DNA from: a phage
Sequence record: PZ445423.1
Direction: 5' to 3' (one strand)
Length of the DNA: 58,567 nucleotides
In this document: positions 1 through 58,567 of the stretch, one piece after another
How the letters are laid out: each line of letters opens with the position of its first letter
Position numbering within the stretch: position 1 is the first letter of the stretch
Translations under genes and position numbers: made by a program
Notes under the pieces: model-generated
What the model was told of the DNA's origin: nothing
Database searches by the model: none
What the model saw: only the letters and a program-made list of their open reading frames with translations

Positions 1-1560
1 ATGGAGCTAAACCGACAACCTGATAACATGCCGCGAGTCGTCTGGAAACCACATCCAGGTTCACAGACACTCGCTCTATCCTGCCCCGCTGATATTATCC
101 TATACCACGGAACTCGCGGTCCTGGAAAAACGGACTGCCAGCTTATGCGTTTCCGTAAGAATGTTGGTGTAGGGTACGGTAAATTTTGGAAGGGTATTAT
201 ATTCGACCGTGAATATAAAAACCTTGATGACCTTGTAACTAAATCCCAGCGTTGGTTTCCTGAATTTAAAGACGGGGCTAAATTCCTTAGCTCTAAGTCT
301 GATTATAAATGGGTTTGGCCTACAGGTGAAGAGCTACTGTTCCGCGTTGCTTGTAAAGAAAAGGATTACTGGTCTTATCACGGTCACGAATACCCATTTA
401 TCGGATGGAACGAATTAACAAAATATCCGGACGGGCGTTTGTTTGAAGCTATGATGTCCTGTAACCGTTCATCTTTCTTACCAGAAGATAACCCAATTAT
501 CAATCCAGATGGTACGGTCACATATTTACCAGACATTCCTCTGGAAGTGTTTGCCACCAGTAACCCGTTTGGCGCCGGGCATAACTGGGTTAAGAAACGC
601 TTCATTGACGCTGCACCGATGGGTAAAATACTCAGGAAGACTACGCGAGTGTTTAACCCGAGGACGCAGAAAGACGAAGATGTGGTTACGACGCAATGCC
701 ATATCTTTGGTTCGTACCGTGAAAACAAAAACCTAAGTCCAAAATATATTGCAGAACTTATGTCTATCACAGACCCGAACAAGCGTGCTGCATGGTTGGG
801 CGGGAGCTGGGATATTACATCCGGTGGTATGTTCGATGACCTGTGGCGTAGCACTGTTCACAAAGTACGACCATTCCCAATTCCAGCAAGTTGGAAGATT
901 ACACGTTCTTTCGACTGGGGTTCTTCAAAACCTTTCTCTGTCGGTTGGTGGGCTATTAGTGATGGTTCGGATGTTGTGCGTGAAGACGGCACTACATTCT
1001 CCACGGTCCGCGGTGACCTGTTTAGGATTAACGAATGGTATGGGACCAACGGTAAAACAAACGAAGGTCTACATTTGCTGGACTCAGAAATTGCAAGCGG
1101 TATACTGGAGCGGGAATTGGCCTGGGGTATACACGATCGTGTAGTTCCTGGTCCTGCGGATAACTCCATTTGGGATCTGGAGAACAATAACTCCACCGCT
1201 GCAACAATGGCGAAGAAAATTCGTCTTAACGGGAAGTTATACAACGGTATACATTGGAAGCGCAGTGATAAGTCTGCTGGGTCACGTAAACGAGGCTGGC
1301 AGAAAATGCGTGAGTTCCTTAAAGCTGCACTGCGGGAAGATGCGAACGGTAAACCTTTGCTCGGTCCGCGCGAGAATCCCGCAATGTACATTTTTGATAA
1401 CTGCAACTATTTCTTTGAGCTGGTTCCAAGTCTACCTCGCGATGAAGTAGATCAGGACGACGTTGATACGGAATGTGAAGACCATATGGGTGATGAAGTT
1501 CGTTATATGGTTCTGGATCAAGCTGTTTATACAGGTGTTGGCAAAACTATCGGTATTTAA
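1..1560 (+). CDS. terL: terminase large subunit
   Basis: 519-aa ORF with Walker-A-like GTRGPGKT near the N-terminus and an acidic C-terminal nuclease-like region; first gene upstream of the portal/capsid genes. Confidence 0.8.
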   Translation: MELNRQPDNMPRVVWKPHPGSQTLALSCPADIILYHGTRGPGKTDCQLMRFRKNVGVGYGKFWKGIIFDREYKNLDDLVTKSQRWFPEFKDGAKFLSSKSDYKWVWPTGEELLFRVACKEKDYWSYHGHEYPFIGWNELTKYPDGRLFEAMMSCNRSSFLPEDNPIINPDGTVTYLPDIPLEVFATSNPFGAGHNWVKKRFIDAAPMGKILRKTTRVFNPRTQKDEDVVTTQCHIFGSYRENKNLSPKYIAELMSITDPNKRAAWLGGSWDITSGGMFDDLWRSTVHKVRPFPIPASWKITRSFDWGSSKPFSVGWWAISDGSDVVREDGTTFSTVRGDLFRINEWYGTNGKTNEGLHLLDSEIASGILERELAWGIHDRVVPGPADNSIWDLENNNSTAATMAKKIRLNGKLYNGIHWKRSDKSAGSRKRGWQKMREFLKAALREDANGKPLLGPRENPAMYIFDNCNYFFELVPSLPRDEVDQDDVDTECEDHMGDEVRYMVLDQAVYTGVGKTIGI

Positions 1561-1571
1561 CTGGAGGGTAT

Positions 1572-3068
1572 ATGGGTATTGATGCAACTCACCCGCTATA
1601 TGACAAGTGGAAGGACGCATGGGTTAAGTGCAACGACTGCTATGAGGGTGAAGATAAAATTAAGGAAGAAGGTGTTAAATATCTACCACCTTTAGCTTCC
1701 ATGATTATTGATGGGATGAATAATCCTAATGATTTGGGCTTTCAACGTTGGCTCGCTTATCGTCTGCGTGCTAACTTCCCTGACGATTATTCAAGTGCGG
1801 TTACAAACAATTTAGGTCTGCTACACCAGAAGCCTCCTACAATCCAGCTCCCACCTGAAATGGAATACATGCGGGAGCTGTGTACTGCGGACGGTGAAGA
1901 CATTATTGCTCTGCTACGTCGCATCAATGAAATGCAGTTAAAAAATGGACGTTTGGGCCTGCTGCTGGATTTGCCGAAAGGTGAGGATGTAAATAACAGA
2001 CCTTATATTAGCGTTTATGATGCTTTATCCATTATCAACTGGGGTGATGGTAAAGATGAATTGGGTAATATCAACTTGAACATGGTTGTTCTGGATGAAA
2101 GCGGTCCTGTACGTGTCAATCAGTTTGACTGGAAAGAAGAGAAGCGTTATCGCGTTCTACAATTAGGTCCAATGGACACAGATGAAGTAGCAGGTGGAGC
2201 GGTCTACTCCCAACATCTGTTTATTAACAATACCAATTATGATGAAGGGCAAATGATTGCTCCTTATTATAAAGGTAATACGCTGGATGAAATTCCTTTC
2301 CAGTTTGTCAATACAACAGATATTACCCCAGCACCGGAAGCGCCGCCATTGTTGGGTCTTGCTAACATTTGTCTAAGCATGTACCGAAGTGACGCGGATT
2401 ACCGCCAATGCTTGCATATGCAGGGTCAGGATACTTTAGTTGTTGTTGGTGGTTCCATGGAAAATGGAGATAAAGCCCCTCAGCGTATTGGTCCTGGTGC
2501 AGTCATTAACGTTTCTCAGGGGGGTGACGCTAAATATGTAGGTGTTAGCGGTGACGGTTTGTCCGAGCAACGTCTCGCACTGGCAGCGGATAAGCAGGAA
2601 GCCCAAATTAAAGCCGGGCAAATGGTAAACAATACCAAGAGTACGCAGGAATCAGGCGAAGCTATGAAAACGCGTATTGCTGCGCGTACAGCTAGTTTGA
2701 TTCGGATTGCGTATACTGGTGCGGCTGGTCTGGAAAACTTGCTGAAGGTTTGCGCTAAGTGGATGGGCGCTGATCCCGAGAAAGTTGTGGTCAAGCCTAA
2801 TCTTGAATTTACCAAGAGCATGTTTAACGGTCAGGACTTTGTTCAAATTATTACTGCACGCAACCTTAAGGCTCCGATCAGTTTGCAGTCTATTCATGGC
2901 TGGCTTGTTGATCAGGGCTTAACCACACTAAGCTTTGAAGAAGAAATGGCAATTCTTGAAGAAGAGCTTAAGAAGTGGCCTCTGCCCGATGATGCTAAAG
3001 CTGATTTAAACGCAGAGCAGCAAGTAAGCAAAGATCCTAAGGAAGACGACGCTTCCGATAAAGAATAG
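1572..3068 (+). CDS. portal protein (putative)
   Basis: 498-aa ORF directly after terL, with SD GGAGGG before the ATG and an acidic C-terminal tail; assigned by size and position. Confidence 0.55.
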   Translation: MGIDATHPLYDKWKDAWVKCNDCYEGEDKIKEEGVKYLPPLASMIIDGMNNPNDLGFQRWLAYRLRANFPDDYSSAVTNNLGLLHQKPPTIQLPPEMEYMRELCTADGEDIIALLRRINEMQLKNGRLGLLLDLPKGEDVNNRPYISVYDALSIINWGDGKDELGNINLNMVVLDESGPVRVNQFDWKEEKRYRVLQLGPMDTDEVAGGAVYSQHLFINNTNYDEGQMIAPYYKGNTLDEIPFQFVNTTDITPAPEAPPLLGLANICLSMYRSDADYRQCLHMQGQDTLVVVGGSMENGDKAPQRIGPGAVINVSQGGDAKYVGVSGDGLSEQRLALAADKQEAQIKAGQMVNNTKSTQESGEAMKTRIAARTASLIRIAYTGAAGLENLLKVCAKWMGADPEKVVVKPNLEFTKSMFNGQDFVQIITARNLKAPISLQSIHGWLVDQGLTTLSFEEEMAILEEELKKWPLPDDAKADLNAEQQVSKDPKEDDASDKE

Positions 3069-3163
3069 TTGCAACTTCCAAGTTGATTGGTTTATATTAA
3101 CGAACACGGGGCTGGGACGGCTCAGCTCCAAAAACGTCACACGGGTGACAACGGAGATAAGAA

Positions 3164-4036
3164 ATGAAAAAGAGTTCTGTAGCTATTAGTGTTGGTATGG
3201 CTTTAATTAATCCACGCGCTCGCGGTGAAGGTGATGTGGAACTGGAATACGAATATGCATCTGCGGAAGAGATCCCGGCAGAGTTTGCAACTCTTTACGC
3301 AGAGCAGGGCGGTAAATACGTTCTTGCAAAAGTTAAAGGTGTAGCCCCTGCTGATAGCGTTCGTCGTCTGGAAAGTGCATTAGCAAAAGAACGTAACGAC
3401 CATCGCCAGGTGAAGCAACAGATTAGCGCACTTGGGCGTCCGGTTGAAGAAGTCCTTGCGGACCTTGATCGTATCCCTCAACTGGAAGCTGCCGCTAACG
3501 GTAAAGGTACTCCGGAAGACATCGAAAAGATGGTTAAAGCCCGTCTTGCTCCGCTCGAGCGTCAATTGCAAACTGTAGCAGCTGAACGCGATTCCGTTAA
3601 GCAGGAAATTGAAGGCTACCGCACTCGCGAAACTAAAGCGAAGATTAAAGACGCAGTTATTGCTGCTGCATCCGGTGCTAAGCTGCGTCCGTCTGCTATC
3701 GAAGATGCGGTGACTTATGCACAGTTGCAAATGACCGTCGACGAGAACGGCAATGTGGTTACGAAAGATGGGGCTGGTGTAACTCCATACCTAACTCCAG
3801 CGGATTGGCTTAACGAGATCCTCCCGAAACGTCCTCACTGGGTTGAGGGTTCTGCTGGTGGCGGTGCGTCTGGTCCGGGCGCTGGCGGCCATCACGGTGA
3901 AGACCCATACAGTCACGACGGTTGGAACATCTCTAAGCAGATGAATCTCTGGAAAACTAATCAATCTTTAGCTAAACGCTTAGCTGAAAAGAATGGCGTA
4001 GACCCGCTGAAGCCTGTACGTCCTGCTAAGAAATAA
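3164..4036 (+). CDS. scaffolding protein (putative)
   Basis: 290-aa charged, coiled-coil-like ORF between portal and capsid genes, with a Gly-rich C-terminus; positional call. Confidence 0.45.
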   Translation: MKKSSVAISVGMALINPRARGEGDVELEYEYASAEEIPAEFATLYAEQGGKYVLAKVKGVAPADSVRRLESALAKERNDHRQVKQQISALGRPVEEVLADLDRIPQLEAAANGKGTPEDIEKMVKARLAPLERQLQTVAAERDSVKQEIEGYRTRETKAKIKDAVIAAASGAKLRPSAIEDAVTYAQLQMTVDENGNVVTKDGAGVTPYLTPADWLNEILPKRPHWVEGSAGGGASGPGAGGHHGEDPYSHDGWNISKQMNLWKTNQSLAKRLAEKNGVDPLKPVRPAKK

Positions 4037-4037
4037 G

Positions 4038-4083
4038 TTGACATCCCGACGTCCCTGATGTTAAGTTTCAACACATCAGGGAC
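4038..4083 (+). promoter_or_regulatory. TTGACA hexamer plus 11-bp perfect inverted repeat upstream of the capsid gene
   Basis: TTGACA at 4038-4043 and TTAAGT 17 nt downstream; stem GTCCCTGATGT (4051-4061) pairs with ACATCAGGGAC (4073-4083); no U-tract follows. Confidence 0.3.
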
Positions 4084-4158
4084 ACGGGTTCCTAAACAGC
4101 CTTCCACGGGGAAAGGCTACCAACAGTAAACAAATCAATCCTTTTCCTGGAGACAAGT

Positions 4159-5211
4159 ATGTCTAAATCTAAAATTATTCTGCCATTTGGTCGTGGTGAA
4201 ACTGACCTGACTCGTTTGAAGGATGTCATTGTCCCTGAGATCTTCACTGGTTATGTACAGACGCAGACCGCTAAACTTTCTGCTCTGATTCAATCCGGTG
4301 CGGTTGTAATGGACGAGCGTTTATCTGCTAACCTTGCTGGTGCAGGTCTGACTTTTAACGAGCCGTTCTATAACGACCTGAAAGATGAAGACGAAGATAT
4401 CGCTGTTGATAAAGGCGATCCGTCCAAACCGTCTAACATCACTACCGGATCTGAAGTTCAGGTTCGTATGAGTCGTTCAAAATCCTGGGGTTCTGCGGAT
4501 CTGGTATCAGCTTTGATTGGTAACGACCCAATGACCGCTATCGGTAACCGCGTGTCTACGTGGTGGGTCCGCCGTCTGCAAGCTGCATACATCGCAACCT
4601 GGAAAGGTGTATTTGCTAATGCGAAGAAATCACATAACGACGATTTGACTTTCGACATCTCTAGTTCTTCTTTTGTAAATAACCAGACCAACTTTACCGC
4701 GTCTAACTTCATCAACGCAACTGCAACGATGGGTGATGCTGCCCGCGGTCTGACTATGATTATGGTACACTCTACCGTTCGTAACCGTATGCGTCAGTTG
4801 AACCTGATCGACTTCATTCCAGATGCTCGCGGTGAAACTCAGTTTGAGTATTATCAGGGTCTGCGTATTATTGAAGACGACTCCATGCCACACGATCCGT
4901 CTGCTGGTGTGTTTGAAAGCTGGCTGTTCGGCCCGGGCGCAACTGCAATGGGTGCTGGATCACCGAAAGTTCCGACCGCTGTGGTGCGTGACGAAGCCGC
5001 TAACCAAGGCGCTGGTGAAGAAGTTCTTCACAACCGTGTTGAATGGATTCTGCATCCGGTTGGCCATGCTTGGGCTGCTGCTCAAACTGCTAAAGGTGGT
5101 CCGTCTAACGCTGCTACCACTAACAACCTGGCCCATGAAGATTCCTGGCGTCGTGCGTTCCCTGAGCGCAAGCAGCTTAAAGTTGCACGCCTGATCACTC
5201 GTGAGTATTAG
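4159..5211 (+). CDS. major capsid protein (putative)
   Basis: 350-aa ORF after the scaffold gene, SD GGAGA, followed by a strong terminator; positional call. Confidence 0.6.
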   Translation: MSKSKIILPFGRGETDLTRLKDVIVPEIFTGYVQTQTAKLSALIQSGAVVMDERLSANLAGAGLTFNEPFYNDLKDEDEDIAVDKGDPSKPSNITTGSEVQVRMSRSKSWGSADLVSALIGNDPMTAIGNRVSTWWVRRLQAAYIATWKGVFANAKKSHNDDLTFDISSSSFVNNQTNFTASNFINATATMGDAARGLTMIMVHSTVRNRMRQLNLIDFIPDARGETQFEYYQGLRIIEDDSMPHDPSAGVFESWLFGPGATAMGAGSPKVPTAVVRDEAANQGAGEEVLHNRVEWILHPVGHAWAAAQTAKGGPSNAATTNNLAHEDSWRRAFPERKQLKVARLITREY

Positions 5212-5251
5212 GGTTCCTAAGGCTTCACTCAACGCCGCGCTGTAGTATTTT

Positions 5252-5278
5252 GGGGACATCTTATGTCCCCTCTTTTTT
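5252..5278 (+). terminator. rho-independent terminator after the capsid gene
   Basis: GGGGACA-tcttA-TGTCCCC hairpin followed by TCTTTTTT. Confidence 0.75.
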
Positions 5279-5290
5279 AGGAGAACAACC

Positions 5291-5614
5291 ATGCGTTATC
5301 AACGTTATGAGCGACATGACTTGATGGAAAAATCGTTGCAGGTGGAGCCAATTTCGATTGCTCTCGATCCTGCTAAGATTGACACCACAACTTCAGAAGT
5401 AAAAACGGTTACTGTTAAAATAAACTTTGTCCCAGGCGGAACTACAAACAAAGCGTATAGCGCGTCAGTTGACGGTTCCTCTGCTACAATTAAAGACAAC
5501 GGGGACGGTACAATTACCGTGACCACAACCGAAAGCAGCGGTACTTCAAACTTGACAGTAACGTCCAAGGCAAAGGATAGTGTTACTGGTACATGTGTTA
5601 TTAATGTGACCTAA
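5291..5614 (+). CDS. Ig-like domain protein, possible capsid decoration
   Basis: 107-aa Thr/Ser/Val-rich beta-strand-like sequence (TVTVKINF, TITVTTTESSG, NLTVTSKAKDSVTGTCVINVT); SD AGGAGA. Confidence 0.4.
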   Translation: MRYQRYERHDLMEKSLQVEPISIALDPAKIDTTTSEVKTVTVKINFVPGGTTNKAYSASVDGSSATIKDNGDGTITVTTTESSGTSNLTVTSKAKDSVTGTCVINVT

Positions 5615-5630
5615 AAATAAGGATTAAACA

Positions 5631-6284
5631 ATGAAGACATTAATTGAAGCATTGTTAGAACTTGATCCGGAAAACCCGAATCATTGGACCAGCGATGGCT
5701 TACCTAAAGTAGACGCTCTGCGTTTCGCTACCGCTAACCCGTCTTTAACCCGCGACGATATTACGACTGCTGCCCCTCTATTCACCCGCGACAACCGCGT
5801 GCTGGAAGAGCCCGAGCCTGTGGAACCCGTTAAATCTGCTGATCCAGTTTTACATGAAGCAGTTAAACAGGAGAAAGCTCATGAAGAACAAAAGAAAGTC
5901 GCGGTTGCAACGATGCAAATCGAAGTTAAGATTAGCGAAGCACTGCGTGCTCTTCTGGAGCCGGAAAAAATCGGTGACGCTTCCATCTTAACCGATGAAG
6001 AACTGAAAGCGAAGCGCGAAAAGCTTAGCAATGTGGTTAAAGAGATTGCCCACACTAAGCACGCGTTGGAGCTCGCTATCGCAGACGTTCAAGCGGATCT
6101 GGATAAGATTATCGTTGAGCAGGAGCGTCGTCGTCCTAAGTCCGGTCTTACTGCAACTCAAATGTATCTTGAAGCGCAGAAAAAACGTAAACCGGAAGAC
6201 ATGCTTTCTGACCATCGCTTCCAGAACCCTATTGACGATCCGGTCGCCCGTATGGTTGCACGTAATATGATGCGTCGAGGTTAA
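5631..6284 (+). CDS. hypothetical protein in the head module
   Basis: 217-aa ORF with SD AAGGA and a charged coiled-coil-like middle region. Confidence 0.4.
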   Translation: MKTLIEALLELDPENPNHWTSDGLPKVDALRFATANPSLTRDDITTAAPLFTRDNRVLEEPEPVEPVKSADPVLHEAVKQEKAHEEQKKVAVATMQIEVKISEALRALLEPEKIGDASILTDEELKAKREKLSNVVKEIAHTKHALELAIADVQADLDKIIVEQERRRPKSGLTATQMYLEAQKKRKPEDMLSDHRFQNPIDDPVARMVARNMMRRG

Positions 6285-6422
6285 CCATGGAAATGAGCCA
6301 TAGACAACATGTGTTGTGGCTCCTCCGACGTAATAGAAAACGGCGTCAAGAAGGTGCCGTTTCTGTTCCTGAAGAAGAGCTCCCGCCGCTTATCCCTACA
6401 ACCATCGCAATGAGGAAGAAAG

Positions 6423-6929
6423 ATGGAGATTCCACTGATAGTTGAAGATGGTACTGGTGTACCGGACGCCAACAGTTATGTCACCATTGAACAAGTCCGC
6501 ATGTATGCAGCAATGCGAGGTATTGTACTTCCAAGTGAAGACGAAGATCTAAAGACAAAGATCTTTGACGCTATGGATTTTGTGGAAGGGTACAGCCAAC
6601 GCTTTAAAGGTTATAAAATTGACCCACAGCAACCGCTAAATTGGCCCCGCTACGGGGTTTTTGTGGATGGGTTCGAGCTACCCCAAAGCCCCTTACCAAA
6701 GGTGCTTATAAACGCTGTTTGCCAGCTTACAGCGGACTCAGCTACTGGCGGTCCGCTTAATGGGAAAACTACCGCATATGCAGTCAAAAGAACTAAAGTA
6801 GAAGGTCTTGAGATTGAATATGCAACTGGTAGCACAGCACAGTCAGGTCCAGCAAAAACATATGATAAAGCTATGACGTTTTTATCACCTTTGCTGGGTT
6901 ATCAAATGGGTAATAGATTGATACGGTGA
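6423..6929 (+). CDS. head-tail connector/adaptor (putative)
   Basis: 168-aa ORF between head and tail genes; positional call. Confidence 0.35.
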   Translation: MEIPLIVEDGTGVPDANSYVTIEQVRMYAAMRGIVLPSEDEDLKTKIFDAMDFVEGYSQRFKGYKIDPQQPLNWPRYGVFVDGFELPQSPLPKVLINAVCQLTADSATGGPLNGKTTAYAVKRTKVEGLEIEYATGSTAQSGPAKTYDKAMTFLSPLLGYQMGNRLIR

Positions 6930-6932
6930 TTT

Positions 6933-7313
6933 ATGAGCTTTCCTTACGAGCAGCTAGTTGAAGCTGCAAAGCAAATGATCAACGATGCTGGTGTTAACTG
7001 TACCCTTGTTGTTATGGAGCAAGGGGAAGGTCAAGATGAATGGGACGATCCGAGCGTTGAAAAACGATACCCATTCATTGGAGCTTTCCTTTCACCGAAG
7101 GAAAAGATGATTGGCGGCAGTCTTGTTTCTGCTGGTGAACTGAAAGTGTTGACTTACCCAATGACACCTCCATTGACTCGCGATAAAGCAATGACTGCAC
7201 GCATTGAGCGTGTGTCACCGGATGGGGAACTGGAAGTGTGGACCATAAATGAGTTTGTTGATACACGACCAGCTAATGTTTCTGTTCTTTACACTTTTAA
7301 GGTGACGCGATAA
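6933..7313 (+). CDS. head-tail joining protein (putative)
   Basis: 126-aa ORF packed tightly with its neighbours. Confidence 0.35.
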   Translation: MSFPYEQLVEAAKQMINDAGVNCTLVVMEQGEGQDEWDDPSVEKRYPFIGAFLSPKEKMIGGSLVSAGELKVLTYPMTPPLTRDKAMTARIERVSPDGELEVWTINEFVDTRPANVSVLYTFKVTR

Positions 7314-7720
7314 TGGGATTCGGGGCGGATATTCGACGTGCAAGTCAGAAGGTACTTGTTCAGACAAGCGAGCAGGCCAAAAAAGTCGTTGTCAAGTTCA
7401 CAGAGAACGTGATACAGGATACTCCTGTTAAGACCGGACGCACAAAAGGTGGTTGGCGGTCATCCATTGGTGCGCCGTATGCAACGGAAACTATCCGCCT
7501 CGATCCTACTGGAGAGATGGCTAAAGCTGAAGCCCGAGTTGTTGCACGCCAACTACCTAATGATAAAGACTGGACTTTTTATTTTAGCAACATGACACCA
7601 TATGCTGGCAAACTGGAATACTTAGGTTGGTCACAGCAAGCTCCGAACGGTATGGTTCGTATTAACGTAGCGAAGCTTCCAATGTTGATACGTCAAGCTA
7701 TAGCAGAAGGAAAACTATAA
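7313..7720 (+). CDS. HK97 gp10-like head-tail/tail component
   Basis: 135 aa; DTPVKTGRTKGGW resembles the PVDTGxLRxS signature of HK97 gp10-like proteins; start overlaps the upstream stop. Confidence 0.5.
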   Translation: MGFGADIRRASQKVLVQTSEQAKKVVVKFTENVIQDTPVKTGRTKGGWRSSIGAPYATETIRLDPTGEMAKAEARVVARQLPNDKDWTFYFSNMTPYAGKLEYLGWSQQAPNGMVRINVAKLPMLIRQAIAEGKL

Positions 7721-8169
7721 TGCTTGGATACGATTTCATTAATGATGCATTTAATAAGATGCTACGCGAAGCAGTTGGACCGGATATTGGTATAGCGTGG
7801 AAGAATAAGAAGTTCACACCTAAAGCCAACCAGATGTGGTTAAGGGCAATTAATGCTCCTGCTTCCACTTACGCTGCAACACTAGGTGATAACGGTCTCA
7901 ATGAAATTCCTGGCTTCTACCAAATCACAGTATATAGCCCTTTAAACACTGGAACGTCTAAGCAGAATCAAATCTTGGATTCTATTCGGAAAAAGTTTAA
8001 ACTAGGCTTGCGTATCCCGTGCCCGGATGACCACACGTTACGGATAGTCAGTTTAGACTTTTCGCAAGGTGGGCAAACTTCGCTGAACGATTTTACCAAA
8101 GGCGGGGTTGAAGATAACTGGGACGTTAACTTTATCACAATCTATTGGTCGGCTCGTGAGCCGAGGTAA
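7720..8169 (+). CDS. tail completion/terminator protein (putative)
   Basis: 149-aa ORF immediately before the putative major tail gene. Confidence 0.35.
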   Translation: MLGYDFINDAFNKMLREAVGPDIGIAWKNKKFTPKANQMWLRAINAPASTYAATLGDNGLNEIPGFYQITVYSPLNTGTSKQNQILDSIRKKFKLGLRIPCPDDHTLRIVSLDFSQGGQTSLNDFTKGGVEDNWDVNFITIYWSAREPR

Positions 8170-8183
8170 GAGAGGATCTAAAT

Positions 8184-9107
8184 ATGGCTACAGGTTCACG
8201 TTATTCGTGTTACTACGTCAAAGAAGATGTAAGCAACACTACGCCAGCGAATGCGAAGTTTACCCCGTTCCGTGTTACCAGCTCCGGTCTGGACATTAAT
8301 ATTGCAACGCTGGAATCTGAAGAACTGCGTGATGACGCAGAAACCGCAGACTTCCGTCTTGGCGCTCGAAGCGTTGAAGGTACGGTAACGGGCGAAATGT
8401 CCTTCGGTACGTTTGACGACCTCATTGCGGCAGCACTGCGCGGTGAATGGCAGGGCAACGTCCTTAAAGGCGGTATTGTTCGCCAGTCATTTACTTTTGT
8501 AGACTATAACGCAGATCTGCCATCAGGTAAATACACAATCTATCGCGGTTGTGAAGTTAACAGCATGACTTTCTCATTGTCTGCTGAAAACATGACCACA
8601 GTAGAGTTCGGTATTGTTGGTCGCTCGATGGAAATTGCGGAATCGCTCCCATCTGGTGCAACTATCAAAGAGCGTACAACTACTTCCCCGATGGACGGTT
8701 TCTCCGGTCGCTTGCTGGAAAACGACAAAGAGATCAGCGTTATTACGGAAATTGGTCTTACTGTTGAAAACGATATTGCACCGCGCTTTGTTGTTGGTTC
8801 TAAGTTCTCCATTGAACCGTCCGCTGGTCGTCGTGCGGTAACTGGTACAGCTAACGTTTACTTCCTGGATAACAAACTGCGTATGAAGTATCTGGATGAA
8901 GTGGAAACTTCAATCAAGTTTGATCTGATTGACCCAAGCAATCCGGAACAAAAATACACTGTGGAAATCCCTCGCGTGAAGTTCACTGAAGCTCCGCGTC
9001 CTATTGACGGTGAAGGGGATATCATGCTTAATATGGGCTATCGCGGATTGCTGGACCCAACAACCGCAAGTTCCATCAAAATTACCCGCGTTCTAGCGGC
9101 AGCATAA
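8184..9107 (+). CDS. major tail (tube) protein (putative)
   Basis: 307-aa ORF directly upstream of the chaperone and tape-measure genes. Confidence 0.5.
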   Translation: MATGSRYSCYYVKEDVSNTTPANAKFTPFRVTSSGLDINIATLESEELRDDAETADFRLGARSVEGTVTGEMSFGTFDDLIAAALRGEWQGNVLKGGIVRQSFTFVDYNADLPSGKYTIYRGCEVNSMTFSLSAENMTTVEFGIVGRSMEIAESLPSGATIKERTTTSPMDGFSGRLLENDKEISVITEIGLTVENDIAPRFVVGSKFSIEPSAGRRAVTGTANVYFLDNKLRMKYLDEVETSIKFDLIDPSNPEQKYTVEIPRVKFTEAPRPIDGEGDIMLNMGYRGLLDPTTASSIKITRVLAAA

Positions 9108-9116
9108 GGATAAGAG

Positions 9117-9524
9117 ATGACCGACACCAAAAAAGCCAAAGTTGCAGTAGCTAAAAGCTTCCGTGATTTTAAAACTGTGAGCCGGGCTAACGACCCGGCA
9201 AACACTAAGCCTATGAATGTGGTTATTCCTGGTGTAGGCGACACTGGCGAAAAACTCTACATTCGTAGCCGCTACTGCACAGAGTACCGTGATGCTGAAC
9301 TGAAAGCACAGCGTCAACTGTTGGCGCTTATGCAGGGTAAAGACGGTGAAGTAACGGATGCTATGAAGGAAGATATCCTTACCCGTTCACTGTGTAACCT
9401 TGTAGCAGGTTGGACTTTTGACGAGCCACCGACTGTTGACAACGTGTTTGAGTTCTTAACGGAGAACCCAACTGTCCGAGAAGATCTTAACGTATTTGCC
9501 GCCAAAGATAGTAATTTTTTCTAA
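9117..9524 (+). CDS. tail assembly chaperone (G-like)
   Basis: 135-aa ORF just upstream of the tape measure gene; ends at a TTTTTTC slippery heptamer. Confidence 0.55.
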   Translation: MTDTKKAKVAVAKSFRDFKTVSRANDPANTKPMNVVIPGVGDTGEKLYIRSRYCTEYRDAELKAQRQLLALMQGKDGEVTDAMKEDILTRSLCNLVAGWTFDEPPTVDNVFEFLTENPTVREDLNVFAAKDSNFF

Positions 9525-9922
9525 AAGCGCGCAGACAGTTAATTGATAAGAAGATCCTCCAATGGGAACTAAATAGCAAAGTCCCCGGCGGGGGATCTTC
9601 TTTATTATCACAACTGCAAAAGGTTGAGGAACAGTCTGGTAAGACGCCGCCTAAGCTTAAAGAATATCGGGAAAAGGAAATACCGATTTGCTTTGAATAC
9701 CTGTCTACTTTATTTGATGATATTTACACTGGAGGGGATTTTAGTTATACAGAATTGCACAGCTATCAGGTAACAATGGGCTTACATCTTCAACCGTACG
9801 AATGCGAAATACTGCGACAGCTATGGCTTGAAAAGCGCGTGTCTGAAGCTGAACAAAATGCTAAACTCATGGAAAGTCAAATGCAAAATCAGAATAAAGG
9901 TAGAAGGAAAAGGAGAAGATAA
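9515..9922 (+). CDS. -1 frame extension of the tail assembly chaperone (GT-like fusion if joined to 9117-9521)
   Basis: The -1 frame is open for 135 codons from 9515 to a TAA overlapping the tape-measure ATG; T_TTT_TTC heptamer at 9515-9521. Confidence 0.45.
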   Translation, partial: FFLKARRQLIDKKILQWELNSKVPGGGSSLLSQLQKVEEQSGKTPPKLKEYREKEIPICFEYLSTLFDDIYTGGDFSYTELHSYQVTMGLHLQPYECEILRQLWLEKRVSEAEQNAKLMESQMQNQNKGRRKRRR

Positions 9923-12900
9923 TGGCCGAAACTGCTTCGCTAGTAATCAGGGTTGACGCGAAAGGGATTAGCACAGCGGACTCCATGCTGCGTAACCTTG
10001 CGCGTACAGGTGACACAGCGGAGCGTTCCGCTCAACGTGTCACATCCAGCTATAAAACATTGTCTAACACATCTAACGAACTTGCAACTGTCACAAGTCG
10101 TTTGGATGCTGCAATTGTAGGAATAATCAGCGTTGACACCATTGACCGTGTTATTTCGCTATCGGACTCCTGGACTATCCTCACCAATAAACTTGAACTG
10201 GCTCGTACGGGTAATGAAACCGTTGCGGATGCGCAGCAACGTGTATTTGATATTGCCCAGCGTTCGCGTACAAGCTTAGAAGCAACTGCAACTCTATACT
10301 CCCGCCTCCAGCGTGCAATGAAGAATACTGGTATGACAGGTATGGAGCTCGGGCGCATCACTGAAACAATCAACAAAGCAATGATCGTTTCTGGTGCAAC
10401 ATCCCACGAAGCAAGTGCTGCTCTTATTCAGTTTTCGCAAGCGATGGCATCCGGTGTTTTGCGCGGGGATGAATTCCGATCTGTTGCAGAACAAGCACCA
10501 CGCTTAACTCAAATCATGTCCGATGCATTAGGTGTTACCATTGGACAATTGCGTGAGCTGGCGTACAGCGGAAAGTTGAGCGCCGATGTGGTTATCAAAT
10601 CGTTGTCTGGTGCTGCGGATACAATTGATAAAGAATTTAGCCGCACTATGCCAACGTTCAACCAGCAATGGACGGTTGCAACAAACAACTTGACTAAGTT
10701 CATGGGCGAATCCCAAAAGACTCAAGGTGCGGTTGCTGCATTGGGGCAAACGTTTGTTGCATTATCCGAAAACTTAGGAACGGTTGTAACGGTTGGTTCA
10801 GCTTTAGCCACAGTGATTACCGCCCGTATCATTACGGCAATGCTTGCTAAGACTAAAGCGTCTATAGCTGCTGCAAAAGCATCTCAGATGGAAGCTGCAC
10901 AAACTGCGGCAACTACGGCAGTGATGCAAAGCTCTATTGGCGTTACCGCACAGAAAGCGGCTGCGGATCGTGCCGCTTCGCTTGCAGCGTTACAGGTTGC
11001 TCGCGGGTCATTAGCGGTTGCTAAGGGTACGGCAGCGGAAGCGGGCGCTCGTCTTGCGCTTATCAATGCCACCCGTGCTCACTCTGCGGCAATTATGGCG
11101 GACGTGCAAGCGCGGCAAGCGCTCAATGCTGCTCTTAATGCAACTGTACCAGCCGCAAGCCGGGCAGCTACAGCAATGAGCGTGCTGCGCGGTGCTATGG
11201 GGTTAATTGGTGGTCCTGTTGGTGTAGCAATGCTGGCAGCGGGTGCAATTTACTCCTATAAAGCGTCGCTGGAAGCAGGTCGTGCGGAAAACAATCAGTT
11301 TGCGGATAGTGTTGATTCTGTACGCGAGAAACTGATGCAGATGACAGAAGCTCAGCTGGCAGCTAACGCTGTCAAAGCTAGAGCAATCCTTCCTGAGCTT
11401 GAAGAGCAACTGAAGCGGGAGCAGAACGCTCTAAAATCTGCAACAGAAACACAGAAGTTCTATGAAGCACAATTAAAACGCCGTGCCGCGTCCGGTCGTG
11501 ATACAGCTAGTGCCGAGAAGAACTTACAAATTGCAACGGATAACGTCAAGCTTGCTGCCGAGCGTGCTGAAGAAGCTCAACGCCGTTACAACAATGTCTT
11601 AGAAATGACAAGCCCTGCTATCGAGAAGATAATTCCGTTAGCTCGTCAGCTTGCTGCTGATATGAAGGCCGTTCTTAACATCAAATCCGGTCCACTTATT
11701 GACGAGAAAGTCCTTGACCGTTTTAAAGGTCAGTTAGGTGACGTTAACCGTGAGATTGACGTTAACACTGTTAAGGGTGCTGGTAATGCTCGTCAAGCTG
11801 CAATCCTTAGCGGGCTGTATCAAACTCTAGGCAAGGATGCAGACACATACGGAAGTCTAATCCGAAAAGTGGCTATGGGGCAGGACGTTAGCTCAGAGGC
11901 AACAAATGAGTCCTCAAGACAGCTTGTTAAGTATGCTCAAGAGTTGGCGGAAGCTTACGGTAAGAACTACGATCTTGAAGAAGCTGAGCGCAACCGTACT
12001 AAAGCTACAAAAGATGCAATCAAAGCGGATAACCAGAACGCTAAAGTTGTCCAGGATCTACGCAATAAACTTGAAGAAGTAACCACAGGGGTTAAGGAAA
12101 ACGCCAAAGCAAAAGCGCAAGCGGTGGCACTTAATAAGCTCAATGCGTCTGCAACAGCTGCGGAAAAAGCAGAAGTCGTTAGTCTTGCCGCTGCAATCTA
12201 CGATGCAGAAGAAGCTCAAAAGAAACTGGACGAGCGTAAGAAGAATCGTAAGTTTGCTCAGGGTCTGTTAGATGAAGGTATGACGGACTATGAAAAAATC
12301 GCGTACGAGCAAAATACAAAGATTGCAGAGCTTAATGCAAAACAGCGAGCGGATGATTTAGCTTACTATCAGCTTTACGAAGATGCTAAAACCCAAGTGC
12401 TGAAAAAAGCAAGCATGGAAAGGGAAAACCTGGATAAAGTTCTTATGAACCGAATGATATCCTTTTCTCAGGAATCGTTGGGTATTATACTGTCAGGGCT
12501 GGAAGAAGGTGTTAGTAAACAGAACTTTATTTATAAGGCAATGTTTGCCGCACAGAAAGCAATGCAAATCCCATCAATCCTTGCTAACACGGAGACAGCG
12601 GCATCAGCGGCGCTTGCGTGGGGTACACAGCAAGGCGGTGCTACAATGGGCGCGGCTATGGCAGGAATTGTTAAAGCTATGGGATATGCGTCAGCCGCTA
12701 CTGTGGGTGGCTTAGCAATTGCTGGTATGGCTCACGACGGTATTGATAATGTTCCGCGTGAAGGTACATGGTTGCTGGATAAGGGTGAACGTGTACTCAA
12801 TGCTCCGTCTAATGACAAGTTAAATCGCTTCCTGGATAGTCAGGGTTCGCAACAAGGTGGCGTGAATATGTCAGGCGGTGTTACCATTATTCAGAATATT

Positions 12901-13038
12901 ACTGTACAAGGGAACGGCGATGTAGCGCTCAAGCAAGCAATGCAGCAAGCCGCTCGTGATGGTGCAGAGCAGGGATATAACAAGGTTCTTACAGACTTTG
13001 CTTCCCGAGGAACAATTCGTAGAACTGCAATGGGGTAA
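9922..13038 (+). CDS. tail tape measure protein
   Basis: 1038-aa largely alpha-helical, Ala/Gln-rich ORF after the chaperone pair, SD AAGGAG. Confidence 0.85.
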   Translation: MAETASLVIRVDAKGISTADSMLRNLARTGDTAERSAQRVTSSYKTLSNTSNELATVTSRLDAAIVGIISVDTIDRVISLSDSWTILTNKLELARTGNETVADAQQRVFDIAQRSRTSLEATATLYSRLQRAMKNTGMTGMELGRITETINKAMIVSGATSHEASAALIQFSQAMASGVLRGDEFRSVAEQAPRLTQIMSDALGVTIGQLRELAYSGKLSADVVIKSLSGAADTIDKEFSRTMPTFNQQWTVATNNLTKFMGESQKTQGAVAALGQTFVALSENLGTVVTVGSALATVITARIITAMLAKTKASIAAAKASQMEAAQTAATTAVMQSSIGVTAQKAAADRAASLAALQVARGSLAVAKGTAAEAGARLALINATRAHSAAIMADVQARQALNAALNATVPAASRAATAMSVLRGAMGLIGGPVGVAMLAAGAIYSYKASLEAGRAENNQFADSVDSVREKLMQMTEAQLAANAVKARAILPELEEQLKREQNALKSATETQKFYEAQLKRRAASGRDTASAEKNLQIATDNVKLAAERAEEAQRRYNNVLEMTSPAIEKIIPLARQLAADMKAVLNIKSGPLIDEKVLDRFKGQLGDVNREIDVNTVKGAGNARQAAILSGLYQTLGKDADTYGSLIRKVAMGQDVSSEATNESSRQLVKYAQELAEAYGKNYDLEEAERNRTKATKDAIKADNQNAKVVQDLRNKLEEVTTGVKENAKAKAQAVALNKLNASATAAEKAEVVSLAAAIYDAEEAQKKLDERKKNRKFAQGLLDEGMTDYEKIAYEQNTKIAELNAKQRADDLAYYQLYEDAKTQVLKKASMERENLDKVLMNRMISFSQESLGIILSGLEEGVSKQNFIYKAMFAAQKAMQIPSILANTETAASAALAWGTQQGGATMGAAMAGIVKAMGYASAATVGGLAIAGMAHDGIDNVPREGTWLLDKGERVLNAPSNDKLNRFLDSQGSQQGGVNMSGGVTIIQNITVQGNGDVALKQAMQQAARDGAEQGYNKVLTDFASRGTIRRTAMG

Positions 13039-13041
13039 CAT

Positions 13042-13626
13042 ATGCTTGACTGGCCTGAGGAACTTAGACCATCTTCGATGGAGTGGTATCTGGTATCTAA
13101 CTCCGTAGAATTCACTAGCCCCTTCAATGGGGCTACACAAACTGTCTCCTATCCTGGGTCCAGATGGGAGGCAACTTTATCTTTCGACAATTTAAACGAT
13201 TGGCAATCTAGAAAATTAGAATCCACTCTGGTTAAGCTGGATGGTAAATCTGGTCGCATCATGCTTCAAGATTTTGGACGTTGGGGTAGGCCGCCTATGG
13301 GAACTCCTGTGGTTAATGGTGCAAGCAACACAGGAACTACATTGGCGACTAAAGGTTGGACACCTAACAGAAAAGTCTTATGGGAAGGGGACTATATTAC
13401 CGTGAATGGTGAGTTAAAGATGGTCACTGAGGACGCATGGAGCGATGGTGCTGGTAACGTTATCTTAAATATCGCGCCAATGCTGAGAACTATTCCCCCC
13501 AATGGTGCTAAAGTTGAAACGCAGAAACCACAAGGCGCCTTTCGCTTATCTGACAATACCAACGGCGTTAAACGTCAACCAGCTTTCAACAACTCATTTA
13601 CTTTAAAGTTTTCGGAGGCTTTCTAA
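13042..13626 (+). CDS. minor tail protein (lambda M-like position)
   Basis: 194-aa ORF directly after the tape measure gene. Confidence 0.45.
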   Translation: MLDWPEELRPSSMEWYLVSNSVEFTSPFNGATQTVSYPGSRWEATLSFDNLNDWQSRKLESTLVKLDGKSGRIMLQDFGRWGRPPMGTPVVNGASNTGTTLATKGWTPNRKVLWEGDYITVNGELKMVTEDAWSDGAGNVILNIAPMLRTIPPNGAKVETQKPQGAFRLSDNTNGVKRQPAFNNSFTLKFSEAF

Positions 13627-14210
13627 TGCTGTTCAGCCCTTTTAGTGATAGTGTTTTAACTGCCATGGACCAACCGGATGTTAAGCTTGTCCTTGCTGCG
13701 GAAATACATTTCCCTTCTGGTATAACTAGAGTTCATACAGGGACCGGAGTTGTTGTTATTGACGGTCAAACGTTTCTTGGAGTTGGAACGTTAGGGGACG
13801 TTGGCTCGGTTACTGAAGAAAACAGCACAAGTTCAAGTACCATGTCCATGACCCTTAACGGACTTGATATGAGTCTTGTTGGGGAGACATTGAACGAAGA
13901 AGTAATCGGGTGCACAGTTATATGCTACATTGCGGTATTAAATAGTCAAGGTGTTGTAACTGGTGCTAACGTTCTCTTTGAAGGGTTTATTACAGATACT
14001 GCAATGCAAGCAGGTCAACAGAACGCATTAAGTTATGTTGTTGCTAACGTATTTGAAAAATGGTCGCAGGGTTTACCTGATCGCTATACAGATGAAAGTC
14101 AACAGCGGTTACATCCAGGAGATCGCTTTTTTAGATATGTTGCACAAATGGCAGAACGTTCAATCTTTTGGGGAAGTAAGAAAGATGCACCGGGATTCTA
14201 CTATGAATAA
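13626..14210 (+). CDS. minor tail protein (lambda L-like position)
   Basis: 194-aa ORF whose start overlaps the upstream stop. Confidence 0.45.
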   Translation: MLFSPFSDSVLTAMDQPDVKLVLAAEIHFPSGITRVHTGTGVVVIDGQTFLGVGTLGDVGSVTEENSTSSSTMSMTLNGLDMSLVGETLNEEVIGCTVICYIAVLNSQGVVTGANVLFEGFITDTAMQAGQQNALSYVVANVFEKWSQGLPDRYTDESQQRLHPGDRFFRYVAQMAERSIFWGSKKDAPGFYYE

Positions 14211-14619
14211 AACTGCTGGGTGGCAGACACGCCTATTAACCACAGTAAACGAGCTAAAGGAAGTCCCTTTTGTTTGGGGGCAAAATGATTGCTGTATATT
14301 TGTCGCTAAATGTTTAGACGCACAATACGGGACTAGTATTGCGGACGGGATAATTGGCCAGTACAGCACAGAGCTTGGAAGCAAGAGATTTATGCTGGAA
14401 AAAGCCAAGAGCACGTATTTGCCTACAATGTTGGATGTATACATTACGCAGCGTGTCGATAAGAAATATGCGCAGCGCGGAGATGTGGTTACATTTAATG
14501 GTGACTTAGGTTTAACCGCTGGCGTATTATGGTCGGGTGTTGTTTGGGCTATGGGTCCAAACGGTGTTGAAACTTTTCCATTAAGTAAGATTGAAATTAC
14601 CGACATTTGGAGGATGTAA
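14203..14619 (+). CDS. tail assembly protein, NlpC/P60-like (lambda K-like position)
   Basis: 138 aa from the ATG at 14203; VWGQNDCCIFV resembles an NlpC/P60 catalytic-Cys context; the track's longer ORF (14035) overlaps the upstream gene. Confidence 0.45.
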   Translation: MNKTAGWQTRLLTTVNELKEVPFVWGQNDCCIFVAKCLDAQYGTSIADGIIGQYSTELGSKRFMLEKAKSTYLPTMLDVYITQRVDKKYAQRGDVVTFNGDLGLTAGVLWSGVVWAMGPNGVETFPLSKIEITDIWRM

Positions 14620-17583
14620 ATGCCACCAGCAATAATTGGAGCAGCAATTGCACTAGGCGCGTCCGCTGCCGCGGCTGCTAGTATTATTTCCGTTACAACC
14701 GCTTTAGTGATAGGTATGGCTGCAACCGCAGCGGGTGCTTTGCTTACCAAAACACCTAAATTTGATTTCAACGCCTTTAAAGGTCAGCAAGAACGTAAAC
14801 AAGTTTTGCGGTCCGCTGCCTCTTCAAGAGTTGTTGTTTACGGTACAACGGTTTCATCCGGTCTATTATCCTTTGCAGAGGAACAAGCTGGTGATCAGGA
14901 TGATAAAGAAATTCTAAATATGGTGCTTGTCCTTGCATCCCATAGGCTAGAAGGGATAGGGCCAATATGGCTTGGTGACGATGCTATTGAAACTTTTGGG
15001 GATTTGGTATCGTGGGAGTTTCATAACGATCGTCAAACAGTTGACCCTTATATGTTGAATAATTGTCCTTCGTGGAAGGCGGACATGATTGGTAAAGGTT
15101 TAGCATGGCTAAGACTGACCTATAAGTTCGATGCGGAAAAGTTCCCTTCTGGTTTACCTAACGTTAAAGTTTTAAAGAAAGGTAGAAGGGTGTACGACCC
15201 GCGTTCAGGGGTAGAAGTCTTTAGCGATAATGCTGCTTTAGTGATATTGGATTATTTTCGTGTGTACTTAAATCGTAAAGACTCCAGTATAAACTGGGAT
15301 CAGTTTATTGAAGCTGCCAATATTTGTGATGAAATCATAAATAACGCAGATGGTACATCTGAACGCCGCTATCGCATTAATGGCGAGTTTGAGGTTGAAG
15401 AGGCCCCGTCTAAAATACTGGATGCGATGCTGGAAGCTTGCGGCGGTGAACTGACATATATTGGAGGTAAACACGGCTTGCTTGTTGGTGCTTATTACGG
15501 CCCTGCAACAATGACGTTGGACGAAAGTTGTATTGCTGGTGATATTAAAATAGTACCGGAGACATCATATAAAGACCGTACTAACACCATCACAGGTACA
15601 TTCATCGATCCTGAGCAAAACTATACAGAAGCGGACTTCCCCTCAGTTGTGGTTAAGGAATGGGTGGAGAAAGATGGAGGGGAAATTACGCAGGATATGG
15701 AATACCGCTTTGTTGTAAGTCCGTATCAAGCCCAGCGTCTTGCAAATATTATTTTACGTCGTAAACGTGTAGGTAGAACGCTTGAAATTCCTTGTAATAT
15801 GAAGGGGTATAAATTCCGCCCAGGCATGTACTTAAAAGTATCAATCCCACAGATTGGTATGCGCGATGTTGAAATGCGTGTAACTAAATGGTCTTTTGAT
15901 CCTAAAGGAGGTGTCAACCTTACATTACGTCAGGATTTCCTGGAAATGTGGGACGATGCTATTGGTAAGCCGATGGAGCGTCCGGATCTTGTCGATCTTC
16001 CTACTGGTGGGATCCCTCAACCGCAGAATTTGCAGTATCAGGTGTTGCAGATTAGCGACGTTGTACAAGGTGTATTAACGTGGAGCAATATAGGATCTTT
16101 TTCATATAACCGTGTTGCAATTAAGCAGAACGGACAAACAATATGGACAGCACAGGTTCCCGGGCAGAACGTGCGTGTAACGGGATTATTGCGCGGCGGG
16201 TATACTGCTCACGTGCAAGCTGTAGCCTATAGCGGTGCAGTATCACCAGAAGCATATCTGGAATTTAATATCCAAGCTCCGCCACCGCCGTCCAATGTAG
16301 AAGTACAAAACGGGTATTTTGCCATAACGTTAATCCCACGTATTAAGGATTTAACTAGTGTTAGTACGCAGTTTGACTTCTGGACATCCGGTGAAACAAG
16401 ATTACCGTCTTACGCTACTGAGATTGTCGAAGCTCAAGCAACAAGAAAGGGTATGGGTACAACGTGGACAGATCAAAACCTTAAGAATGACCACACTTAT
16501 TACTGGTATGTTCGTTCAATAAATGCATTTGGTTCGTCTGCGTTTGTGGAAGTTGCTGCGGTAGTTCATGCAGAAACAGGTCAGCTAATTGACTTTGTAG
16601 AGGACACGTTATCTCAAACAGAAGCATATAAAAACCTTGTCGCGTCTGTAAAAGAAGTTGAAGATGGCGTCACGTCTCTTGAGACCACTATAGAGGAAAA
16701 TGACACCAAATATACGGAGCAAATCAACTCAGTCCAGAGCAGTGTGGGTGATGTTAAAGTCACTGTGCAGGAACAAGCTTCCGCGTTCGCAGACCTAAAC
16801 GGCAAACTGTCCGCGCAATGGGGGCAAAAAGTTCAGGTTGACAATAATGGTAATAAATATGTTGCCGGTATGCAGATGGGCGTGGAAGGCCAAGGTGGGC
16901 AATATCAGTCTTACTGGATGGTAAGCGCGGACAACTTTGCGGTTTATAATCCAGTAGCAGGAGCTGCGAGCTTAGCGTTTGTTATTAAGAACGGTCAAGT
17001 TTTTATGAGAGAAGGTTTTATTGAAAACGGTTCAATTAATAACGCTAAGATAGGTAACGTTATCCAGTCTTATAACTGGAATGGTAATGATCAAGGTTGG
17101 GCAATAGTTAAAGACGGTTGGGCGACGTTCAACAACGTTACTGTCCGTGGTACTGTATATGCAACCAACGGTGAGTTTAGAGGAACCGTGTATGCAACTA
17201 ATGGTAAATTCACTGGAACTGTTGAAGCTCAAAGGTTTATTGGTGATATTGCAAACATGCACACTGGAACGAACGTTAGTCGAACGAATAACGGTGTACT
17301 GGAAAAGGTAATGACATACACAGATTCATCCTCCTCAAGGCACGCAAGACACGTCTGTGTTATAGCAAACGTGAGAGGGAATGGTGCAGGTACGATAAAT
17401 ATTAACGGATCTGAGGGCTCTTCCCGCGTACAGGATGTAGAACGACTTATTATGCATTCTGCTGTTGTAACTGGTCCAAAGGTTACGGTAAGAATTACAG
17501 TTTCCGCTCAGAACAATAGAGGGGCGTCTATAGCCTCGCCTACTATTATTGTTTCGCACGGATCCGGTTCATTCACAGGTTAA
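14620..17583 (+). CDS. tail tip / host specificity protein (J-like central fiber)
   Basis: 987-aa ORF at the end of the tail block with SD GGAGG, a hydrophobic Ala-rich N-terminus and a beta-rich C-terminal half. Confidence 0.65.
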   Translation: MPPAIIGAAIALGASAAAAASIISVTTALVIGMAATAAGALLTKTPKFDFNAFKGQQERKQVLRSAASSRVVVYGTTVSSGLLSFAEEQAGDQDDKEILNMVLVLASHRLEGIGPIWLGDDAIETFGDLVSWEFHNDRQTVDPYMLNNCPSWKADMIGKGLAWLRLTYKFDAEKFPSGLPNVKVLKKGRRVYDPRSGVEVFSDNAALVILDYFRVYLNRKDSSINWDQFIEAANICDEIINNADGTSERRYRINGEFEVEEAPSKILDAMLEACGGELTYIGGKHGLLVGAYYGPATMTLDESCIAGDIKIVPETSYKDRTNTITGTFIDPEQNYTEADFPSVVVKEWVEKDGGEITQDMEYRFVVSPYQAQRLANIILRRKRVGRTLEIPCNMKGYKFRPGMYLKVSIPQIGMRDVEMRVTKWSFDPKGGVNLTLRQDFLEMWDDAIGKPMERPDLVDLPTGGIPQPQNLQYQVLQISDVVQGVLTWSNIGSFSYNRVAIKQNGQTIWTAQVPGQNVRVTGLLRGGYTAHVQAVAYSGAVSPEAYLEFNIQAPPPPSNVEVQNGYFAITLIPRIKDLTSVSTQFDFWTSGETRLPSYATEIVEAQATRKGMGTTWTDQNLKNDHTYYWYVRSINAFGSSAFVEVAAVVHAETGQLIDFVEDTLSQTEAYKNLVASVKEVEDGVTSLETTIEENDTKYTEQINSVQSSVGDVKVTVQEQASAFADLNGKLSAQWGQKVQVDNNGNKYVAGMQMGVEGQGGQYQSYWMVSADNFAVYNPVAGAASLAFVIKNGQVFMREGFIENGSINNAKIGNVIQSYNWNGNDQGWAIVKDGWATFNNVTVRGTVYATNGEFRGTVYATNGKFTGTVEAQRFIGDIANMHTGTNVSRTNNGVLEKVMTYTDSSSSRHARHVCVIANVRGNGAGTININGSEGSSRVQDVERLIMHSAVVTGPKVTVRITVSAQNNRGASIASPTIIVSHGSGSFTG

Positions 17584-17587
17584 ACAA

Positions 17588-17615
17588 AACCCCCGCTAAT
17601 GCGGGGTAATTTTTA
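17588..17615. terminator. bidirectional rho-independent terminator between convergent genes
   Basis: CCCCGC-taat-GCGGGG hairpin flanked by A-run (5') and T-run (3'), between the J-like gene and the - strand lipoprotein gene. Confidence 0.7.
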
Positions 17616-17846
17616 GTAATCTATAACACAGTTGGAAGGACTACCAATTCGTCGGTACTCGTGATCAATCTCATGGCACCATTGCCCGGTCATTGGAAGT
17701 TTTTCGGTATCGTAGATTAAAGAACCGTTACCGTCACGGTCTAAAGGTTTTGGAATAACACCGGAATTAGGCTTTCCTGTGTCCAAACCAGTACCGCAAG
17801 CAGATAACAGAAATGTTAATGTCAAAATTGCAATAGAACGTTTCAT
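17613..17846 (-). CDS. small outer-membrane lipoprotein, candidate receptor-blocking superinfection exclusion protein (Cor/Llp-like)
   Basis: Start at the ATG with SD AAAGGAG; signal peptide MKRSIAILTLTFLLSACG with lipobox LSAC; opposite strand, wedged between tail tip and fiber genes. Confidence 0.55.
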   Translation of the reverse strand: MKRSIAILTLTFLLSACGTGLDTGKPNSGVIPKPLDRDGNGSLIYDTEKLPMTGQWCHEIDHEYRRIGSPSNCVIDY

Positions 17847-17929
17847 CGGGACTCCTTTTAGGTTGTTGTCAAGGTTCAAGTTTAATATACTTGTTAGGTT
17901 GAGTAAGTCAATTAAATGTGGGAGAAATT

Positions 17930-19681
17930 ATGGCTACGCGCTTGCACGGTATCTTGCTGGATGGTTTGAATAAGCCAATTATTAACGCTACAGTTGCTTT
18001 GATAGCAAAAGGGAACACGATCACCGTATTGAACGGAAGCGAGGCAATATTCCGCACTGACGGATCCGGTGCGTATAATGTAACCGTACAAACAGGCCAT
18101 TATAAGGTGATCATTGGTCCGCAGGGTATTGAGCCTTATAAAGCGGGTGAAATTGTTATTTATGGTGATAGTCCTGAAGGTTCGCTCAACGGCTATTTAA
18201 TTAACTGGGCTCCGGAAGAGTTGACACCGGATGTTATTAAACAAGTCCAGCAACTTGTGGCTAACTCTGAGGAATACGCGTTACAAGCTGGTCGCTCTGC
18301 TGCGGCAGCTAAAAACGACGCAGACCGCGCAAAGACGGAAGCAGACCGTGCGGAATCTGCTGCTAACAATGCACCAGAAATCCAACCATTACCAGATGTG
18401 TGGATACCCTTTAATAATTCACTGGATATGATCACCGGATTCTCGCCGTCATACAAAAAGATTGTCATAGGTGATGATGAGATCACAATGCTAGGTGACA
18501 AGATTGTTAAGTTTAAACGCGCATCAGCCGCTACTTACATTAATAAGTCTGGCGTGTTCACAATTGCTGAAATCGATGAACCAAGATTTGAACGTGAAGG
18601 TTTATTGATTGAGGGCCAGAGAACTAACCTGCTAATCAATTCAACCAATCCGACTAAATGGAACAAGTCGTCAAATATGATCTTAGATAGATCAGGTGTA
18701 GATGATCTCGGATTTCAGTACGCAAAATTTACATTAAAACCAGAAATGGTAGGGCAAACTTCAGCGATTAACATAGTGACCGTTTCCGGCAGTAAAGGTT
18801 TTGATGTAACAGGAAATGAAAAGTATGTAACCATATCATGCAGGGCGCAAAGTGGGACTCCAAATTTAAGATGCCGATTACGATTTGAAAACTACGATGG
18901 TTCTGCTTATACATTTTTGGGTGATGCTTACCTAAATATGACAGATCTATCGATTGAAAAAACTGGCGGCGCTGCAAATCGTATTACTGCAAGGGCTGTT
19001 AAAGATAAAGCAAGCAAATGGATTTTCTTTGAGGCAACAATTAAAGCACTTGATACAGAAAATATGATCGGTGCAATGGTGCAGTATGCACCAGCAAAAG
19101 GGGGAGGTACTGGTGCAGATGATTATATTTATATTGCGACCCCTCAAGTTGAAGGCGGGGCATGTGCTTCATCCTTTATTATTACAGAAGCAACTCCAGT
19201 GACAAGGGCTAGTGATATGGTTACAATGCCAATCAAAAACAATATTTATAGCTTACCTTTCACAATACTGTGTGAGGTACATAAGAACTGGTATAAAACA
19301 CCAAACGCAGCACCTCGAGTTTTTGATACTGGCGGCCACCAAACTGGGGCGGCAATGATCCTTGGCTTTGGTTCTTCAACGGATTATGACGGATTCCCTT
19401 ATTGTGATATAGGTGGTTCAAACCGACGCGTTAATGAAAACGCTTCTCTTGAAAAAATGGTTATGGGGATGCGTGTAAAAGCAGATCAATTGACATGTGC
19501 AATAAGTAACGGACGTATATCCAGCGAAACAAAAACAACCTGGACTTACATTCAAAGCTCCGCAACTATTCGTATCGGTGGTCAGACAACGACAGGACAA
19601 GGTCATTTATTTGGCCATGTCAGAAATTTTCGAGTATGGCATAAAGCATTGACTGACCGTGAATTGAAGGAGTCTGTATGA
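17930..19681 (+). CDS. tail fiber / receptor-binding protein (putative)
   Basis: About 583 aa from the ATG at 17930 (SD GGGAGA); beta-rich N-terminus, Ala-rich coiled-coil segment, large C-terminal domain. Confidence 0.5.
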   Translation: MATRLHGILLDGLNKPIINATVALIAKGNTITVLNGSEAIFRTDGSGAYNVTVQTGHYKVIIGPQGIEPYKAGEIVIYGDSPEGSLNGYLINWAPEELTPDVIKQVQQLVANSEEYALQAGRSAAAAKNDADRAKTEADRAESAANNAPEIQPLPDVWIPFNNSLDMITGFSPSYKKIVIGDDEITMLGDKIVKFKRASAATYINKSGVFTIAEIDEPRFEREGLLIEGQRTNLLINSTNPTKWNKSSNMILDRSGVDDLGFQYAKFTLKPEMVGQTSAINIVTVSGSKGFDVTGNEKYVTISCRAQSGTPNLRCRLRFENYDGSAYTFLGDAYLNMTDLSIEKTGGAANRITARAVKDKASKWIFFEATIKALDTENMIGAMVQYAPAKGGGTGADDYIYIATPQVEGGACASSFIITEATPVTRASDMVTMPIKNNIYSLPFTILCEVHKNWYKTPNAAPRVFDTGGHQTGAAMILGFGSSTDYDGFPYCDIGGSNRRVNENASLEKMVMGMRVKADQLTCAISNGRISSETKTTWTYIQSSATIRIGGQTTTGQGHLFGHVRNFRVWHKALTDRELKESV

Positions 19682-19956
19682 AAGATATTATTTTAACATT
19701 TAAAGATAAGCAAGAATACCAAAATTTCTTGATTGGGATAAATTGGCAGGATAATGAGGAGCTTCAGGATAAGATCCTTCTGGACGAAATTGGTTACACC
19801 TATACAAACATATCCGGAAGTGAAGACGAAGAACCAGAATCAATTCGAAACGATGGTTACTTTGTTAATGTTCGTATCTTGAACTTTGACTTCAACCAGC
19901 AGATATTTGATGGATATGTGGTTACATTAGATCGACCTTTAAGAGAATGGGCGTAA
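19678..19956 (+). CDS. hypothetical protein, possible fiber assembly factor
   Basis: 92-aa ORF overlapping the upstream stop (ATGA) and lying between two fiber genes. Confidence 0.4.
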   Translation: MKDIILTFKDKQEYQNFLIGINWQDNEELQDKILLDEIGYTYTNISGSEDEEPESIRNDGYFVNVRILNFDFNQQIFDGYVVTLDRPLREWA

Positions 19957-19965
19957 GGAGCGTTT

Positions 19966-21498
19966 ATGGTAACTAAGACTATTATACCAACTGATATAAC
20001 CAAACTTAAATCTGATGTTGAAGCGATAAACGGAGAAGTATCAACATTAACGGAGGATACCTCCACGTTAAAGTCCGATGTGGGAACTCTAAAATCTGAC
20101 GTTGGCAACTTGAAAACACGAGAAATTGTGAATACAGATTGGACAGCGCAGCGACCACAGAATCAGCAGAACGATTCGTCTAGCAACTTCGGAACAGGCT
20201 ATAAATTAATCTCTCAAGGTATAGATATTGATGGAAAAACATATGCTGCGTCACTGGAAATGGTGCGGGTTAGATCTGACGGAATCATAAACGCGCGTAT
20301 TAATGTTGTTAACGCTGCTGGTGACTCAATATATTACGATTTTAATGATAATGGTGAAATTGTAGTTCCACCGAAACAAAATATTAGCTCAAGACGTTTT
20401 CGTATTGCAAATGATGGCACATCGTCAATGGATGGTCGGTTGAACATGTGGGGTGCTAGTACGCGCGCCGATGTTTTTGAATACGGCTGGAGTAGCGGTT
20501 ACGGCTTTTATATGCAGCGCAATACCGATAACTCAAGAGAGTTTCATGTAAATGGAACTATTACAGCAAATAACGTAAGTTCGGGATCCGACCGAGACTT
20601 GAAAACCGATATCGAAACTATCGCGAATGCTACCGAAAAACTGCGTAAGATATATGGATACACATATACACTTAAGTCCGACGGAATGCCTTACGCTGGT
20701 GTGATTGCACAAGAGGTTATGGAAGCGTTGCCAGAAGCGGTTGGTGGGATGACAGTTTACACTGAAGAAGATAAGGAAATAGGGACGCGTTACCTTACTG
20801 TTAACTATTCTGGTATTGTTGGTTTGCTTGTTCAGGTATGTCGTGAAGCTGGTGCGGCTGGTATCGGTGGCGCGATCGGTGGCTTAATTGGTTCCTGGAT
20901 CGGTAATGGTTGGGGTGGCAATGGTGGCTGGGGTGGTCGCGGTAACTTCGCTGGTCCGGTGGAAGTGCAAGCTTCTGTTGACACCAACGCAATTCTGCAA
21001 GCTATCAACAACGGTACTCTTCAGACCATTCAGGGTCAGAACGGTACTAACCTGACTGTTGAGCGCTCCGCTGCTTCTACCTATAACGGTATTACTCAGC
21101 AGAACACTCAAAACCTGCTGGCTTCCGTTCAGGGTTTTGCTGGTCTGAACACACAGATCCAGGGCGGCACCAGCCAAGTGCTCGCGGCTCTGTGTAACAA
21201 CGAAGCAGCTAACATTACCCGTTCCTTCCAGGCGCAGCTAGAAGCTCAGAAGTGTTGCTGCGAAACCAACCTGAACATCGAGCGTCAAGCAGAAGCTACT
21301 CGTGCGCTCCTGCGCGATCAGCACGCACAAGCGCAAGCTGTTCTGATCTGTGACCTGAAGTCCCAGTTGCAGGAAGCTCGCTTTGCAAACTCTCAGTTGG
21401 CGCAGACGGCTGGTCTTACCTGTAAGATCAATCAGGTTGAGCAGTTAGTTAACTTTAAACTGCCAACTCCTCCGACTCCTCCGACTAGCTGCTGCTAA
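19966..21498 (+). CDS. tail fiber with S74-type intramolecular chaperone domain and long low-complexity C-terminal extension
   Basis: SD AAGGAG; N-terminal LKSDVGTLKSDVGNLK repeats; GSDRDLKTDIETI...AGVIAQEVMEALPEAV matches the S74 autoproteolytic chaperone signature; ~220 more residues follow. Confidence 0.7.
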   Translation: MVTKTIIPTDITKLKSDVEAINGEVSTLTEDTSTLKSDVGTLKSDVGNLKTREIVNTDWTAQRPQNQQNDSSSNFGTGYKLISQGIDIDGKTYAASLEMVRVRSDGIINARINVVNAAGDSIYYDFNDNGEIVVPPKQNISSRRFRIANDGTSSMDGRLNMWGASTRADVFEYGWSSGYGFYMQRNTDNSREFHVNGTITANNVSSGSDRDLKTDIETIANATEKLRKIYGYTYTLKSDGMPYAGVIAQEVMEALPEAVGGMTVYTEEDKEIGTRYLTVNYSGIVGLLVQVCREAGAAGIGGAIGGLIGSWIGNGWGGNGGWGGRGNFAGPVEVQASVDTNAILQAINNGTLQTIQGQNGTNLTVERSAASTYNGITQQNTQNLLASVQGFAGLNTQIQGGTSQVLAALCNNEAANITRSFQAQLEAQKCCCETNLNIERQAEATRALLRDQHAQAQAVLICDLKSQLQEARFANSQLAQTAGLTCKINQVEQLVNFKLPTPPTPPTSCC

Positions 21499-21520
21499 TC
21501 GTTGAAGTGTGGTTAAACTA

Positions 21521-21556
21521 AAGCGCCTTTCGCTCCTCCGCTTGGGGCGCTTTTAA
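21521..21556 (+). terminator. candidate terminator/stem-loop after the fiber gene
   Basis: AGCGCC...GGCGCT stem with a 19-nt loop, followed by TTTTAAC. Confidence 0.35.
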
Positions 21557-21569
21557 CAGAGGTACTATC

Positions 21570-21938
21570 ATGAGCCACATTAAAATCGCAACGATGGGAA
21601 TGCCACGGGTCAAATTGCCTAAGGTTGCTTTACCTCGCATTAGCGTAGGTGAGCACAACCATGAACATGAGAAAGAGGAATATAAACATGCTCACTCTTA
21701 TGCTCGAGATCATGAACATATGGCAGCTATGTCAAATGTTCTTGACCGGATGGAAGAACCTCCGCATACGTGGGCGGCGTACCACGACAAGCCCGGCGGT
21801 ATGATGTCCATTGTTGAAATGGAATACCGCGAATTAATGGAGTGTAAGAAAGAAGGCGACCGCGCAGGGATCATGAAAGAGTTGACTGATCTTGCCGCAG
21901 CTTGTACTTGCGCTCTTCAAAAAATGAAAGATATGTAA
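21570..21938 (+). CDS. hypothetical His/Glu-rich protein (possibly MazG-like NTP pyrophosphatase)
   Basis: 122 aa, SD AGAGGT; EMEYRELMECKKEGD...LTDLAAA loosely resembles MazG-type EExxE helices. Confidence 0.35.
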   Translation: MSHIKIATMGMPRVKLPKVALPRISVGEHNHEHEKEEYKHAHSYARDHEHMAAMSNVLDRMEEPPHTWAAYHDKPGGMMSIVEMEYRELMECKKEGDRAGIMKELTDLAAACTCALQKMKDM

Positions 21939-21953
21939 GAATAGGAAGCCGAC

Positions 21954-22484
21954 ATGCAAAACGTAAACGCAGGAATGGGCGTAACCCAGTTCAACGGGAT
22001 GAAACCGAAAAACTCCATCAACATGGGCGGTGTTGATTGGACGTTACGTCGGGACGCTACCGATTCAACTACCATGTTCCCACACCAGAAGGTGAGCTGG
22101 CTTAATGCTGGATGTGAACCTATGGGTGATGGAAGGGTTCATTACTGTTGGATTATGGGAGTGATACCGCCTACGCCGGGCACTATCGAACGACCCGTGA
22201 ATGTGATGTATGTCGGCTTCCACCAGTTCAAGATTACAATTGCTCCAAACTCCATTAGTCAATCAGATCTTGATCGTATGCATGTTTACGTCAGCGATGG
22301 CACAGACTTCGCAGGGGATTTTATTAGTAAGTTTCTTGGTATGCAACCAGAGCAGCCTGTAGAAGCACGCGAGCATATTAGCCCGTGGCCACCCATGATT
22401 GATCAGGAAGTGCTGCAACCAAAGACCGCTCAAACGGTCCCTCAGAAACCGGAGCAGAAGGTGAAACCAAATGACGAAGAATGA
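21954..22484 (+). CDS. hypothetical protein
   Basis: 176-aa ORF with SD AGGAAG and a Pro/Gln-rich C-terminus. Confidence 0.4.
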   Translation: MQNVNAGMGVTQFNGMKPKNSINMGGVDWTLRRDATDSTTMFPHQKVSWLNAGCEPMGDGRVHYCWIMGVIPPTPGTIERPVNVMYVGFHQFKITIAPNSISQSDLDRMHVYVSDGTDFAGDFISKFLGMQPEQPVEAREHISPWPPMIDQEVLQPKTAQTVPQKPEQKVKPNDEE

Positions 22485-22755
22485 AGGTATTGATAAAGTC
22501 GTTGAAGGGCTTTCTATTCGTGCTCATGTTATAGCAGACGAAGGTCATGATCAACTTACAATTATGAAATCTGCATTCAGCGATTTTAAGTCTCTTGGAA
22601 ACTTAAGCGGGTTAATGACTGTGGTGTCGACCGGAAAATTAACCCAGCAGCAAATCAGTCTAGCTCAGCGTATTGCTGTTAAAGTTATTGCGGTACTTGG
22701 GATGATTGAAGCTGAAAAGCCCAGTTCCAAGCAGGATAACGAAAGCGACCTTTAA
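22471..22755 (+). CDS. hypothetical protein
   Basis: 94-aa ORF overlapping the upstream gene end. Confidence 0.4.
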   Translation: MTKNEGIDKVVEGLSIRAHVIADEGHDQLTIMKSAFSDFKSLGNLSGLMTVVSTGKLTQQQISLAQRIAVKVIAVLGMIEAEKPSSKQDNESDL

Positions 22756-22766
22756 GGAGGTCTACT

Positions 22767-22970
22767 ATGTGTGGTAATACTAACCGTTGCTGTCTAGGCA
22801 GTCCTGCAACACAAGTAGGTATACTTCAGGGGCAATTGGCTCAAGCAGCGTGTAATTGCAAAACTTTTCAACCAGTAGCGCCAACTCCTGTGTTTGTGAA
22901 TGCTTTTGCACCGCCTGTTTTCAATACTTTTGGCGTATACCCATACGGTGCTTTCTTTCGTATATTCTAA
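22767..22970 (+). CDS. hypothetical small Cys-rich protein
   Basis: 67 aa with 5 Cys near the N-terminus; strong SD AAGGAGG. Confidence 0.3.
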   Translation: MCGNTNRCCLGSPATQVGILQGQLAQAACNCKTFQPVAPTPVFVNAFAPPVFNTFGVYPYGAFFRIF

Positions 22971-22974
22971 GAAG

Positions 22975-23002
22975 AGAAAAAGGGGCAAACGCCTCTTTCT
23001 TT
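22975..23002. terminator. convergent-junction hairpin (candidate bidirectional terminator)
   Basis: AAAGGGGC-aaac-GCCTCTTT stem-loop between the last + strand structural ORF and the first - strand ORF. Confidence 0.4.
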
Positions 23003-23282
23003 AACGCTTATGAAAAGCTGACAGGATTGCAAGTGTTACAGCACCCAATCCAACGACGGTAGCATAAGTGAGTTGGTGTTGAACTTTAACAAAGCCATAA
23101 TAGGTGCTAGGGATGTCTACAATCCCAAACGCCATAGCAAAGCTGGTCCCAAGTAGTGCTACAGCAAGGGCGCGTAATAACGCCCTGCTCATTGCTGTAA
23201 AGCCCTTCTCATTACTATCTCCGGTCATTATAACAACAATGATTAGAAATAGCGAAACGACAACTAATAGATATTCCATCAT
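23001..23282 (-). CDS. small membrane protein
   Basis: 93 aa with three hydrophobic helices; start overlaps the upstream stop (ATGA). Confidence 0.4.
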   Translation of the reverse strand: MMEYLLVVVSLFLIIVVIMTGDSNEKGFTAMSRALLRALAVALLGTSFAMAFGIVDIPSTYYGFVKVQHQLTYATVVGLGAVTLAILSAFHKR

Positions 23283-23485
23283 TTGCGTCTCCTGTACATG
23301 TATTGATCATACGCGGTCGCAATAATAGTGACTGGCCAGCAAGCGAGTATACATAGAAGACTTACAATCTTCTCCCAACGTTTCTTATGGGATAGCGCAT
23401 AATTATAGTTATTCCAACAAAAGAAATAAGTCATTGCTGCAATAACTACACCAATTACAAAATACATAACCACATATTCATGCAT
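23279..23485 (-). CDS. small membrane protein
   Basis: 68 aa with two hydrophobic helices and a basic C-terminus (YRRRK). Confidence 0.4.
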   Translation of the reverse strand: MHEYVVMYFVIGVVIAAMTYFFCWNNYNYALSHKKRWEKIVSLLCILACWPVTIIATAYDQYMYRRRK

Positions 23486-23666
23486 CGGTAAACTCCCAAA
23501 TCAGATTATAATTATTTCCCGCTGGTACATAGCGCCCTGGACGTGGATCGAAGCTTTTCACTGAAAACTCCAGCGTTCCGGCGCTATATAGTTGCACCTT
23601 TTGTCCGTCCCACGGTCCACCTATCAATTTAAAAGTCTGTCGATAACCTTTTGCAGCTTTAGCCAT
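23478..23666 (-). CDS. hypothetical protein
   Basis: 62-aa ORF with SD AAGGAG. Confidence 0.35.
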   Translation of the reverse strand: MAKAAKGYRQTFKLIGGPWDGQKVQLYSAGTLEFSVKSFDPRPGRYVPAGNNYNLIWEFTDA

Positions 23667-23680
23667 GCTCGCTCCTTAAA

Positions 23681-23710
23681 TACCCGCGCGAACGCGGGTA
23701 TTATTTTATT
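23681..23710. terminator. GC-rich hairpin with flanking T-run
   Basis: TACCCGCG-cgaa-CGCGGGTA followed on + by TTATTTTATT; lies between two - strand ORFs, so orientation is ambiguous. Confidence 0.35.
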
Positions 23711-23915
23711 ACGCTTCCGGTGTTTCCGGTGATGGTTCATCAGGAACAACAATAACATCGGCTAAAACTTTCAACGCTTCTTGTTGCTCCGCTGTCATAT
23801 TATTCCAGTAATAGACGTGAATGTAAACTACTGGTTTGTCACCATGTTGCCACGGTTCGCGACTTACTACATCCGCAGCTAAATCGCTTGCTACGCTCTT
23901 TTCTTTACCAGCCAT
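23709..23915 (-). CDS. hypothetical acidic protein
   Basis: 68-aa ORF. Confidence 0.35.
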   Translation of the reverse strand: MAGKEKSVASDLAADVVSREPWQHGDKPVVYIHVYYWNNMTAEQQEALKVLADVIVVPDEPSPETPEA

Positions 23916-23947
23916 GCTAATGTACCCCTTTAAGGTTTTACACGCGG

Positions 23948-24241
23948 CTAACCCCCAAAAGTACCCATATGATCAAGGGTTCTAATGCGCTGCTCCAGCC
24001 AACGTGCGTTCTTTTCAAAATGTTTATTGGTACGCGCTGCTTTGCACGCATCAATAATACCTAACTCACATCCAAGCTGCGTTTGTCCCATCACGTAAGA
24101 ATTGGTTAACATGCTGGATACAAGCTCTTCACATTGTAACTTAATAGGATGGTCTTGGCATAGTTTCTTTGCTGCATCTTTTAAATCCACAGCTTGGACA
24201 CCAGGCGCTATCAGCAAAGTTACGAGTAATAAACGTTTCAT
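23948..24241 (-). CDS. secreted/periplasmic small Cys-containing protein
   Basis: 97 aa; signal peptide MKRLLLVTLLIAPGVQA then a mature domain with 4 Cys. Confidence 0.45.
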   Translation of the reverse strand: MKRLLLVTLLIAPGVQAVDLKDAAKKLCQDHPIKLQCEELVSSMLTNSYVMGQTQLGCELGIIDACKAARTNKHFEKNARWLEQRIRTLDHMGTFGG

Positions 24242-24525
24242 TATGCTTTCCCTTTACGACATAAGGCTTGAAGTTCCAGAAGCGCATCAATGTCTTCCTG
24301 TGGAGTTACACCAACGTGAATTGGATATTTAGCGCGACATTCGTTGCCGACTTCAACAGTGTGGTTAATGTAGCCGTAAACACATCCACCAATAACAGTG
24401 AAGATAAGCGCAACAATCATTGTAAGATACTTACCTTGTTTGCGTTCTTCATTTTGTTTATTAAGCTGACGGTTAAGTTCTACCGCGTCGATTTTACCTT
24501 TATTGTAATCGTCTACTAAGCTCAT
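24241..24525 (-). CDS. membrane-anchored hypothetical protein
   Basis: 94 aa from the ATG at 24525 (SD AAGAGGGG); the track ORF start at 24582 is a TTG; central TM helix LTMIVALIFTVIGGCVYGYI. Confidence 0.4.
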   Translation of the reverse strand: MSLVDDYNKGKIDAVELNRQLNKQNEERKQGKYLTMIVALIFTVIGGCVYGYINHTVEVGNECRAKYPIHVGVTPQEDIDALLELQALCRKGKA

Positions 24526-24550
24526 TTTGTATCCCCTCTTGTTGTATGCA

Positions 24551-24579
24551 TATATTAAAACAGACCCGCGAAGGGTCTG
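24551..24579 (-). terminator. rho-independent terminator after the DNA polymerase gene
   Basis: On the - strand: CAGACCC-ttcgc-GGGTCTG followed by TTTTAATATA. Confidence 0.55.
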
Positions 24580-24589
24580 CAAGTAGAAT

Positions 24590-26575
24590 TTAGGCGTATC
24601 CCATGTCTTCGAGATACTTCTCTGCTTTAGCTATATAAGCATCATAATCTATGTCGTCCGGTACTTTATCCGGTAGCGTCATGATTGGGACACCTCCCGC
24701 GCTACCAGCTACACGGTTGCCCGAGTTAGCATAGATTATTTCAGGTGTTTCTTCATTAGTGCTTAAATACCAGCGTACAACCTTACCCAAAAATTCGCCA
24801 TTCCATACCGCGCCACCTTTTACCGCACGTAAGATAATGAATTTTCTAATATCGTTGCAATTGCGTATAGTACGAGAAACAGGCGTACCGTGGGCCAAAC
24901 ATTCACATACAGCTTCCATAATGATTTCACCAGTACAGTTCTTTTGAAGACCTGTCTTTGCGAACCACCCTTTACGTTTAATTTCAACATTTCCTTCCTC
25001 GTCAGGTTCTTTTACTGCAACATAGTTATTAACGTTAGCACTGTACAGCTTGTCATAGTAGTTGGATTCCATTTCAAAACCTGTTACGGATTCCCACCAC
25101 TTGATCATATTATCAACGAAGTCCTGCATATGGTCCGGATACTTAACCACAATACCATCCGTGTTGGCTGAAATTACTTTAACACTATTTAACTCAAATG
25201 CTTCAATAAGCATCAACAGTGAAAGTTGCCCTGTTAATGTAACTTGTATCAATAATTGCGGCGCGTAAAGGACAGACCACATAGACCCTAACTTACCGAA
25301 CGATCCGTTGATTACGATCTTCAGCGTGTTGGCTGTGTTCTTGTCCCCTGAGTGCTTAGCTGCAATACGTCGGTCTACAATGCTTTTATAAACACGAAGA
25401 AACGCTGGTCCCAACTGCTCAGGATACAAGCCCTGATTAAGAATAATAGAAGGGTAATAGGACGTTACGTCAATGTCCCGCTTTTTAATACCTGGCTCTT
25501 TACCATGCCCGGCACATTCTTCAGAGCTGTGCAAACCACCAATGCCCATACGGTAGACACCGTCCGCAATCTTAATTTCAAGGCCTGTTAACGCTGGAGG
25601 TAAGCTAACACCACCGTTATCGCTAACAACAAAGCGGCAGTCCCGAACAATATCCAAAACACTATTCATCAGAGGTGTTTGAAAACGAATAAAGTCCGGT
25701 ATGTTATATGCATACTTTGTTCCAGGATAAACTTGTGGACGTTGCGGACGCACACCAGTTAACGCTTGAATTTCGTGTTTAATTACGTCTTCTGCAATCT
25801 GCGCATCAGAACGTGAACGCAGATCCACACCGTATTCTTGTGACATAATTTCACGGAGGTGCAAAGGCTCTTGCAATGCAATAAAACATTCTTCTGTCTG
25901 TACAAGGTCGTTAATACAGTACCAGCGTACAATTAACATCTGGTCCTGCGTCAACATTGTATTTGGCTTGAACGGTAAATCCTGCATACGGCGAGTATGT
26001 ACACGTCCGCCATATTGTTTCAAACCACCAGATCCAGGCAGAACTTCCATAATATCAATGTGGTTAACGTTCTGCATACGCTTAAGACGGTAACTCTTCA
26101 ATACATCCGAAGGACGCCAGTCTTCAACGATTATTTTATCGGTCGCGTCTTTAAGCTGTGCATTAGAACAGCCGTTGAGCGCAAGCGTAGCAATGGGCAT
26201 ATCGTACCCGTTACCGTTAAAGCTCACGATAAGGAAGTTTGTCATTACCCAGTTAAGTAACAAGCAATTCAAACTACAACCATGATACATTTCGAAGTAG
26301 ACAACTTTCTTAGTCCGTACTCCGCGAAACGCGATTAAGAAATAGTTTGGATAACATTCAATATCGTATACAAGCGGTTCGCGGTTAATCCATGCTTGAA
26401 TAAGTTCGTCCTGCGTATACAGGTTGTATTGGAAGTTCCGCGCTTCCTCAAGGTTAGGTAGATAATCCGGGCGCTCCCAAGTGCGCTCCGGCGGTAAACG
26501 TTTAACCTTTTCTTTCTTTGCTTTTGGCTCAGGCGGTAAGTCCTGCCAAAAGAAACCAATAGCATCTGTCCGCAT
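24590..26575 (-). CDS. DNA polymerase, family B
   Basis: Exo-like YDIECYPN; DVTSYYPSI (motif A, DxxSLYPS); KIVINGSFGKLG (motif B, KxxxNSxYG); SANTDGI (motif C, DTDS-like). Start set at the ATG overlapping the upstream stop (TAATG). Confidence 0.85.
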   Translation of the reverse strand: MRTDAIGFFWQDLPPEPKAKKEKVKRLPPERTWERPDYLPNLEEARNFQYNLYTQDELIQAWINREPLVYDIECYPNYFLIAFRGVRTKKVVYFEMYHGCSLNCLLLNWVMTNFLIVSFNGNGYDMPIATLALNGCSNAQLKDATDKIIVEDWRPSDVLKSYRLKRMQNVNHIDIMEVLPGSGGLKQYGGRVHTRRMQDLPFKPNTMLTQDQMLIVRWYCINDLVQTEECFIALQEPLHLREIMSQEYGVDLRSRSDAQIAEDVIKHEIQALTGVRPQRPQVYPGTKYAYNIPDFIRFQTPLMNSVLDIVRDCRFVVSDNGGVSLPPALTGLEIKIADGVYRMGIGGLHSSEECAGHGKEPGIKKRDIDVTSYYPSIILNQGLYPEQLGPAFLRVYKSIVDRRIAAKHSGDKNTANTLKIVINGSFGKLGSMWSVLYAPQLLIQVTLTGQLSLLMLIEAFELNSVKVISANTDGIVVKYPDHMQDFVDNMIKWWESVTGFEMESNYYDKLYSANVNNYVAVKEPDEEGNVEIKRKGWFAKTGLQKNCTGEIIMEAVCECLAHGTPVSRTIRNCNDIRKFIILRAVKGGAVWNGEFLGKVVRWYLSTNEETPEIIYANSGNRVAGSAGGVPIMTLPDKVPDDIDYDAYIAKAEKYLEDMGYA

Positions 26576-27528
26576 TAGACACGTTCTCCAATTAATACAC
26601 CGCGAAGGTTTTCCCCAAAGAATGCGCAAGGTTGCGGATATAAACTAAAGTCCGCAGTCTTAACCACATTTTCAAGCAATAGCAGGATATCAATATTGTA
26701 CACTCCCGTTATTGTGCGGTCCTGTAATACGAAGCTTGCACCTTCCGCATCGTCATAATGGGTACGCGCCAGACCGTTTTCAATATATACACGCGGTCGG
26801 TCTTCTGCGAACGGTTTAATTTTATGCAAGCCTTCAAAAAGACCTGGATCAACAGGATGTGCATTACATTGAACATTTAAAATACGACGTATATCGGGCC
26901 ACTCCGCATCAATAAGCTGTGTTCGCAACCAGCGGCCTTCCGGATAATGAAACGTTACATTGTTCTTACTAACCTGAATATGTGTCGGGTTAGCTTTAAT
27001 GCGAAGTATTTCTTTAATAGCAACAGACGGTATTATGCAGTCAATAGGGAATTGATTACCAAACCAATATTCCGCAATGGTGACGTTATTTGTAGCAAAC
27101 AGGCTACCGTTATTAATCAGAATACCGCAAGCCCACGGGCGGGACGCATCCGAGCCTACAAACGGAGCAACAGACTTCACACCGTGTACGAAGCGAGCAC
27201 CGTCTATTTCGTATAAATCACCTTCAGGGAATACGTGAGGCGTTTCCTTGTCAATGCAGCGTATAGCAACACGAAACGGTCCGGACTTAATATTAAGTTT
27301 ACCGTTAGCCATCATTGTTAACTGTACGGTTTCGTCACAGTTTGAAATAGCTTTAATCATAGGCCCAGCTTCAGGCTTGCAATCAATATCCAGCTCAATA
27401 GGGCTACCCAGTGCAATAACACCGTTAAAGCCCTGTACCTGTCCATCACGGATAAGAAAGCTGGTAAGCCCTTCTACCAGTTCCTTTTTAGCGACGGACC
27501 CTTGAACAAATTTAAGAGCGTCTAACAT
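26575..27528 (-). CDS. putative sliding clamp (beta-clamp-like processivity factor)
   Basis: 317 aa directly upstream of and coupled to the polymerase; ACGILINNGSLFATNN loosely resembles the beta-clamp LVATDGHRLA region. Confidence 0.35.
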   Translation of the reverse strand: MLDALKFVQGSVAKKELVEGLTSFLIRDGQVQGFNGVIALGSPIELDIDCKPEAGPMIKAISNCDETVQLTMMANGKLNIKSGPFRVAIRCIDKETPHVFPEGDLYEIDGARFVHGVKSVAPFVGSDASRPWACGILINNGSLFATNNVTIAEYWFGNQFPIDCIIPSVAIKEILRIKANPTHIQVSKNNVTFHYPEGRWLRTQLIDAEWPDIRRILNVQCNAHPVDPGLFEGLHKIKPFAEDRPRVYIENGLARTHYDDAEGASFVLQDRTITGVYNIDILLLLENVVKTADFSLYPQPCAFFGENLRGVLIGERV

Positions 27529-27755
27529 TAGCGATCCTCGATTGCTCTAATTGTGGTTAAATCTAATTCGCAGGTTGGAGGGTATCCATAAAGTCCCATT
27601 TGTTTTCCTTGTGCATTAAACCATGTACCTGACGGATCCTGCCACTGCTTAGGTGTCTTGTGGAGAAATACTACTCTGTTTTCACCATAATAATTAATTC
27701 TTACTCCTGTGTGAGTATATTTACGTTTACCTTTTGGTCTTCTTAAGTTAGCCAT
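27528..27755 (-). CDS. hypothetical basic protein
   Basis: 75 aa; stop/start overlaps with both neighbours. Confidence 0.35.
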   Translation of the reverse strand: MANLRRPKGKRKYTHTGVRINYYGENRVVFLHKTPKQWQDPSGTWFNAQGKQMGLYGYPPTCELDLTTIRAIEDR

Positions 27756-28675
27756 CAGAACAACTCCATTACACGATCACGGAATGTGCCGTCATGGGTG
27801 GCGTTAATGTTTGCAGCAATTACACCATACGCCCATAAGTTGAAGGCAGCACGTGATTCATAGATTGTTGATAAACGTTCGTAAGTGAAACCGTTTTGCT
27901 CAAGGTATTTAAGGACAGCATCCTGTTCAATTTCAGTTAATGTTGAAACATGCTTACCAAAATGATGGCGGTCCGGTGACTTATCTGATACGCGCATTGG
28001 TCCCCACGGAGGAGTAACCACACTTCCAAACGCTGCCGCTTGAATCCAGGAGGATGAGTCACAGCTATACCACGGATAACGCTCCATAATTGTTGTTGAC
28101 GTAATACCAAACGCATGAAGTTTAATCTTAGCACGCCCGCTACCGTCGCAAATATATTTGTCCCACATGCGGTCAAGCCAAGTTTTAAGCGTGTCCGTTG
28201 AACGCCCTACCATGCCCCCGATGGTGATGTATTCGTAGTTCTTCATGTAGTATTCAAGATAGCGGAAGTCCTCCCCGAAGTGGAAGCAGGGTAACGGTTT
28301 AGCACCGCGTGCTTCCATTTCAAGCTGGTTACGGTAGGTTTGCAACGGATCACCGATACCATCAAGCACCGATGCCATTACCGCACCATCTTCAACGCGA
28401 AGAATATCTTTGTTGCGCTTAATGTATTCACAGTATTCAACAATATCAATGTGAGCACCTAAAGAATGTGCAGAGAATGCACCGGAGTCGAGAAATACTT
28501 TAGCCCCGTCCGCACGCATCTGATCAACATACTTTTGACGCCCAACGTAGTGATATGATTCCAAAATATGGGGCAGATTGCGCGTGATATTTTTCTCATG
28601 CTCAGACAGCTTTTCATAACGCTGCTGGCCAGGCATATATCCGTTCGTGTAAACTGCTGCCATAAAAACGTTCAT
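27755..28675 (-). CDS. dpdA: DpdA-like DNA-guanine transglycosylase (TGT fold)
   Basis: 306 aa; FLDSGAFSAH matches the TGT active-site DSGGFQ region; adjacent to a full preQ0 synthesis gene set. Confidence 0.75.
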   Translation of the reverse strand: MNVFMAAVYTNGYMPGQQRYEKLSEHEKNITRNLPHILESYHYVGRQKYVDQMRADGAKVFLDSGAFSAHSLGAHIDIVEYCEYIKRNKDILRVEDGAVMASVLDGIGDPLQTYRNQLEMEARGAKPLPCFHFGEDFRYLEYYMKNYEYITIGGMVGRSTDTLKTWLDRMWDKYICDGSGRAKIKLHAFGITSTTIMERYPWYSCDSSSWIQAAAFGSVVTPPWGPMRVSDKSPDRHHFGKHVSTLTEIEQDAVLKYLEQNGFTYERLSTIYESRAAFNLWAYGVIAANINATHDGTFRDRVMELF

Positions 28676-28878
28676 TTTTGGAACGGCCCTCCAAACTGAT
28701 CAATTAGTTCTAAAGTACGCCACGTTTCATTAAATGCTTCGTCCGCTCGATGTTTAGCGTCAATAAGCTGCTGCTTTAAAACATCTGTAGGCGCATCATT
28801 CTGTATTGCAGAGCAAGCATCCGCAGTACCTGCTTTAAGCTGGTAGAATGCTGTCTCTAAGATTAGTTGTCTTGACAT
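28672..28878 (-). CDS. hypothetical protein
   Basis: 68 aa from the ATG at 28878 (SD GGAGGA); the longer track start would overlap the upstream hairpin. Confidence 0.35.
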   Translation of the reverse strand: MSRQLILETAFYQLKAGTADACSAIQNDAPTDVLKQQLIDAKHRADEAFNETWRTLELIDQFGGPFQK

Positions 28879-28890
28879 ATTTCCTCCAAT

Positions 28891-28930
28891 AACTAAAAAG
28901 CCCATACCAGTATTATGACCGATATGGGCT
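28891..28930 (-). terminator. candidate terminator/attenuator after folE
   Basis: On the - strand: AGCCCATA stem with 16-nt loop and TATGGGCT, followed by TTTTTAGTT. Confidence 0.4.
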
Positions 28931-28949
28931 TGATCTGTAAAGCTATCTA

Positions 28950-29597
28950 TTATTTACAAGCTTCGAGGAACTCCCGGCGCCAATATGCACCCATATCGGT
29001 TCCCCCCAGCCCCGCGCGTGCGGTGCATCCGCGGAACGCTTTGGTGATAGTAGAGCTGCCGCATACCTGCTTAACACCGCGCGACTCCATGCACATATGT
29101 TTGGCGTCAATATAAACACATACAGCTTTCGGGTTTAAATGCTCTTGAATAGCGTCTGCAATCTGGTTAGTAAGACGTTCCTGAACTTGCAGTCGACGAC
29201 TAAAAGCATCCACAACGCGAGACAGCTTACTAAGCCCAACAATCTTCCCATTGGGGACATAACCAACAACAGCATGACCGATGATAGGAGCCATGTGATG
29301 CTCACAATGACTGTATACAGGAATATCACGGACAATGACCATTTCATTGGTGTTTTCCGCCCCATCCTCAAAGGTTTTAAACAGACCAGCAATATCTACA
29401 TCGTAACCGCTAAACCATGTAGCATAAGCTTTAGCGACACGGTCTGGTGTCTCTGCTAATCCTGGACGTAATTCAATGCAATCTTCAATCTGAGTTAGTA
29501 AAGTATGCACCGCGCGAGCAATACGGAATTGAGTACCTTCATTATCAATAGTAAATTTTGGCATGGTTTGCAGTTTCCTTGTTGTTAATGTGGTCAT
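28950..29597 (-). CDS. folE: GTP cyclohydrolase I
   Basis: [18 protein letters not shown] and [17 protein letters not shown] match conserved FolE segments (ETPHRIAKMY, TSTCEHH in E. coli FolE as recalled). Confidence 0.9.
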
Positions 29598-29598
29598 A

Positions 29599-30120
29599 TT
29601 ACAGGCTATAGTTTACGTGACATTTCGAAGTTTCTTCGATGGTGCATTCTACAAGTTGAACACCATGTTCGTCAAGCAGTTGTGGCCCAATTACTTCAAC
29701 CATGTACGCAGCTAAGTTTTCAGCGGTCGGGTTGAATGGAAGTGACACCAGCGAACCTAAATAATCCATTTGATCCCGATGCGACATATTGTCCATAGTT
29801 GTCGTATCTACAAATTTATTTAAGCTCTCAATGAGAGGATCATGCTCCCAGTGCAGGAACTTATGGTCCCAGTTATCTTCCAGCCACTGACACAGCGTAG
29901 TTTTAACCACACTAAAATCGATCACGCGTCCCACGTTATCCAGCCCACCTTTTTCGCGAAGTGTGCCACAGCGAATAACTTTAACGTCCGTACGACCTTT
30001 CGGTGCAACCTTAAAGTGAAACTTATAATTATGACCGTGAAGGTGACGACACTTGCTTTCATGTCCTACAACACGATGACCGGCGCAAATTTCATGTGAA
30101 CGAATTACTGTATAGCTCAT
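29599..30120 (-). CDS. queD: 6-carboxy-5,6,7,8-tetrahydropterin synthase
   Basis: 173 aa with CRHLHGH (CxxxHGH zinc/catalytic motif of the QueD/PTPS family). Confidence 0.85.
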
Positions 30121-30665
30121 TTTAATACCTCTTTAGACTGTTCAATTTCTAACGCACGCTGTGCTGACGCAATAATGTCTTTCAAATCTTCTACAAGAGT
30201 CTTATGACCGCGTTCGCCAGGCTGCAACGCCTTTTTAATCAAATGTTGTAAAGCTGGGTTAGTTGTCTTCCAAGCTTCCAAGACATCATACACGTCTACG
30301 ATACATTTTACAACATTCCCATTTTGATCTTTACCATAAATAATTTTCTGATATTTATTCATGGGAATTTTAGATGGTTCGTATTTCATAAAAATTGCGG
30401 TTTTGTCAATTCGCCAATCGGGTAAATTCCCTTCAATGGCTTGCTTGGCATAATCCTCCGCAACAATATAACGCCAAGATATAACCGAATCCCGTTCTAA
30501 CGGTATTGCGTTATCGCAGGATTTTTTATACCAGTCCCATCCTTGCTTATGGTTTTTCTTAAGAGAACCGTCAGCTAATTGAACTTCAAACTGTTCGTTT
30601 TGAAGAAAAATGGGCATTCCTTTCCCATCGTGCTTGTGCCAGATTTTATTAAGATTATCTTTCAT
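30117..30665 (-). CDS. hypothetical protein embedded in the 7-deazaguanine cluster
   Basis: 182 aa from the ATG at 30665; start follows the transporter stop by a few nt and the stop overlaps the queD start; no motif recognised. Confidence 0.45.
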   Translation of the reverse strand: MKDNLNKIWHKHDGKGMPIFLQNEQFEVQLADGSLKKNHKQGWDWYKKSCDNAIPLERDSVISWRYIVAEDYAKQAIEGNLPDWRIDKTAIFMKYEPSKIPMNKYQKIIYGKDQNGNVVKCIVDVYDVLEAWKTTNPALQHLIKKALQPGERGHKTLVEDLKDIIASAQRALEIEQSKEVLK

Positions 30666-30667
30666 TT

Positions 30668-31147
30668 TTACGCTCTTGCTGTACGTGAATGAACTTCGTA
30701 AACAACCCAAAGGATAGCGGACGCTGTGAACTTACTTAAGCTCATTGCTACCATAGATCCCGGATTAACAATACCTATAATACTTAAGAACACAATGGAG
30801 TCAATCGGTACAGCTACCAAAGAGCTGATAAATACTCGTTGATGGAAAGGCTTCTTGGTGACCGTGTATACCACATAGTCCGCAAACTCACTAAGCGCAA
30901 AAGACGCAACGGATGCAACTACAACCGCAGGATCTCCGAACACCCAGCTAAGGATGCAACCAACAATCATTGCAGGGATGACGCCTTTGCCAGCGTTACG
31001 CTGTGCGTAATCACGCAGAACAAAGATAATACCTACAAAGAAAGCCATCATTGGGACTACGCCAAGTGGCGTATTAAGCATCGGAAGGTAGGAAAAGCCC
31101 AGGTTTACGAATGTAATTGCAGCCAGATAAGCAACGATAAATTTCAT
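30668..31147 (-). CDS. integral membrane protein, putative 7-deazaguanine precursor transporter (YhhQ/QueT-like)
   Basis: 159 aa, SD GGAGA, 4-5 predicted TM helices; located inside the que cluster; family call tentative. Confidence 0.45.
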   Translation of the reverse strand: MKFIVAYLAAITFVNLGFSYLPMLNTPLGVVPMMAFFVGIIFVLRDYAQRNAGKGVIPAMIVGCILSWVFGDPAVVVASVASFALSEFADYVVYTVTKKPFHQRVFISSLVAVPIDSIVFLSIIGIVNPGSMVAMSLSKFTASAILWVVYEVHSRTARA

Positions 31148-31267
31148 ACTTTTGTTCTCCAGTTTTAACAGCGATATTCGCTGGTTGTCGGGTTTAAAAG
31201 CTTTAGTAGTATAGTTGGGTTACCGCACCCTAAACAATGCGCTAGCGGTGCGGTTTTCGCGGTAAGA

Positions 31268-31990
31268 TCAAATGTGTTTGCTGTAAGCCTTATCCATAAA
31301 TTCGCTATAGCCTTTAGCGCGAAGTTTACACGCCGGGCATTCCCCGCAACCGTATCCCCAGTCATGCAGAGTACGACGGACGCCATTATAGCACGTATGG
31401 GACTGCTCAATTACTGTGGTTAAGAAACCAACCTTATCCGCCAGCTCAAACGTTTCCGCTTTGTTTAAACGCATAAGCGGAGTAACAAAATGGATATCTG
31501 TTTCATATCCAACGTTTAACGTAGCTTCAAGCAAATCTACAAACTGCTGACGGCAGTCCGGATAACCGCTATAGTCCGTTTCACAAACGCCCGTAACCAC
31601 ATATCGGGCTCCGACCTTCTGCGCGTAAGCGTGCGCGGTAGTCAGGAAAAGGGCATTACGGTTTGGCACAAAGCTTGCCGGAAGGTTGTTGTGCTGTTCA
31701 TGATACTCGTTAACATCACCTTCGTTCCCGATTAAAGCGCTATTGCCGATCTGTTTCAAAGCAGGTAATTCAAAGACAACAAACGGGACATTGTGCTCTT
31801 TACAAATTTGATTAGCACAAGCCAGCTCAATGTTATGACGTTGACCGTATGCAAAACCGATAGCGTAGACTTTGTCATAGTTATTAAGTGCAAGACCCAA
31901 ACATGTCACGCTGTCCTGGCCGCCAGACAGGACGACAACGGCGGAGTTATGATTTTTTACAGGGAATACCAGTTTATCTAATTTATTCAT
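31268..31990 (-). CDS. queC: 7-cyano-7-deazaguanine synthase
   Basis: 240 aa; PP-loop VVLSGGQDS; C-terminal Cys cluster CYNG...CGECPAC typical of QueC zinc site. Confidence 0.9.
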   Translation of the reverse strand: MNKLDKLVFPVKNHNSAVVVLSGGQDSVTCLGLALNNYDKVYAIGFAYGQRHNIELACANQICKEHNVPFVVFELPALKQIGNSALIGNEGDVNEYHEQHNNLPASFVPNRNALFLTTAHAYAQKVGARYVVTGVCETDYSGYPDCRQQFVDLLEATLNVGYETDIHFVTPLMRLNKAETFELADKVGFLTTVIEQSHTCYNGVRRTLHDWGYGCGECPACKLRAKGYSEFMDKAYSKHI

Positions 31991-31991
31991 T

Positions 31992-32180
31992 TTAGAAACC
32001 TTTAAGGCTAATATTAAGGTTAATGACTACTTGTTCAACTACAGCTTCAGAGGTTACCTGACGCTGGTGTATCTCAAGCTCCGTATGTATTTTCTTGGAT
32101 GCAGCACGACAAATAGCGTCATTCAACTCGTCTTGTAAACGTTGAATTTTCTGCATAAGGATTACAGTTTCTTCATTCAT
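31992..32180 (-). CDS. small protein, paralog of the upstream ORF
   Basis: 62 aa; shares the pattern L-x-x-L-N-x-A-I-x-x-A...H-x-E-L-[DE]-I...V-x-x-V-x-I-N with 32173-32385; stop abuts the queC start. Confidence 0.5.
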   Translation of the reverse strand: MNEETVILMQKIQRLQDELNDAICRAASKKIHTELEIHQRQVTSEAVVEQVVINLNISLKGF

Positions 32181-32385
32181 TTACTTCACCTTTAATATCA
32201 CAAGGGTTGATTGTTACGTTAGACATCACAATTGGATGATTGCGAGCTCCAATTGTGCTAACGTGATTAATATCTAATTCTACATGCACGCCCTGCATAG
32301 TAGCGTGAGCAATTGCAGAATTAAGTTTTTCTACCAGTTCAGTGATCATTTCCTGATGCTGTTTCGCTTCTTCCAAAGTGATCAT
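32173..32385 (-). CDS. small protein, paralog of the downstream ORF
   Basis: 70 aa; start overlaps the queE stop (TAATG) and stop overlaps the next ORF start. Confidence 0.5.
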   Translation of the reverse strand: MITLEEAKQHQEMITELVEKLNSAIAHATMQGVHVELDINHVSTIGARNHPIVMSNVTINPCDIKGEVNE

Positions 32386-33092
32386 TATTCCACCCCGATA
32401 TATTTGTGAACCTGAAGCTGCAACGTGTAACCGTATTTCATACAGCTTTGGACAACGGCTTGGATATTACTGTGGTTAAGGTCTTCATCCTGCTCGTCCA
32501 TTGGCTGTAAATATATCTTACCCTTGAAACCCTTCGGAGGTCTAGCGATAAATGGCGTAGCTTGATGATCTAATGCCTGAAGCGGCAAACCATCTTCCAC
32601 GTTTACACAGCACGCTTTAAGTACATATTTAAATGCATTAGCGCGGCGCAGCACAGAAGGATGAATCTTTGAGGTCTTGGGGCTACATACAATTACAGGT
32701 AACTGGGAAAAGTTCTTAGGTAAAGGCATAGACCCATTAGTTTCAATTTGCACCAAATAGCCGCGCGATAACAGTTGTTCAATAAACGGGTTAATTTGCT
32801 GACGGAACGGTTCACCCCCAGTGATAACCACAAGTGAGGTGCTATTGCCTGATTCCAGCTTACGGCTTTCGATTAAACGCATAATATCGACAATATGATA
32901 AAGACTACGACCAACAGTATAATCGGTATCACAGCCAGGGCATTGCAGATTACACCCAGCAAGACGCACAAATACAGCAGGTTGGCCGCAGAATGGACCT
33001 TCACCCTGAATGGTAGAGAATACCGAATGCACGTCTAAATACATATCGTTTTCTTTAGAACGGGACTCGGGAGCTTGTTGATTAATATTCAT
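32385..33092 (-). CDS. queE: 7-carboxy-7-deazaguanine synthase (radical SAM)
   Basis: 235 aa with CNLQCPGC cysteine motif and Gly-rich SAM region VVITGGEPF; SD AGAGGA. Confidence 0.85.
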   Translation of the reverse strand: MNINQQAPESRSKENDMYLDVHSVFSTIQGEGPFCGQPAVFVRLAGCNLQCPGCDTDYTVGRSLYHIVDIMRLIESRKLESGNSTSLVVITGGEPFRQQINPFIEQLLSRGYLVQIETNGSMPLPKNFSQLPVIVCSPKTSKIHPSVLRRANAFKYVLKACCVNVEDGLPLQALDHQATPFIARPPKGFKGKIYLQPMDEQDEDLNHSNIQAVVQSCMKYGYTLQLQVHKYIGVE

Positions 33093-33161
33093 CTTAAATC
33101 CTCTAGTGAAAAAGAAAGCGCCTCATTGGGCGCTTTCATTATAACGTGATATGTTTTGATA

Positions 33162-33965
33162 TTACAAGCCGTTCAGGGCTTCCGGTACTGGCATAGGTAC
33201 GCGACCAGTTACACCATTAAACTTCTTCCAACGTGCATACTGAGTTTTAACGGTATCTTCGTTCAGACCGTGGCGACCTGCCAGATTCAGAACATAAGAG
33301 ATTGGAGCAGGCTGACCCAGCGTAGCGCTAATCTGATCCATCAGGGCCCAGGCACGACCGCAGGAAGTTTCAGGTTGCGGACGACGAACACCATTCTGTT
33401 CAGGCATACGGTTCGCTTCTTTCGCTTTTTCACGTTCAGCTTTTTCGCGGGCTTTTTCAGCAGCCTTTTCAGCCTGTTTAGCAGCGCGGATCTTGTCTTT
33501 GAAGCCTTTGATAGACGAATCCAGTTCGTCAACCATGCTCTGAGCAGCAGTTACTGCACCGGACAGATCTTCACCTTTGGATTTTTTAACAACTGCTTTC
33601 AGCTCTTTCAGAGCATTCTTTAAATGCTTCAGCTGTTCAGAACCCTTAGATTCTGCTTCCGTGATCTGATCAACAGTGCTTTCATCGGTAATACCGGATA
33701 AAGCAAACTTCACGGTTTCAACTGCCTGAGAAAGAGCGGTAAATTTATTTTCCGCTTCAGTACGAATTTCAGCTTGTTTCTTTTCAGCGGCAGCTTTTTT
33801 CTCTGCTTCTTTTTTCTCTTTTGCTACGCGTGCAGCTTCAGCGGCAGCGGCTTTTTTAGCTTCTGCATCGTTAGCAGTAGCTTCTTTCTTTGCAGGCTTA
33901 GCAGATTTTGCAGCGGCAGCAGCGGCTGCGGCAGCAGCGGCTTTCTTATCTTCAATATTACTCAT
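33162..33965 (-). CDS. Ala/Lys-rich histone H1-like protein with a globular C-terminal domain
   Basis: About 267 aa from the ATG at 33965 (SD GGAG; track start is GTG); long AAAAAAAAAAAKSAKPAKK / KKAAAE low-complexity run. Confidence 0.5.
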   Translation of the reverse strand: MSNIEDKKAAAAAAAAAAAKSAKPAKKEATANDAEAKKAAAAEAARVAKEKKEAEKKAAAEKKQAEIRTEAENKFTALSQAVETVKFALSGITDESTVDQITEAESKGSEQLKHLKNALKELKAVVKKSKGEDLSGAVTAAQSMVDELDSSIKGFKDKIRAAKQAEKAAEKAREKAEREKAKEANRMPEQNGVRRPQPETSCGRAWALMDQISATLGQPAPISYVLNLAGRHGLNEDTVKTQYARWKKFNGVTGRVPMPVPEALNGL

Positions 33966-34092
33966 TTTCTTCACTCCGAATTATTATGGGTTCGTTTGTT
34001 ACCAACGGGGTTAAATGTACCAAAGGATTTTGTGACACGCAACCCCTTACATAAACATTTTTAAAAATATTTTTGATCAGGGTTAGAACTTA

Positions 34093-34587
34093 TTAGCTCT
34101 TCGCACCTCTGCCCGGTGTCCATGCTGCTTGCAATGCGTGTTGCTCACAAATGACCCTGGCACCGGAAATAATACCACCCTCCCGTTCAGCATCGTATTT
34201 GACACGGGCAGGTTTCCAAAGTCCTTCATCCATTGACGGAACGTATTGCCCAATTTGAGGTGAGCAAAAGCCTTGGATATCGTATTCCACACAGAATTCG
34301 GCTTGTGCTCTGATTTGGGCGTGATCCAGGATCGTTTCTGGAAGTTGCGTAAAGTAATCAGACAAAATGCGCTCAACGATTTCCCGTTCATATGGTGCAG
34401 CTCCTAAGTTTTCTGTCAGATTAATATAAAGCATTTGAAGATCAACATCTTCAAGATCTTTTAAATCGTTTACTGGTGTTACCAGTGTTGACTCTGGACA
34501 ACAGATAATTCCAAGTTGGTGTAATGTCAACCAATTGGGATGCTTTGCCAAGAGTTCAAATTTATCTGTATCAATTAGGACGTACAT
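34093..34587 (-). CDS. hypothetical acidic protein
   Basis: 164-aa ORF with SD AGGGGA. Confidence 0.4.
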   Translation of the reverse strand: MYVLIDTDKFELLAKHPNWLTLHQLGIICCPESTLVTPVNDLKDLEDVDLQMLYINLTENLGAAPYEREIVERILSDYFTQLPETILDHAQIRAQAEFCVEYDIQGFCSPQIGQYVPSMDEGLWKPARVKYDAEREGGIISGARVICEQHALQAAWTPGRGAKS

Positions 34588-34646
34588 TGCAATCCCCTAT
34601 AAATAAGTAATGCCCCAATAGTAGGGGCATTAGATGTTGAAGTCAA

Positions 34647-36623
34647 TTAGAACGGAACGTAATCCGGATCATCTACTTGCACAGGATTAACCACATTGTT
34701 CACTGTTATACCTTGCGTATTCTGTGAAACAATATCATCCCAGCTCACATCATCGTTATAGCTTGGACCTTCTGTTGTTCCATCCTGCCCGTATACTTTA
34801 ACCTGAATAGCTTCGTCGTCCTGTGGTGCTTCAAACTTACCGAAACACGTACCATCATAATCATAGTTCAATATCTCAGGCCATTTCTTATTGGTATGAA
34901 CTTTGATGTATTTCGGTGTTTTGAGCATTGCAGCAACATCAAGAGCTTCTTCAATAGTTTGTGGTAAAGGAAGATGAGTCCTTTTCTTCCACCATGCAAC
35001 CGCTTTACGACCTGCCCAGTCACCGTGAAGTAGAGCTACCCATTCGCTGAATATTTTACTACCGCAATAATAAGTCACCTTCATTGTTGGAGGTTTAGAG
35101 CTGTCATTGCGTTTAGTGTGCTTCGCATAAGTAACATGCGTAACTTTAAAGTCTTCAACTACTGGAATATCCTGCTTGATCAGGGCTTCCGTACTTGCAG
35201 CTTTCTTGAGTTTGGTCTGGAACTTAAACTCATGACCGCAAAAGCCTTCTTTAACGTAATCCGTCCCGCGTAGTCTAAATCCTTTCAGATATAATTGTTG
35301 AACTTGTTCCTGTGTAACGCTGTCCATTGGGATTGGTGCGAAGCCACCGCAATAACGAGCGGATGCATGATTATACGACCCGCATACATCGCATTCTTTA
35401 ACCGGAGCAGTACCAGCACCTTTTTCGCCAGGGCGCTTGGGCTTAACAGGGTCGTTAATAGGGCCTAAACGCCGCGTATTACCGCTGAAATCCAGTACAA
35501 GGCAGTTCTGCTTAGGGCTTGCCGCAATAGCTTGTAAGCGCCCCTCCTGCGTGGAAAGATCAAAGCCCTCCGCGTACACCGGACGCGTACCGCGACCCAG
35601 CATCTGGACCCATAGCACCGCCGACGCAGTTGGGCGGAGCATGATAATTAAGTCCAGCATTGGGTGATCAAAACCTGTGGTTAAGACGTTATTGTTAGTT
35701 AATGCTCGAAATTCACCGCGCTTGAATTTTTCAATAATCTCGTCACGTTCTTTTGCATCAAGCTTAGAGTGAATACATCCACAGCTAATACCCATATCGT
35801 TCAGCATATCGCACGCGTCTTTAGCGTGTTCAATGCCAGAACAAAATATAAGCCAGCTTTGACGGTCTTCACCACATTCAATCGCTTCCTCAAGTGCGCG
35901 GAGTGTTGCGTCATCGCGATTTACCGCACTTTGCAACTCACTCTGGATAAACTCACCGCCGCGTTTACCTACCCCGTTGAGGTCCAGTTCCATCTTAGTA
36001 CGCTTTGGCACAACCGGAAGAAGATAACCTTGCTCCAGGAACCAGTTGAAGGCTTCCGGAGTAGTTGCATCGAATGTTACCTTATCAAATAACGCATCAT
36101 CGTCTTCGTTTTCCTTGACAATTGAACCATACCCCAGTCGATAAGGTGTAGCAGTAAGGCCGATGATTTTTAAGTAAGGGTTAACTTCACGCAACGCTGC
36201 AAAGAACTTCTTATACATTGTTGCATCACGCGGACTAATAAGATGCGCTTCGTCCACAAAAATAAGATCAACTTTGCCGAACTTTTTCGGATGCTTAGCA
36301 ACGGACGCAATCCCTGCAAAGGTAATAAGATTATAGACTTCTTTACGCTTCAAACCCGCGCTGTAAATACCTGCTGGCGCTTCGGGCCAGACTTTCATTA
36401 ATTTATCATAGTTTTGTGCAATTAACTCTTTGACGTGAGTTAACATCATTACGCGCTGGTTTGGATACCATTTGTAAAGCAGATCGAGGAACCCCGCGAT
36501 AACGAGCGATTTTCCTGTCCCTGTTGGTAACAGGATCAAAGGGTTCCCCGCGTTACCCTTTTCAGCATCAAAATAGCGAAATACGCTATAAACTGCTTCC
36601 TGTTGATAATCGCGGAGTTGCAT
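34647..36623 (-). CDS. SF2 DEAD/DEAH-box helicase
   Basis: Walker A PTGTGKS, DEAH box FVDEAH, motif III-like LTATP; ~250-aa C-terminal extension with Cys pairs. Confidence 0.8.
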   Translation of the reverse strand: MQLRDYQQEAVYSVFRYFDAEKGNAGNPLILLPTGTGKSLVIAGFLDLLYKWYPNQRVMMLTHVKELIAQNYDKLMKVWPEAPAGIYSAGLKRKEVYNLITFAGIASVAKHPKKFGKVDLIFVDEAHLISPRDATMYKKFFAALREVNPYLKIIGLTATPYRLGYGSIVKENEDDDALFDKVTFDATTPEAFNWFLEQGYLLPVVPKRTKMELDLNGVGKRGGEFIQSELQSAVNRDDATLRALEEAIECGEDRQSWLIFCSGIEHAKDACDMLNDMGISCGCIHSKLDAKERDEIIEKFKRGEFRALTNNNVLTTGFDHPMLDLIIMLRPTASAVLWVQMLGRGTRPVYAEGFDLSTQEGRLQAIAASPKQNCLVLDFSGNTRRLGPINDPVKPKRPGEKGAGTAPVKECDVCGSYNHASARYCGGFAPIPMDSVTQEQVQQLYLKGFRLRGTDYVKEGFCGHEFKFQTKLKKAASTEALIKQDIPVVEDFKVTHVTYAKHTKRNDSSKPPTMKVTYYCGSKIFSEWVALLHGDWAGRKAVAWWKKRTHLPLPQTIEEALDVAAMLKTPKYIKVHTNKKWPEILNYDYDGTCFGKFEAPQDDEAIQVKVYGQDGTTEGPSYNDDVSWDDIVSQNTQGITVNNVVNPVQVDDPDYVPF

Positions 36624-36624
36624 A

Positions 36625-37533
36625 TCAATCTTTCCCGTAATAATTAGCTACTTGATAGTTTTGACAACCAACTTTCTGTCCTTGCGTATCCACTGAGGCG
36701 GAATGGAAATTGCAATACCATGTTCCATCTTCTTTTGGCTCAAGGAATTGACATGTACGGCAGTTTACTTCCGGCATAGTTTTACGCCAGCATAGTGAGG
36801 AGTGATCGCACCATTTACATTCGAAGAAAGTGGAATCTTTAAATGCACGGTCCGGAATATCTGTAGCAATAGCAATCTGCACACCACGATCAATATACAT
36901 GTCCGCGGTAACAGGATCAAACGGAATAATTTCTGCGTAAACTTCATCGTCATTCTTGTTTACAGCAAGATATAACGCTGCGCCAAGACCTAGTTTTCGC
37001 ATGTACACGTTCATCTGTACATAGTGCTCAGGTTTAGCTTCTTTGACACCTTTAGCTTTCAGCTTTTTAAAAGACTTATCGTTATGCGTCTTCATTTCGG
37101 TAAGCACAGGCATCCCAGGCTGCACGTCCGGACAACCTATAACCACACCATCGCAGGAACCGCCAAAGTGTCCGCCAGCTTCGCTGATACGAAACTGGTG
37201 TCCGTTTTCGTCCTGCTGATAGACCTGCATACCTGCCGCGAGCAGCATAGCAATAAAGCGCGCTTCTTCCAGATGTCCGCGGTTAAACAGTCGAAGCTGG
37301 CGTCCGTCAAACTCTTTGCGTGTAGCCCAGCGATATCCATAGAAAAGCTTTCGTGCGCATTGTTGACCAATAAGGGAAGCGCCTAAGTGACTGCGGTTAC
37401 CGCTTTCAGGACGATAAGCGTCTTCAATTGTGGGAATAACTACGCCAAGATATTTACGGTAAGTCCCGCCCTGATCTTTTTGCACACCATCATTGATCGC
37501 TTGAAGTGTTTTTTCTGCAATATAAATAGCCAT
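36625..37533 (-). CDS. PD-(D/E)xK nuclease with C-terminal Cys cluster (Cas4/RecB-like exonuclease)
   Basis: 302 aa, SD AAGGT; C-terminal CKWCDHSSLC...CRTC...C consistent with an Fe-S-binding Cas4-like nuclease. Confidence 0.65.
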   Translation of the reverse strand: MAIYIAEKTLQAINDGVQKDQGGTYRKYLGVVIPTIEDAYRPESGNRSHLGASLIGQQCARKLFYGYRWATRKEFDGRQLRLFNRGHLEEARFIAMLLAAGMQVYQQDENGHQFRISEAGGHFGGSCDGVVIGCPDVQPGMPVLTEMKTHNDKSFKKLKAKGVKEAKPEHYVQMNVYMRKLGLGAALYLAVNKNDDEVYAEIIPFDPVTADMYIDRGVQIAIATDIPDRAFKDSTFFECKWCDHSSLCWRKTMPEVNCRTCQFLEPKEDGTWYCNFHSASVDTQGQKVGCQNYQVANYYGKD

Positions 37534-37598
37534 TGGAATACCTTAGAAAAATAAGCCGTCTTTCGACGGCTTATGGACACTACAGAGGGAGGGTTAAC

Positions 37599-38483
37599 TT
37601 ACTGCTGCCACGGCGGGACTGCTGCTTGTGCCGGATGCGGTTCAGCTTGCTGCTGTGGCTGAGCTTGCTGCTGAGGCGCTGCTGCCTGGCCCGGCTGCGC
37701 TACCTGCTGCGCCCACGGCTGCTGAGCTGCTTCCGGTGCTACTGGCTGTTGTACCGGAGCTTGCTGCACTGGCTGCTGTGGTGCTGCGTTTTGAGCAGGA
37801 TTATCCCACGGCTGCGGTGCGGCATTCTGCCACGGTTGTGCTGCTGCGCCCTGCTGTGGTGCTGGTTGCTGCACTGGCTGCTGAACTGGTTGCTGTTGCT
37901 GCACCGGAGCTTGCTGCTGTACAGGCGCTTGCTGTTGCTGTGCAAACGGGTTAGCTGCTGGTTGCTGAGGTGCTGCGCCCGGGAAAGCTGGCTGCTGTGC
38001 TGGCGCACCTGCACCGAACGGGTTAGCTACTGCCGCTTGAGCACCCATTGCTGGAGCACCTGCTTCTTTTTCTGCATACTTAACCGGATCGTTGATGTTA
38101 GCATAACCGTTAGGCTCGTTGCTGTCTTCATAACCTTCCTGAGAACGAACTTTCAGACGCAGGTTCAGCGGAATGTTATGCAGTTGAGAAGGAGTATCCC
38201 AGCGAATTACGCCAACCGCATGGGAAAGCGCGCCCAGTTGTTCGTATGCGATACGCACAGTATCTTCGTTGTCGTTGATAACGTTGTAACGAGCAAAGAT
38301 TTTACGACCTTTAGCAAAACCATCAATGATGCTAAACGTTACCTGGATCGCCATACCGCCATTTTTGGTCGGTTTAAATTCAGATGCTTCAATTACTGCT
38401 TTATACCAACCTTTCGGCAATGCGCCGTAAGAAGGTGCTTGATAGCTGCTCGCGTCAAAGTGGAAATTAGTTGGCATAGTCAT
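37599..38483 (-). CDS. DUF669-like ssDNA-binding protein with Gln/Pro/Ala-rich tail
   Basis: 294 aa; globular N-terminal ~140 aa followed by a long low-complexity tail (QQQAPVQQQAPVQQQQPVQQ...); coupled to the ATPase gene. Confidence 0.55.
   Translation of the reverse strand: MTMPTNFHFDASSYQAPSYGALPKGWYKAVIEASEFKPTKNGGMAIQVTFSIIDGFAKGRKIFARYNVINDNEDTVRIAYEQLGALSHAVGVIRWDTPSQLHNIPLNLRLKVRSQEGYEDSNEPNGYANINDPVKYAEKEAGAPAMGAQAAVANPFGAGAPAQQPAFPGAAPQQPAANPFAQQQQAPVQQQAPVQQQQPVQQPVQQPAPQQGAAAQPWQNAAPQPWDNPAQNAAPQQPVQQAPVQQPVAPEAAQQPWAQQVAQPGQAAAPQQQAQPQQQAEPHPAQAAVPPWQQ
37610..38000. repeat. low-complexity CTGCTG/GGCTGC-type DNA repeats
   Basis: Degenerate tandem triplet repeats encoding the Q/P/A tail; the complementary strand gives a spurious 317-aa ORF. 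Confidence 0.6.
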
Positions 38484-39211
38484 TAGTTAATACCTTTCAT
38501 TTTGTTGATAACAGAACCTAAGTGTGGGACTTCAACCGCATCTAAACGTCCCGAACGATCCTTAGCGATTGTATTAAAGTCCGGTTGAGTTTGCAAGTAA
38601 CGATACGAGTTACCTTGCTGATCCTTATTTACATTCAGACGAAATACTTCGTCGAAGAAGTAAGGGAGCATTTGCCCCAATTTGGATCCAGGCATAGATG
38701 GAGCATACGCGGTAACACCGGAGACTTCATCTTTGTCTTTGCCCATTTTAGCAGACATATAAACATGTTTGCCAGGAATATCGCGAAATTTACGGATCAG
38801 ATCTTGCATCTTTTCAAGCAAAGTACCATAAGCTTGACGAGGATCTTTCGTTCCCTTTTTCGCGTTGTTTAAACATTGTTCAGCAATTTCGCTCAAGCTG
38901 TCAAGCGCAATAGAATCGAAATACTGCTGGTTAGCTGGAGTTACGCACCACTGATAAGCCGCTTCAACGTCTTCCAGACATTTCACTTCAATTACCGGAA
39001 TATCGTAAACGATGGGCAAACCCATGTTACCATAAACACGGTTAAGGTTTTCCGCTGCAATAGACAACAGACCGGATTCTGCGCTGATTAAAATTGGTTT
39101 AGGTAGTGTGGCTACAAGGCTGGTTTTACCCATACCTGCTTCACCGTAAACCAGAATTTTAACACCTGTGTCCTGCACAACTTGTGAAGACATTTTAATT
39201 TCAATGGCCAT
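38483..39211 (-). CDS. RecA-like ATPase (AAA_24 / Sak4-like recombination protein)
   Basis: 242 aa; Walker A GEAGMGKTS at the N-terminus; follows the pattern of phage Sak4-type recombinases. Confidence 0.65.
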   Translation of the reverse strand: MAIEIKMSSQVVQDTGVKILVYGEAGMGKTSLVATLPKPILISAESGLLSIAAENLNRVYGNMGLPIVYDIPVIEVKCLEDVEAAYQWCVTPANQQYFDSIALDSLSEIAEQCLNNAKKGTKDPRQAYGTLLEKMQDLIRKFRDIPGKHVYMSAKMGKDKDEVSGVTAYAPSMPGSKLGQMLPYFFDEVFRLNVNKDQQGNSYRYLQTQPDFNTIAKDRSGRLDAVEVPHLGSVINKMKGIN

Positions 39212-39276
39212 TTAACGCCTCTCTTTTAAGTTCGCGCTCATTGTAACGTAATATACTTTGAACCCTCAATTACTTT

Positions 39277-40191
39277 TTAATCTAAAGCCTGATCACTTTC
39301 ATCGCGGAAATGCATAAAGTTTGCAAAACGCGGTTTATCTTTCACGCCATGAGGGAAGTGTTTATATGAAATAGTCCGACCTTTAATTTTGTCAGGGTTA
39401 TTCCAATAATAAATCTTATCCTCTTGCGTTAGTTTACCAGGACTAACGTTGATTGTATTGCCCGTCTTAACGTCTTTACAAACCAACGTCCCGATCATAC
39501 CGTTAGGAACTTTATTTTCCTGATGTGAAGATCGTGTAGTCCTGCCCAGCTCGTTAACAGTAGCTTCATTAAGATTAGTTTCACCCTCAATAATATCAAG
39601 GACGATAGCGTCTTCCTGAATAAAGCGTTTAATACGAAGGTATCCACCTTCACGAACTGTGCCGCGCCCATGTTTATAAGGCTTGTCAGGATCACGGATA
39701 ATAATACCTTCATAACCCATATCAAGCCAGATGTTTTCCCAGTAGAGCAGCTCTTGTAAAGACTTAACCACATGCATCTCTACCACTTTCAGGTCGAACA
39801 ATTCACCCTTCGCGTGCTGTGTGGTTATAAAGTCTTTCATCATGTTGTAGCGAGCTTCATACCCCAGCTCTGCCACACTTTCCGCACACAGATCAAAGAT
39901 GTGCCATATTAGCAATGGTTCACCTTCAATTGTATTTACCGCACTGGTTGTTTTACGACACAGGTCTGGATCTGTTTCCAACCCTGCTGCAAGTTCACCG
40001 TCATAGCCCATGTACTGGGGACCGCTGAAAATTGCGCTTGTATGGCGGTTTTTAAACAGCTTTAAGCTCCGCCCTACTATTTGCCCGTCCGGATTTAAAC
40101 CGCGTACACCGTCAATTTTAGGCAGTATACAGCATGGAAACTTAATCTTTTCTTCAACCGCGTCAGTAGCTAAATGTGGTTTAAATGCCAT
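39277..40191 (-). CDS. ATP-dependent DNA ligase
   Basis: 304 aa; adenylation motif KIDGVRG (KxDGxR). Confidence 0.8.
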   Translation of the reverse strand: MAFKPHLATDAVEEKIKFPCCILPKIDGVRGLNPDGQIVGRSLKLFKNRHTSAIFSGPQYMGYDGELAAGLETDPDLCRKTTSAVNTIEGEPLLIWHIFDLCAESVAELGYEARYNMMKDFITTQHAKGELFDLKVVEMHVVKSLQELLYWENIWLDMGYEGIIIRDPDKPYKHGRGTVREGGYLRIKRFIQEDAIVLDIIEGETNLNEATVNELGRTTRSSHQENKVPNGMIGTLVCKDVKTGNTINVSPGKLTQEDKIYYWNNPDKIKGRTISYKHFPHGVKDKPRFANFMHFRDESDQALD

Positions 40192-40201
40192 TCAAATCTC
40201 C

Positions 40202-40855
40202 TTACATTTCATAGTCAAAGTCTGACCAGTCTGAGCGAGTTGTAATTGGATTTACGCCCATATCTTTACCCATAGAACGCCGCCAAACGGTTGCAGCTTT
40301 TTGAGCTTTCTCTTTCATACGAGTATTGCGACGTAAATGTCCGCTACCCTTTTTAGGTCTATTTTCCTTTTTCTTTGCTTCGGAAATAAGCTCTTTGCAT
40401 TCCTGCAAACGGATTTTGCTTCTTTCCAATCGCATAGCAGAACGCGCACGTTCATCGCAGAATCTTTGTGCTTTACTACGTTGGTCTTGCGTGCTCGTAT
40501 GACCTTTAACGTGGCGGAACTCAATAGTTAGATTATATTTACGCAATTGATCGTTCAACCATTTGAAAGCTACACCTTCCTGTTCACTTTTCCAGCTTGC
40601 TTCTTTATACACTTTAATAGCTGTTGAACAATCTGTTTGCACAATTAAATGATCGCCCGGATGGATTAATTTAGCCTTCATTCCCTCCCAAATAACATTA
40701 CAGATTGCCATTGTTTCAGCTGCATTATTATCAGGAGCTCCGCGTAACGGTCCACCGTTAGCGTTATTTCCACGGTTGCACACTACCCATCCACCGTATC
40801 CCGCGGCTTTTGTATTTGGACAAAAGCTTGCATCAGATATAATTGTTACTCTCAT
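40202..40855 (-). CDS. ribonuclease H
   Basis: About 217 aa from the ATG at 40855 (SD AGGAG); RNase H-like segments IISDASF, GYGGW, AE..AI, QTDC, FRHVKGHT. Confidence 0.75.
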   Translation of the reverse strand: MRVTIISDASFCPNTKAAGYGGWVVCNRGNNANGGPLRGAPDNNAAETMAICNVIWEGMKAKLIHPGDHLIVQTDCSTAIKVYKEASWKSEQEGVAFKWLNDQLRKYNLTIEFRHVKGHTSTQDQRSKAQRFCDERARSAMRLERSKIRLQECKELISEAKKKENRPKKGSGHLRRNTRMKEKAQKAATVWRRSMGKDMGVNPITTRSDWSDFDYEM

Positions 40856-40865
40856 AATAACTCCT

Positions 40866-40890
40866 GTTAAAAAGGGGTCTACTGACCCCT
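40866..40890 (-). terminator. intra-operon terminator/attenuator hairpin
   Basis: On the - strand: AGGGGTC-agta-GACCCCT followed by TTTTTAAC, immediately upstream of the RNase H SD. Confidence 0.55.
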
Positions 40891-40898
40891 TTAGTTTA

Positions 40899-41690
40899 TT
40901 ACAGTTTGTCTTTGAAATCTTCGATGTATTGCTCGATCGGGTACTGCTTACGCTTGAAACGATCAAACAAGATTTTAGCTGCGGTCACGTCTTCTTTATT
41001 CTCCTTATTTGCGCCAGGAGCCATAAAATCACGCCACGTGAAACCGTTCAAAGTATGCATGTTTGCAATGTGTTTATTGTAACGACTTTCCCAGTCCACA
41101 CGCGGACCTTCCATCTTGCGCAAACCGCGTCCCAACACCTGCACAAACACCCCTTGTCGATCTAACACAGCTTCCCCATCGAAAGACCCTGTGTTAAACC
41201 CTATAACGTTATCACCAAGATCTACACTATCTGCAAAGTTTTGCAACAGAGTGTCAATAACGTCATTGAATGTCGGGACCGTCACTTTACCCTGTGCAAT
41301 ACCTGCCAAATAACCGACATTTTCTTCACCGTACAACTCGATCAGTTCTTTCTTGGTCGCTTCTGCTTCTTTGTTTGCGGACAAAGCCAACATCTGTTGT
41401 TCGAACATGTGTTCCTGTTCCAGGAAGTGAGCGTAGCGCTCTTCATCCACTTTGCAGACAATCCATTTATATTCAACATCCTTACTGAAGTCCGGATATT
41501 GATCCACTTCTACTACTTCCGTAGTAAAGAACTTGCCGTTATATTGAATAACAACAGTATCGCCCGGCTGCAATTCGTCACTTTCCAGAGCACGGTAGGT
41601 ATAAAGACGACCACCTGCTTCAAACTTAACTTTGACAGTTACAACACCTTTTAACAGGGCATGATAAGCTTTCTGAAATTCTTTACGCAT
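40899..41690 (-). CDS. hypothetical protein
   Basis: 263-aa ORF with strong SD AAGAGGAA. Confidence 0.45.
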   Translation of the reverse strand: MRKEFQKAYHALLKGVVTVKVKFEAGGRLYTYRALESDELQPGDTVVIQYNGKFFTTEVVEVDQYPDFSKDVEYKWIVCKVDEERYAHFLEQEHMFEQQMLALSANKEAEATKKELIELYGEENVGYLAGIAQGKVTVPTFNDVIDTLLQNFADSVDLGDNVIGFNTGSFDGEAVLDRQGVFVQVLGRGLRKMEGPRVDWESRYNKHIANMHTLNGFTWRDFMAPGANKENKEDVTAAKILFDRFKRKQYPIEQYIEDFKDKL

Positions 41691-41731
41691 TTTAGTTTCC
41701 TCTTGGACGGATCAACCGCCCGTTAATGTGG

Positions 41732-42142
41732 TTAAGCTTTATTTGGAACAATTTCCAGTGACGCAGATCCAACTTTAGATTCAACGCACTGGTTAAAGAC
41801 TGCGGCTTGCTCCGCTGTAAGTTTACGCCAAGCCGCAACTTTCAACACAGGTTTGTTTTCCACAATCTGATCAACGTCAACACCAACTTTAATCAGATCG
41901 CCCAGGATTCCGTTAAGACTTGGAAGATCAATCTTACGATCAATCTTGTGGGTCATTTTCATAACCCCGCCAGTAATTTCAACTTTATTAGTCCCCTCAG
42001 ATGGCGCTGGGAAATAGGACTTAATAATCTTATCACGGAGTGCTCGCTCACGAGCTTGCAGTTTCTGCAATTCCGCTTTAGTTTTATACCACTCGATTAC
42101 ATCTGCTTCTGTTGCTTGTACTGCTTTATCTGCGTCGAACAT
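41732..42142 (-). CDS. hypothetical protein
   Basis: 136 aa from the ATG at 42142 (SD GAGGA); the track start at 42202 is a TTG. Confidence 0.4.
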   Translation of the reverse strand: MFDADKAVQATEADVIEWYKTKAELQKLQARERALRDKIIKSYFPAPSEGTNKVEITGGVMKMTHKIDRKIDLPSLNGILGDLIKVGVDVDQIVENKPVLKVAAWRKLTAEQAAVFNQCVESKVGSASLEIVPNKA

Positions 42143-42383
42143 TTTTCTGTCCTCTGTTGTGTTTCGATGTATGTATAGTAGCACATCCATGTGCTTAGGC
42201 AAGACTCAATTTGTATCAATTAATCTTTTTAAACGGATTAGTAATCTAGCAACCTTCCTCCATTCAGCATCCTCCATTAATGGTGAAGGCTTATACGCTT
42301 CAGGTATCGGACAAGGTATATAGGGTTCCATGTCAGATATTACTTGCTTTGATAACTTTTTCTTCCGTTTACCCATAAATAGC

Positions 42384-42968
42384 CTATTTCAAATAGCGGG
42401 AAGTCATAATTGGATGCAAAGACACTTCTTCCTCAGATGTAACCACATTGGCAGACGTTCCTGTAGACCCGAAGCCGTTAGCACCGCGCTCAGTAGTCTT
42501 AAGCTCGCCCACTTCTACCAGTTGCACGCTGGGCAGCTTGATAAGCATAGCTTGCGCAATGCGGTCACCGTGCTTAATGATATAAGGTAATTCACCATCG
42601 ATTGTAAGTTTAATCTTAACTTCACCAGTGTAGTCGCTATCAATGACGCCCACGCAGTTTGCCAGACGCACGTTATTTTTGAATCCTTGCCCACTACGGG
42701 AATAAACCATAAGCGCATATCCTTCAGGAATATCAAACGCTAACCCTGTGCGAATAACTTTATTTACACGGAAATAAAGCTGGTCGTAACCTTCCGCACG
42801 CAAATCCGCGTGAAGGTCAAAGCAAGCTGCCCCCGCACTGGCAAACGATGGCAGGATTGCGGTGTCTGTTAAGCGTTTTACCCCGAGAAGAGTTGGCGCA
42901 AAGGATGTAGCGGTTACGTTAGAATCAGTTATAGAAATAGTGTGCATGTTATTTAATACGTCCGTCAT
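42384..42968 (-). CDS. dut: dUTP diphosphatase
   Basis: 194 aa; dUTPase motifs AGAACFDL, RSGQG, GVIDSDYTGEV, GDRIAQ, RGANGFGSTG; SD AAGGTGA. Confidence 0.9.
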   Translation of the reverse strand: MTDVLNNMHTISITDSNVTATSFAPTLLGVKRLTDTAILPSFASAGAACFDLHADLRAEGYDQLYFRVNKVIRTGLAFDIPEGYALMVYSRSGQGFKNNVRLANCVGVIDSDYTGEVKIKLTIDGELPYIIKHGDRIAQAMLIKLPSVQLVEVGELKTTERGANGFGSTGTSANVVTSEEEVSLHPIMTSRYLK

Positions 42969-42977
42969 AATTTCACC

Positions 42978-43445
42978 TTATTGGATGGAGCCGCGATCAA
43001 TTAGCCATTGTTTCGCGTGCGCTTTAAAAATAATGCGGTAGTCATTAAGACTAATTTCCGCGCGGATGGAATCTTTAACTTCATACCACTGCCATTCCCC
43101 ATTACTGAAGACAACCGGATTAAGCGGTAGAACGACCTTCCATCCTTTACGTTCTATTTTATACATCAGAACTGGATATCTGCCAAGCTCTTTAGCAGAT
43201 TGGACAGTCTGCTTCCACCATGTGTTTACTTGTGGCGTAGCGTGGTTTTTTACTTCAACCGCATGGTGGCATGTATTGCTAATGTCGCAACCACCGACCG
43301 CACTTTGATTCTGGTTACGCTGAGCAATAGGTTTTTCCGGTAACTGCATCCCCAGCTCTGCGTAAATTTCGGCATAAATTGCATTAAAGAAATCACATAC
43401 TTCCCGCTCACCGCGTTGACCTTTAGCGCGAATATTTACTGCCAT
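42978..43445 (-). CDS. putative nuclease (Holliday-junction-resolvase-like)
   Basis: 155 aa from the ATG at 43445 (SD GGAGA); GQRGEREVCDFF then HHAVEVK suggests a PD-(D/E)xK-type site; low certainty. Confidence 0.3.
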   Translation of the reverse strand: MAVNIRAKGQRGEREVCDFFNAIYAEIYAELGMQLPEKPIAQRNQNQSAVGGCDISNTCHHAVEVKNHATPQVNTWWKQTVQSAKELGRYPVLMYKIERKGWKVVLPLNPVVFSNGEWQWYEVKDSIRAEISLNDYRIIFKAHAKQWLIDRGSIQ

Positions 43446-43862
43446 GTTTGTCTCCATAACTTTAATGTAAAACACTTCATAAAGAATTTTATATTGAAGT
43501 TATGTTGATCGCAAGGAACAAAAAAGCCCAGGCATAAGGATTCCTGGGCTCTCTTGATTGTCGGATAGCTTACTTTGACTGCCGTCTTCGTCTATCCTGG
43601 CCTACTTGTACAGCCTCGCCAAAGGCTGGTGACGGTTTGGTACATCTGGCGCCGTCGCGTTAAACATCGTTCACATCGTTCAGTAAGTTGCGGGTTTACC
43701 CTGTCCGCTCCAGGAAGCCCAGCGAAAGTAGTTGCTGTAAGGAGGTACAGCTACCGCTTTCAAGGGCTTGAGTTAAGCATCGTTCACTAAGTTAATGTTG
43801 TTAAATTGTTAAACCTCGTTAACTGTGGTTATCTTAAAGGATGCAGTCTTGAATGGCAAGCT

Positions 43863-44177
43863 TCAATTTTGCGCGGTTCCCTTTGCCGCTTTTGGTGCTA
43901 AAGTACCATCATTTAACATCAACTCAAAACCCGTTACTTGATCTGTTGGAACAATAGGGTAATTCATAATAGCTATGTGGATACGATGCCCTCCGTCACA
44001 TTCATCGATGTATTCATTACCCCAATAGTATAAATGTCCATCTCTTCGAATATCCATTGCCGTTGGGAAATCTACAAGAATTCTTTTAATTTCTTTTCGT
44101 CCTTCTTTATGCAGATTAGTTTCAATACGGATAAGCTCCGCATAAATTGCTTCACAGATAGTGTTTACAATACTCAT
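43863..44177 (-). CDS. hypothetical protein
   Basis: 104-aa ORF whose start overlaps the upstream stop (ATGA). Confidence 0.4.
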   Translation of the reverse strand: MSIVNTICEAIYAELIRIETNLHKEGRKEIKRILVDFPTAMDIRRDGHLYYWGNEYIDECDGGHRIHIAIMNYPIVPTDQVTGFELMLNDGTLAPKAAKGTAQN

Positions 44178-44581
44178 TTTTCATTCCTCACAATTTCATT
44201 AGCTTCTTTCCACATAGCTTCTCCGTACTTGTCAATGCAAGAGCGAGCAAAGTATCCGTCACCATAGCAGTAATTCATCATGGTGCGATACTTACCTTTA
44301 CCCTGAATGCGACGGGCATCGTCCAGACACTTAGCGGACGGCATTCTTTTACCCGAGGCAGCTTTTTGAACTTTTTCTTCTGTGGCAGCTTTTTGGTGTT
44401 TTATTTTACCGTTCATAAAGCGATAGCCGTTTTTTCTAGCAACGGAACGGGCCTCATCTTCGGTAATCATAAATACGGTATGATACCCAGGCTCCATAAT
44501 TTCCGTCTCGGTTACGCAACCATAACCAACTTTCATATAAAGATGACCGATATTCACTTCAAAGTAATGTAAGTATTTCAT
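44174..44581 (-). CDS. hypothetical protein
   Basis: 135 aa from the ATG at 44581 (SD GAGGTG); the N-terminal extension in the track lacks an SD. Confidence 0.4.
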   Translation of the reverse strand: MKYLHYFEVNIGHLYMKVGYGCVTETEIMEPGYHTVFMITEDEARSVARKNGYRFMNGKIKHQKAATEEKVQKAASGKRMPSAKCLDDARRIQGKGKYRTMMNYCYGDGYFARSCIDKYGEAMWKEANEIVRNEK

Positions 44582-45073
44582 CTTACACCTCACAGAATGT
44601 ACATAAACCAAAAATAACCAGCTACGAAAATAGCACCCGCAAATAATTTTAAAATCTCGAACATTGTTCCCTCCGTTAACTTTATGCTGTAAGTATAGCA
44701 GGACTTGCGATGTATGCAACAACTTTAGACTTGAAATGCATCTATAAAATAGCACGATTTGCCTTTACCTTTGATCCGTCTAGCTGTACTATTAACTCAT
44801 AAACAGAACGGAGGATTACAAAATGGTCATGCTGAATAAAGTATATAGCACAATGGGCGCGGATTATAAAGTTGTACGTCACCCGCGTACTGGTAAATTT
44901 GAAGCATATATCCGTCCAATGGGTGAAAGTTGGATGTATTACGGTACTTATGATGATGCTGAGCAAGCTTATAAAGAAGCGGAAAGTGCCGCGGAAGCAT
45001 CCGAAATTATGGCAAGGTACGACGTCGATGATTACTACCTTAACTAAAAATAAAGGGCCTTTCGGCCCTTTAT

Positions 45074-47416
45074 TTATTCCTCTTCTCCTAAGTTTGCCAT
45101 AATACCTTCAACATCTTGCGTAATGCGCCAAGCTGCGCCAGTGAATCCCAGTTTGATAGTCTCCTCCCGTGTTACCGGAACAAGAGCACCCATAGCAACC
45201 ATCTCTTTGATCGTAGACTCAATTGCTGCGGACAATCCGTGGTGATAGTTTTTAAACGCGGACTTACTTGCAAGACGAGTAGTAATGTCACCCCGCGTGA
45301 TAATACCTTCTTTACGCAGATCTACACGTTTAACTTTCACCCAATCTTTAGTTAGATAATTGACACAAACCTGGCACATAGTACGGATACGAGCTTCGTC
45401 ATTAGTACCAATACCCCCACTATGCCATTCCTTCATAATGATATCCTGTCCATGACGCACAAAGTCCAAGGCCCATTGAACATGATAGGTTTGCACAACC
45501 GGATTGATCCAGTTTTCTCCCACAGCTAACAGGGCGGATAGACGTAACACCTTCAGGTGCGCACGGTTCCACGGCTGACGGATTGCTTCGTCTTTGGTTG
45601 CGTTAATATTACGATCACATTCGTCGTTAAACTGATCGCATAATGCTTCCGCTTCTGGACTAAACTGCACTTCAATACTTTGATGCTTTGCCATTGCGAC
45701 TAAGGTGTGGTTAACAAGATGGCACACCATATCACGCAAATGCTGATCCATTGTAGTCTGCTGGTTCTTGTTTAAAGGTGGTCGATCACCTTCATAGCGG
45801 ACAACATGGAAACGGGATAAGAATCCATCCTCCATCATTTCACGGGTTAACGCTTCAAAAAACGTGTCCGGTGTTGTTTCGCCCATGATGCTATAGGCCA
45901 CACCTTGTTGTGCTTCCGTATTATTAGCCTTATCAGAATAAGACATACCACCAACAATAGACATCTGACCGGACTTTTGATAAACATCGGTAAGATCATT
46001 CTTGAAGCTTTGCATCGGTGAACCTGCTGGCGCCGTAGCCATTGCTTTAATAATCTTACCAAACTCACCGTTCAAGTTGATAAAAGATTGTTTGTCCGCA
46101 AAAGATTTACGCAGTGCGGAGCCGGAAGCACATCGGTCAAAAGATACAAAGCTATGAATCTGCGGAAACGGTTCCTGAAGCTGGCTAACTATATTAGATA
46201 AGCCACTGTTCAACGTTTCTTTACCAACACCAGAACGGGCAATAAGGACGAAATATCCATTAAGACCGGATTGAGGAATCTGCCAAACCTTCCCGCATAC
46301 GCCAGCCATAAATCCTAGTGCTGTCACAATAGAAATTTCTTTCACTGGTCGGACGGATGCTTTGTAGATATACTTCGCAAGCTCCCCAGCAAGTCCCGGC
46401 GGCCAGTCAATGGCGGTTGCATCAATAGACGTACTTTCTGCAACTACGGTCTGCCCCTGTGTTGTTTCAACAGTTACGGGCATTTCCGCTACCTGTTGCA
46501 TTGCACTGTGTGCCGCTTGCATACGGGCAGCATAATCCCGCGCCAGCGCCGCTACGTTTTCCTGGGCAATGCGCTCACGCTCCATGCGACCGCGACACAT
46601 ACGCAAGCAACGGTCAATATGAACATTGTTCTTATTAGCCTTCTCACGTTTGCCCAGTGCACTATAACGGAACAGACGACGACATTGCTCATTACTTTCC
46701 GTGTAAAATGCATACATAGAAATAAGGGCAAGGTCTGCTTCAGACTGGGAAGGGAAACCCATTTCAACCCATTCACCATTAAATAACCGCGCATACTTAT
46801 CGCCGTTATCTGCTTCAAGCGCACGCTGATGAATAGTTGCATCATCTTCTACCGGATCTTTTTCTACTAGTTCAATTTCATATGTCTTGCGCTGAAGATC
46901 AATTTCATTCACAAGCATAGTAAGGTAATGATCACGTTCTGCAACTGGTTTGTTGTAGACGGGATTGCCCGTGCAGATAATAAAACGCTCCTGACTATAA
47001 ACCTCAACACCATCACGTCGACGACCTTTACCAATGTTACCTCTTAACCACAGGTGAACACCCAGGCCTGAGCGACTTACTTCGGTGTAAGTATCGAACG
47101 CAGTCATGATCTGTTCGAAGCGGCGCAACTGCTCCGGCGTCGTGTGCTTCTTGGGATCCGGTTCATTGGTCGCATTCTTCACATCCAGGTCGATGCAGGT
47201 GAACGGATCTTGTGCAGTAAGCACAAAGCCAATATAAGGTTTATTGAAATGAGCGGCGCAACCTTTGGCAGCTTCAAACGTCATAAGCATATCCGGATCG
47301 GTAACGTCCGCCGCCATCAAACGTCCAATATCGTTATCCCATACGAGCGGTTTCTTGTCCGCATCGGCCACCGCCCATTGTGGGAAAGCTTTAATTTCAG
47401 CGGGAAACAGTTCCAT
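45074..47416 (-). CDS. primase/helicase (primase-polymerase-like N-terminal domain plus P-loop NTPase domain)
   Basis: 780 aa, SD AAAGGA; acidic N-terminal FTCIDLDV segment; central P-loop-like IARSGVGKETL; largest replication ORF. Confidence 0.65.
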   Translation of the reverse strand: MELFPAEIKAFPQWAVADADKKPLVWDNDIGRLMAADVTDPDMLMTFEAAKGCAAHFNKPYIGFVLTAQDPFTCIDLDVKNATNEPDPKKHTTPEQLRRFEQIMTAFDTYTEVSRSGLGVHLWLRGNIGKGRRRDGVEVYSQERFIICTGNPVYNKPVAERDHYLTMLVNEIDLQRKTYEIELVEKDPVEDDATIHQRALEADNGDKYARLFNGEWVEMGFPSQSEADLALISMYAFYTESNEQCRRLFRYSALGKREKANKNNVHIDRCLRMCRGRMERERIAQENVAALARDYAARMQAAHSAMQQVAEMPVTVETTQGQTVVAESTSIDATAIDWPPGLAGELAKYIYKASVRPVKEISIVTALGFMAGVCGKVWQIPQSGLNGYFVLIARSGVGKETLNSGLSNIVSQLQEPFPQIHSFVSFDRCASGSALRKSFADKQSFINLNGEFGKIIKAMATAPAGSPMQSFKNDLTDVYQKSGQMSIVGGMSYSDKANNTEAQQGVAYSIMGETTPDTFFEALTREMMEDGFLSRFHVVRYEGDRPPLNKNQQTTMDQHLRDMVCHLVNHTLVAMAKHQSIEVQFSPEAEALCDQFNDECDRNINATKDEAIRQPWNRAHLKVLRLSALLAVGENWINPVVQTYHVQWALDFVRHGQDIIMKEWHSGGIGTNDEARIRTMCQVCVNYLTKDWVKVKRVDLRKEGIITRGDITTRLASKSAFKNYHHGLSAAIESTIKEMVAMGALVPVTREETIKLGFTGAAWRITQDVEGIMANLGEEE

Positions 47417-47427
47417 GATTTATCCTT

Positions 47428-47643
47428 TTACTGAGAACTAACCATTGCACAACCGATGGCAGCAAATAAGTGCTTCTTAGTCTCGTTGATCACTTTCTCT
47501 GCATCCAGATAGCTCTCATAATGTCCAAGGTAAACAATAGTACCTGCAACCATAATATAAGCTGTGCGGTAATGCATATAATACCCAATGAACCATCCCT
47601 GCCCCCGAAGCTTATTTTGTCCAACTTCACTAAGTACCATCAT
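47428..47643 (-). CDS. hypothetical protein
   Basis: 71-aa ORF overlapping the upstream gene end. Confidence 0.35.
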   Translation of the reverse strand: MMVLSEVGQNKLRGQGWFIGYYMHYRTAYIMVAGTIVYLGHYESYLDAEKVINETKKHLFAAIGCAMVSSQ

Positions 47644-47843
47644 GACCTCCGACGCTTATCGCCTTGCATCTTTTCCAGGGCGGGTACTGCTAAGGAACGT
47701 TTGTAGATGTACTGGTTAGCAATTCTGATGGCGCCCGGGATGTTGTCACGTATGCGCGACATCTTAAACTTAGATATGCCATAACGGTCTTCAATTTCCG
47801 CCGCCGTTATGTAGTTCAAATCAAATTCCGATTCGTGATCCAT
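47640..47843 (-). CDS. small putative HTH DNA-binding protein
   Basis: 67 aa from the ATG at 47843 (SD GGAGGG; track start is TTG); ITAAEIEDRYGISKFKMSRIRDN looks like a helix-turn-helix. Confidence 0.35.
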   Translation of the reverse strand: MDHESEFDLNYITAAEIEDRYGISKFKMSRIRDNIPGAIRIANQYIYKRSLAVPALEKMQGDKRRRS

Positions 47844-47908
47844 AATACCCTCCGTTACAACCGTCCACACAATACACAGTAAAGTCTTACTTTGCAACTA
47901 TTTTTGCA

Positions 47909-48637
47909 TTATTGCGGAGTTGTGATAATATGGTTACCAACTTCTAACATAACGTCCTGAGGCTCCCGTCCCTGTCTTAAGCTAATGAGCCAATTATCAA
48001 TATTAGGAAGAATATTTTTAGCCTGCTCAGAATCCCTGTATAGCGCAAGGTCTACCCATTGAGCCCCAAGCTTCACACGGATAGCGGTAGCGGTTTCGTA
48101 ATGGTGCAGGGAACACGTAGGCCAGCGACCGCGATTATCCCAATCCTGGATATCCCCGCTCCGGCGCATTCTGTACCAGCGATGGGTCAATTTATCCATT
48201 TCCTTATCCGTCAGAGCGTCTCCTTTAAGCAAAGCTTGGCGCTGTATCCAGGCCTTGAGATCGGCGTTTTCCTTGCGCCCGGTTTTACCCTTATCTACTT
48301 TTACCTTCAGTGCTTCCTCATAAGGATCGTTACCCTTGCCCATGTGGTAATTGAATTTGCCCGTATAGCTACGAAGCTCTTTGGCGTCCAGCTCATGTCC
48401 CAACTTATCGCTAACCCATGCAAGGAAAGCCGCACGCTCTGCATCCAGTTTACCCGCTTTTTGTCTTACCGCTTTTTTAATTGGTTGCTCCACATCTTCG
48501 TTGAAGTAATCCTCCACCATAGCAAGCGCCTGAGCCTTAGTGGGCACGCCCCGTAACCGCGAGCACGCTTGCACGACCCAGGCAGCAAAGCACAAATCCT
48601 TAACCACAGTTTTAGATGTAATAGTTTCTTCGCTCAT
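47909..48637 (-). CDS. hypothetical protein (first gene downstream of the AT-rich control region)
   Basis: 242-aa ORF with strong SD AGGAGG. Confidence 0.45.
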   Translation of the reverse strand: MSEETITSKTVVKDLCFAAWVVQACSRLRGVPTKAQALAMVEDYFNEDVEQPIKKAVRQKAGKLDAERAAFLAWVSDKLGHELDAKELRSYTGKFNYHMGKGNDPYEEALKVKVDKGKTGRKENADLKAWIQRQALLKGDALTDKEMDKLTHRWYRMRRSGDIQDWDNRGRWPTCSLHHYETATAIRVKLGAQWVDLALYRDSEQAKNILPNIDNWLISLRQGREPQDVMLEVGNHIITTPQ

Positions 48638-48776
48638 AAATCCTCCTAGTGAACTGGTAATGTCACTATAAAACAGCTATTAGCTATTTGCAAGAATTGT
48701 TTTAATATAGTGCTTAGTGGCGTACATAGTGGGCAAAACGTGTATAGTACGCCGTTACTGGCTTTGTAAAAGTTTG

Positions 48777-48808
48777 CCACTATAAACCACTATCCCACTA
48801 TTCACTAA
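48777..48808. repeat. three direct CCACTAT repeats plus a degenerate fourth copy
   Basis: CCACTATaaaCCACTATcCCACTATTCACTAA; copies start at 48777, 48787 and 48795. Confidence 0.6.
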
Positions 48809-48911
48809 TTTTTTATTTTTACACAGAGCAAAGTTTATAAGTTTACGGTTTTCCCCTTATTACCCCGTTTTCAAACAAAGAATTAGTAGTAGTAGTGAAA
48901 ACGTGTAAATG

Positions 48912-48933
48912 CCACTATCACTACTATACTATT
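48912..48933. repeat. second CCACTAT/CACTACTATACTAT repeat cluster
   Basis: CCACTATCACTACTATACTATT. Confidence 0.5.
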
Positions 48934-49306
48934 AATTATCTGAAAAAAGTTGGGAGTATACCCCTATAAACTTATAAACTTTCAGTCAACTAACTAAAAT
49001 AAAACTAATTAAACTAATATTAATAATAACTATAAATATATATAAAATAAGGATTTATTATTATTGTATATAGTACCTATTGGTATTATGTGATGAGTTT
49101 ATAGTCACTAAATAAACTCTATAAATTTTAATAAACCTGAACGGATGCAGATCAAAAATGAGAAGTCAAGTGCTTTTGAGGGAAATTTATTGAACTATTG
49201 TGATCGGAAGGTATATCAAGCTATAATGCGCTTAATCGCGGGATATTGGAGGAGGACTTTATTGCGCGGTTAACCGGACCAGTAGGAGGGCTGGCCCGGA
49301 AGTAGT

Positions 49307-49633
49307 TTAGAGCTGTACAGGTGTGAAGTGGGCTAATGTGTCGTCGGACATAATACCAGACAGTTTTTCGGTTACCCATTCGGACCAAATACTATCCGGT
49401 TCCTGGCGGTGCACAAACCAGATTTCGGATGTGCCTTCTTTGCGCATCGGTTGCACTTCTACAAGGAACTTGTCCTGCATAAGGCGGGTGAAGCATACGC
49501 TGGTCATTGGAACCGGCTTTTCGTCTTTATTGTAATAAGGGATTAATATTTTATTTCCGAAGTTAGCAACTTCATAAACCGTTCCTTTGCGAAGACCTCT
49601 GATGTCAGTGTAAGAGCGGATGAACGTTTTCAT
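49307..49633 (-). CDS. hypothetical protein
   Basis: 108-aa ORF with SD AGGAG. Confidence 0.45.
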   Translation of the reverse strand: MKTFIRSYTDIRGLRKGTVYEVANFGNKILIPYYNKDEKPVPMTSVCFTRLMQDKFLVEVQPMRKEGTSEIWFVHRQEPDSIWSEWVTEKLSGIMSDDTLAHFTPVQL

Positions 49634-49686
49634 ATTTACTCCTAGGGCTCCCGCAGAAGCCCGTCAGTGAACAGTGTGGTTATAGA

Positions 49687-50301
49687 TTATGCGTCCAGTC
49701 CGTTGTATTTTCGCCAGGCGTAGAACTGAATGGCGACAGTTGTTCCGTTGTAAGAAGGCATTGCTGCTTTCATTTCTTTCAGCTCGGGGGTACGACCCAG
49801 CTCACTTAAAAGTTTGTCACCCATTGCCCACACTTCGGCAGTTTTTCCTTTGAGCGGCTTGCGAGCGCCATTTTTGAAATCACAGCGAGCAGCTTTTGCA
49901 TCCTGTTTTGGCGCGGCAGCTTTTGGCTCTTCAATTTTGATTTCAGAAACCTGCGTGGCAGCTTTTGCGTGTTTCATATCTTTCTCTTCCTCCTGCTCCA
50001 GAGCTTCGAGGCAGCTTTTGACAATTTCCGGATTTACCATCGGGCGCAGTACCGAGACGCTGGCAGCTGGCGCGGCGGTCGGTGCCGGGACTTTCTGCTC
50101 CGGCTGTTGCGCTTTTTTATGGTCGCGCAGCACCTGAAGCACTTCCTTTTCGATGATGTAAAAACCAATATCGTCCTGATGGATTAACTGTTCGTGTGCA
50201 TCGCGTGCAACCTGGCCCCAGCGGGTCTTAAGGGCGCGGCGTGCATTCGTTTTCATGGTGTAACGCATTTTGTCCTGTTCGCGGTGAGTTACTTTAGACA
50301 T
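49687..50301 (-). CDS. hypothetical protein with Ala/Pro/Lys-rich linker
   Basis: About 204 aa from the ATG at 50301 (SD AGGAG). Confidence 0.45.
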   Translation of the reverse strand: MSKVTHREQDKMRYTMKTNARRALKTRWGQVARDAHEQLIHQDDIGFYIIEKEVLQVLRDHKKAQQPEQKVPAPTAAPAASVSVLRPMVNPEIVKSCLEALEQEEEKDMKHAKAATQVSEIKIEEPKAAAPKQDAKAARCDFKNGARKPLKGKTAEVWAMGDKLLSELGRTPELKEMKAAMPSYNGTTVAIQFYAWRKYNGLDA

Positions 50302-50374
50302 GGTATAGCTCCTTTCGTTAATGTTAGTTTGCTTATTACTGCCCACCGTAATGATGAGCAGTGTATAAGAAAAC

Positions 50375-50625
50375 TTATTGCACGATTGCTACGAAATCGG
50401 CGGTTGCGATATCCATGCTTGCGAAAGCAACGATGCCATAGTCGGTGTCGTTCTCGGCGTTAAAAGCTTTGAGGAACTGCTGCACCGCTGCTTTATGGTT
50501 AAGAGTTACGTCGATAGCATAGTCCAGCTATAGACTTTGCGCTTGCCAAAACCTTTAACTGCAATGCGAGCGCTTTTAGTGTTGGTTGGTGCCAAAAATT
50601 TGGTGACGATAGAAGTAGCCATGAT
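50375..50625 (-). pseudogene. small gene interrupted by a frameshift (pseudogene, recoding site or sequencing error)
   Basis: ATG at 50625 with SD GAGGA opens a 38-codon frame ending ~50509; the adjacent frame continues ~49 codons to a TAA at ~50375 but has no start codon of its own. Confidence 0.4.
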
Positions 50626-50690
50626 GTAATCCTCGTTTTGTTTAAGTTGACTTATTATTGCCCAGTCAGATCAACTAGGCAAGATATAAA

Positions 50691-50903
50691 TCACTTAATT
50701 TGTACCAAATCGTATTCCTTGTAAATGTCGCTAATGTACATATCGAACTGACCCATTAAGAAGATTTCGGCCTCCTCCCAGCTTGGGGCAGATACATAAC
50801 CAGCTATTTTACCGGACGCGAGTTCCACTAATTTGAATTCCATGATGCTACCTTTAATGTGGTTAAGCAGTATTGCTTTGTTGAAGTAATAATAGCCTTG
50901 CAT
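50691..50903 (-). CDS. hypothetical small protein
   Basis: 70-aa ORF without a clear SD; an internal ATG at 50843 with a weak AAAGGT SD would give 50 aa. Confidence 0.3.
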   Translation of the reverse strand: MQGYYYFNKAILLNHIKGSIMEFKLVELASGKIAGYVSAPSWEEAEIFLMGQFDMYISDIYKEYDLVQIK

Positions 50904-51086
50904 CGTGATATTGAATAGGCCAAAAGTGCTCTTTTAGAATTGTTTTGCATCTAGTGAAAAATACGCTTGCCCTGCATGTTTAGCACTAAGGGCCTAACTA
51001 ACATCACATCATCTGGAGTATTCGCGCAGGTGTACACATACATATAAAGCTGCCAAAATATTTTTATAAAAAGATGCAAAAAGGTG

Positions 51087-51115
51087 TAGACACATGATCG
51101 GTCTAGCACTACTAT
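51087..51115 (+). promoter_or_regulatory. candidate promoter, copy 1 of a repeated element
   Basis: TAGACA, a 17-nt spacer containing CATGATCGGTCT, then TACTAT; ~48 nt upstream of the ATG at 51163. Confidence 0.4.
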
Positions 51116-51162
51116 ATACACATACCGCAAGGTGCTACAAATTAACTTAAAGGGTACACATT

Positions 51163-51447
51163 ATGTCCATCGTCACTATGTCGTTCTTCGACCATTGCAA
51201 TAACGAAAAACAAATTATCGTGAACCTGCAAAAAGGGTTTGTTGTCGCACGCAATGCTAACCGCCAATGCATCGCGCTAACCGATTTTGCTTTTCGCCTT
51301 AACGTGGACAACACCACCGCCAAAAATATCGTTCACGATACAGCGTTGGAAGCTGCTCACGCTGCGAAGGATAAAGGTATCCGCGCCGCACGCGAAATCA
51401 TGCACAAGGCGCTCGGCATCACGTTCTTCGTTGGGATTAAGGGGTAA
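51163..51447 (+). CDS. hypothetical early protein
   Basis: 94-aa ORF with SD AAAGGGT; first + strand gene after the divergent region. Confidence 0.45.
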   Translation: MSIVTMSFFDHCNNEKQIIVNLQKGFVVARNANRQCIALTDFAFRLNVDNTTAKNIVHDTALEAAHAAKDKGIRAAREIMHKALGITFFVGIKG

Positions 51448-51452
51448 CTACT

Positions 51453-51596
51453 ATGGCACGCAAATATTCGCTTACACGCGCACAACATGCTTTATTATTG
51501 CAGGTTATGCGCATGGAGTACGAAGAGACTACATGGGCGCAAGCTATGCAGACAGGGCGCGAGTTCTACGCGCAACTAATAGCACAAAATGCCTAG
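51453..51596 (+). CDS. hypothetical small protein
   Basis: 47-aa ORF (MARKYSLTRAQHALLL...) with SD AAGGGGT; below the track's size cutoff. Confidence 0.3.
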   Translation: MARKYSLTRAQHALLLQVMRMEYEETTWAQAMQTGREFYAQLIAQNA

Positions 51597-51625
51597 ACAA
51601 CATGATCGGTCTGGTGGATACTACA
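51594..51625 (+). promoter_or_regulatory. candidate promoter, copy 2 of the repeated element
   Basis: TAGACA-a-CATGATCGGTCT (exact 12-mer shared with copy 1) then GATACT; ~30 nt upstream of the ATG at 51656. Confidence 0.35.
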
Positions 51626-51655
51626 CACATCAACCAAACAACGGGGGTAAACAAA

Positions 51656-51883
51656 ATGCGTAGTTTCAAATGTGTAAGCGTAAATGCTACTGGTAACGGT
51701 CTGTTCACGGCAGGTAATGTATATGACTTCAACATGGAAAGTTATAAAGACACAACGCTTACAGGTGTAATGTTCGGTGGCGCTCGTGTCGTTCGCTGCC
51801 ATTTAAACAAGAACACGGAAAATGAATATACCCTTATCAGTCGCTACACGGGCGAGCCGTTAGCTGTGTTCCATGCAGCTTAA
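51656..51883 (+). CDS. hypothetical small protein
   Basis: 75 aa with SD GGGGGT; same frame as the track's 198-aa ORF, whose upstream part looks non-coding. Confidence 0.4.
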   Translation: MRSFKCVSVNATGNGLFTAGNVYDFNMESYKDTTLTGVMFGGARVVRCHLNKNTENEYTLISRYTGEPLAVFHAA

Positions 51884-51960
51884 GCTATAACGCACACAGC
51901 GCCGCGCTAGCGATCTAATGTACATAGGTAATGGTAATGCATTAGCTCGGGCGAAACGGG

Positions 51961-51999
51961 CGCACAGCGTCGCGCACAGCTCGCACAGCGCACACAGAC
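51961..51999. repeat. degenerate tandem CGCACAG(C) repeats in a non-coding GC-rich stretch
   Basis: CGCACAGCGTCGCGCACAGCTCGCACAGCGCACACAGAC. Confidence 0.5.
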
Positions 52000-52317
52000 C
52001 CACGCAGGCCCAGCCGCGCAACCCGACCCATCCTTTTCCAGGTACTTGGATCGCTGGGGCGTGCCCTGTCCATCCTGATAGTAAGTCCTTGTCTAAATCT
52101 CACCTGTCACATTCCTATCCACCTACATCCATGACCCCACCTACCTTCTTTTTGAATATATTGCGCTCATCCTTTCTAAATATATGGATTTTGGTAGTAA
52201 ATTCTGAGTCGTCAACGTATAATCCGTCTTGTAGCTGCTCCATAGCTACCATCTTTAAGCGGATGCAACCAATTTCTATCAATCCACACCTGTTTTTAGA
52301 GCATCAAGGAGGTATTT

Positions 52318-52581
52318 ATGTGCGACTCCAGTACAAGCGCTTCACCCAGCACCTCCAGCAATGTGGTTACAGAGGTAAATGCAATGCGATTAGGCCCATA
52401 TCGCGGGTATTATGGTCGGGCAGCATGGAATGACGCTACTCAACGTTTTGAAGGCTGGATTATCTGTCCGGAACGTGTTAAATTTCATTCCGTAAAAGAG
52501 AAAAATATCGTTCTTAATTTTCAAAAATGTGTCACTAAATATGTAGAGGAGCAAGAAGAATGTCTTATGTGTCAGCATTAG
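52318..52581 (+). CDS. hypothetical protein
   Basis: 87-aa ORF with strong SD AAGGAGGT 7 nt before the ATG. Confidence 0.45.
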   Translation: MCDSSTSASPSTSSNVVTEVNAMRLGPYRGYYGRAAWNDATQRFEGWIICPERVKFHSVKEKNIVLNFQKCVTKYVEEQEECLMCQH

Positions 52582-52925
52582 AAGCTGCTGGATGCGAAGT
52601 ATTAGATTTTGTTGAGTTTGGTTGTTATCAGGGTGAATGGCTTGCCCTGATAAGAAAAGATGGTGTATTGGGAGTTTGCGAAGGGTCTTATGGATCATGC
52701 TCTGGTTGCGATTCATTTGAAGCTGAATTTGGCTGGCATAATGAGGAAAGTCCCGATTATCAGAAACGTCTTGCTGAATTTGGTAAAAGTTACTTACCAG
52801 CTAACAGCTTTGAAGAAATGATCGTCAAACTTCAAAAGGATATTGAGAATTATGATTGGGATGACGATTATAAATCTATGTTAGAAACTGTTCGTGACTG
52901 GCAGAAAAATATAGGACAAGTATAA
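52560..52925 (+). CDS. hypothetical Cys-containing acidic protein
   Basis: 121-aa ORF with SD AGAGGAG; contains CEGSYGSCSGCDSFE. Confidence 0.45.
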   Translation: MSYVSALEAAGCEVLDFVEFGCYQGEWLALIRKDGVLGVCEGSYGSCSGCDSFEAEFGWHNEESPDYQKRLAEFGKSYLPANSFEEMIVKLQKDIENYDWDDDYKSMLETVRDWQKNIGQV

Positions 52926-52940
52926 TTATCAATCTATAAT

Positions 52941-52964
52941 GGGCTCTACGGAGCCCTTAATTAT
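52941..52964 (+). terminator. candidate terminator/attenuator
   Basis: GGGCTC-tacg-GAGCCC hairpin followed by TTAATTAT. Confidence 0.45.
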
Positions 52965-52976
52965 CTGGAGGTTGTT

Positions 52977-53279
52977 ATGCTGTATTTAGGAATGGACGAA
53001 ACTGGACACGCGATTCCTTCCGTTAACAAGGAGACGCAAGTATTTACCGACTATTACGGGTCTGCTGTCCCTGTTGAGCCCTGGGCTAACTTTATCGCTG
53101 TAGACGCAGACGGTAAAGTACATTGTTATGACGCCAAACCTTCTTGCTATGAATCTGGTAAGCAATGGATGCTTGGCGTATACGGTTTGCATGTCCGCTA
53201 CTGCGGTGAAGTTGACCTCGAAGGTATGGACTGGCGCAATACGCTAAGGGAAATTAAAGAATATCGGGTTGAAGCATGA
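52977..53279 (+). CDS. hypothetical protein
   Basis: 100-aa ORF with SD GGAGG. Confidence 0.45.
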   Translation: MLYLGMDETGHAIPSVNKETQVFTDYYGSAVPVEPWANFIAVDADGKVHCYDAKPSCYESGKQWMLGVYGLHVRYCGEVDLEGMDWRNTLREIKEYRVEA

Positions 53280-53500
53280 AAATATTCATGGTACTAGGCG
53301 TTATACTTGCCGCTTTCATTGTATTTGCAATCGTAGACTCTAGAGAAATGGAGCAGCAAAACTGTCAGCGTACTGGTAACAGTCGGGATGATGTCATTTG
53401 GCAATATATTTACGATGCAAAAGGTAATGTTATGTCAATGTATCCTCAGGTTATTACTGAGTATGAATATAAATGCAATGACCGTAACAGGTGGAGATAA
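53276..53500 (+). CDS. small membrane-anchored protein
   Basis: 74 aa; N-terminal TM helix MKIFMVLGVILAAFIVFAIV; start overlaps the upstream stop (ATGA). Confidence 0.4.
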   Translation: MKIFMVLGVILAAFIVFAIVDSREMEQQNCQRTGNSRDDVIWQYIYDAKGNVMSMYPQVITEYEYKCNDRNRWR

Positions 53501-53502
53501 TA

Positions 53503-53694
53503 ATGGATAGACTATCCGATGAGCGCGTTGCTAAGCTTGCAGAATATGACTGTGCAAGCAATGAGGAGGTTATGTCTTTAGCACAAGAGGTGAAGGAACT
53601 TCGAGCTGTAGCAAAGGACTTCCTGCGTCGTAATAAATATGGTCCTTTGTTCTATCGTGATTTGTATAACCGTTTTAAGGAGATTGTGAAATGA
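53503..53694 (+). CDS. hypothetical protein
   Basis: 63 aa from the ATG at 53503 (SD GGAGA); the track start at 53491 is a GTG. Confidence 0.4.
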   Translation: MDRLSDERVAKLAEYDCASNEEVMSLAQEVKELRAVAKDFLRRNKYGPLFYRDLYNRFKEIVK

Positions 53695-53960
53695 TTACTG
53701 CTCAAGAAGCTCGTGAATTAAGCGATAAGCTGGATATTAGCGAAGATATTGAATTTATCAGTGACAGCATTCGCGTAGCTGCTACAAAGGGATACAATAA
53801 AGTATCACTGGTGACCAAATACGGCGCTGTTGGCAATCCTGACACTCAAGACCCAACCACTATGAAGATCGCTAAATGGTTAGCCGATTCTGGTTTTACG
53901 GTGCTATATTACCCTTCCATGGACCAACGTGATAACGAGCGTACTGAGGTAGCATGGTGA
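53691..53960 (+). CDS. hypothetical protein
   Basis: 89-aa ORF with SD AAGGAG. Confidence 0.4.
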   Translation: MITAQEARELSDKLDISEDIEFISDSIRVAATKGYNKVSLVTKYGAVGNPDTQDPTTMKIAKWLADSGFTVLYYPSMDQRDNERTEVAW

Positions 53961-54027
53961 TTGAAGAAAATATCAAATATTGGAAAGGCTTTATTGACGA
54001 AATGTTGAAACCATTGGAGAAGAAATA

Positions 54028-54420
54028 ATGCTATTAGTCGTCACCGGAGGTCGAGATTTTAAGCATGTGGAGTATATTTACGCTCAATTGGATAAGCTGC
54101 ATATGCAAAGAAGGATAACCACACTTCGCCACGGTGACGCTGACGGTGTTGACCGGATTTGCGCACATTGGGCGGAGCGCAACGGTATTAAGACAGAAGC
54201 ATTCCCTGCCCCGTGGGGCAATCTTTCCTTACCAAATACCAAGATACGGTATAATGCCAAAGGTGCTTATAATGCACAAGCAGGCGCTTACCGCAACCAA
54301 TTAATGCTGGATACTGATCCTAAACCAGATCACGCTATTGTGTTTCCTGGCGGAGCTGGTACTATGGATATGTACAGACGGATTAAAGCATCCGGTATTC
54401 CTTACACTTTAGCGGGGTAA
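54028..54420 (+). CDS. SLOG/LOG-like Rossmann-fold protein (YspA/DprA-like)
   Basis: 130 aa; LLVVTGGRDF, GDADGVD and FPGGAGTMDM resemble the Gly-rich nucleotide-binding motifs of LOG/SLOG proteins (PGGxGT); SD GGAGA. Confidence 0.4.
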   Translation: MLLVVTGGRDFKHVEYIYAQLDKLHMQRRITTLRHGDADGVDRICAHWAERNGIKTEAFPAPWGNLSLPNTKIRYNAKGAYNAQAGAYRNQLMLDTDPKPDHAIVFPGGAGTMDMYRRIKASGIPYTLAG

Positions 54421-54423
54421 ATA

Positions 54424-54894
54424 ATGGCTGACGTTAAAACTATTGTTGATGCAATGGACGAGTCCAAAGACTGCCAACTGAAGAAGTCGTTTGAAGTAAA
54501 ACAGGTTACAGAGACTCAGTTAATAGCAAGATTCGCACGTCGTTGCGGCTTGGGGCGCGGGAAAGACTGGAACGGGCTTATTGTTATGCCCACATCACAG
54601 ATCCTTGTCTATGTCCGTAATGTTGTAGAAGATCTTTTGCGTCTTCAAATTGATATTGGTGACGTAGAAATTAACATGACCGCGAGCTCTACCATTGTGG
54701 TTAAATGGCAGTCGGGCGAGACACTGCGTTTGGAAGCGTGCCATTGTGCTAAGAGCTTGCACCACCTGCGAGGCTGTCATTACCAGTTCGTTGGGTTTGT
54801 ACATCCGCAAGGGTTAAGCGAGCGTACGGCGCTTGTAGCGCGTTTGCTGCTGCGTCCTTATAATAACGAGCCGGAAGTCATATACGAGGCATAA
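54424..54894 (+). CDS. hypothetical protein
   Basis: 156-aa ORF tightly following the upstream gene. Confidence 0.4.
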   Translation: MADVKTIVDAMDESKDCQLKKSFEVKQVTETQLIARFARRCGLGRGKDWNGLIVMPTSQILVYVRNVVEDLLRLQIDIGDVEINMTASSTIVVKWQSGETLRLEACHCAKSLHHLRGCHYQFVGFVHPQGLSERTALVARLLLRPYNNEPEVIYEA

Positions 54895-54895
54895 G

Positions 54896-55102
54896 ATGGA
54901 AACTCCATTAGCTAAACAAATGATAGAGCGTGCGGATCGGGACGGTTTACCGGAAGACCATGCTATGCGTCGAACTGCCCAGGTATTTGACGAAATTAGC
55001 GTTAAATACGCGATGGGTAAGAGCACGCCTAAAGGTTTATTGGGTGCTTGGGCTCGCGCTCGACGCTGCTGGTGTAACTATACCGGAGAACCTCTTGTAT
55101 GA
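54896..55102 (+). CDS. hypothetical protein
   Basis: 68-aa ORF. Confidence 0.35.
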   Translation: METPLAKQMIERADRDGLPEDHAMRRTAQVFDEISVKYAMGKSTPKGLLGAWARARRCWCNYTGEPLV

Positions 55103-55521
55103 TAAAACACGTTAAACAGCCAACGTTGAATACATGCGTTTCTGCGTGTTTGGCAATGATTCTTAATAAACCTGTTGAGAAGGTCATTGAGGAATTTCAT
55201 AGTCGTTATTATAACAACTGGGAAATCACTATCAGCGAATATTTGACTAAAAACAGCGTCATGCATCATTGTTCAGAAGGTGGTGGGCGTGAAACTTTGC
55301 ATATGGGAGGTTTGTTCCTATGCACGGTGCCAAGTCTTAATATTCCTGGCGCATTGCACCAGATTGTGATTGATATGACGGATCACAAGTTTATTGTGCA
55401 TGATCCAATTAAAGGATGGGAAGGTAAAAAGTTCTATGTTGGTCCGGATCAAGATCCTGAAGAGCCTGGAGCTTTTATCATTCATACTTGGGTCAAAGAC
55501 GTTGAAATCCTGCCTTATTAA
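55099..55521 (+). CDS. papain-like cysteine peptidase, C39-like
   Basis: 140 aa; N-terminal QPTLNTCVSACLAMIL matches the Q-x5-C-G-x-A-C-L-A-M-I catalytic-Cys signature of C39 peptidases; a downstream FIVHDP could supply the His. Confidence 0.5.
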   Translation: MIKHVKQPTLNTCVSACLAMILNKPVEKVIEEFHSRYYNNWEITISEYLTKNSVMHHCSEGGGRETLHMGGLFLCTVPSLNIPGALHQIVIDMTDHKFIVHDPIKGWEGKKFYVGPDQDPEEPGAFIIHTWVKDVEILPY

Positions 55522-55553
55522 TTTTCTTGCTATCACATAACCCTTCATTGTAT

Positions 55554-55583
55554 TGTGTACCCATCGAATAAGAGGGGTACACA
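55554..55583 (+). promoter_or_regulatory. 9-bp perfect inverted repeat enclosing the SD of the downstream gene
   Basis: TGTGTACCC-atcgaataagag-GGGTACACA ends one nt before the ATG at 55584; the SD AAGAGGGG lies in the loop and 3' arm. Confidence 0.35.
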
Positions 55584-55769
55584 ATGACCAAACTATACGC
55601 CGGATTGTTTTTATTTGCGACGTTGATGTTCGCTGGGCTTTATACCTATACAGTAGTCGAACAACCTTCCACGGTTATCCGAATCTTTGCAAGTACAGGG
55701 CTTTGCATCTGTCTTATTCTATTTGTTTTATGCATTGTTATTATCCAAGACCAAAGGAAAGTTAAATGA
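55584..55769 (+). CDS. small two-TM membrane protein
   Basis: 61 aa with two hydrophobic helices (LFLFATLMFAGLYTY and GLCICLILFVLCIVII). Confidence 0.4.
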   Translation: MTKLYAGLFLFATLMFAGLYTYTVVEQPSTVIRIFASTGLCICLILFVLCIVIIQDQRKVK

Positions 55770-56230
55770 CCACAATTGCGTTTGATGGAAAAGTATTAGC
55801 TGCGGACCGTGGCGTTATGCGCGGGGAAGCTGTGACTGCTTATAAGAAAGTTCATAGCGTGAATGGACATCGTGGACGGTTTTTACTGGGCTTGTGCGGC
55901 CTTACAGCATTTACCGATCAGGTGTTGCGTTATTTTAATAGCGCGGAAACTGTTAAGTTCCCTGATATTAAACTTTACAGCAAAGATGATGATTACGGGC
56001 AAACTTGCGGTCTTGCTGTCACTCCGGAAGGTACTTGCCATTTTATTTATAATGATGGTACTTTGAGCAAGCCCATGCTGGATGGATGGGGATCTGAGGG
56101 TAGCGGTTGTGTGTTTGCCGCTGGCGCATTAGCCGCTGGTGCAAGCGCAAGCGAAGCTATTGAGCTGGCAATTAAACACACCACATGTGCATTCCTGGGA
56201 GTTGATACAATATCATTTGAGGGTTTTTAA
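55766..56230 (+). CDS. HslV/proteasome-like Ntn-hydrolase peptidase (putative)
   Basis: 154 aa beginning MTTIAFDGKVLAADRG (cf. HslV MTTIVSVRRNG with Thr nucleophile) and GSEGSGCVFAAGA (cf. HslV GSGG region); SD AAAGGAAA. Confidence 0.45.
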   Translation: MTTIAFDGKVLAADRGVMRGEAVTAYKKVHSVNGHRGRFLLGLCGLTAFTDQVLRYFNSAETVKFPDIKLYSKDDDYGQTCGLAVTPEGTCHFIYNDGTLSKPMLDGWGSEGSGCVFAAGALAAGASASEAIELAIKHTTCAFLGVDTISFEGF

Positions 56231-56491
56231 ATGACTACATTCAGTCACCTGATCCCACCTGCTTATCATAGTAAGGTAGTTGACCACGGGACGCATGTTG
56301 TAATTGGTGGCGAAATCTTTATCACAGATAACGAGGAAATCGCCATTGCAATTATTGACAGCACTCAGCATGACTTTATGGTTATCCTGCAACACGAACC
56401 AGATAACTTCACTTTTTACTCCAGCTACGGGGTCGATAAAGGTGGAAAAAGCCTTGTTAGCTGGTACATTAGCGAGTGGTTTGACGGGTAA
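56231..56491 (+). CDS. hypothetical protein
   Basis: 86-aa ORF directly after the upstream stop. Confidence 0.4.
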   Translation: MTTFSHLIPPAYHSKVVDHGTHVVIGGEIFITDNEEIAIAIIDSTQHDFMVILQHEPDNFTFYSSYGVDKGGKSLVSWYISEWFDG

Positions 56492-56573
56492 TCTCCTTAG
56501 ATCAATTCTCCTTGCGCCGTATCAAGTTTCTCTGTTACCCTTGAGTGGTTCATGTCAAGCGGAGGAACTCGAT

Positions 56574-57011
56574 ATGGCACTTCAACCTCGTGGTATTCGT
56601 AATAACAATCCAGGCAATATTCGCTGGGGTGATAATTGGCAGGGCTTAGTTCCTGCTGATAAGCGAACCGATAAATCTTTTGCGCAATTCACGCAACCGA
56701 TTTACGGCATTCGTGCACTAGCGAAAATCCTGACAAACTACACCAAACGTGAAGGCTTACCCAATGTGGGTAAGAAAAACATCGACACTGTACGTGAAAT
56801 CATCGCTCGCTGGGCACCGCCTAACGAAAACGATACGGAAGCGTATATTCGCTCTGTTGCCAAAGCAATTGGTGTTCAACCTAACGATCCAATTAATGTC
56901 TTCGACAAGGCAATTATGTCAGGATTGGTGAAAGCAATCATTCGTCATGAAAATGGCATGATGCCCTATACCGACGACGTAATTAACCGCGCTATTGCAA
57001 TGGTACTTTAA
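56574..57011 (+). CDS. putative endolysin / cell-wall hydrolase (family unresolved)
   Basis: 145 aa from the ATG at 56574 (SD GGAGGAA), immediately upstream of the holin/spanin genes; contains RGIRNNNPGNIRWG. Confidence 0.45.
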   Translation: MALQPRGIRNNNPGNIRWGDNWQGLVPADKRTDKSFAQFTQPIYGIRALAKILTNYTKREGLPNVGKKNIDTVREIIARWAPPNENDTEAYIRSVAKAIGVQPNDPINVFDKAIMSGLVKAIIRHENGMMPYTDDVINRAIAMVL

Positions 57012-57047
57012 CTGACGGGGCGTTAGCCCCTTTTATTTGGAGGGAAC

Positions 57048-57392
57048 ATGTTCAATTCACCCAACGAACATTGGGCAGTTCTAGCGGGGTTTGCGTTTAT
57101 CTCCCTCATTGGGGGAGCTCTCGGTTATGTCATGCGTACAATAGACGCTGGTAAGAAAGTACGGGCAAGCATTGCATTTCTTGAAGGCTTATCCGCCGCT
57201 TTCTTTGGCGTTATAATGTATGCGATCTACAGGGAGTTTAACATCAGCCTTTGGTTCGCTTTTGGCCTTGCTGGCCTATTTGCTTGGGCAGGTTCACGTG
57301 CTACGCTAAAAGCCCTAACGTCGCTTATAGCTTCACGGACAGGGATCAAACTCGATTCAGGGGACTGCAAACATGAAAACGATTCTAAATAA
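57048..57392 (+). CDS. holin (putative, 3 TM)
   Basis: 114 aa with three hydrophobic helices and a charged C-terminus; between the endolysin candidate and the spanins. Confidence 0.55.
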   Translation: MFNSPNEHWAVLAGFAFISLIGGALGYVMRTIDAGKKVRASIAFLEGLSAAFFGVIMYAIYREFNISLWFAFGLAGLFAWAGSRATLKALTSLIASRTGIKLDSGDCKHENDSK

Positions 57393-57849
57393 CTTCTTCG
57401 GTTTTATAAAAACTAAACCGCGTCTGTTTATCGAGTATTTGATGATCGGCGCGGTTGTGTTTTTATGCGGGGTGGCTGCATACTTGTGGTCACAGAACGA
57501 GCTCAGCAAAACTAATTTAAATCATGCTGAGCAAAGACTAACCGTTGTAGAACGGGACAATGCAAAGCTGGGCGAAGCTGTTGTATTTCTTGCATCCCAA
57601 CGGGAGAAGGATACTGAATCCTATCGAAAATTGGCTTCAGCGATTGAAAGTGAGCAACATAACCACAGGTTGCTTCAGGACAAATTAAAAGCACTGGAGA
57701 AAAGCAATGCCGACGTCAAAGCTTATCTTAATGAGCGTGTTCCTGATGATTTGCGCAGGCTGCTCGACGGAGATACAACCTCCACCACAGTCACAGATAG
57801 TCAAGATAAAACTTCCGGCTCATCTGTTGGTAGAATGTCGGGAAGTTGA
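57373..57849 (+). CDS. inner-membrane spanin (Rz-like)
   Basis: 158 aa; N-terminal TM helix then a coiled-coil-like periplasmic domain; contains the o-spanin gene in another frame. Confidence 0.6.
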   Translation: MKTILNNFFGFIKTKPRLFIEYLMIGAVVFLCGVAAYLWSQNELSKTNLNHAEQRLTVVERDNAKLGEAVVFLASQREKDTESYRKLASAIESEQHNHRLLQDKLKALEKSNADVKAYLNERVPDDLRRLLDGDTTSTTVTDSQDKTSGSSVGRMSGS

Positions 57850-58012
57850 TAAATATCCTTTGGTTTATACAAGGGACATTATCCAACGTTTGCAGGATAC
57901 AGAAACAGCTCTGACTGAATGTAAACTGAGGGTTAAGGAAATCATACGCTATGAAGCTGAAAATGTTTCGCTTGATTTTGTAGGATCAAGCAATTATATT
58001 CAGCCTAAATAG
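57707..58012 (+). CDS. outer-membrane spanin lipoprotein (Rz1-like), embedded in the i-spanin gene
   Basis: 101 aa; signal peptide MPTSKLILMSVFLMICAGC with lipobox-like Cys, then a Pro-rich stretch EIQPPPQ. Confidence 0.65.
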   Translation: MPTSKLILMSVFLMICAGCSTEIQPPPQSQIVKIKLPAHLLVECREVDKYPLVYTRDIIQRLQDTETALTECKLRVKEIIRYEAENVSLDFVGSSNYIQPK

Positions 58013-58032
58013 CAATAAGAAAGGGGGCTTCC

Positions 58033-58567
58033 ATGAACGGGGCAAGTCAAGAGCAATATGATCGTGACTGGACGAATTACATCCAGTATGCAAATAGCTT
58101 GTCCGCTGAAGAGATGGCAATACGTGACAAAGTTGTTGCTGAGTACATGTTCGACTACAATTGGACTAACGCTTGCATGAGATGCGGGTTCAATGCTATG
58201 TTTGCACAGGAGCTTGGCCAACGCTTTGCCACGGACTGTTATGTTCGATGGAAGCTCAAGGAGATTGAAAGATCCCGTGTTCAACGTACTTCTGAGCAAG
58301 CTAACATTGAAGCAGACCTTGAGCGTCAGCATATCATTGAAGCATTAAAACGTGAAGCTCATTATACAGGACCGGGATCTTCTCAAGCTGCTAGAGTCGC
58401 CGCATTGGGCAAGCTTGCACAAATTTATGATTTGGATGCTCCCAAGAAGGCTAAGATTGATGTTACTAACAGAGGCGGCGTAATGATAGTCCCTGCTGTA
58501 GCAAATATTGACGAATGGGAAAAAACTGCATCCGAGTCTCAACAACGACTAGTTAAAGAGACTGAAG
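58033..58567 (+). CDS. possible terminase small subunit, 3'-truncated at the window edge
   Basis: Open frame from the ATG at 58033 (SD AAGGGGG) with no stop through 58567; sits just upstream of terL if the genome is circular or permuted. Confidence 0.35.
   Translation, partial: MNGASQEQYDRDWTNYIQYANSLSAEEMAIRDKVVAEYMFDYNWTNACMRCGFNAMFAQELGQRFATDCYVRWKLKEIERSRVQRTSEQANIEADLERQHIIEALKREAHYTGPGSSQAARVAALGKLAQIYDLDAPKKAKIDVTNRGGVMIVPAVANIDEWEKTASESQQRLVKETE

What the first reader, a model, noticed from the sequence alone, without database searches (positions are those of the whole stretch)
17613..17846. Opposite-strand lipoprotein gene between the tail tip and fiber genes: candidate receptor-blocking superinfection exclusion factor
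A 78-aa protein with a clear lipoprotein signal (LSAC lipobox) is encoded on the - strand within the + strand tail module, flanked by a bidirectional terminator. This placement mirrors T5 llp and the cor genes of phi80/T1-like phages, whose lipoproteins inactivate the phage's own outer-membrane receptor.
Basis: partly seen in the sequence, partly recalled or inferred. Interest (0 to 1): 0.65.

Follow-up and report, generated by a model that had tools for sequence, protein, structure and literature searches.

The report
LamB-directed phage exclusion lipoprotein gene
This is a real small lipoprotein gene sitting against the grain next to the phage's receptor-binding tail-tip gene, and it belongs to a family already shown to make E. 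coli resistant to phages that use the LamB porin. It is a correct call but not a new one.

Summary
Window 17613..17846 (- strand) encodes a 77-aa prelipoprotein (MKR, hydrophobic core, LSAC lipobox, Cys17). It has its own sigma-70-like promoter and shares a bidirectional terminator with the convergent J tail-tip gene.

- The protein belongs to PHROG 12984 and is 51-55% identical to Lpp010 (mEp010 gp116). That protein excluded LamB-dependent phages, including lambda, when expressed from a plasmid (PMC11893012).
- The window matches BASEL phage KurtStettler (Bas22) in length (58,567 bp) and GC content. Bas22 is an experimentally LamB-dependent Seuratvirus.
- Among the BASEL small siphoviruses checked (10 of 12), every LamB user carries this gene. 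No LptD or FhuA user in that set does.
- The mature protein is 97% identical between phages whose J receptor-binding ends are only about 41% identical. It therefore tracks the receptor, not the J allele.
- It is not a homologue of T5 Llp or T1 Cor. Only the signal peptides align.
- A separate spanin pair in the lysis cassette rules out a spanin role.

The candidate role was already published for the Bas23 orthologue (PMC9586334). What remains open is how a lipoprotein disables a porin that lacks TonB-type allostery.

The parts
17613..17846 (-). CDS of the 77-aa prelipoprotein, stop codon included
   Evidence: Translation. PHROG 12984 'lipoprotein' at E = 1.3e-48 over the full length. dN/dS 0.07-0.10.
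17799..17846 (-). Signal peptide, residues 1-16 (MKRSIAILTLTFLLSA). The lipobox is LSA|C and the acylated Cys17 codon is at 17796..17798.
   Evidence: Read directly from the sequence. Matches a PS51257-like rule. Cys17 is invariant in the family.
17616..17798 (-). Mature 61-aa lipoprotein. It starts Cys-Gly, so there is no Asp at +2, which predicts sorting to the outer membrane. It has a Gly/Pro-rich tether, the conserved PNSGV and DTEKLPMTGQWC motifs, and two near-invariant Cys residues (57 and 73).
   Evidence: Alignments. The mature part is 97% identical to the WildeMaa and CAjan proteins.
17852..17856 (-). Ribosome-binding site AGGAG, 5 nt upstream of the ATG
   Evidence: Read from the sequence. 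Conserved in Queuovirinae loci.
17884..17911 (-). Sigma-70-like promoter TTGACT-16-TATATT for the lipoprotein gene. It lies in the 83-nt divergent spacer before the tail fibre gene.
   Evidence: Consensus scan, 10 of 12 matches. Both hexamers are conserved in Dru_SM1, CAjan and WildeMaa.
17591..17606 (.). Bidirectional intrinsic terminator hairpin shared by J and the lipoprotein gene
   Evidence: Eight other loci keep a hairpin at the same place with different stem sequences, and the gap to the convergent J-like ORF is 28-34 nt in 29 IMG/VR loci.
14620..17583 (+). J-like tail-tip protein (987 aa). Its C-terminal ~227 aa (16900..17583) is the putative LamB-binding end, of the HK97 type.
   Evidence: Pfam hits. 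The C-terminal 227 aa are 74% identical to HK97 J, 76% to 9g and 66% to mEp010. The last 400 nt are 91% identical to HK97 J.
17930..19681 (+). Lateral tail fibre gene downstream. It is context only and not part of the exclusion module.
   Evidence: Pfam phage_tail_N at E = 6e-23.

Best explanation
The gene encodes a small outer-membrane lipoprotein that makes the infected cell, and its debris after lysis, refractory to phages that use the maltoporin LamB. LamB is this phage's own terminal receptor.

Proposed sequence of events:
- Host RNA polymerase transcribes the gene from its own promoter, against the direction of the late tail operon.
- The precursor is exported, lipidated at Cys17 and cleaved by signal peptidase II.
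- Residue +2 is Gly, so the Lol pathway delivers it to the outer membrane.
- The conserved, probably disulfide-stapled C-terminal domain (about 50 aa) then acts on LamB so that J-type tail tips can no longer start a productive infection.
- This protects the infected cell from superinfection and spares progeny from wasting themselves on LamB in debris. That is 'lytic conversion', as described for T5 Llp.

What is shown:
- The ORF, the lipobox and purifying selection.
- Fixed synteny with J.
- Co-occurrence with LamB use in every phage checked.
- Exclusion of LamB-dependent phages by a homologue that is 51-55% identical.

What is inferred:
- Outer-membrane location.
- Direct binding to LamB, and from which face.
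- Whether adsorption or DNA entry is blocked.
- Timing of expression.
For: 1. Family membership. PHROG 12984 at E = 1e-48. 51-55% full-length identity to mEp010 gp116 (the figure depends on the aligner) and 73% over residues 26-77.

2. The homologue was tested. Lpp010 expressed from a plasmid excluded mEp010, mEp044, mEp554 and lambda. All four mEp carrier phages fail on a lamB knockout (PMC11893012).

3. The window matches phage KurtStettler/Bas22. It is 58,567 bp with GC 0.4465, the length and GC given for Bas22. The lamB dependence of Bas22 was complemented (PMC8594841 S5 Table and S10 Fig).

4. Receptor correlation in BASEL small siphoviruses. Bas21, Bas23 and Bas24 (LamB) carry the gene. 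Bas14, 18, 19, 20 and 25 (LptD) and Bas15 (FhuA) gave no hit. In Bas25 the same slot holds an unrelated 321-aa gene.

5. The mature protein is 97% identical between the window and WildeMaa or CAjan, while the last 227 aa of J are only about 41% identical. The lipoprotein follows the receptor, not the J allele.

6. Synteny. The gene lies convergent and directly after J in Seuratvirus, Nonagvirus, Dhillonvirus, a Drexlerviridae phage and the mEpimmI group. The same holds in 29 of 31 IMG/VR loci.

7. It has its own promoter, ribosome-binding site and terminator.

8. The literature already proposes this role for the Bas23 orthologue (PMC9586334).
Against: - No member of the Queuovirinae branch has been tested.
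- The tested homologue is only about 51-55% identical. It was assayed by spot tests, not adsorption assays, so the blocked step is unknown.
- Lpp010 did not exclude the LamB-dependent phage mEp013, so the effect is not a simple loss of LamB.
- LamB has no known allosteric plug mechanism like FhuA, so the Llp model cannot be transferred directly (PMC9586334).
- The AlphaFold model is poor (mean pLDDT 62) and gives no structural clue.
- E. coli Nissle 1917 carries a copy differing at 3 of 61 mature residues by my count, yet lambda is reported to bind its LamB and be inactivated (PMC5987069). If that copy is expressed, adsorption is not blocked there.
- The identification of the window as Bas22 rests on matching length and GC, not on a sequence comparison.
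Confidence: 0.8

Rival explanations
1. It is an entry blocker acting after adsorption. The lipoprotein leaves LamB able to bind phage but prevents tail-tip opening, tape-measure insertion or DNA passage through the periplasm. This would resemble the Gram-positive lipoprotein Ltp or HK97 gp15 in outcome.
For: - Only efficiency of plating was measured for Lpp010, not adsorption.
- Nissle 1917 carries a near-identical copy (3 of 61 mature residues differ by my count). [quoted passage not shown]
- A variant with a signal-peptidase-I type signal (AFA|N) and no lipobox would be a soluble periplasmic protein. That fits action inside the periplasm.
Against: - The gene co-varies with LamB use across phage groups that are taxonomically far apart.
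- Lpp010 also excludes lambda.
- These points fit a host-side, receptor-level target more easily than a phage-side one.
- Expression of the Nissle copy is unknown, and Nissle has other resistance factors.
Confidence: 0.13
2. It is a true Llp/Cor family member that inactivates a TonB-dependent transporter such as FhuA or BtuB. This is the literal reading of the first reader's analogy.
For: - Similar size: 77 aa against 77 (Llp) and 75 (Cor).
- All three have a lipobox and two Cys in the mature part.
- All three lie next to the receptor-binding gene.
Against: - Profile comparison aligns only the signal peptides: 20-21 columns, nothing in the mature domains.
- A family profile search of all PDB sequences gave no significant hit (best E = 0.45). 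PDB should include the published FhuA-Llp complex.
- By my count, the mature Cys pair is 16 residues apart here, against 47 in Llp and 48 in Cor.
- Carrier phages with known receptors all use LamB.
Confidence: 0.02
3. It is an outer-membrane lipoprotein with another job: an o-spanin (Rz1-like) for lysis, or a Bor-like moron giving the host a fitness trait.
For: - Small outer-membrane lipoproteins in phages are often o-spanins.
- The mature N-terminus is rich in Gly and Pro.
- Copies occur in prophages of 33 of 5,426 complete E. coli genomes.
Against: - The window has a complete lysis cassette elsewhere. It holds an endolysin ORF within 56304..57011, a holin at 57048..57392, an i-spanin-like ORF at 57373..57849 and an overlapping o-spanin-like ORF at 57707..58012 (Dru_SM1 annotation).
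- No Pfam, NCBIfam or PADLOC family beyond the lipid-attachment signal matched.
- The homologue has a demonstrated exclusion phenotype.
Confidence: 0.03

Closest known systems
Lpp010 (mEp010 gp116), the 'type-C' exclusion lipoprotein of mEpimmI temperate coliphages (Negrete-Mendez et al. 2025, PMC11893012)
   Same: - Homologous over the full length: 51-55% identity, 73% over residues 26-77.
- Same lipobox Cys, the same PNSGV and DTEKLPxTGQWC motifs, and the same Cys pair.
- Same position, convergent right after J and sharing a terminator.
- The carrier phages use LamB.
   Different: - The tether after the lipid anchor is longer and different (AVDKEAALHNL against GTGLDTG).
- It comes from a temperate phage, so it acts as prophage-encoded exclusion. 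The window is from a virulent Seuratvirus, where the role would be lytic conversion.
- The window's protein itself is untested.
T5 Llp, the lytic conversion lipoprotein (structure with FhuA: van den Berg et al. 2022, PMC9586334)
   Same: - Same size (77-aa precursor) and an identical LSAC lipobox.
- Encoded next to the receptor-binding protein gene with its own promoter.
- Same expected biological role: inactivating the phage's own receptor.
   Different: - No detectable homology in the mature domain.
- Llp targets FhuA, a TonB-dependent transporter.
- In the FhuA-Llp structure the extracellular loops EL7 and EL8 fold inward.
- LamB has no known allostery, so the mechanism here must differ.
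Cor of T1, phi80 and N15 (FhuA-directed exclusion lipoprotein)
   Same: - Small lipoprotein.
- Encoded on the opposite strand downstream of the J/receptor-binding locus, behind a terminator.
   Different: - Only the signal peptide aligns.
- Cor targets FhuA.
- In T1, two extra genes lie between J and cor. Here the lipoprotein directly follows J.
Rz1-type o-spanins
   Same: Small phage-encoded outer-membrane lipoproteins.
   Different: - Spanins lie in the lysis cassette, paired with an i-spanin.
- The window has such a pair at 57373..58012.
- This gene lies in the tail module.

Membership tests
Type-C Lpp / PHROG 12984 (exclusion lipoproteins of LamB-dependent phages) | Full-length sequence homology to the tested member Lpp010 and to the PHROG profile | tested here: met
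   PHROG 12984 at E = 1.3e-48, positions 1-77 of 77. The tblastn hit falls on mEp010_116. 51-55% identity, depending on the aligner.
Type-C Lpp / PHROG 12984 (exclusion lipoproteins of LamB-dependent phages) | Lipoprotein signal peptide with a lipobox Cys | tested here: met
   LSA|C with Cys17, invariant in 27 sequences. PS51257-like rule met. SignalP and LipoP were not available.
Type-C Lpp / PHROG 12984 (exclusion lipoproteins of LamB-dependent phages) | Encoded convergently, immediately downstream of the J tail-tip gene | tested here: met
   Window. Nine annotated phage loci. 29 of 31 IMG/VR loci, with a 28-34 nt gap.
Type-C Lpp / PHROG 12984 (exclusion lipoproteins of LamB-dependent phages) | The carrier phage uses LamB as terminal receptor | tested here: met
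   - The window matches Bas22 (LamB) in length and GC.
- Bas21, 23 and 24 carry the gene and use LamB.
- The LptD and FhuA users checked gave no hit.
- The J end is 74% identical to that of HK97, which adsorbs to LamB.
- This rests on literature receptor data plus inferred identity of the window.
Type-C Lpp / PHROG 12984 (exclusion lipoproteins of LamB-dependent phages) | Expression in trans excludes LamB-dependent phages | not testable with these tools
   Shown only for Lpp010 (PMC11893012). It needs a wet-lab test for this protein.
Llp/Cor family (FhuA-inactivating lipoproteins) | Sequence similarity of the mature domain | tested here: not met
   hhalign aligns only 20-21 signal-peptide columns. 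A profile search of PDB gave no significant hit.
Llp/Cor family (FhuA-inactivating lipoproteins) | Small outer-membrane lipoprotein with one intramolecular disulfide | tested here: inconclusive
   Two near-invariant mature Cys residues, 57 and 73. By my count they are 16 residues apart, against 47 in Llp and 48 in Cor. The disulfide itself was not verified.
Llp/Cor family (FhuA-inactivating lipoproteins) | Target is FhuA, or another TonB-dependent transporter | tested here: not met
   All carrier phages with known receptors use LamB. Lpp010 excludes lambda.
Llp/Cor family (FhuA-inactivating lipoproteins) | Separately transcribed gene next to the receptor-binding gene | tested here: met
   T1 cor and T5 llp layouts compared with the window.
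o-spanin (Rz1-like) | Located in the lysis cassette, embedded in, overlapping or next to an i-spanin gene | tested here: not met
   This gene lies in the tail module. A separate i-spanin/o-spanin-like pair lies at 57373..57849 and 57707..58012, after the holin.
Bor/Lom-type prophage outer-membrane morons | Match to the corresponding Pfam families | tested here: not met
   The only Pfam hit is LPAM_1, below threshold.

The most novel reading that the evidence does not exclude
The family may be a structurally new class of receptor-silencing lipoprotein, unrelated to Llp/Cor. It would disable a classical trimeric porin (LamB) by a mechanism other than TonB-box-style allostery. It might plug or clamp the periplasmic mouth of the channel, or allow phage binding while blocking tail-tip triggering. 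The escape of mEp013, the lambda-binding but uninfectable Nissle 1917, and a lipid-free periplasmic variant would all fit a selective mechanism acting from the periplasmic side.
Probability: 0.4. Interest if true: 0.55.

Novelty: already known. Interest (0 to 1): 0.25.

Why it matters
For genome annotation, the 'hypothetical protein' or 'lipoprotein' between J and the lateral fibre gene in Seuratvirus, Nonagvirus and Dhillonvirus phages can be labelled a putative LamB-directed exclusion lipoprotein. The same applies to mEpimmI-type prophages. Its presence is a useful predictor that the phage uses LamB.

For biology, the remaining question is one van den Berg et al. raised in 2022. How does a small lipoprotein neutralise a receptor that has no known allostery? 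This family is compact and highly conserved, and it is carried by well-characterised BASEL phages. That makes it a convenient system for answering the question.

For phage therapy and phage cocktails, prophage copies could pre-empt LamB-dependent phages. One such copy is in the probiotic Nissle 1917.

Tried and rejected
- **Homology to Llp/Cor.** I fetched T5 llp and T1 cor and ran profile-sequence comparisons. Only the signal peptides align. Rejected as family membership and kept as functional analogy.
- **Solved-structure relatives.** A family profile search against all PDB sequences gave nothing below E = 0.45.
- **Structure prediction.** AlphaFold2 with a 24-sequence alignment gave mean pLDDT 62 and pTM 0.36. 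Foldseek against PDB gave only noise, all E > 5. No structural inference was drawn, and I did not spend the second prediction job.
- **Curated family libraries.** Pfam, NCBIfam and PADLOC matched nothing beyond the lipid-attachment signal.
- **Exhaustive profile search of 1.84 billion representative proteins.**
  - It found only 4 clusters.
  - One was a 4,467-aa repeat protein that matched a short Asp/Gly/Thr-rich motif nine times. I regard that hit as compositional.
  - The family is therefore narrow and no deeper link was found.
- **Spanin hypothesis.** Rejected after locating the lysis cassette.
- **Chance occurrence of the lipobox.** The pattern alone is not significant in this window. 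The case rests on conservation and selection.
- **SignalP/LipoP.** These were not available, so only rule-based checks were done.

Full report
**1. What is there**

Window 17613..17846 on the - strand is an ATG-initiated ORF of 77 codons plus a stop.

The N-terminus is a textbook bacterial lipoprotein signal.
- MKR, then an 11-residue hydrophobic stretch, then L-S-A-C with Cys at position 17.
- The residue after the Cys is Gly. By the established Lol-avoidance rule (Asp at +2 retains a lipoprotein in the inner membrane) this predicts delivery to the outer membrane.

The gene has its own expression signals.
- An AGGAG ribosome-binding site lies 5 nt before the ATG.
- A promoter-like site, TTGACT-16-TATATT, lies at 17911..17884 on the - strand.
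- The stop codon faces the stop of the + strand gene 14620..17583 across a 29-nt spacer.
- That spacer holds a perfect 6-bp GC hairpin (17591..17606) with U-runs in both directions.

The upstream + strand gene is a lambda-J-like tail-tip protein, with Pfam Phage_Tail_Tip at 8e-41 and Ig_J_second at 6e-34. The downstream + strand gene, 17930..19681, is a lateral tail fibre.

**2. Is it more than chance?**

A lipobox-type pattern alone is not significant here.
- A PS51257-like rule applied to every possible start codon gave 7 matches in the window.
- Shuffles gave about 3.5 on average.
- The other six matches are starts inside four longer ORFs.

The gene is real because it is conserved and under selection.
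- 28 database clusters and 43 phage records contain a homologue.
- Cys17 is invariant. The motifs PNSGV and DTEKLPMTGQWC and two further Cys residues (57 and 73) are invariant or nearly so.
- dN/dS against 9g, CAjan and WildeMaa is 0.07-0.10, with synonymous sites near saturation.
- The promoter hexamers are conserved among Seuratvirus relatives.
- Every related locus keeps a hairpin at the same place, with different stem sequences (CCCCGC/GCGGGG, CCCCTC/GAGGGG, GGCTCCC/GGGAGCC).

**3. Where the window comes from**

- The nearest GenBank phage at this locus is the Seuratvirus Dru_SM1, at 91% identity.
- The window is 58,567 bp with GC 0.4465.
- The BASEL S5 table lists Escherichia phage KurtStettler (Bas22, MZ501091, Seuratvirus) at exactly 58,567 bp and GC 0.447.
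- That record does not appear among the hits, although its sister phages do.
- I conclude, by inference rather than by alignment, that the window is Bas22.
- Bas22 depends on LamB as terminal receptor, and the lamB mutant phenotype was complemented (PMC8594841).

**4. What the protein is**

- It matches PHROG 12984 ('lipoprotein') end to end at E = 1e-48.
- Nothing else in Pfam, NCBIfam or PADLOC matches beyond the lipid-attachment signal.
- The family is small. An exhaustive profile search of 1.84 billion representative proteins found only four clusters. One of those is a compositional hit to a giant repeat protein.
- Members occur in Seuratvirus and Nonagvirus (83-94% identical), in Dhillonvirus (65-69%) and in a Drexlerviridae phage of Enterobacter (about 60%).
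- They also occur in the temperate mEpimmI phages mEp010, 013, 044 and 554, at 51-55% over the full length and 73% over residues 26-77.
- The hit in mEp010 is gene mEp010_116.

That gene, gp116 or 'Lpp010', has been tested. Negrete-Mendez et al. 2025 cloned it and showed that its expression excludes mEp010, mEp044, mEp554 and phage lambda. All four mEp carrier phages fail on a lamB knockout (PMC11893012). An experimentally characterised homologue therefore exists, and its specificity is for LamB-dependent phages.

**5. The gene tracks the receptor**

Receptor use was checked for 10 of the 12 BASEL small siphoviruses outside Drexlerviridae.
- Bas21, 23 and 24 use LamB and carry the gene. Bas22 is the window.
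- Bas14, 18, 19, 20 and 25 use LptD, and Bas15 uses FhuA. None gave a hit.
- In the LptD user VogelGryff the same slot between J and the fibre gene holds an unrelated 321-aa opposite-strand gene with no lipobox.

The comparison with the J protein is more telling.
- The mature lipoprotein is 97% identical between the window and WildeMaa or CAjan.
- The last 227 residues of their J proteins are only about 41% identical.
- The window's J end is of the HK97 type: 74% amino-acid identity, and 91% nucleotide identity over the last 400 nt.
- HK97 adsorbs to LamB (PMC6832061).
- So very different J ends that all serve LamB come with the same lipoprotein.
- This is what is expected if the lipoprotein acts on the receptor rather than on a particular tail tip.

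Synteny is rigid.
- In 29 of 31 IMG/VR loci a long convergent ORF ends 28-34 nt after the lipoprotein stop.
- The C-terminus of that ORF is homologous to the window's J.

**6. Relation to Llp and Cor**

- T1 cor lies on the opposite strand, behind a terminator, after J and two further genes.
- T5 llp lies divergently next to the receptor-binding gene oad.
- The sizes are alike: 77, 75 and 77 aa.

There is no homology.
- Profile comparisons align only the signal peptides.
- A profile search of all PDB sequences found nothing.
- By my count, the two mature Cys residues are 16 residues apart here, against 47 in Llp and 48 in Cor.

The protein is therefore a functional analogue with an independent origin.

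This matters for mechanism. In the FhuA-Llp structure the extracellular loops EL7 and EL8 fold inward, which accounts for the loss of phage binding. The same authors point out that LamB has no known allostery, so how its putative exclusion lipoproteins work is unknown. In that passage they already name LamB-targeting phages 'e.g., Bas23' as likely to have such lipoproteins (PMC9586334). The Bas23 protein is the 97%-identical orthologue of the one in this window.

**7. Most likely mechanism, and what is uncertain**

Best-supported model (confidence about 0.8 for the phenotype):
- The gene is transcribed by host RNA polymerase independently of the tail operon.
- The lipoprotein is anchored in the outer membrane.
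- Its conserved Cys-stapled C-terminal domain neutralises LamB as a phage entry point.
- This protects the infected cell and keeps progeny from being lost on debris.

The sub-claim of direct LamB binding that blocks adsorption is weaker, about even odds, for three reasons.
- Only plating was measured for Lpp010.
- Lpp010 failed against the LamB-dependent phage mEp013. LamB is therefore altered selectively, not removed.
- E. coli Nissle 1917 carries a prophage copy differing at 3 of 61 mature residues by my count. Yet lambda is reported to bind Nissle LamB and be inactivated without infecting. The authors infer an unidentified factor blocking DNA entry (PMC5987069).

A variant of the family has a signal-peptidase-I type signal and no lipobox, and it lies away from any J gene. 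It would be a soluble periplasmic protein. If it is functional, that argues for action from the periplasmic side. These points keep a post-adsorption entry block alive as the main rival, at about 0.13.

**8. Rivals rejected**

- **Spanin.** The window has its own lysis cassette at 56.3-58.0 kb. It holds an endolysin ORF, a holin at 57048..57392, an i-spanin-like ORF at 57373..57849 and an overlapping lipoprotein ORF at 57707..58012 (MPTSKLILMSVFLMICAGCSTEIQPPPQ...).
- **Bor/Lom-type moron.** There are no family matches.
- **FhuA- or BtuB-directed Llp/Cor member.** Homology and receptor data are both against it.
- **Non-coding artefact.** Excluded by dN/dS and conservation.

**9. Structure**

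AlphaFold2 with the 24-sequence family alignment gave a low-confidence model, with mean pLDDT 62 and pTM 0.36. Foldseek against PDB returned only noise. I draw no structural conclusion. The protein may fold only on its target.

**10. Verdict**

It can be made more specific: the target is LamB, and the protein belongs to the type-C Lpp / PHROG 12984 family, not to Llp/Cor.

It is not new.
- The locus logic was described for the BASEL phages (PMC8594841).
- The candidate role was stated for the Bas23 orthologue (PMC9586334).
- A family member was tested in 2025 (PMC11893012).

The residual interest lies in the unsolved mechanism on a receptor that is not a TonB-dependent transporter.

Noticed in passing
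whole window (1..58567): The window's length (58,567 bp) and GC content (0.4465) match those listed for Escherichia phage KurtStettler (Bas22, MZ501091, Seuratvirus) in the BASEL S5 table. That record does not appear among the phage-collection hits, although its sister phages do.
   Followed up: partly
window 56304..58012: Lysis cassette: an endolysin ORF within 56304..57011, a holin at 57048..57392 and an i-spanin-like ORF at 57373..57849. An overlapping out-of-frame o-spanin-like lipoprotein ORF lies at 57707..58012 with an atypical lipobox (ICAG|C) and a Pro-rich start.
   Followed up: partly
window 17194..17593: The last 400 nt of the J gene are 91% identical to lambdoid phage HK97 J. The similarity stops at about the J stop codon (window 17583), just before the terminator hairpin (17591..17606). 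The rest of J resembles Seuratvirus relatives, so this looks like a recombination mosaic that swapped the receptor-binding end and kept the lipoprotein.
   Followed up: partly
L042:2501-2719 and L043 (IMG/VR contigs): A family variant (MKKLIAVVAILLCTNAFA|NTNEPNSGV...) has a signal-peptidase-I type cleavage site instead of a lipobox. It is not next to a J gene and sits among small unknown ORFs. It would be a soluble periplasmic version of the domain.
   Followed up: partly
L044:2922-3155 (E. coli Nissle 1917 chromosome, locus HW372_RS10405): 33 of 5,426 complete E. coli genomes, including the Nissle 1917 assemblies listed, carry the J-end plus lipoprotein module at about 79% DNA identity. The Nissle protein differs from the window's mature protein at 3 of 61 residues by my count. 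Nissle is reported to resist lambda through a still unidentified entry-blocking factor (PMC5987069), and this gene was not considered there.
   Followed up: partly
L012:3411-4376 (phage VogelGryff, Bas25): In this LptD-dependent Seuratvirus the slot between J and the lateral fibre gene holds a 321-aa opposite-strand gene with no signal peptide, instead of the 77-aa lipoprotein. J is also shorter (about 879 aa). The gene might be a separate receptor-binding protein.
   Followed up: no
P0024 and L041:2501-2730: These are frameshifted copies...LPMTGSGVTRLITNTDESVALLTVL replaces the conserved C-terminus. P0024 is recorded on 29 contigs, including E. coli chromosomes, which suggests decay of the gene in some prophages.
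   Followed up: no
L025:1037-1267: A mosaic family member. Its signal peptide and tether are like the window's protein, but its C-terminal 25 residues are of the mEp type (...LPYTGQWCHELDHNMRRIGSPSNCVANY). This indicates recombination inside the gene.
   Followed up: no
window 19678..21498: Downstream of the first lateral fibre gene lie a 92-aa ORF and a 510-aa protein. The larger protein has a Peptidase_S74 (intramolecular chaperone) domain, typical of a second, self-cleaving fibre or spike component.
   Followed up: no

Follow-up and report, generated by a model that had tools for sequence, protein, structure and literature searches.

A short tail fibre fused to an antiholin-like membrane protein in a Seuratvirus-like phage, most likely by a recent microhomology deletion

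Chaperone domains of the S74 type normally end the fibre proteins that carry them. The open reading frame (ORF) at 19966..21498 of the phage DNA analysed here (PZ445423.1; "the window" denotes the whole stretch of 58,567 nt) raises the question of why its Peptidase_S74 part, which ends at aa 294, is followed by 216 further residues. A preliminary description had taken the product for a tail fibre with an unusual C-terminal tail, and the ORF and all strings quoted in that description were found at this position on the + strand. There is no entry on record for the exact 510-aa protein, and no full-length relative was found among the best 120 of 662 homologues, each of which covers at most 58% of it. 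The genes of the fibre region are as follows.

17918..19681, + strand: primary lateral tail fibre (587 aa), which opens the fibre cassette (phrog_1419, E = 6e-260)
19678..19956, + strand: 92-aa protein, second cassette gene (phrog_1361, E = 4e-36)
19966..21498, + strand: 510-aa fusion ORF with an ATG start; short fibre with a truncated S74 chaperone, plus a CSP1_021-like part
19966..20586, + strand: would-be mature short fibre or branch, aa 1-207 (89% identical to the free-standing 326-aa protein P0001)

Residues 1-294 of the fusion represent the third gene of a T5-type cassette, with phrog_1419, phrog_1361 and phrog_4563 matches collinear as in the T5-type three-gene lateral tail fibre arrangement. 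The 587-aa fibre has an N-terminal tail-attachment domain (Pfam phage_tail_N, aa 5-137, E = 6e-23) and a T5-type distal part, its C-terminal half aligning with the 782-aa fibre of the T5-like phage HMD-P4. A phrog_1361-type gene holds the same position in HMD-P4, Dru_SM1, VogelGryff and a related 61-kb metagenomic Seuratvirus-like contig (L006), and the cassette of long fibre, ~91-aa protein and short S74-terminated fibre was found in VogelGryff and Dru_SM1 as well. The phrog_4563 short fibres are free-standing, S74-terminated proteins of ~320-350 aa, with which aa 1-294 are collinear and to the closest of which they are 80-89% identical; among them are the 333-aa 'lateral tail fiber chaperone' of HMD-P4 (a Salmonella phage), P0001 on a Seuratvirus-like contig, and a 346-aa 'tail fiber domain-containing protein' of an E. 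coli prophage. They share with the fusion the third-gene position after the long fibre and the ~91-aa gene, the N-terminal peptide and the motif SDRDLK, but they end 23-38 residues beyond the point at which the fusion switches, in a terminal coiled-coil helix that the fusion lacks. The N-terminal peptide of the short-fibre part, MVTKTIIPTDI, is conserved; the part also has a region of helical repeats (aa 7-49; predicted helix, pLDDT 83-85, in the AlphaFold monomer of the fusion) and a beta-rich distal domain (predicted strands across aa 81-202). The same module forms the tip of a single-chain fibre in Nonagvirus ChristophMerian.

The chaperone that follows comprises these features.

20587..20847, + strand: truncated S74 intramolecular chaperone, aa 208-294 (Pfam PF13884 at aa 208-259)
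20587-20589, + strand: codon of Ser208
20602-20604, + strand: codon of Lys213
20809-20847, + strand: remnant of the final helix, its first ~13 residues, aa 282-294

The profile search proposed in the preliminary description returned PF13884 at aa 208-259 (E = 1e-14; 55 bits, cut-off 22 bits), and the catalytic serine predicted there is present in an intact Ser208/Lys213 dyad, the counterpart of S911/K916 in endoNF (PMC8326128). Residues S208, D209, R210, D211, L212 and K213 were invariant in an alignment with 28 homologues (alignment A3). The expectation that an S74 domain ends its protein was also borne out: the distance from the serine to the C-terminus was 101-144 aa (median 137) in 119 of the best 120 S74 homologues, one truncated fragment being left out, and 303 aa in the fusion. 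Cleavage at Ser208, if it happens, would leave a C-terminal fragment of that same 303 aa, as had been roughly anticipated.

The domain that had been described is thus present but incomplete. It does not stand at the extreme C-terminus, and it lacks the complete C-terminal alpha-helix of the trimeric coiled coil: all 28 homologues go on ...RE[AST]DDRIT.LE.E..LK... for 23-38 residues past the junction, whereas the fusion changes to AGAAGIGG... after E294. The terminal helix of the chaperone can be aligned with the solved chaperone domain 6F45. The MyRF domain shares its fold with the endoNF chaperone 3GW6; trimerisation of MyRF is driven mainly by its terminal helix, in which single mutations at a/d positions block both trimerisation and cleavage (PMC8326128). 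Because the deletion described below took the helix that drives trimerisation and self-cleavage in MyRF, cleavage at Ser208 is not to be assumed; the importance of the helix would carry over to this phage by analogy, the measurement having been made in another lineage. Like the ICA domains of fibres and tailspikes (endoNF 3GW6, T5 pb1 4UW8, S16 gp37 6F45), the fusion has the S74 match, the Ser-Lys dyad and a chaperone directly after a beta-rich fibre tip; unlike them, its chaperone is not C-terminal and has a truncated last helix.

The 216 residues beyond the chaperone belong to a different family.

20845..21495, + strand: CSP1_021 / phrog_9288 part (antiholin-like membrane protein), aa 294-510, corresponding to family residues 19-235
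20848..20955, + strand: Gly/Trp-rich segment, aa 295-330 (Kyte-Doolittle)
21091..21450, + strand: long predicted helix, Gln/Ala/Asn-rich, aa 376-495 (AlphaFold; pLDDT up to 90 at aa 440-460)
21253-21261, + strand: conserved CCC motif, aa 430-432 (alignment A1)
21460..21495, + strand: C-terminal LPTPPTPPTSCC, aa 499-510, the conserved family end (alignment A1)

This part was identical to CSP1_021 of Seuratvirus CSP1 (GenBank KY982929, tag CSP1_009) at 211 of 217 residues (97%), matched phrog_9288 at profile positions 15-233 of 234 (E = 4e-118), and showed 95-98% nucleotide identity to the separate gene in Greed, CAjan, Skure and others. All 169 phrog_9288 homologues found were free-standing (the 120 listed were 197-270 aa long), and the gene is free-standing in 160 phage records too. 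Distant relatives likewise start at profile position 1, and residues M1, D3, M4, T5, L6 and P8 are at least 90% conserved in the family (alignment A1). The C-terminal part of the fusion shares with CSP1_021 the Gly-rich predicted transmembrane segment, QGFAGLNT, CCCETNLNIERQ and the PTPPTPP-x-CC end, and these motifs, with LICDLK, recur across the family in the same alignment. It differs in having no start codon of its own, no leader and none of the first 18 residues, including the N-terminus MSDMTLLP, and is translated only as the C-terminus of the fibre and its chaperone; no in-frame start with a convincing Shine-Dalgarno sequence was found upstream of it.

The extension of ~220 aa given in the preliminary description is therefore real, but only aa ~295-330 are truly of low complexity (17 Gly in 35 residues), the remainder being conserved phrog_9288 sequence. 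Residues 295-313 (AGAAGIGGAIGGLIGSWIG) are the most hydrophobic 19-mer of the ORF (Kyte-Doolittle mean 1.27), carry a GxxxG repeat (G301, G305, G309, G313) and are the segment predicted to be transmembrane in CSP1_021. The suggestion that the Gly-rich stretch is membrane-active held in so far as the stretch is membrane-related, but the act reported for CSP1_021 is restraint of the phage's own holin and not attack on a membrane. The long predicted helix bears Cys462 and Cys486. In LPTPPTPPTSCC, Ser replaces the Gly seen in CC-ending family members, the sole amino-acid difference from CAjan across the C-terminal part (20 synonymous and 1 non-synonymous codon differences). Such absence of decay fits a very recent event, but continued selection as well.

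AlphaFold rendered the C-terminal family as a single long helix preceded by a disordered N-terminus (pLDDT 57); the model of the 510-aa fusion reached pLDDT 55 and fell below 50 across aa 207-376, and as a monomer model it is silent on trimerisation. The family profile gave chance-level matches only among solved structures (E ≥ 0.37), and Pfam assigned no family to the C-terminal part, with a sub-threshold DUF6160 match only. An exhaustive representative search gave 129 relatives, and its three long hits (558, 818 and 1326 aa) proved to be unrelated repeat proteins. A spanin-like reading of the C-terminal part, with its transmembrane segment, coiled coil, Cys residues and Pro-rich end, was rejected because the window has its own Rz/Rz1 pair.

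The genes next to the C-terminal part and the lysis genes are as follows.

21570..21938, + strand: CSP1_022 homologue, 122 aa (120/122 identical; phrog_9157)
21954..22484, + strand: CSP1_023 homologue, 176 aa (174/176 identical; phrog_8329)
57048..57392, + strand: holin of 114 aa, with which the CSP1_021-like part presumably interacts (phrog_785, E = 8e-25)
56304-57011, 57373-57849 and 57707-58012: endolysin, Rz and Rz1, which form an intact lysis cassette with the holin (lysis-family matches)

The CSP1_022- and CSP1_023-type genes come next after the fusion at 98-99% identity, and the same block is kept in Yersinia phage P400, 9NA-like phages and the Hanrivervirus phage aaroes. An S74 fibre is not obligatory upstream of the block, as P400 and the 9NA-like phages have no adjacent S74 protein. 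The fibre upstream in the window differs in type from CSP1_020, the two S74 regions being identical at only 27 of 104 residues. The lysis cassette was 99.2% identical to that of CAjan and 91.4% identical to that of CSP1. In one experimental study, CSP1_021, a predicted single-pass membrane protein, bound the phage holin, and lysis suppression in CSP1 needed CSP1_021, the tail fibre and CSP1_022 (Kim & Ryu 2025, PMC13577005).

How the two parts came together was apparent from a three-way comparison of the window, L006 and CAjan.

20843..20851, + strand: junction of the deletion, with the 9-nt microhomology GTGAAGCTG in one copy

In L006, the two genes are unfused and encode 326 aa and 233 aa. 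Positions 19082-20851 of the window align with L006 4117-5886 at 89%, and position 20845 onwards aligns with L006 6197 onwards; L006 5887-6196 thus has no counterpart in the window. Both parent contexts contain the 9-nt sequence, in identical codon phase; it occurs once in the window, which lacks the ~320 nt between the two copies, and the junction codons GAA GCT (E294, A295) are common to both parent genes. The lost stretch holds the C-terminal coiled-coil helix of the chaperone with its stop codon, a terminator, the downstream ribosome site and the first 18 codons, which are nearly invariant. A strong terminator hairpin lies between the genes in L006 (5999-6018), and no terminator-like site was found on the + strand at 20470-23100 of the window. 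A consensus scan gave no sigma-70 promoter in the deleted leader, so a promoter may at most have gone with it. The combined alignment of both parent families (A2) mis-aligned the N-termini and was left out of the results. No second copy of either parent gene was found in the window, and the junction pattern, which matches once in the window, was absent from IMG/VR, JGI metagenomes and GTDB genomes.

On the evidence of these alignments, the fusion originated by deletion. A fibre with an unusual tail of its own was not supported; the tail is a separate, widely conserved gene. We place a probability of roughly 60% on the reading that the 510-aa ORF arose once, as an in-frame fusion of two adjoining genes, and is a derived lesion rather than a novel type of fibre. 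Most likely, one partner or both were crippled by a recent microhomology deletion.

Lesions of independent origin affect this locus in other Seuratvirus isolates. The spontaneous clear-plaque mutant CSP1C arose from CSP1 by a 4,672-bp deletion between 14-bp repeats, which removed the fibre, CSP1_021, CSP1_022 and part of CSP1_023 and left adsorption unchanged. In CSP1C and the window alike, sequence between short direct repeats of the fibre / CSP1_021 region has been deleted, but in the window only ~320 nt are gone, between 9-nt repeats, and most of both genes is kept as a fusion. In VogelGryff, a deletion truncated a gene of this locus and took those downstream of it; in Skure and SeppeHuegi, the invariant Gln83 codon is TAG. 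The locus is lesion-prone and dispensable.

The parent arrangement, kept in L006, has a ~326-aa short lateral fibre with a complete S74 self-cleaving chaperone, then a terminator, a conserved leader of ~130 nt and a separate CSP1_021-type gene of ~235 aa. The deletion between the GTGAAGCTG copies, by slippage or illegitimate recombination, removed the last ~32 chaperone residues (most of the trimerising coiled-coil helix) and the stop codon, together with the terminator, the leader with its ribosome-binding site and 18 codons from the start of the downstream gene. For function, we infer the following consequences. The truncated chaperone would trimerise poorly, with the result that the short fibre would probably be impaired both in its folding and in its cleavage at Ser208. 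The CSP1_021-like part would be made only behind a cytoplasmic passenger of 294 residues and, with its own N-terminus gone, would probably have neither its normal membrane topology nor its restraint of the holin. The expected phenotype would be absence of the fibre branch and clear, fast-lysing plaques like those of CSP1C, losses that would be tolerated on laboratory hosts. Against the lesion reading stand the facts that the fusion is in frame and that the catalytic dyad and ~87 chaperone residues are intact. The ~13 remaining helix residues, followed by the GxxxG-rich hydrophobic segment and the long helix, might provide a substitute for trimerisation.

These same facts bear on a second reading, in which the fusion is a working, membrane-tethered, self-cleaving precursor. 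Its model is the eukaryotic transcription factor MYRF (myelin regulatory factor), which is bound to the membrane; in MYRF, an S74-type ICA domain placed ahead of a transmembrane segment frees the N-terminal part from its membrane anchor. The Gly-zipper would serve as the anchor, and the chaperone remnant, helped by the oligomerising segments downstream, would trimerise and cut between Gly207 and Ser208; the folded short fibre would be freed for virion assembly, and the chaperone-plus-antiholin fragment (aa 208-510) would stay in the inner membrane and still modulate the holin. The retained S74 core with its S208/K213 dyad, the order of parts (cargo, S74, transmembrane segment, C-terminal domain), the preserved frame, the undecayed C-terminal part, and a GxxxG repeat and predicted helix of ~120 residues that could oligomerise are all consistent with it. 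Because an S74-bearing fibre and CSP1_021 serve one function in CSP1, a fusion of interacting partners is also conceivable. Nevertheless, MYRF keeps its complete coiled-coil helix before the membrane segment in a conserved, selected architecture, whereas the fusion has lost ~60% of the trimerising helix, point mutations in which abolish cleavage in MyRF, and occurs once among 169 + 662 homologues (best 120 of each listed) and three contig collections. The fusion also lacks the N-terminus conserved in the antiholin-like family, and AlphaFold confidence is below 50 across aa 207-376. The prior for in-frame joining is 1 in 3, and here it was automatic because both parents share the codons GAA GCT. 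Outside the S74 core there is no sequence relationship to MYRF, and the likeness is one of part order only. We consider this reading unlikely.

A related proposal, distinctly improbable in our estimate, treats the fusion as a 'Rosetta stone'. What is joined to a CSP1_021-type protein in the window is precisely the released chaperone fragment, and lysis suppression in CSP1 needs the fibre, CSP1_021 and CSP1_022; the chaperone fragment from fibre maturation could then be the natural ligand of the CSP1_021-type protein, with the amount of finished fibre feeding the holin clock. If true, there would be an assembly checkpoint on lysis timing, hard-wired here as a MYRF-like membrane-tethered precursor.

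It is very improbable that the junction departs from the true genome sequence, whether through an artefact of assembly or consensus or because a minority deletion variant in the sequenced lysate stands for a dominant phage with separate genes. Its uniqueness across the collections and the spontaneous rise of deletion variants at this locus during propagation would fit such an origin. However, assembler k-mers are far longer than 9 nt, so a repeat of this length would not lead an assembler to collapse the sequence; one repeat copy is kept between clean flanks (89% and 95-98% identity), the signature of a real microhomology deletion; and no remnant of the deleted segment was found in the window. 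Finally, the view of a true tail fibre with an evolved appendage, freed by S74 cleavage as a Gly-rich membrane- or cell-wall-active effector, is hardly credible and already contradicted by the comparative data: it can draw on the presence of the S74 domain and the membrane-related Gly-rich segment of CSP1_021, but the appendage corresponds, at 97% identity, to a separate gene that in every relative has a start, a leader and a conserved N-terminus of its own, the reported activity is exerted on the phage's own holin from inside the cell, and no conserved fused architecture was found in the best 120 of 662 homologues or three contig collections.

As a lesion, the fusion is ordinary biology, yet it is useful in annotation: a strange-tailed fibre turns out to be two genes fused by a microhomology deletion. 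Among cultured isolates, the fibre / CSP1_021 region of Seuratviruses is a recurrent site of deletion and knock-out, a point of relevance to plaque phenotype and when therapeutic or reference phages are chosen. If functional, the fusion would be the first phage S74 self-cleaving domain placed ahead of a membrane anchor, in the MYRF layout, and would offer a direct handle on the requirement for a tail fibre in lysis suppression.

The 510-aa ORF at window 19966-21498 (+) contained every string quoted in the preliminary description, and the S74-type domain proposed there was recovered by profile search: Pfam Peptidase_S74 matched aa 208-259 (E 1e-14; 55 bits, cut-off 22 bits), and the SDRDLK motif with Ser208 and Lys213 was invariant across the alignment with 28 homologs. 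Beyond the S74 region were 216 residues, comprising a Gly/Trp-rich stretch (aa 296-330, 17 Gly), then a region rich in Gln, Ala, and Asn that carries a CCC motif, and finally the C-terminus PTPPTPPTSCC. The extension was as unusual as had been claimed: the distance from the catalytic Ser to the C-terminus was 303 residues, versus 101-144 (median 137) in the 120 best homologs, one truncated fragment left out, and the ORF is a true outlier in this respect.

The window is a Seuratvirus-like phage genome (Queuovirinae), with a replication region approximately 96% identical to vB_Eco_SLUR75 and SLUR26 and a lysis cassette 99.2% identical to CAjan. Megablast split the ORF cleanly into two parts, and no phage record covered 80% of it. 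Nucleotides 73-886 matched lateral tail-fiber genes (85% in the T5-like Salmonella phage HMD-P4, 79% in the Nonagvirus ChristophMerian), and nucleotides 875-1533 gave 95-98% matches to a separate gene annotated as "hypothetical protein" in Greed, CAjan, Skure, Dru_SM1, and others. PHROG profiles divided the protein similarly: phrog_4563 (a tail fiber family) matched aa 143-295, and phrog_9288 matched aa 293-510 (E 4e-118; profile positions 15-233 of 234). In CAjan, the homolog of the C part is 235 aa long, begins MSDMTLLPTNLGGDGFGGEAGAAGIGG, and starts 171 nt after the tail-fiber stop.

HMD-P4 carries a three-gene cassette (782-aa fiber, 91-aa protein, and 333-aa S74-terminated protein ending LLVQVCREADDRITKLETEIEELKILVNKLISQ), and a cassette of the same type was found in the window:

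17918-19681, 587-aa primary fiber with Seuratvirus phage_tail_N anchor, cassette gene 1
19678-19956, 92-aa protein, cassette gene 2
19966-21498 (+), 510-aa fusion ORF, cassette gene 3

The closest relative of the N-terminal half was P0001, a 326-aa short fiber protein (89% identity over aa 1-294) encoded on L006, a 61-kb Seuratvirus-like metagenomic contig on which a separate phrog_9288 gene of 233 aa comes after the cassette. In ChristophMerian, a distal module of the aa 1-207 type is the tip of a single-chain lateral fiber. AlphaFold predicted an N-terminal helix (aa 7-49) and a beta-rich domain (aa 81-202). Because of the cassette context, P0001 on L006, and the ChristophMerian module, residues 1-207 are a genuine short fiber or branch tip.

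The primary fiber showed a second length change within the cassette: at window 17930-18628 it lacked approximately 376 nt of Ala-rich shaft (L006 2970-3345), which is kept in the 709-aa fiber of L006 and the 782-aa fiber of HMD-P4. Between the J-like tail-tip gene and the fiber gene, on the opposite strand, was a small lipoprotein gene (17613-17879 (-); MKRSIAILTLTFLLSAC; phrog_12984) whose product, judged from its position, may be a superinfection-exclusion lipoprotein; L006 and ChristophMerian carry a 321-aa DUF6453 gene in this slot.

Window 19082-20851 aligned with L006 4117-5886, and the window from 20845 onwards aligned with L006 from 6197 onwards; L006 5887-6196 had no counterpart within the window. 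The junction reads TGTCGTGAAGCTGGTGCGG, where the fiber gene reads TGTCGTGAAGCTGACGAT and the CAjan downstream gene reads GGTGGTGAAGCTGGTGCGG. Common to both parent contexts was GTGAAGCTG, present in one copy at window 20843-20851. Within it, both genes read GAA GCT in the same phase; a recombination or slippage event at this repeat, which would join the fiber gene to the downstream gene, would therefore be automatically in frame. Missing from the window are the final ~32 codons of the fiber gene and the stop codon, a terminator that forms a strong hairpin in L006 (5999-6018), a ~130-nt leader that includes the ribosome-binding site and is kept among Seuratviruses, and codons 1-18 of the downstream gene. 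No + strand terminator-like site was found in window 20470-23100. The ORF is very probably a deletion-derived joining of two normally separate genes. In Dru_SM1 (L005:7517-7670), the third lateral-fiber gene runs into the conserved leader of the downstream gene and stops there, which places a cassette-exchange boundary ~60 nt from the window junction; the downstream gene is annotated in that record with an over-long 276-aa start.

Fusion residues 294-510 were identical at 211 of 217 positions to residues 19-235 of the product of a 708-bp gene of the Seuratvirus CSP1, which is CSP1_021 of Kim & Ryu 2025 (PMC13577005) by gene order and sizes (3,081 / 708 / 369 / 531 bp). CSP1 spontaneously lost 4,672 bp between 14-bp direct repeats, and with them the S74-bearing tail fiber CSP1_020, CSP1_021, CSP1_022, and part of CSP1_023, which turned plaques from turbid to clear with adsorption unchanged; lysis suppression was restored by CSP1_020, CSP1_021, and CSP1_022 together and was overcome by excess holin or collapse of the proton motive force (PMC13577005). 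CSP1_021 has one predicted transmembrane segment and interacted with holin in a two-hybrid assay (PMC13577005). The Gly-rich stretch is the counterpart of that segment; no 19-mer in the ORF is more hydrophobic than AGAAGIGGAIGGLIGSWIG, which has a G-x3-G-x3-G-x3-G pattern. AlphaFold gave the remainder of the C-part family as one long helix at moderate confidence, and structure and Pfam searches yielded no solved structure or Pfam family matching the C part. Homologs of CSP1_022 and CSP1_023 (98-99% identical) are retained in the window, as is an intact lysis cassette of endolysin, holin, Rz, and Rz1 genes.

At the protein level the C part departs from CAjan at a single position, aa 508 (window 21487-21489), where Ser replaces the Gly of the conserved PTGCC terminus; all aligned family members that end in CC have Gly at this position. 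A four-gene block (about 233, 102-122, 163-185, and 79-94 aa) moves as a unit among aaroes (presumably a Hanrivervirus), Yersinia phage P400, 9NA-like Salmonella phages, and Seuratviruses, lying 3′ of an S74 fiber in some (aaroes) and not in others (P400, Solent-like). Behind the CSP1_021 to CSP1_024-type genes, the conserved block ends in an ORF (window 22767-22970 (+); 67 aa, Cys/Gln/Pro-rich; MCGNTNRCCLGS; phrog_25697) that echoes the C part in composition. Elsewhere, the 1-kb bin at 37001-38000 had G+C of 0.539, versus 0.39-0.50 in other parts of the window.

The reading we favor, at a probability of roughly 0.6, is that of a lesion by which the chaperone or the antiholin-like protein, or each of them, is impaired. 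All 28 aligned homologs have the chaperone segment that is missing here (consensus RE-DDRIT.LE.E..LK), and it aligned with the terminal helix of 6F45, a solved phage chaperone domain; approximately 13 of ~37 helix residues are left. In the MyRF domain, this helix is the main driving force of trimerization, and single substitutions at a/d positions block trimerization and self-cleavage alike (PMC8326128). The lost N-terminus of the CSP1_021 family includes M1, D3, M4, T5, L6, and P8, each at least 90% conserved, and no separate start with a ribosome-binding site for the C part was found in the ORF. Because the family has an acidic 19-residue N-tail and an Arg after the hydrophobic segment, the positive-inside rule suggests an N-out/C-in orientation, which would leave the large domain on the cytoplasmic side, together with its partners there, and with which a 294-residue N-terminal passenger would be incompatible.

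A functional precursor resembling the eukaryotic membrane-bound factor MYRF, with a Gly-zipper membrane anchor and self-cutting at Gly207/Ser208 that releases the fiber, is possible at a clearly lower level. In its favor, Ser208 and Lys213 are both in place and the reading frame is uninterrupted; 20 synonymous codon differences separate the C part from CAjan, with only 1 non-synonymous, and downstream segments might stand in for the lost helix. Both components are of known kinds; the junction is new and arranges its parts as in MYRF, but it is a single case. The exact 510-aa protein is not on record, none of the best 120 of 662 homologs covered more than 58% of it, and a degenerate junction pattern that does match the window had no match in IMG/VR, JGI metagenomes, or GTDB genomes. 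Close relatives of the C part numbered 169, all of them free-standing (197-270 aa among the 120 listed), and in an exhaustive profile search true distant relatives likewise started at profile position 1; the three long matches from that search were unrelated repeat proteins. Neither parent gene had a second copy in the window, and nothing of the deleted 5′ end was left there. That two functional partners, chaperone fragment and holin-binding protein, were naturally fused is unlikely, and is considered because the fiber is required, without explanation, for CSP1 lysis suppression. An assembly artifact or minority variant is quite unlikely, because a repeat of 9 nt would not be long enough to confuse an assembler. 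The preliminary comparison with Gly-rich membrane-active peptides stood insofar as the stretch is a predicted membrane segment, but the release of an evolved fiber appendage as a membrane-active effector is highly improbable, since sequence comparison contradicts it.

Damage at the fiber/CSP1_021 locus recurs among isolates: CSP1C (the clear-plaque mutant of CSP1, with the 4,672-bp deletion), VogelGryff, Skure, and SeppeHuegi. In VogelGryff (L013:2365-3030, MZ501110), an independent ~2 kb deletion cuts the CSP1_021-family gene short after DQHAQA and takes the downstream block; this phage lacks two leftward genes as well as those of the CSP1_022 to CSP1_025 types. In Skure (L003:4698-4700) and SeppeHuegi (L012, at codon 83 in the gene that starts at 552), isolated in Denmark and Switzerland, TAG replaces CAG, the codon for the invariant Gln83, while the remainder of the ORF is intact and encodes the same amino acids as in CAjan; the records annotate two CDS there, and the TAG may represent a knock-out allele common to both isolates or may be read through. 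Since damage at this locus is repeated and lateral fibers are regarded as non-essential on K-12, another small deletion is unsurprising; it would be tolerated, and even favored if clear plaques were picked.

Follow-up and report, generated by a model that had tools for sequence, protein, structure and literature searches.

Insertion of 7-cyano-7-deazaguanine (dPreQ0) into DNA by a dedicated gene cluster is already known and is well studied in coliphages of the CAjan/Seurat group. In the Seuratvirus CAjan (Hutinet et al. 2019, PMC6884629; Kot et al. 2020, PMC7544227), dPreQ0 is present at 70,628 per 10^6 nucleotides and is the sole 7-deazaguanine detected (PMC6884629), taking the place of about 25-32% of G, with GA and GGC as the target motifs (PMC6884629, PMC7544227). 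Deletion of CAjan dpdA abolishes the modification and restores restriction sensitivity (PMC6884629). Deletions of folE, queC, or dpdA lose modification while deletion of yhhQ keeps it; in queC and folE mutants, host preQ0 still supports dPreQ0 at a level about 12-fold lower (PMC7544227). The modification shields CAjan DNA against restriction enzymes; dpdA is essential, folE and queC are required for full levels, and yhhQ can be dispensed with (PMC6884629, PMC7544227). In vivo, Seuratvirus phages withstand type I and II restriction-modification systems (PMC8594841). Phages make at least eight known 7-deazaguanine derivatives through extra enzymes (PMC10516641), and one of these, dG+ (2'-deoxyarchaeosine), is found in phage 9g, a Nonagvirus of the same subfamily as the phage studied here. 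More distant relatives are the bacterial Dpd system (bDpdA/DpdB/DpdC; 7ui4), in which modification is below 0.1% of G compared to 0.1-30% for DpdA1 (PMC10516641), and the TGT/arcTGT enzymes, which act on tRNA.

Layout of the cluster and its relatives

We analyzed a 58.6-kb Seuratvirus (Queuovirinae) coliphage genome, hereafter the window, meaning the whole stretch of DNA. Its DNA identity to Dru_SM1, Greed, Seurat, and CAjan is 91-96%. A cluster at 27755-33092 on the minus strand carries dpdA, folE, queD, a gene for a YhhQ-like membrane protein, queC, and queE, and all of its ORFs are intact with their catalytic motifs retained. The five named genes (dpdA, folE, queD, queC, and queE) lie on the strand and at the coordinates given by a first-pass annotation, and the four motifs that it quoted (DSGAF, CRHLHGH, SGGQDS, and CNLQCPGC) were all found. 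From the genes that the window contains, their order and motifs, and the identity of their products to characterized CAjan proteins, we conclude that the cluster is very probably a Seuratvirus module for hypermodifying DNA with dPreQ0. The features, all on the minus strand, are as follows.

27528-27755, minus strand: small ORF of 75 aa adjoining dpdA, between dpdA and the clamp gene (PHROG 38388, E 8e-58)
27755-28675, minus strand: dpdA, putative phage DpdA1-type DNA guanine transglycosylase, predicted to place preQ0 into DNA (PHROG 887)
28672-28878, minus strand: small ORF of 68 aa from the ATG at 28878 (PHROG 20065); the mechanical ORF extends to 28905
28898-28931, minus strand: terminator-like hairpin from a consensus scan (14-bp stem followed by a T run), separating folE from the small ORF/dpdA
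28950-29597, minus strand: folE, GTP cyclohydrolase I, the first step from GTP (Pfam GTP_cyclohydroI, PF01227, E 3.7e-63)
29599-30120, minus strand: queD, 6-carboxytetrahydropterin synthase (Pfam PTPS, E 1e-21)
30117-30665, minus strand: ORF182, 182 aa from the ATG at 30665 (PHROG 23361); the ORF extends to 30710
30668-31147, minus strand: yhhQ-like membrane protein gene, putative preQ0/queuosine-precursor transporter (Pfam Vut_1, PF02592; TIGR00697)
31268-31990, minus strand: queC, stand-alone 7-cyano-7-deazaguanine (preQ0) synthase (Pfam QueC, E 1e-74)
31992-32180, minus strand: small ORF of 62 aa, tandem paralogue of the 70-aa ORF (PHROG 24420)
32173-32385, minus strand: small ORF of 70 aa (PHROG 26258)
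32385-33092, minus strand: queE, radical-SAM 7-carboxy-7-deazaguanine synthase (Radical_SAM and Fer4_12)

CAjan has the same genus-level genome, with the cluster at the same position, following a helicase gene and preceding the clamp and PolB genes, and in the same order (queE, two small ORFs, queC, yhhQ, an ORF, queD, folE, a small ORF, dpdA, and a small ORF). CAjan has one additional ORF, of 107 aa, which separates queD from the ORF182 homologue and has no counterpart in the window. Nucleotide identity to CAjan is 83% for folE, 80% for queD, and 67% for ORF182, compared to 92-99% for the rest of the cluster. Since the folE-queD-ORF182 stretch is a divergent allele (67-83%), activity levels could differ from those in CAjan. 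The cluster is matched over at least 80% of its length by 32 phage records, nearly all of them Seuratvirus, and the same set also matches the remainder of the window genome. Phage 9g shares the core order dpdA-folE-queD-queC-queE adjoining the clamp and PolB genes; its annotation has no yhhQ and no small-ORF equivalents but a 253-aa hypothetical gene instead, with no equivalent of the 75-aa ORF between clamp and dpdA and no counterpart of the 68-aa ORF.

The first-pass annotation described a single minus-strand unit. The terminator-like hairpin (reading 28931-28898) and the 120 nt of non-coding DNA between queC and the yhhQ-like gene suggest that the cluster may comprise more than one transcription unit.

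Enzymes of the preQ0 pathway

FolE and QueC scored above the curated NCBIfam and Pfam cut-offs, in agreement with their earlier assignment. FolE reached 206 bits against NF006825 (cut-off 174), has a CEHH zinc motif at residue 98, and is 85% identical to CAjan FolE; it also has a weak QueF-like match, below cut-off, because of the shared T-fold. QueC reached 242 bits against TIGR00364 (cut-off 150), with the SGGQDS PP-loop at residue 22 and 97.9% identity to its CAjan counterpart. The assignments of QueD and QueE were confirmed as well, with neither protein reaching its equivalog cut-off. QueD scored 77 bits against Pfam PTPS (cut-off 22.4) and E 2e-54 against PHROG 2389 but 58 bits against the QueD equivalog TIGR03367 (cut-off 89); it carries CRHLHGH at residue 24 and is 79% identical to CAjan QueD. 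For QueE, the top five NCBIfam matches were all QueE models (E 1.7e-27 to 1.7e-20), each under its equivalog cut-off, and the protein has CNLQCPGC at residue 47 and 99.6% identity to CAjan QueE. By sequence, the preQ0 pathway is complete, with FolE, QueD, QueE, and QueC all present.

The divergence of two of these enzymes raises the alternative that the cluster is partly inactive, for instance through FolE and QueD, so that a low level of modification would come from host-made preQ0 only, as in the CAjan queC and folE mutants. FolE and QueD are indeed the enzymes least conserved relative to CAjan, and the shortfall of QueD and QueE against the equivalog models points the same way. However, every ORF is intact with its catalytic motifs, many other Seuratvirus genomes carry the same divergent alleles at 91-96% identity, and dpdA and the yhhQ-like gene diverge only synonymously, indicating a module under selection. 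We therefore regard partial inactivity as extremely unlikely and favor an active dPreQ0 module.

Whether preQ0 would be converted further depends on additional enzymes. In phage 9g, a fusion of Gat and QueC, 471 aa in length, yields dG+, whereas the window QueC is 240 aa long, lacks the Gat domain, begins at position 132 of the 418-position PHROG 1550 profile, and aligns solely to residues 241-457 of the 9g fusion, at 29% identity. Pfam found no Gat/GATase or ArcS, no QueF, and no methyltransferase or formyltransferase of the types described for preQ1 derivatives (PMC10516641) among the cluster ORFs or 33 other non-structural ORFs of about 95 aa or more. The earlier observation that neither QueF nor an amidotransferase is visible thus holds across this set, in which QueA, QueG, and QueF to finish queuosine were likewise not found.

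The DpdA transglycosylase

The window DpdA is 100% identical to CAjan DpdA and 69% identical to 9g DpdA1. Compared to CAjan, dpdA has about 41 nucleotide differences and zero amino-acid changes, a pattern indicative of strong purifying selection. The DSGAF motif spans D63-F67, and the catalytic and pocket residues of CAjan DpdA (D63, D206, S64, F67, D105, H132, G153, G154, and F189) are all present. These residues are invariant across 25 close homologues; among 48 diverse family members, D206 never varies, and every other named residue except F67 is at least 90% conserved.

The gene had been described as a TGT-fold ORF, and general profiles did not match it. Pfam TGT (PF01702) had no match to the window DpdA even at E 10 and matched 0 of the 48 diverse homologues at E 0.01. 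PDB sequences gave no match with either a single sequence or a profile, and hhalign against E. coli Tgt gave a probability of only 6.5%. The PADLOC DpdA profile matched only residues 147-209 (15.6 bits, E 0.0013). An AlphaFold model was of low confidence (pLDDT 59, pTM 0.57), and Foldseek against the PDB returned nothing significant. On the other hand, DpdA matched PHROG 887, named "queuine tRNA-ribosyltransferase", at E 8e-96, and a published homology model backs a TGT-type TIM-barrel fold (PMC7544227). We identify dpdA by sequence comparison, from its match to PHROG 887 and its identity to the characterized enzyme. The bacterial equivalog NF041059 gave 16.9 bits against a cut-off of 200, and the 33 other non-structural ORFs included no homologue of the DpdB ATPase or of DpdC. 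While the bacterial Dpd system couples modification with restriction, the phage module would, by analogy with CAjan, serve anti-restriction only.

A cluster of this kind could also target RNA or host metabolism, for example by raising or altering host tRNA queuosine or draining GTP, rather than phage DNA. FolE, QueD, QueE, and QueC form the canonical queuosine/archaeosine tRNA pathway, and many database records carry the tRNA-ribosyltransferase name for the transglycosylase. Yet the identical CAjan enzyme is needed for dPreQ0 in DNA, which becomes restriction-sensitive upon its loss; the phage has no tRNA genes; and the queuosine-completing enzymes are missing from the ORFs scanned. Furthermore, at 306 aa compared to 577 aa for 1iq8, DpdA lacks the C-terminal tRNA-binding domains of arcTGT. 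Together, these findings leave an RNA or host target with hardly any probability, and the substrate of the window DpdA is most likely double-stranded DNA, as in CAjan.

Small ORFs, membrane protein, and the predicted product

Where the first-pass annotation counted three unassigned ORFs inside the cluster, we found four (28672-28878/28905, 30117-30665/30710, 31992-32180, and 32173-32385), and a fifth (27528-27755), 100% identical to its CAjan orthologue, abuts dpdA. For the first, the PHROG 20065 alignment begins at residue 10 of the ORF 28672-28905, the ATG at 28878 is preceded by GGAGG, and the CAjan orthologue is also 68 aa long (93% identity). Since the hairpin overlaps the ATG at 28905, the start at 28878 is favored, and the first 9 codons of the longer ORF are probably untranslated. 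Similarly, PHROG 23361 aligns to the 197-aa ORF 30117-30710 from residue 16, so its first 15 codons are probably untranslated. The resulting ORF182 has a variable N-terminal half and a hyper-conserved C-terminal domain of about 75 aa, which is nearly invariant across hundreds of phage proteins; Pfam, PDB, and fold searches gave no match. The 62-aa ORF is 85% identical to its CAjan orthologue and matches the 70-aa ORF by BLASTP (E 2e-5 over 26 residues). The 70-aa ORF is 96% identical to its CAjan orthologue and has only 9 homologue clusters, all at least 97% identical. Some records label it "radical SAM domain-containing", which is unsupported, with no Pfam match even at E 10.

The YhhQ-like protein scored 25.3 bits against Vut_1 (cut-off 27.2) and 22.2 bits against TIGR00697 (cut-off 50.95), and BLASTP against E. 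coli YhhQ was not significant (E 1.3); it has 159 aa compared to 221 aa. It is identical to its CAjan counterpart at the amino-acid level (100%; 93.8% nucleotide identity), which Kot et al. named YhhQ and whose deletion had no effect on modification (PMC7544227). By analogy, it would probably salvage external preQ0 and be dispensable in the laboratory.

These genes bear on whether the final DNA base could be a further derivative (dADG, dG+, dPreQ1, or an undescribed one), with either one of the unassigned ORFs (62, 68, 70, or 182 aa) or the divergence of the folE and queD alleles responsible. Four cluster ORFs have no assigned function, ORF182 is merely 55% identical to its CAjan counterpart, and extra enzymes underlie the known phage derivatives. 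Against this, CAjan carries all four orthologues plus one more ORF and has only dPreQ0, so the four ORFs do not change the chemistry there. None of them matches an amidotransferase, QueF, methyltransferase, or formyltransferase, and three of the four (62-70 aa) are below typical enzyme size. The ORF182 C-terminal domain occurs in phages without deazaguanine genes, including on a P22-like contig; the 70-aa ORF is restricted to Seuratvirus; and phage 9g, which has none of these ORFs, still modifies its DNA. We thus consider a further derivative highly unlikely. The chemistry can be explained without the four ORFs, and the earlier suggestion that they or the transporter-like gene could alter it did not hold up against CAjan.

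We propose that, during infection, FolE, QueD, QueE, and QueC would turn GTP into the free base preQ0 (GTP to H2NTP to CPH4 to CDG to preQ0). After replication, the TGT-like DpdA (DpdA1) would remove guanine at GA/GGC in phage DNA and swap in preQ0, with Asp206 as the predicted nucleophile and Asp63 as the base. GA and GGC sites account for 28.2% of G in the window, a fraction equal to that of CAjan (23.96% + 4.28%; PMC10484667), and we expect 2'-deoxy-7-cyano-7-deazaguanosine to occupy as many as about 28% of G positions. This substitution would weaken the cutting of the DNA by many restriction enzymes of types I and II. The modified base, target motifs, gene requirements, and restriction protection are here transferred from CAjan experiments to the window phage, and the original prediction of dPreQ0 insertion by a DpdA-type enzyme as an anti-restriction measure matches those experiments (PMC6884629, PMC7544227). 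The 7-deazaguanine cluster is a signature feature of the named phage subfamily Queuovirinae.

Gene content of the cluster and its relation to CAjan

We found that the minus strand at 27528-33092 is densely packed with ORFs, with the DNA polymerase clamp and PolB genes coming next after the last of them. The genes of the cluster for dPreQ0 (2'-deoxy-7-cyano-7-deazaguanosine) DNA modification, at 27755-33092, are all co-oriented, and most abut or overlap. Their order is that of CAjan, a Seuratvirus Escherichia phage whose cluster has been studied experimentally.

Features at 27528-33092 in transcription order (descending coordinates), with supporting profiles and protein identity to CAjan
32385-33092, minus strand: queE; NCBIfam QueE models; 99.6%
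32173-32385, minus strand: 70-aa ORF; 96%
31992-32180, minus strand: 62-aa ORF; 85%
31268-31990, minus strand: queC; Pfam, TIGR00364; 97.9%
31148-31267, minus strand: non-coding gap of 120 nt between queC and the yhhQ-like gene
30668-31147, minus strand: yhhQ-like gene, 159-aa membrane protein; 100%
30117-30665, minus strand: ORF182, 182 aa; 55%
29599-30120, minus strand: queD; Pfam PTPS; 79%
28950-29597, minus strand: folE; Pfam, NCBIfam; 85%
28931-28898, minus strand: hairpin between folE and the 68-aa ORF
28672-28878, minus strand: 68-aa ORF; 93%
27755-28675, minus strand: dpdA; 100%
27528-27755, minus strand: 75-aa ORF; 100%

Profile searches in Pfam and NCBIfam identify all four preQ0 enzymes named in the first-pass annotation (folE, queD, queE, and queC). 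FolE (Pfam E 4e-63, NCBIfam score above the cut-off) carries the zinc motif CEHH; QueC matches Pfam at E 1e-74 and TIGR00364 at 242 bits against a cut-off of 150; QueD matches Pfam PTPS at E 1e-21; and the best five NCBIfam matches of QueE are all QueE models (E 1.7e-27 to 1.7e-20), all below their equivalog cut-offs. Since the motifs read from the sequence alone (DSGAF, CRHLHGH, SGGQDS, and CNLQCPGC) were also each found at the expected place, the original observation is real and far beyond chance.

That reading had seen no QueF and no amidotransferase, and a Pfam scan of 33 other non-structural ORFs agrees, finding neither of these and no methyltransferase or formyltransferase. The scan returned replication and lysis functions, with families such as helicase, ligase, dUTPase, clamp, PDDEXK nuclease, an NrS-1-type polymerase domain, a SLOG protein, and holin. 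FolE gives a weak QueF-like match below the cut-off, which reflects a common T-fold. QueC is a stand-alone protein of 240 aa that starts at position 132 of a PHROG profile including fusions to a glutamine amidotransferase domain (Gat-QueC). Because it aligns only with residues 241-457 of the Gat-QueC of 9g, a Nonagvirus phage with a dG+ cluster, the Nonagvirus dG+ route is excluded.

A megablast search with the cluster matched 32 phage records over 80% or more of its length. With few exceptions these are Escherichia phages of Seuratvirus, a genus in the subfamily Queuovirinae, among which are Dru_SM1 (96.5% identity), Greed, SLUR63, Seurat, VogelGryff, and CAjan. These same phages also match, at 90-93%, over the first 25 kb of the window. 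Seuratvirus genomes span 56-61 kb (PMC8594841), a range that includes the 58,567 bp of the window (44.7% G+C). An ORF begins at base 1 (1-1560, plus strand), and the aligned relatives begin to match at about position 547 of their own sequences, within the terminase/portal region; the window thus has the appearance of an entire phage genome opened at the packaging genes, not of a fragment of something longer.

Within the otherwise conserved cluster, 28950-30665 forms a mosaic patch. Nucleotide identity to CAjan is 83% for folE, 80% for queD, and 67% for ORF182, compared to 92-99% for the flanking genes. CAjan possesses an additional 107-aa ORF in this patch that the window lacks, while in Dru_SM1 ORF182 is reduced to an 85-aa C-terminal version. 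The stretch between queD and yhhQ appears to be a hot spot of recombination.

Identity and catalytic residues of DpdA

The cluster of CAjan has been characterized by both chemistry and genetics. LC-MS/MS of its DNA found dPreQ0 at 70,628 per 10^6 nt, ~32% of G, with dADG, dG+, dPreQ1, and dQ all below detection, and a CRISPR-made dpdA deletion removed all modification and left the DNA fully cut by the enzymes tested (PMC6884629). Deletions of folE, queC, or dpdA lose the modification, while the yhhQ deletion keeps it; in the queC deletion, ~12-fold less dPreQ0 remains, supplied by host preQ0, and the modified sites are the G in GA and GGC (PMC7544227). The transglycosylase is a member of subfamily DpdA1, and insertion is post-replicative (PMC10516641).

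A homology model of CAjan DpdA on arcTGT assigned D206 as the nucleophile and D63 as the base, with S64, F67, D105, H132, G153, G154, and F189 lining the pocket (PMC7544227). All nine residues are present in the DpdA of the window and are invariant in 25 homologues of 68-75% identity. Among 48 further homologues (29-65% identity), sampled from a family that comprises 6,528 clusters at 50% identity, D206 never varies and the rest are at least 90% conserved, except F67.

The first-pass annotation held that failure against TGT/DpdA profiles would refute its prediction, and taken literally, the ORF does fail these profiles. Pfam TGT matches neither DpdA nor any of the 48 diverse homologues, and the NCBIfam bacterial DpdA equivalog scores only 16.9 bits against a cut-off of 200, with 15.6 bits for the PADLOC DpdA profile. 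Neither phmmer nor a profile search matched DpdA to any PDB sequence, and hhalign against E. coli Tgt pairs FLDSGAFSA with TDSGGFQV at a probability of 6.5%. The functional assignment nevertheless stands. dpdA differs from its CAjan counterpart at ~41 of 921 nucleotides with no amino-acid change, and since the protein is residue-for-residue the CAjan enzyme whose deletion abolishes dPreQ0, its function can be assigned independently of the fold.

Separately, five metagenomic DpdA1 homologues (P0242, P0248, P0257, P0266, and P0304) have lengths of ~600-640 aa, and their match to the family profile breaks into two segments at residue 205. In the two sequences inspected, P0242 and P0248, an insert of ~330-345 aa begins with Cys and ends with Gly-Asn, followed by Ser, and lies two residues ahead of the catalytic Asp (RYPWH/C...VTGN/SVDSSSW, slashes marking the insert ends). 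By these features the insert resembles an active-site intein; Pfam intein families gave no match in the four ~600-aa homologues scanned.

Embedded ORFs, the yhhQ-like gene, and putative transcription signals

Four ORFs are embedded in the cluster (68, 62, 70, and 182 aa), one more than the three unassigned ORFs first counted. Pfam, NCBIfam, and PADLOC returned no match for any of them. The 68-aa ORF probably starts at ATG 28878, given the GGAGG upstream, the start of the PHROG alignment, the start annotated in CAjan, and the position of the alternative upstream ATG inside the 14-bp hairpin. The 62- and 70-aa ORFs, which separate queE from queC (31992-32385), align with each other by BLASTP at E 2e-5 over 26 residues and are tandem paralogues. 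Only nine homologue clusters were found for the 70-aa ORF, each at least 97% identical and consisting of near-identical Seuratvirus copies, which suggests that it is limited to Seuratvirus. This confinement rules against a broadly cluster-associated accessory gene and puts the function of the ORF beyond the reach of comparative genomics. In some database records it is annotated as "radical SAM domain-containing," for which we found no supporting match.

ORF182 probably starts at ATG 30665, in which case it no longer overlaps the yhhQ-like gene. The N-terminal half of the protein varies, and its C-terminal domain (~75 aa; 30117-30368, the last ~83 aa) is almost invariant, with 31 columns fixed in 21 diverse sequences and the consensus NKY..EI...V.VDVYDVL.AW...NPALQHLIKKALQPGERGHK...EDL.DI.ASA.RA.ELE. 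Hundreds of phage and prophage proteins whose N-termini are unrelated carry the domain, one of them encoded among ERF, YqaJ, SSB, and MazG genes on a P22-like contig without deazaguanine genes. Searches of Pfam and the PDB and a fold comparison gave no match for the domain; the AlphaFold model of ORF182 had a pLDDT of 64, and its best Foldseek E against the PDB was 0.5. A relation to DUF3310, the T7 gp1.7 nucleotide-kinase-like family, was considered and rejected: hhalign with the full alignment or the C-terminal domain alone, and hmmsearch with all filters off, aligned the wrong part of gp1.7 and did so only at chance level, and Pfam returned no DUF3310 match.

The first-pass annotation had also raised the prospect that unassigned ORFs and a transporter-like gene could change the chemistry. 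9g shares the dpdA-folE-queD-queC-queE core and modifies its own DNA, with no annotated counterpart of the embedded ORFs or yhhQ. Given this and the chemistry of CAjan, we see no reason to expect a different base. A further proposal is that the embedded ORFs (68, 62/70, and 182 aa) are not passengers and at least one tunes the modification, with the YhhQ-like protein relevant to preQ0 salvage in the gut, which we regard as very improbable. Such an ORF could aid DpdA on GGC besides GA, could keep the preQ0 pool out of reach of the host's QueF or Tgt, or could set the time of modification relative to replication.

The name yhhQ-like is taken from the literature, and its product is a putative family member: Vut_1/YhhQ profile scores miss the curated thresholds, by a little or by a wide margin, and a BLASTP comparison with E. 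coli YhhQ was not significant. Compared to CAjan, the gene differs at ~30 of 480 nucleotides with no amino-acid change. Such differences without amino-acid change indicate that dpdA and the yhhQ-like gene are both under strong purifying selection. Bacterial yhhQ genes often lie behind preQ1 riboswitches. The 120-nt gap at 31148-31267 (minus strand) contains an 8-bp hairpin, ACCGCACC...GGTGCGGT, and Rfam detected nothing resembling a preQ1 riboswitch there or elsewhere. The conservation of the yhhQ-like gene stands out beside the lack of a laboratory phenotype of the CAjan yhhQ deletion (PMC7544227).

Two strong terminator-like hairpins on the minus strand flank or interrupt the cluster. The hairpin at 33137-33114 (9 pairs, 6 of them G-C, then a T run) lies 22 nt upstream of the queE start codon and directly follows a promoter-like TTGTAA-18-TATAAT, while the hairpin at 28931-28898, between folE and the 68-aa ORF, has 14 pairs. 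Terminator-like sites are enriched in 27000-34500 (17 versus 6.6 +/- 2.7 in shuffles). Sigma-70-like sites numbered 15 versus 15.0 expected from shuffles, and we therefore call no promoter. Rfam gave no match at the gathering score across the whole window and only chance-level matches to unrelated families in 27000-34500, and a scan of the window found no tRNA genes.

Expected modification of the phage DNA

Our analysis supports the original interpretation that preQ0 is synthesized by the cluster and written into the phage's own DNA by DpdA. GA and GGC together account for 28.2% of the G in the window (6,313 GA and 1,070 GGC among 26,153 G), or 63,030 sites per 10^6 nt, and the published values for CAjan are 23.96% of G for GA and 4.28% for GGC (PMC10484667). 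In the DNA of this phage, dPreQ0 can be expected at GA and GGC, ~28% of G. The BASEL study described dPreQ0-type modification as the signature feature of Seuratvirus and found broad in vivo resistance of the genus to restriction-modification systems of types I and II (PMC8594841), and a 2026 preprint drew the same inference, backed by digests, for another, new Seuratvirus.

The cluster is thus a textbook example of an already known, characterized system in a characterized genus. It adds nothing on 7-deazaguanine DNA modification, which was established for Seuratvirus in 2019-2020, and the value here lies in correct annotation and in predictions that serve those who sequence, clone, or therapeutically use the phage. 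Its DNA is predicted to resist many type I and type II restriction enzymes, with HaeIII, EcoRV, and similar enzymes partly failing to cut, and would be expected to yield nanopore reads of lower quality.

Follow-up and report, generated by a model that had tools for sequence, protein, structure and literature searches.

We assign the two genes between queC and queD in the 7-deazaguanine cluster of a Seuratvirus (Queuovirinae) to separate roles: a 159-aa protein of the VUT family would be a putative preQ0 importer, and the adjacent 182-aa protein (ORF182) would be a modular early protein with no dedicated pathway step, a joint reading to which we give a probability of about 0.6. The window is the whole 58,567-nt stretch analysed (PZ445423.1), and its source phage shares ~93% identity with known E. 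coli phages.

Organization of the gene cluster

All genes and sites described here lie on the minus strand. The 159-aa gene (VUT/COG1738, YhhQ-like; 30668..31147; Pfam Vut_1, phrog_4899) and the gene for ORF182, a soluble protein (30117..30665, stop codon counted, with its ATG at 30665; phrog_23361), are flanked upstream by queC (7-cyano-7-deazaguanine synthase, 31268..31990; Pfam QueC, E=9.6e-75) and downstream by queD (6-carboxytetrahydropterin synthase, 29599..30120; Pfam PTPS, E=1.2e-21), just where the preliminary description had placed them. Beyond queD lie folE (GTP cyclohydrolase I, 28950..29597; Pfam, E=3.7e-63) and dpdA (DNA guanine transglycosylase, 27755..28675; phrog_887, E=8.2e-96), and on the other side of queC lies queE (radical-SAM 7-carboxy-7-deazaguanine synthase, 32385..33092; weak Pfam Radical_SAM and Fer4_12 matches); the queE product is 99.6% identical to CAjan QueE, and DpdA is 100% identical to CAjan DpdA. 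The source phage would swap part of its G for dPreQ0.

Upstream of queE we found a promoter-like site (33167-33138) and a terminator-like hairpin (33114..33137; 9-bp stem with six G-C pairs, T-run), and 3' of folE a second terminator-like hairpin (28898..28931; 14-bp stem, then TTTAGTTATT). The first hairpin probably delimits the queE-folE transcription unit on its upstream side, and the second probably closes off downstream the unit containing the 159-aa gene and ORF182; a unit running queE-...-queC-VUT-ORF182-queD-folE, with both ORFs inside it, is probable. The stop codon of the 159-aa ORF is followed by two bases and then by the ATG of ORF182 (TAAAAATG), and the ORF182 stop and queD start overlap as ATGA, so the earlier claim that ORF182 is coupled to queD is correct. 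Both genes are kept in dozens of phage genomes and in many metagenomic contigs and are therefore real genes, not chance ORFs. An Rfam search of positions 27000-34500, including the 120-nt queC-VUT spacer, returned no preQ1 riboswitch or other relevant RNA element (E<=5), and a hairpin in this spacer has only mild stability (z=-2.0).

The 159-aa membrane protein

Judged by its sequence, the 159-aa protein belongs to the VUT/COG1738 (YhhQ) superfamily, of which it is a minimal, pared-down form with six helices. Its gene is preceded by a GGAG ribosome-binding site, and the product is strongly hydrophobic, with 5-6 segments over residues 1-150 (Kyte-Doolittle) and only 16 charged residues, in agreement with the polytopic topology described earlier. 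Its sole Pfam match is to Vut_1/PF02592, the YhhQ family (E=2.2e-5, residues 66-145), with a score of 25.3 bits that falls below the gathering score of 27.2. Against TIGR00697 it scores 22.2 bits (cut-off 50.95), and an NCBIfam scan gave no match to NF008406; nine relatives, the 183-193-aa forms included, also fall below the equivalog cut-off, and E. coli YhhQ reaches 229.6 and 391.8 bits with the two models. An hhalign comparison with E. coli YhhQ gave E=0.0095 with the same motifs aligned, and BLASTP between the two proteins gave no significant match; substrate specificity is therefore not transferable by homology. When 13 sequences, E. coli YhhQ among them, are aligned, N15, D46, R50, S67, A78, S79, D90, S108, D116 and F120 do not vary. 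Relatives found at E-values down to 1e-13 are tagged PF02592 and, in their source records, go by names like 'queuosine precursor transporter', this precomputed tag being present on many close relatives and absent on others.

The preliminary description had likened the protein to a small transporter of the YhhQ or QueT type. The YhhQ half of this suggestion stands, and the QueT half falls away, as the Pfam scan at E<=0.1 gave Vut_1 only. A holin identity was likewise rejected: Pfam and PHROGs gave no holin family, and the gene lies in a preQ0 operon.

Import of preQ0 or a closely related 7-deazaguanine base is the most likely mechanism suggested by the sequence of the 159-aa protein. Situated in the host inner membrane, the protein would take up the free base and so add a salvage substrate for DpdA to that supplied by the phage's de novo pathway, and it would be dispensable while de novo synthesis works. 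The idea itself is not new: the protein is 100% identical to the 'putative preQ0 transporter' of CAjan, a preQ0 importer has already been published or annotated for this phage gene in CAjan and BASEL phages, and a pathway scheme exists for CAjan.

The distribution of the family points the same way. VUT occurs in 75 phage records (Escherichia 31, Vibrio 19, Rhizobium 14) and DpdA in 236 (Escherichia 40, Vibrio 23, Rhizobium 14), and the phage VUT distribution is nested within the DpdA-bearing groups and found almost only there. A 48%-divergent lineage of Seuratvirus-like phages has the same order, queC-VUT-ORF-queD. In Vibrio phage K392 a DpdA-like gene overlaps a short VUT gene, and FolE, QueD, QueE and QueC are missing from the whole of its 48-kb genome.

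It is unlikely, in our estimate, that the 159-aa protein instead handles another substrate (queuine, a purine or a vitamin), exports a by-product (guanine set free by DpdA, for instance), or acts as a membrane-level exclusion factor. Such roles would accommodate the scores under the equivalog cut-offs, the identity of only 21% to YhhQ with some 60 of its residues missing, the CAjan deletion that shows no phenotype (in rich medium) and the VUT homologues situated away from deazaguanine genes, some phages having no such gene within 7 kb of a short VUT. They fit poorly, however, with the co-occurrence of VUT and DpdA across Escherichia, Vibrio and Rhizobium phages, the DpdA+VUT-only pair of K392 and the retained family motif residues; moreover, the one characterised family member cited, E. 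coli YhhQ, a preQ0/preQ1 importer of queuosine salvage, carries preQ0 (Zallot 2017).

The CAjan ΔyhhQ mutant bears on both genes. This mutant has a wild-type level of DNA modification in rich medium, but its 550-bp in-frame deletion creates a fusion in which VUT residues 55-159 and residues 1 to ~77 of the following ORF are gone. Because the fusion truncates the neighbour too, the phenotype of the only published ΔyhhQ phage mutant is not assignable to one gene. The fusion retains the C-terminal module of the ORF182 orthologue, so that, for this protein, the mutant informs on the N-terminal part only.

ORF182 and its C-terminal module

The longest form of ORF182, starting at a TTG at 30710, would comprise 197 aa. 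Translation from the ATG at 30665 yields a protein of 182 aa that begins MKDNL, in agreement with all homologues. The protein belongs to phrog_23361 (E=3.5e-104), has 391 homologues and gives no Pfam or NCBIfam match. It is composed of an N-terminal beta-rich domain (residues 1-70, 30456..30665) with the motif W-x-x-H-D-G-K-G-x-P ... W-R-Y, a variable linker (residues 71-103, 30357..30455; pLDDT below 50) and a conserved C-terminal module (residues 104-182, 30120..30356), which AF2 models as a beta-hairpin plus three helices with a pLDDT of 87.8 and whose core reads VDVYDVLxAWxxxNPALQHLIKKALQPGERGHKxLxxDLxDIIxSAxRAxE. For the N-domain, AF2 predicts five strands at low confidence, and Foldseek gave weak Sm/Hfq-like matches only (E about 0.25); similar N-termini occur in P0073, P0101 and P0108.

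The three parts differ in their rates of change. Identity between ORF182 and its CAjan orthologue is 54% in the N-domain, 18% (with indels) in the linker and 81% in the module, beside adjacent VUT and DpdA proteins that are 100% identical, and nothing else in the cluster diverges as fast as the N-terminal part. In Nonagvirus the module is carried by a 252-aa protein encoded between queE and gat-queC, with an entirely different N-terminus, and module-only proteins of 76-111 aa exist that have no N-terminal domain.

Among phage domains that have neither a family model nor a function, the module ranks with the more widespread: its family numbers at least 4,537 protein cluster representatives, and neither Pfam nor NCBIfam has a model for this ~75-aa unit. 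Between phages infecting Halomonas, Edwardsiella and Escherichia, and in many sequences from uncultured sources, its identity stays at 75-79%. Twenty-four positions are invariant, and because 14 polar or charged residues are near-invariant across phages of unrelated hosts, the module is predicted, as the most likely reading of its sequence, to bind a universal ligand that carries phosphate, either a nucleotide or a nucleic acid. Domain fusions were considered as a functional clue and set aside: only one of the ten longest module proteins has a Pfam domain (RNHCP), and a single BRCT fusion was found, in an Aeromonas phage protein. The window holds no second copy of the module or of DUF3310.

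ORF182 and the 7-deazaguanine pathway

ORF182 had been put forward as a candidate new component of the pathway, and the evidence goes against this. The module was found in 755 phage records, mostly Salmonella (369), Escherichia and Acinetobacter (46) phages without DpdA, versus 236 records with DpdA-like genes, of which only three are from Salmonella phages and in which Acinetobacter is absent among the ten genera listed. Since most module-bearing phages lack DpdA, ORF182 is unlikely to be a dedicated 7-deazaguanine component. Outside Queuovirinae, the module gene lies among unrelated early, recombination or accessory genes, with deazaguanine genes lacking there; the N-terminal part of ORF182 diverges fast, and the CAjan mutant deprived of that part modifies its DNA fully. 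A missing pathway enzyme is thus unlikely. We propose instead that ORF182 would be a modular early protein, in which a variable N-terminal beta domain and linker precede a constrained module; the N-terminus would tune the context in which the module acts, and Queuovirinae would carry the gene in the operon as a trait of their lineage.

An alternative, possible although we do not favour it, is that ORF182 is a host-takeover or counter-defence protein whose module docks on a conserved host machine, whose N-terminus varies in an arms race and whose place in the operon is incidental. The fast-evolving, mosaic N-terminus and linker beside 100%-identical neighbours would be expected of such a protein, and small ORFs are gained and lost between ORF182 and queD. 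Elsewhere the module gene is found among small early genes, adjoining a Lar-like protein in Bas79 and an Stp-like peptide in Rtp, and DUF3310 proteins trigger defence systems (gp1.7 with Avs5). However, the level of module identity across phages of diverse hosts would be unusual for an anti-defence protein.

We also considered whether the module is a divergent non-P-loop nucleotide kinase of the DUF3310/gp1.7 type, in which case ORF182 would be a nucleotide-pool enzyme in a GTP-consuming operon. T7 gp1.7 phosphorylates dGMP and dTMP to diphosphates (PMC11897194), and its C-terminus is a DUF3310 domain (PF11753, 4.5e-23). The architectures are alike, with a variable N-terminus, a ~65-75-aa C-terminal domain starting K/H-Y, and a shared domain end made of a basic helix-loop and a D-L-x-x-A helix. 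Foldseek searches of BFVD with the module returned matches named 'Nucelotide kinase' (E=0.08-0.15), 'SaV-like' (E=0.24, TM 0.55) and 'polynucleotide kinase' with a probability of 0.99, yet E-values of just 0.01-0.25. The same region of the phrog_25460 profile is matched by gp1.7 and by a module protein, though only 2 of 30 module family members match this profile, and hhalign pairs ALQHLIKKALQPGER with CLGNILKYRLRAGKK, with E=0.46. In three lineages, the module gene is adjacent to or near a kinase-less phosphoesterase: the HAD_PNKP-only rtp4 adjoins it in Rtp, a metallophosphoesterase adjoins it in Kagunavirus XY2 (Guernseyvirinae), and LAh_7 gp41 lies two genes away.

Against a kinase stand the sequence comparisons. 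None of 55 module family members matches PF11753 at E<=1, and reciprocal hmmsearch between the module and DUF3310 gave no E-value under 0.08, with small databases; only T7-like sequences went into the DUF3310 profile, which limits its sensitivity, and a search for a solved DUF3310 structure found none. As Pfam, hhalign and reciprocal HMMs were all non-significant, DUF3310 homology by sequence was rejected. The phosphoesterase neighbour is absent in most lineages sampled. We therefore regard the link between the module and DUF3310 as suggestive only and a gp1.7-type kinase as rather unlikely; the module may nevertheless work in a manner like that of the DUF3310 domain of gp1.7. A more elaborate proposal, in which the module is a deeply diverged DUF3310/gp1.7 fold that re-phosphorylates guanine nucleotides in Queuovirinae and elsewhere serves as kinase partner of end-healing phosphoesterases, seems distinctly improbable. 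Its 'split polynucleotide kinase' element, pairing the module with a kinase-less HAD_PNKP or metallophosphoesterase, was rejected and is kept only as part of an alternative, because neither the related Veterinaerplatzvirus nor five other lineages have this neighbourhood.

Finally, ORF182 might genuinely assist the dPreQ0 system of Queuovirinae, for example by helping to target DpdA to DNA or load it there, or by handling guanine or preQ0 nucleotides, with the module as a generic nucleic-acid-binding handle. The gene is inside the operon and translationally coupled to VUT and queD, its position is kept in the 48%-divergent lineage, both Queuovirinae genera keep a module-bearing gene in the cluster, and the unassigned genes of the CAjan cluster are unexplained in the literature. 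Nevertheless, we consider such a role very unlikely: most phages with the module lack DpdA, CAjan does not need the N-domain and linker to modify its DNA, the divergence of ORF182 is far above that of the pathway genes, and the 9g dpdA, as the sole phage gene expressed in E. coli, is enough for dPreQ0 to enter plasmid DNA.

Implications

The transporter supports the published idea that phages replacing G with a 7-deazaguanine can both synthesise the base and scavenge it, and the presence in K392 of DpdA and VUT without synthesis genes raises the prospect that salvage may be the sole source for some phages. For ORF182 the outcome is negative, with no missing biosynthetic step to pursue, and its ~75-aa module could be defined as a phage domain family in its own right. 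For the field, a caveat follows from the published ΔyhhQ mutant, which also truncates a neighbouring gene.

Comparison with known systems

The closest counterparts of the 159-aa protein are CAjan YhhQ (AJT60526) and the 'preQ0 transporter YhhQ' of BASEL Seuratvirus phages (e.g. bas25_0039), which are 98.7-100% identical to it and occupy the same slot between queC and the ORF182 orthologue; they are the same gene in other isolates. E. coli YhhQ is likewise a polytopic inner-membrane protein of the same Pfam family, with shared invariant residues and genomic linkage to 7-deazaguanine genes, but it is longer (221 versus 159 aa), and the residues that the phage protein does without correspond to an N-terminal extension, a ~20-aa insert between TM3 and TM4 and a C-terminal tail. 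The ECF S-component QueT resembles the 159-aa protein in its proposed role as a queuosine-precursor importer and differs in that, besides the lack of a Pfam QueT match at E<=0.1, no ECF energising module lies nearby.

The orthologues of ORF182 are the hypothetical proteins CAjan AJT60525, Seurat gp37 and VogelGryff bas25_0038 (phrog_23361), encoded in the same slot, with C-terminal modules 81-99% identical to that of ORF182. The N-domains of the CAjan and VogelGryff proteins share 54-60% identity with the one here, CAjan carries a replacement linker, and these phages have an extra ORF of 107 or 89 aa before queD that the source phage lacks. T7 gp1.7/DUF3310 (PF11753, 'SaV-like') is alike in that its small C-terminal domain follows an N-terminus that varies or is missing; the predicted topologies and the positions of basic residues are comparable, and weak structural and PHROG bridges link the two. 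The motifs, in contrast, differ, GNxxKYxxRxGKK in DUF3310 versus NPALQHLIKKALQPGERGHK in the module, and the two share no significant sequence or profile similarity.

The two ORFs and their gene cluster

Two minus-strand ORFs occupy 30117-31147 between queC and queD, where the preliminary description had placed them, as judged from the ORF list and the Pfam matches of their neighbours. One encodes the 159-aa membrane protein (VUT; 30668-31147, minus strand) and the other the 182-aa protein ORF182 (30117-30665 including the stop codon, minus strand). The mechanical ORF list carried the ORF182 frame on to a TTG at 30710; because every homologue begins with MKDNL, the start was set at the ATG at 30665 instead. 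Two bases separate the VUT stop from the ORF182 start, and the ORF182 stop overlaps the queD start (ATGA), in agreement with the proposed coupling to queD. Pfam assigned the neighbouring minus-strand genes to the radical-SAM protein QueE (32385-33092), QueC (31268-31990), QueD/PTPS (29599-30120) and FolE (28950-29597), and PHROGs assigned DpdA (306 aa; 27755-28675, minus strand). Strong terminator-like hairpins flank queE-folE on the queE side (33137-33114, minus strand) and the folE side (28931-28898, minus strand), which places VUT and ORF182 in what looks like a single transcription unit, queE through folE. Together with a promoter-like site on the queE side (TTGTAA-18-TATAAT, within 33114-33167, minus strand), these hairpins enclose queE-folE, and dpdA and a 77-aa ORF would thus appear to form a separate downstream unit.

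A 2.7-kb query around VUT and ORF182 matched 37 phage genomes with identities of 87-96%; almost every one belongs to Escherichia Seuratvirus (Queuovirinae). When the cluster was compared with that of phage CAjan (KP064094), the genetic model for dPreQ0 DNA modification, DpdA, VUT and a 75-aa ORF were 100% identical and QueE and QueC 98-99.6% identical, whereas identities across 28950-30665 were 55% for ORF182, 79% for QueD and 78% for FolE. The cluster is mosaic, and this pattern suggests a recombination tract over ORF182-queD-folE.

Several other elements were observed in or beside the cluster. The 120-nt queC-VUT spacer, the sole sizeable intergenic gap in the operon, contains a hairpin (31222-31254, minus strand; z=-2.0) with a 12-bp stem (ACCGCACC...GGTGCGGT) and no T-run; it had no match in Rfam, and a preQ1 riboswitch was ruled out on this basis. 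One related record carries an annotated terminator somewhere along the matched 2.7-kb stretch. Directly upstream of the operon lies a gene for a 270-aa protein (33162-33974, minus strand), the CAjan orthologue of which is annotated as 'FtrA domain-containing'; its long, Ala/Lys-rich, low-complexity N-terminal half (AAAAAAAAAAAKSAKPAKKEA...) is reminiscent of histone-H1/AlgP-like DNA-binding tails. Four small conserved ORFs of 62, 70, 77 and 75 aa (31992-32385, 28672-28905 and 27528-27755, minus strand) matched only PHROGs without an assigned function, one of which is named 'radical SAM domain-containing protein', apparently an annotation carry-over from queE.

A divergent VUT protein associated with DpdA

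The 159-aa protein had been described as polytopic and, tentatively, as YhhQ or QueT-like. Hydropathy indicated 5-6 hydrophobic segments, with 16 charged residues in the protein, consistent with a polytopic topology. Its sole Pfam match, Vut_1 (PF02592, YhhQ family; E=2.2e-5), covered residues 66-145 only and, at 25.3 bits, fell short of the 27.2 gathering score; against the NCBIfam 'queuosine precursor transporter' equivalog, for which the cut-off is 50.95, the protein reached 22 bits. Neither QueT nor any holin family was matched, and both assignments were ruled out. A search of 5.8 billion proteins returned 108 relatives, almost all of 152-167 aa and many encoded on contigs of phage size (about 55-62 kb). 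Among them, a set of weaker matches of 183-201 aa (E 1e-13 to 1e-7) carries PF02592, with source names that include 'queuosine precursor transporter'. None of the relatives tested reached the equivalog cut-off; the score of E. coli YhhQ was 230-392 bits. Direct comparison with E. coli YhhQ was weak by hhalign (E=0.0095) and not significant by BLASTP. In a joint alignment, N15, D46, R50, S67, A78-S79, D90, S108, D116 and F120 were invariant from phage VUT through E. coli YhhQ, but the N-terminal extension, the C-terminal tail and a TM3-TM4 insert of about 20 residues are missing from the phage protein. The weak direct similarity, the shared residues and the missing segments therefore place it within the VUT superfamily, as a minimal and divergent branch rather than a YhhQ equivalog.

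Using tblastn, the short VUT was found in 75 of 50,697 phage records (Escherichia 31, Vibrio 19, Rhizobium 14), and DpdA-like genes in 236, including 40, 23 and 14 from the same hosts, respectively. By these host-group counts, the short VUT is therefore essentially limited to phage groups with a DNA transglycosylase. A Seuratvirus-like lineage whose ORF182 orthologue shares only 48% identity retains the order queC-VUT-ORF-queD, and queE, queC and queD lie 5-6 kb away from VUT in an uncultured 70-kb phage. As exceptions, two VUT lineages had no deazaguanine gene within 7 kb of VUT. In Vibrio phage K392 (OZ196346), a DpdA-like gene and a short VUT gene overlap (8094-9358), and no FolE, QueD, QueE or QueC homologues were found in the complete 48-kb genome. 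This pair has the arrangement expected of salvage-only modification and is a candidate 7-deazaguanine DNA modification module.

YhhQ homologues in some phages were noted by Hutinet 2019, and Olsen 2023 mentioned yhhQ as an insertion that is specific to CAjan and follows queC. In the scheme of Kot 2020, CAjan YhhQ provides an alternative supply of preQ0; the same study reported wild-type modification in ΔyhhQ CAjan. The gene is annotated 'preQ0 transporter' in BASEL and other records. Given the family and the DpdA-linked distribution, the earlier idea of a phage importer, a putative preQ0 transporter, was thus correct in kind but not new.

ORF182 and the published ΔyhhQ mutant

ORF182 had no family match in Pfam or NCBIfam and corresponds to phrog_23361 (function unknown); residues 88-179 matched five further PHROGs. 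Its 391 homologues fall into two groups: about 60 full-length proteins, mostly on Seuratvirus-sized contigs, and hundreds of proteins (100-309 aa) in which the similarity is confined to the last 55-75 residues (52-79% identity). The alignment contains 24 invariant columns: K104, Y105, D124, V125, Y126, D127, A131, N136, A138, L139, H141, K144, K145, L147, G150, R152, H154, K155, D160, I164, S167, A168, R170 and A171. AlphaFold modelled the whole protein poorly (pLDDT 65.6), with a low-confidence beta domain in the first 70 residues and seeming disorder at 71-96; the C-terminal module (residues 104-182), modelled alone, reached 87.8, with a beta-hairpin followed by three helices. Compared with CAjan, identity was 54% in the N-domain, 18% in the linker and 81% in the module, between VUT and DpdA that are 100% identical, indicating that the three parts evolve very differently within Seuratvirus. 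The Nonagvirus version of the module (52% identical) is joined to an unrelated N-terminal region of about 175 residues, and the resulting 252-aa protein is encoded between queE and gat-queC. The module occurs nearly alone (76-111 aa) in Rtp, Guernseyvirinae, Hafnia phage yong3 and many metagenomic proteins. Small ORFs also come and go in the ORF182-queD slot: CAjan has one of 107 aa, VogelGryff has one of 89 aa, and the window has none.

The ΔyhhQ CAjan genome is 550 bp shorter, with a deletion from 31,850 (Kot 2020), more than the 480 bp of yhhQ itself; the dpdA allele 'del29212-29521' (Hutinet 2019) implies that the position given is that of the first deleted base. A 166-aa protein assembled from four public runs (SRR14312197-200) joins VUT residues 1-54 in frame to residues about 78 to 189 of the CAjan ORF182 orthologue. 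The flanking sequence matches CAjan at 100% identity, and exactly 550 bp are missing between the flanks (KP064094 31851-32400; about 30435-30985 in the window). Because deletion size and position are identical, these data suggest that the runs carry the published mutant. If so, the mutant appears to lack most of VUT and the N-domain and linker of the ORF182 orthologue while keeping the module, and the wild-type modification phenotype of this sole existing ΔyhhQ mutant would concern two genes, with the module still present.

ORF182 had also been proposed as a candidate new pathway component. The module profile matched 4,537 cluster representatives at E<=1e-3 among 1.84 billion proteins (2,318 at E<=1e-10), and tblastn found the module in 755 phage records (Salmonella 369, Escherichia 191, Acinetobacter 46, Klebsiella 24, and others). 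A DpdA-like gene is present in only 3 Salmonella-phage records, and the ten genera listed for DpdA do not include Acinetobacter. Outside the preQ0 cluster, in the lineages sampled (Bas79, Rtp, Jerseyvirus, Kagunavirus, Obolenskvirus, two Zobellviridae, Lavrentievavirus, Veterinaerplatzvirus, Sharonstreetvirus and two uncultured phages), the module gene adjoins small early, recombination or accessory genes, and no deazaguanine genes were found nearby. Furthermore, dpdA of 9g expressed alone in E. coli yields dPreQ0 in plasmids. The spread of the module, its neighbours, this result and the normal DNA modification of the apparent CAjan mutant therefore speak against ORF182 having a dedicated role in biosynthesis or insertion; the module might still have a lineage-specific auxiliary role. 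Its remaining interest is as a widespread phage domain without any Pfam or NCBIfam model.

Possible function of the module and comparison with T7 gp1.7

In three unrelated lineages, the module lies near phosphoesterases without a kinase domain: in Rtp (region 1444-2524) it adjoins the 'polynucleotide kinase' rtp4, which has HAD_PNKP only; in XY2 (Guernseyvirinae; region 1820-3177) it adjoins a metallophosphoesterase of 376 aa; and in LAh_7 (region 3932-6325) it is two genes from the gp41 phosphoesterase. Such a neighbour is absent in most other lineages. In Rtp, an Stp-like peptide gene comes next, and the LAh_7 module, near gp41, is fused to a BRCT-containing protein.

T7 gp1.7 is a nucleotide kinase that converts dTMP and dGMP to diphosphates (PMC11897194), and its C-terminus is Pfam DUF3310 (PF11753). 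Every sequence-level test of kinship between DUF3310 and the module failed: PF11753 matched 0 of 55 ORF182-family members, reciprocal HMM searches gave no cross-match, and hhalign paired the expected motifs at E=0.46. One region of the phrog_25460 profile was matched by both gp1.7 (E=1.1e-3) and a module protein (E=3.1e-4), but only 2 of 30 module members touched this profile. Because 14 polar residues are near-invariant across phages of unrelated hosts, a universal ligand is favoured over a host-specific target. By analogy, gp1.7-like binding of a nucleotide or phosphate ligand is our best mechanistic guess, albeit a tentative one with roughly one chance in five of being right. ORF182 is laid out like T7 gp1.7: the N-terminus is variable, the small C-terminal domain behind it starts with H-Y/K-Y, and the two C-terminal domains have in common a basic helix-loop and a D-L-x-x-A helix.
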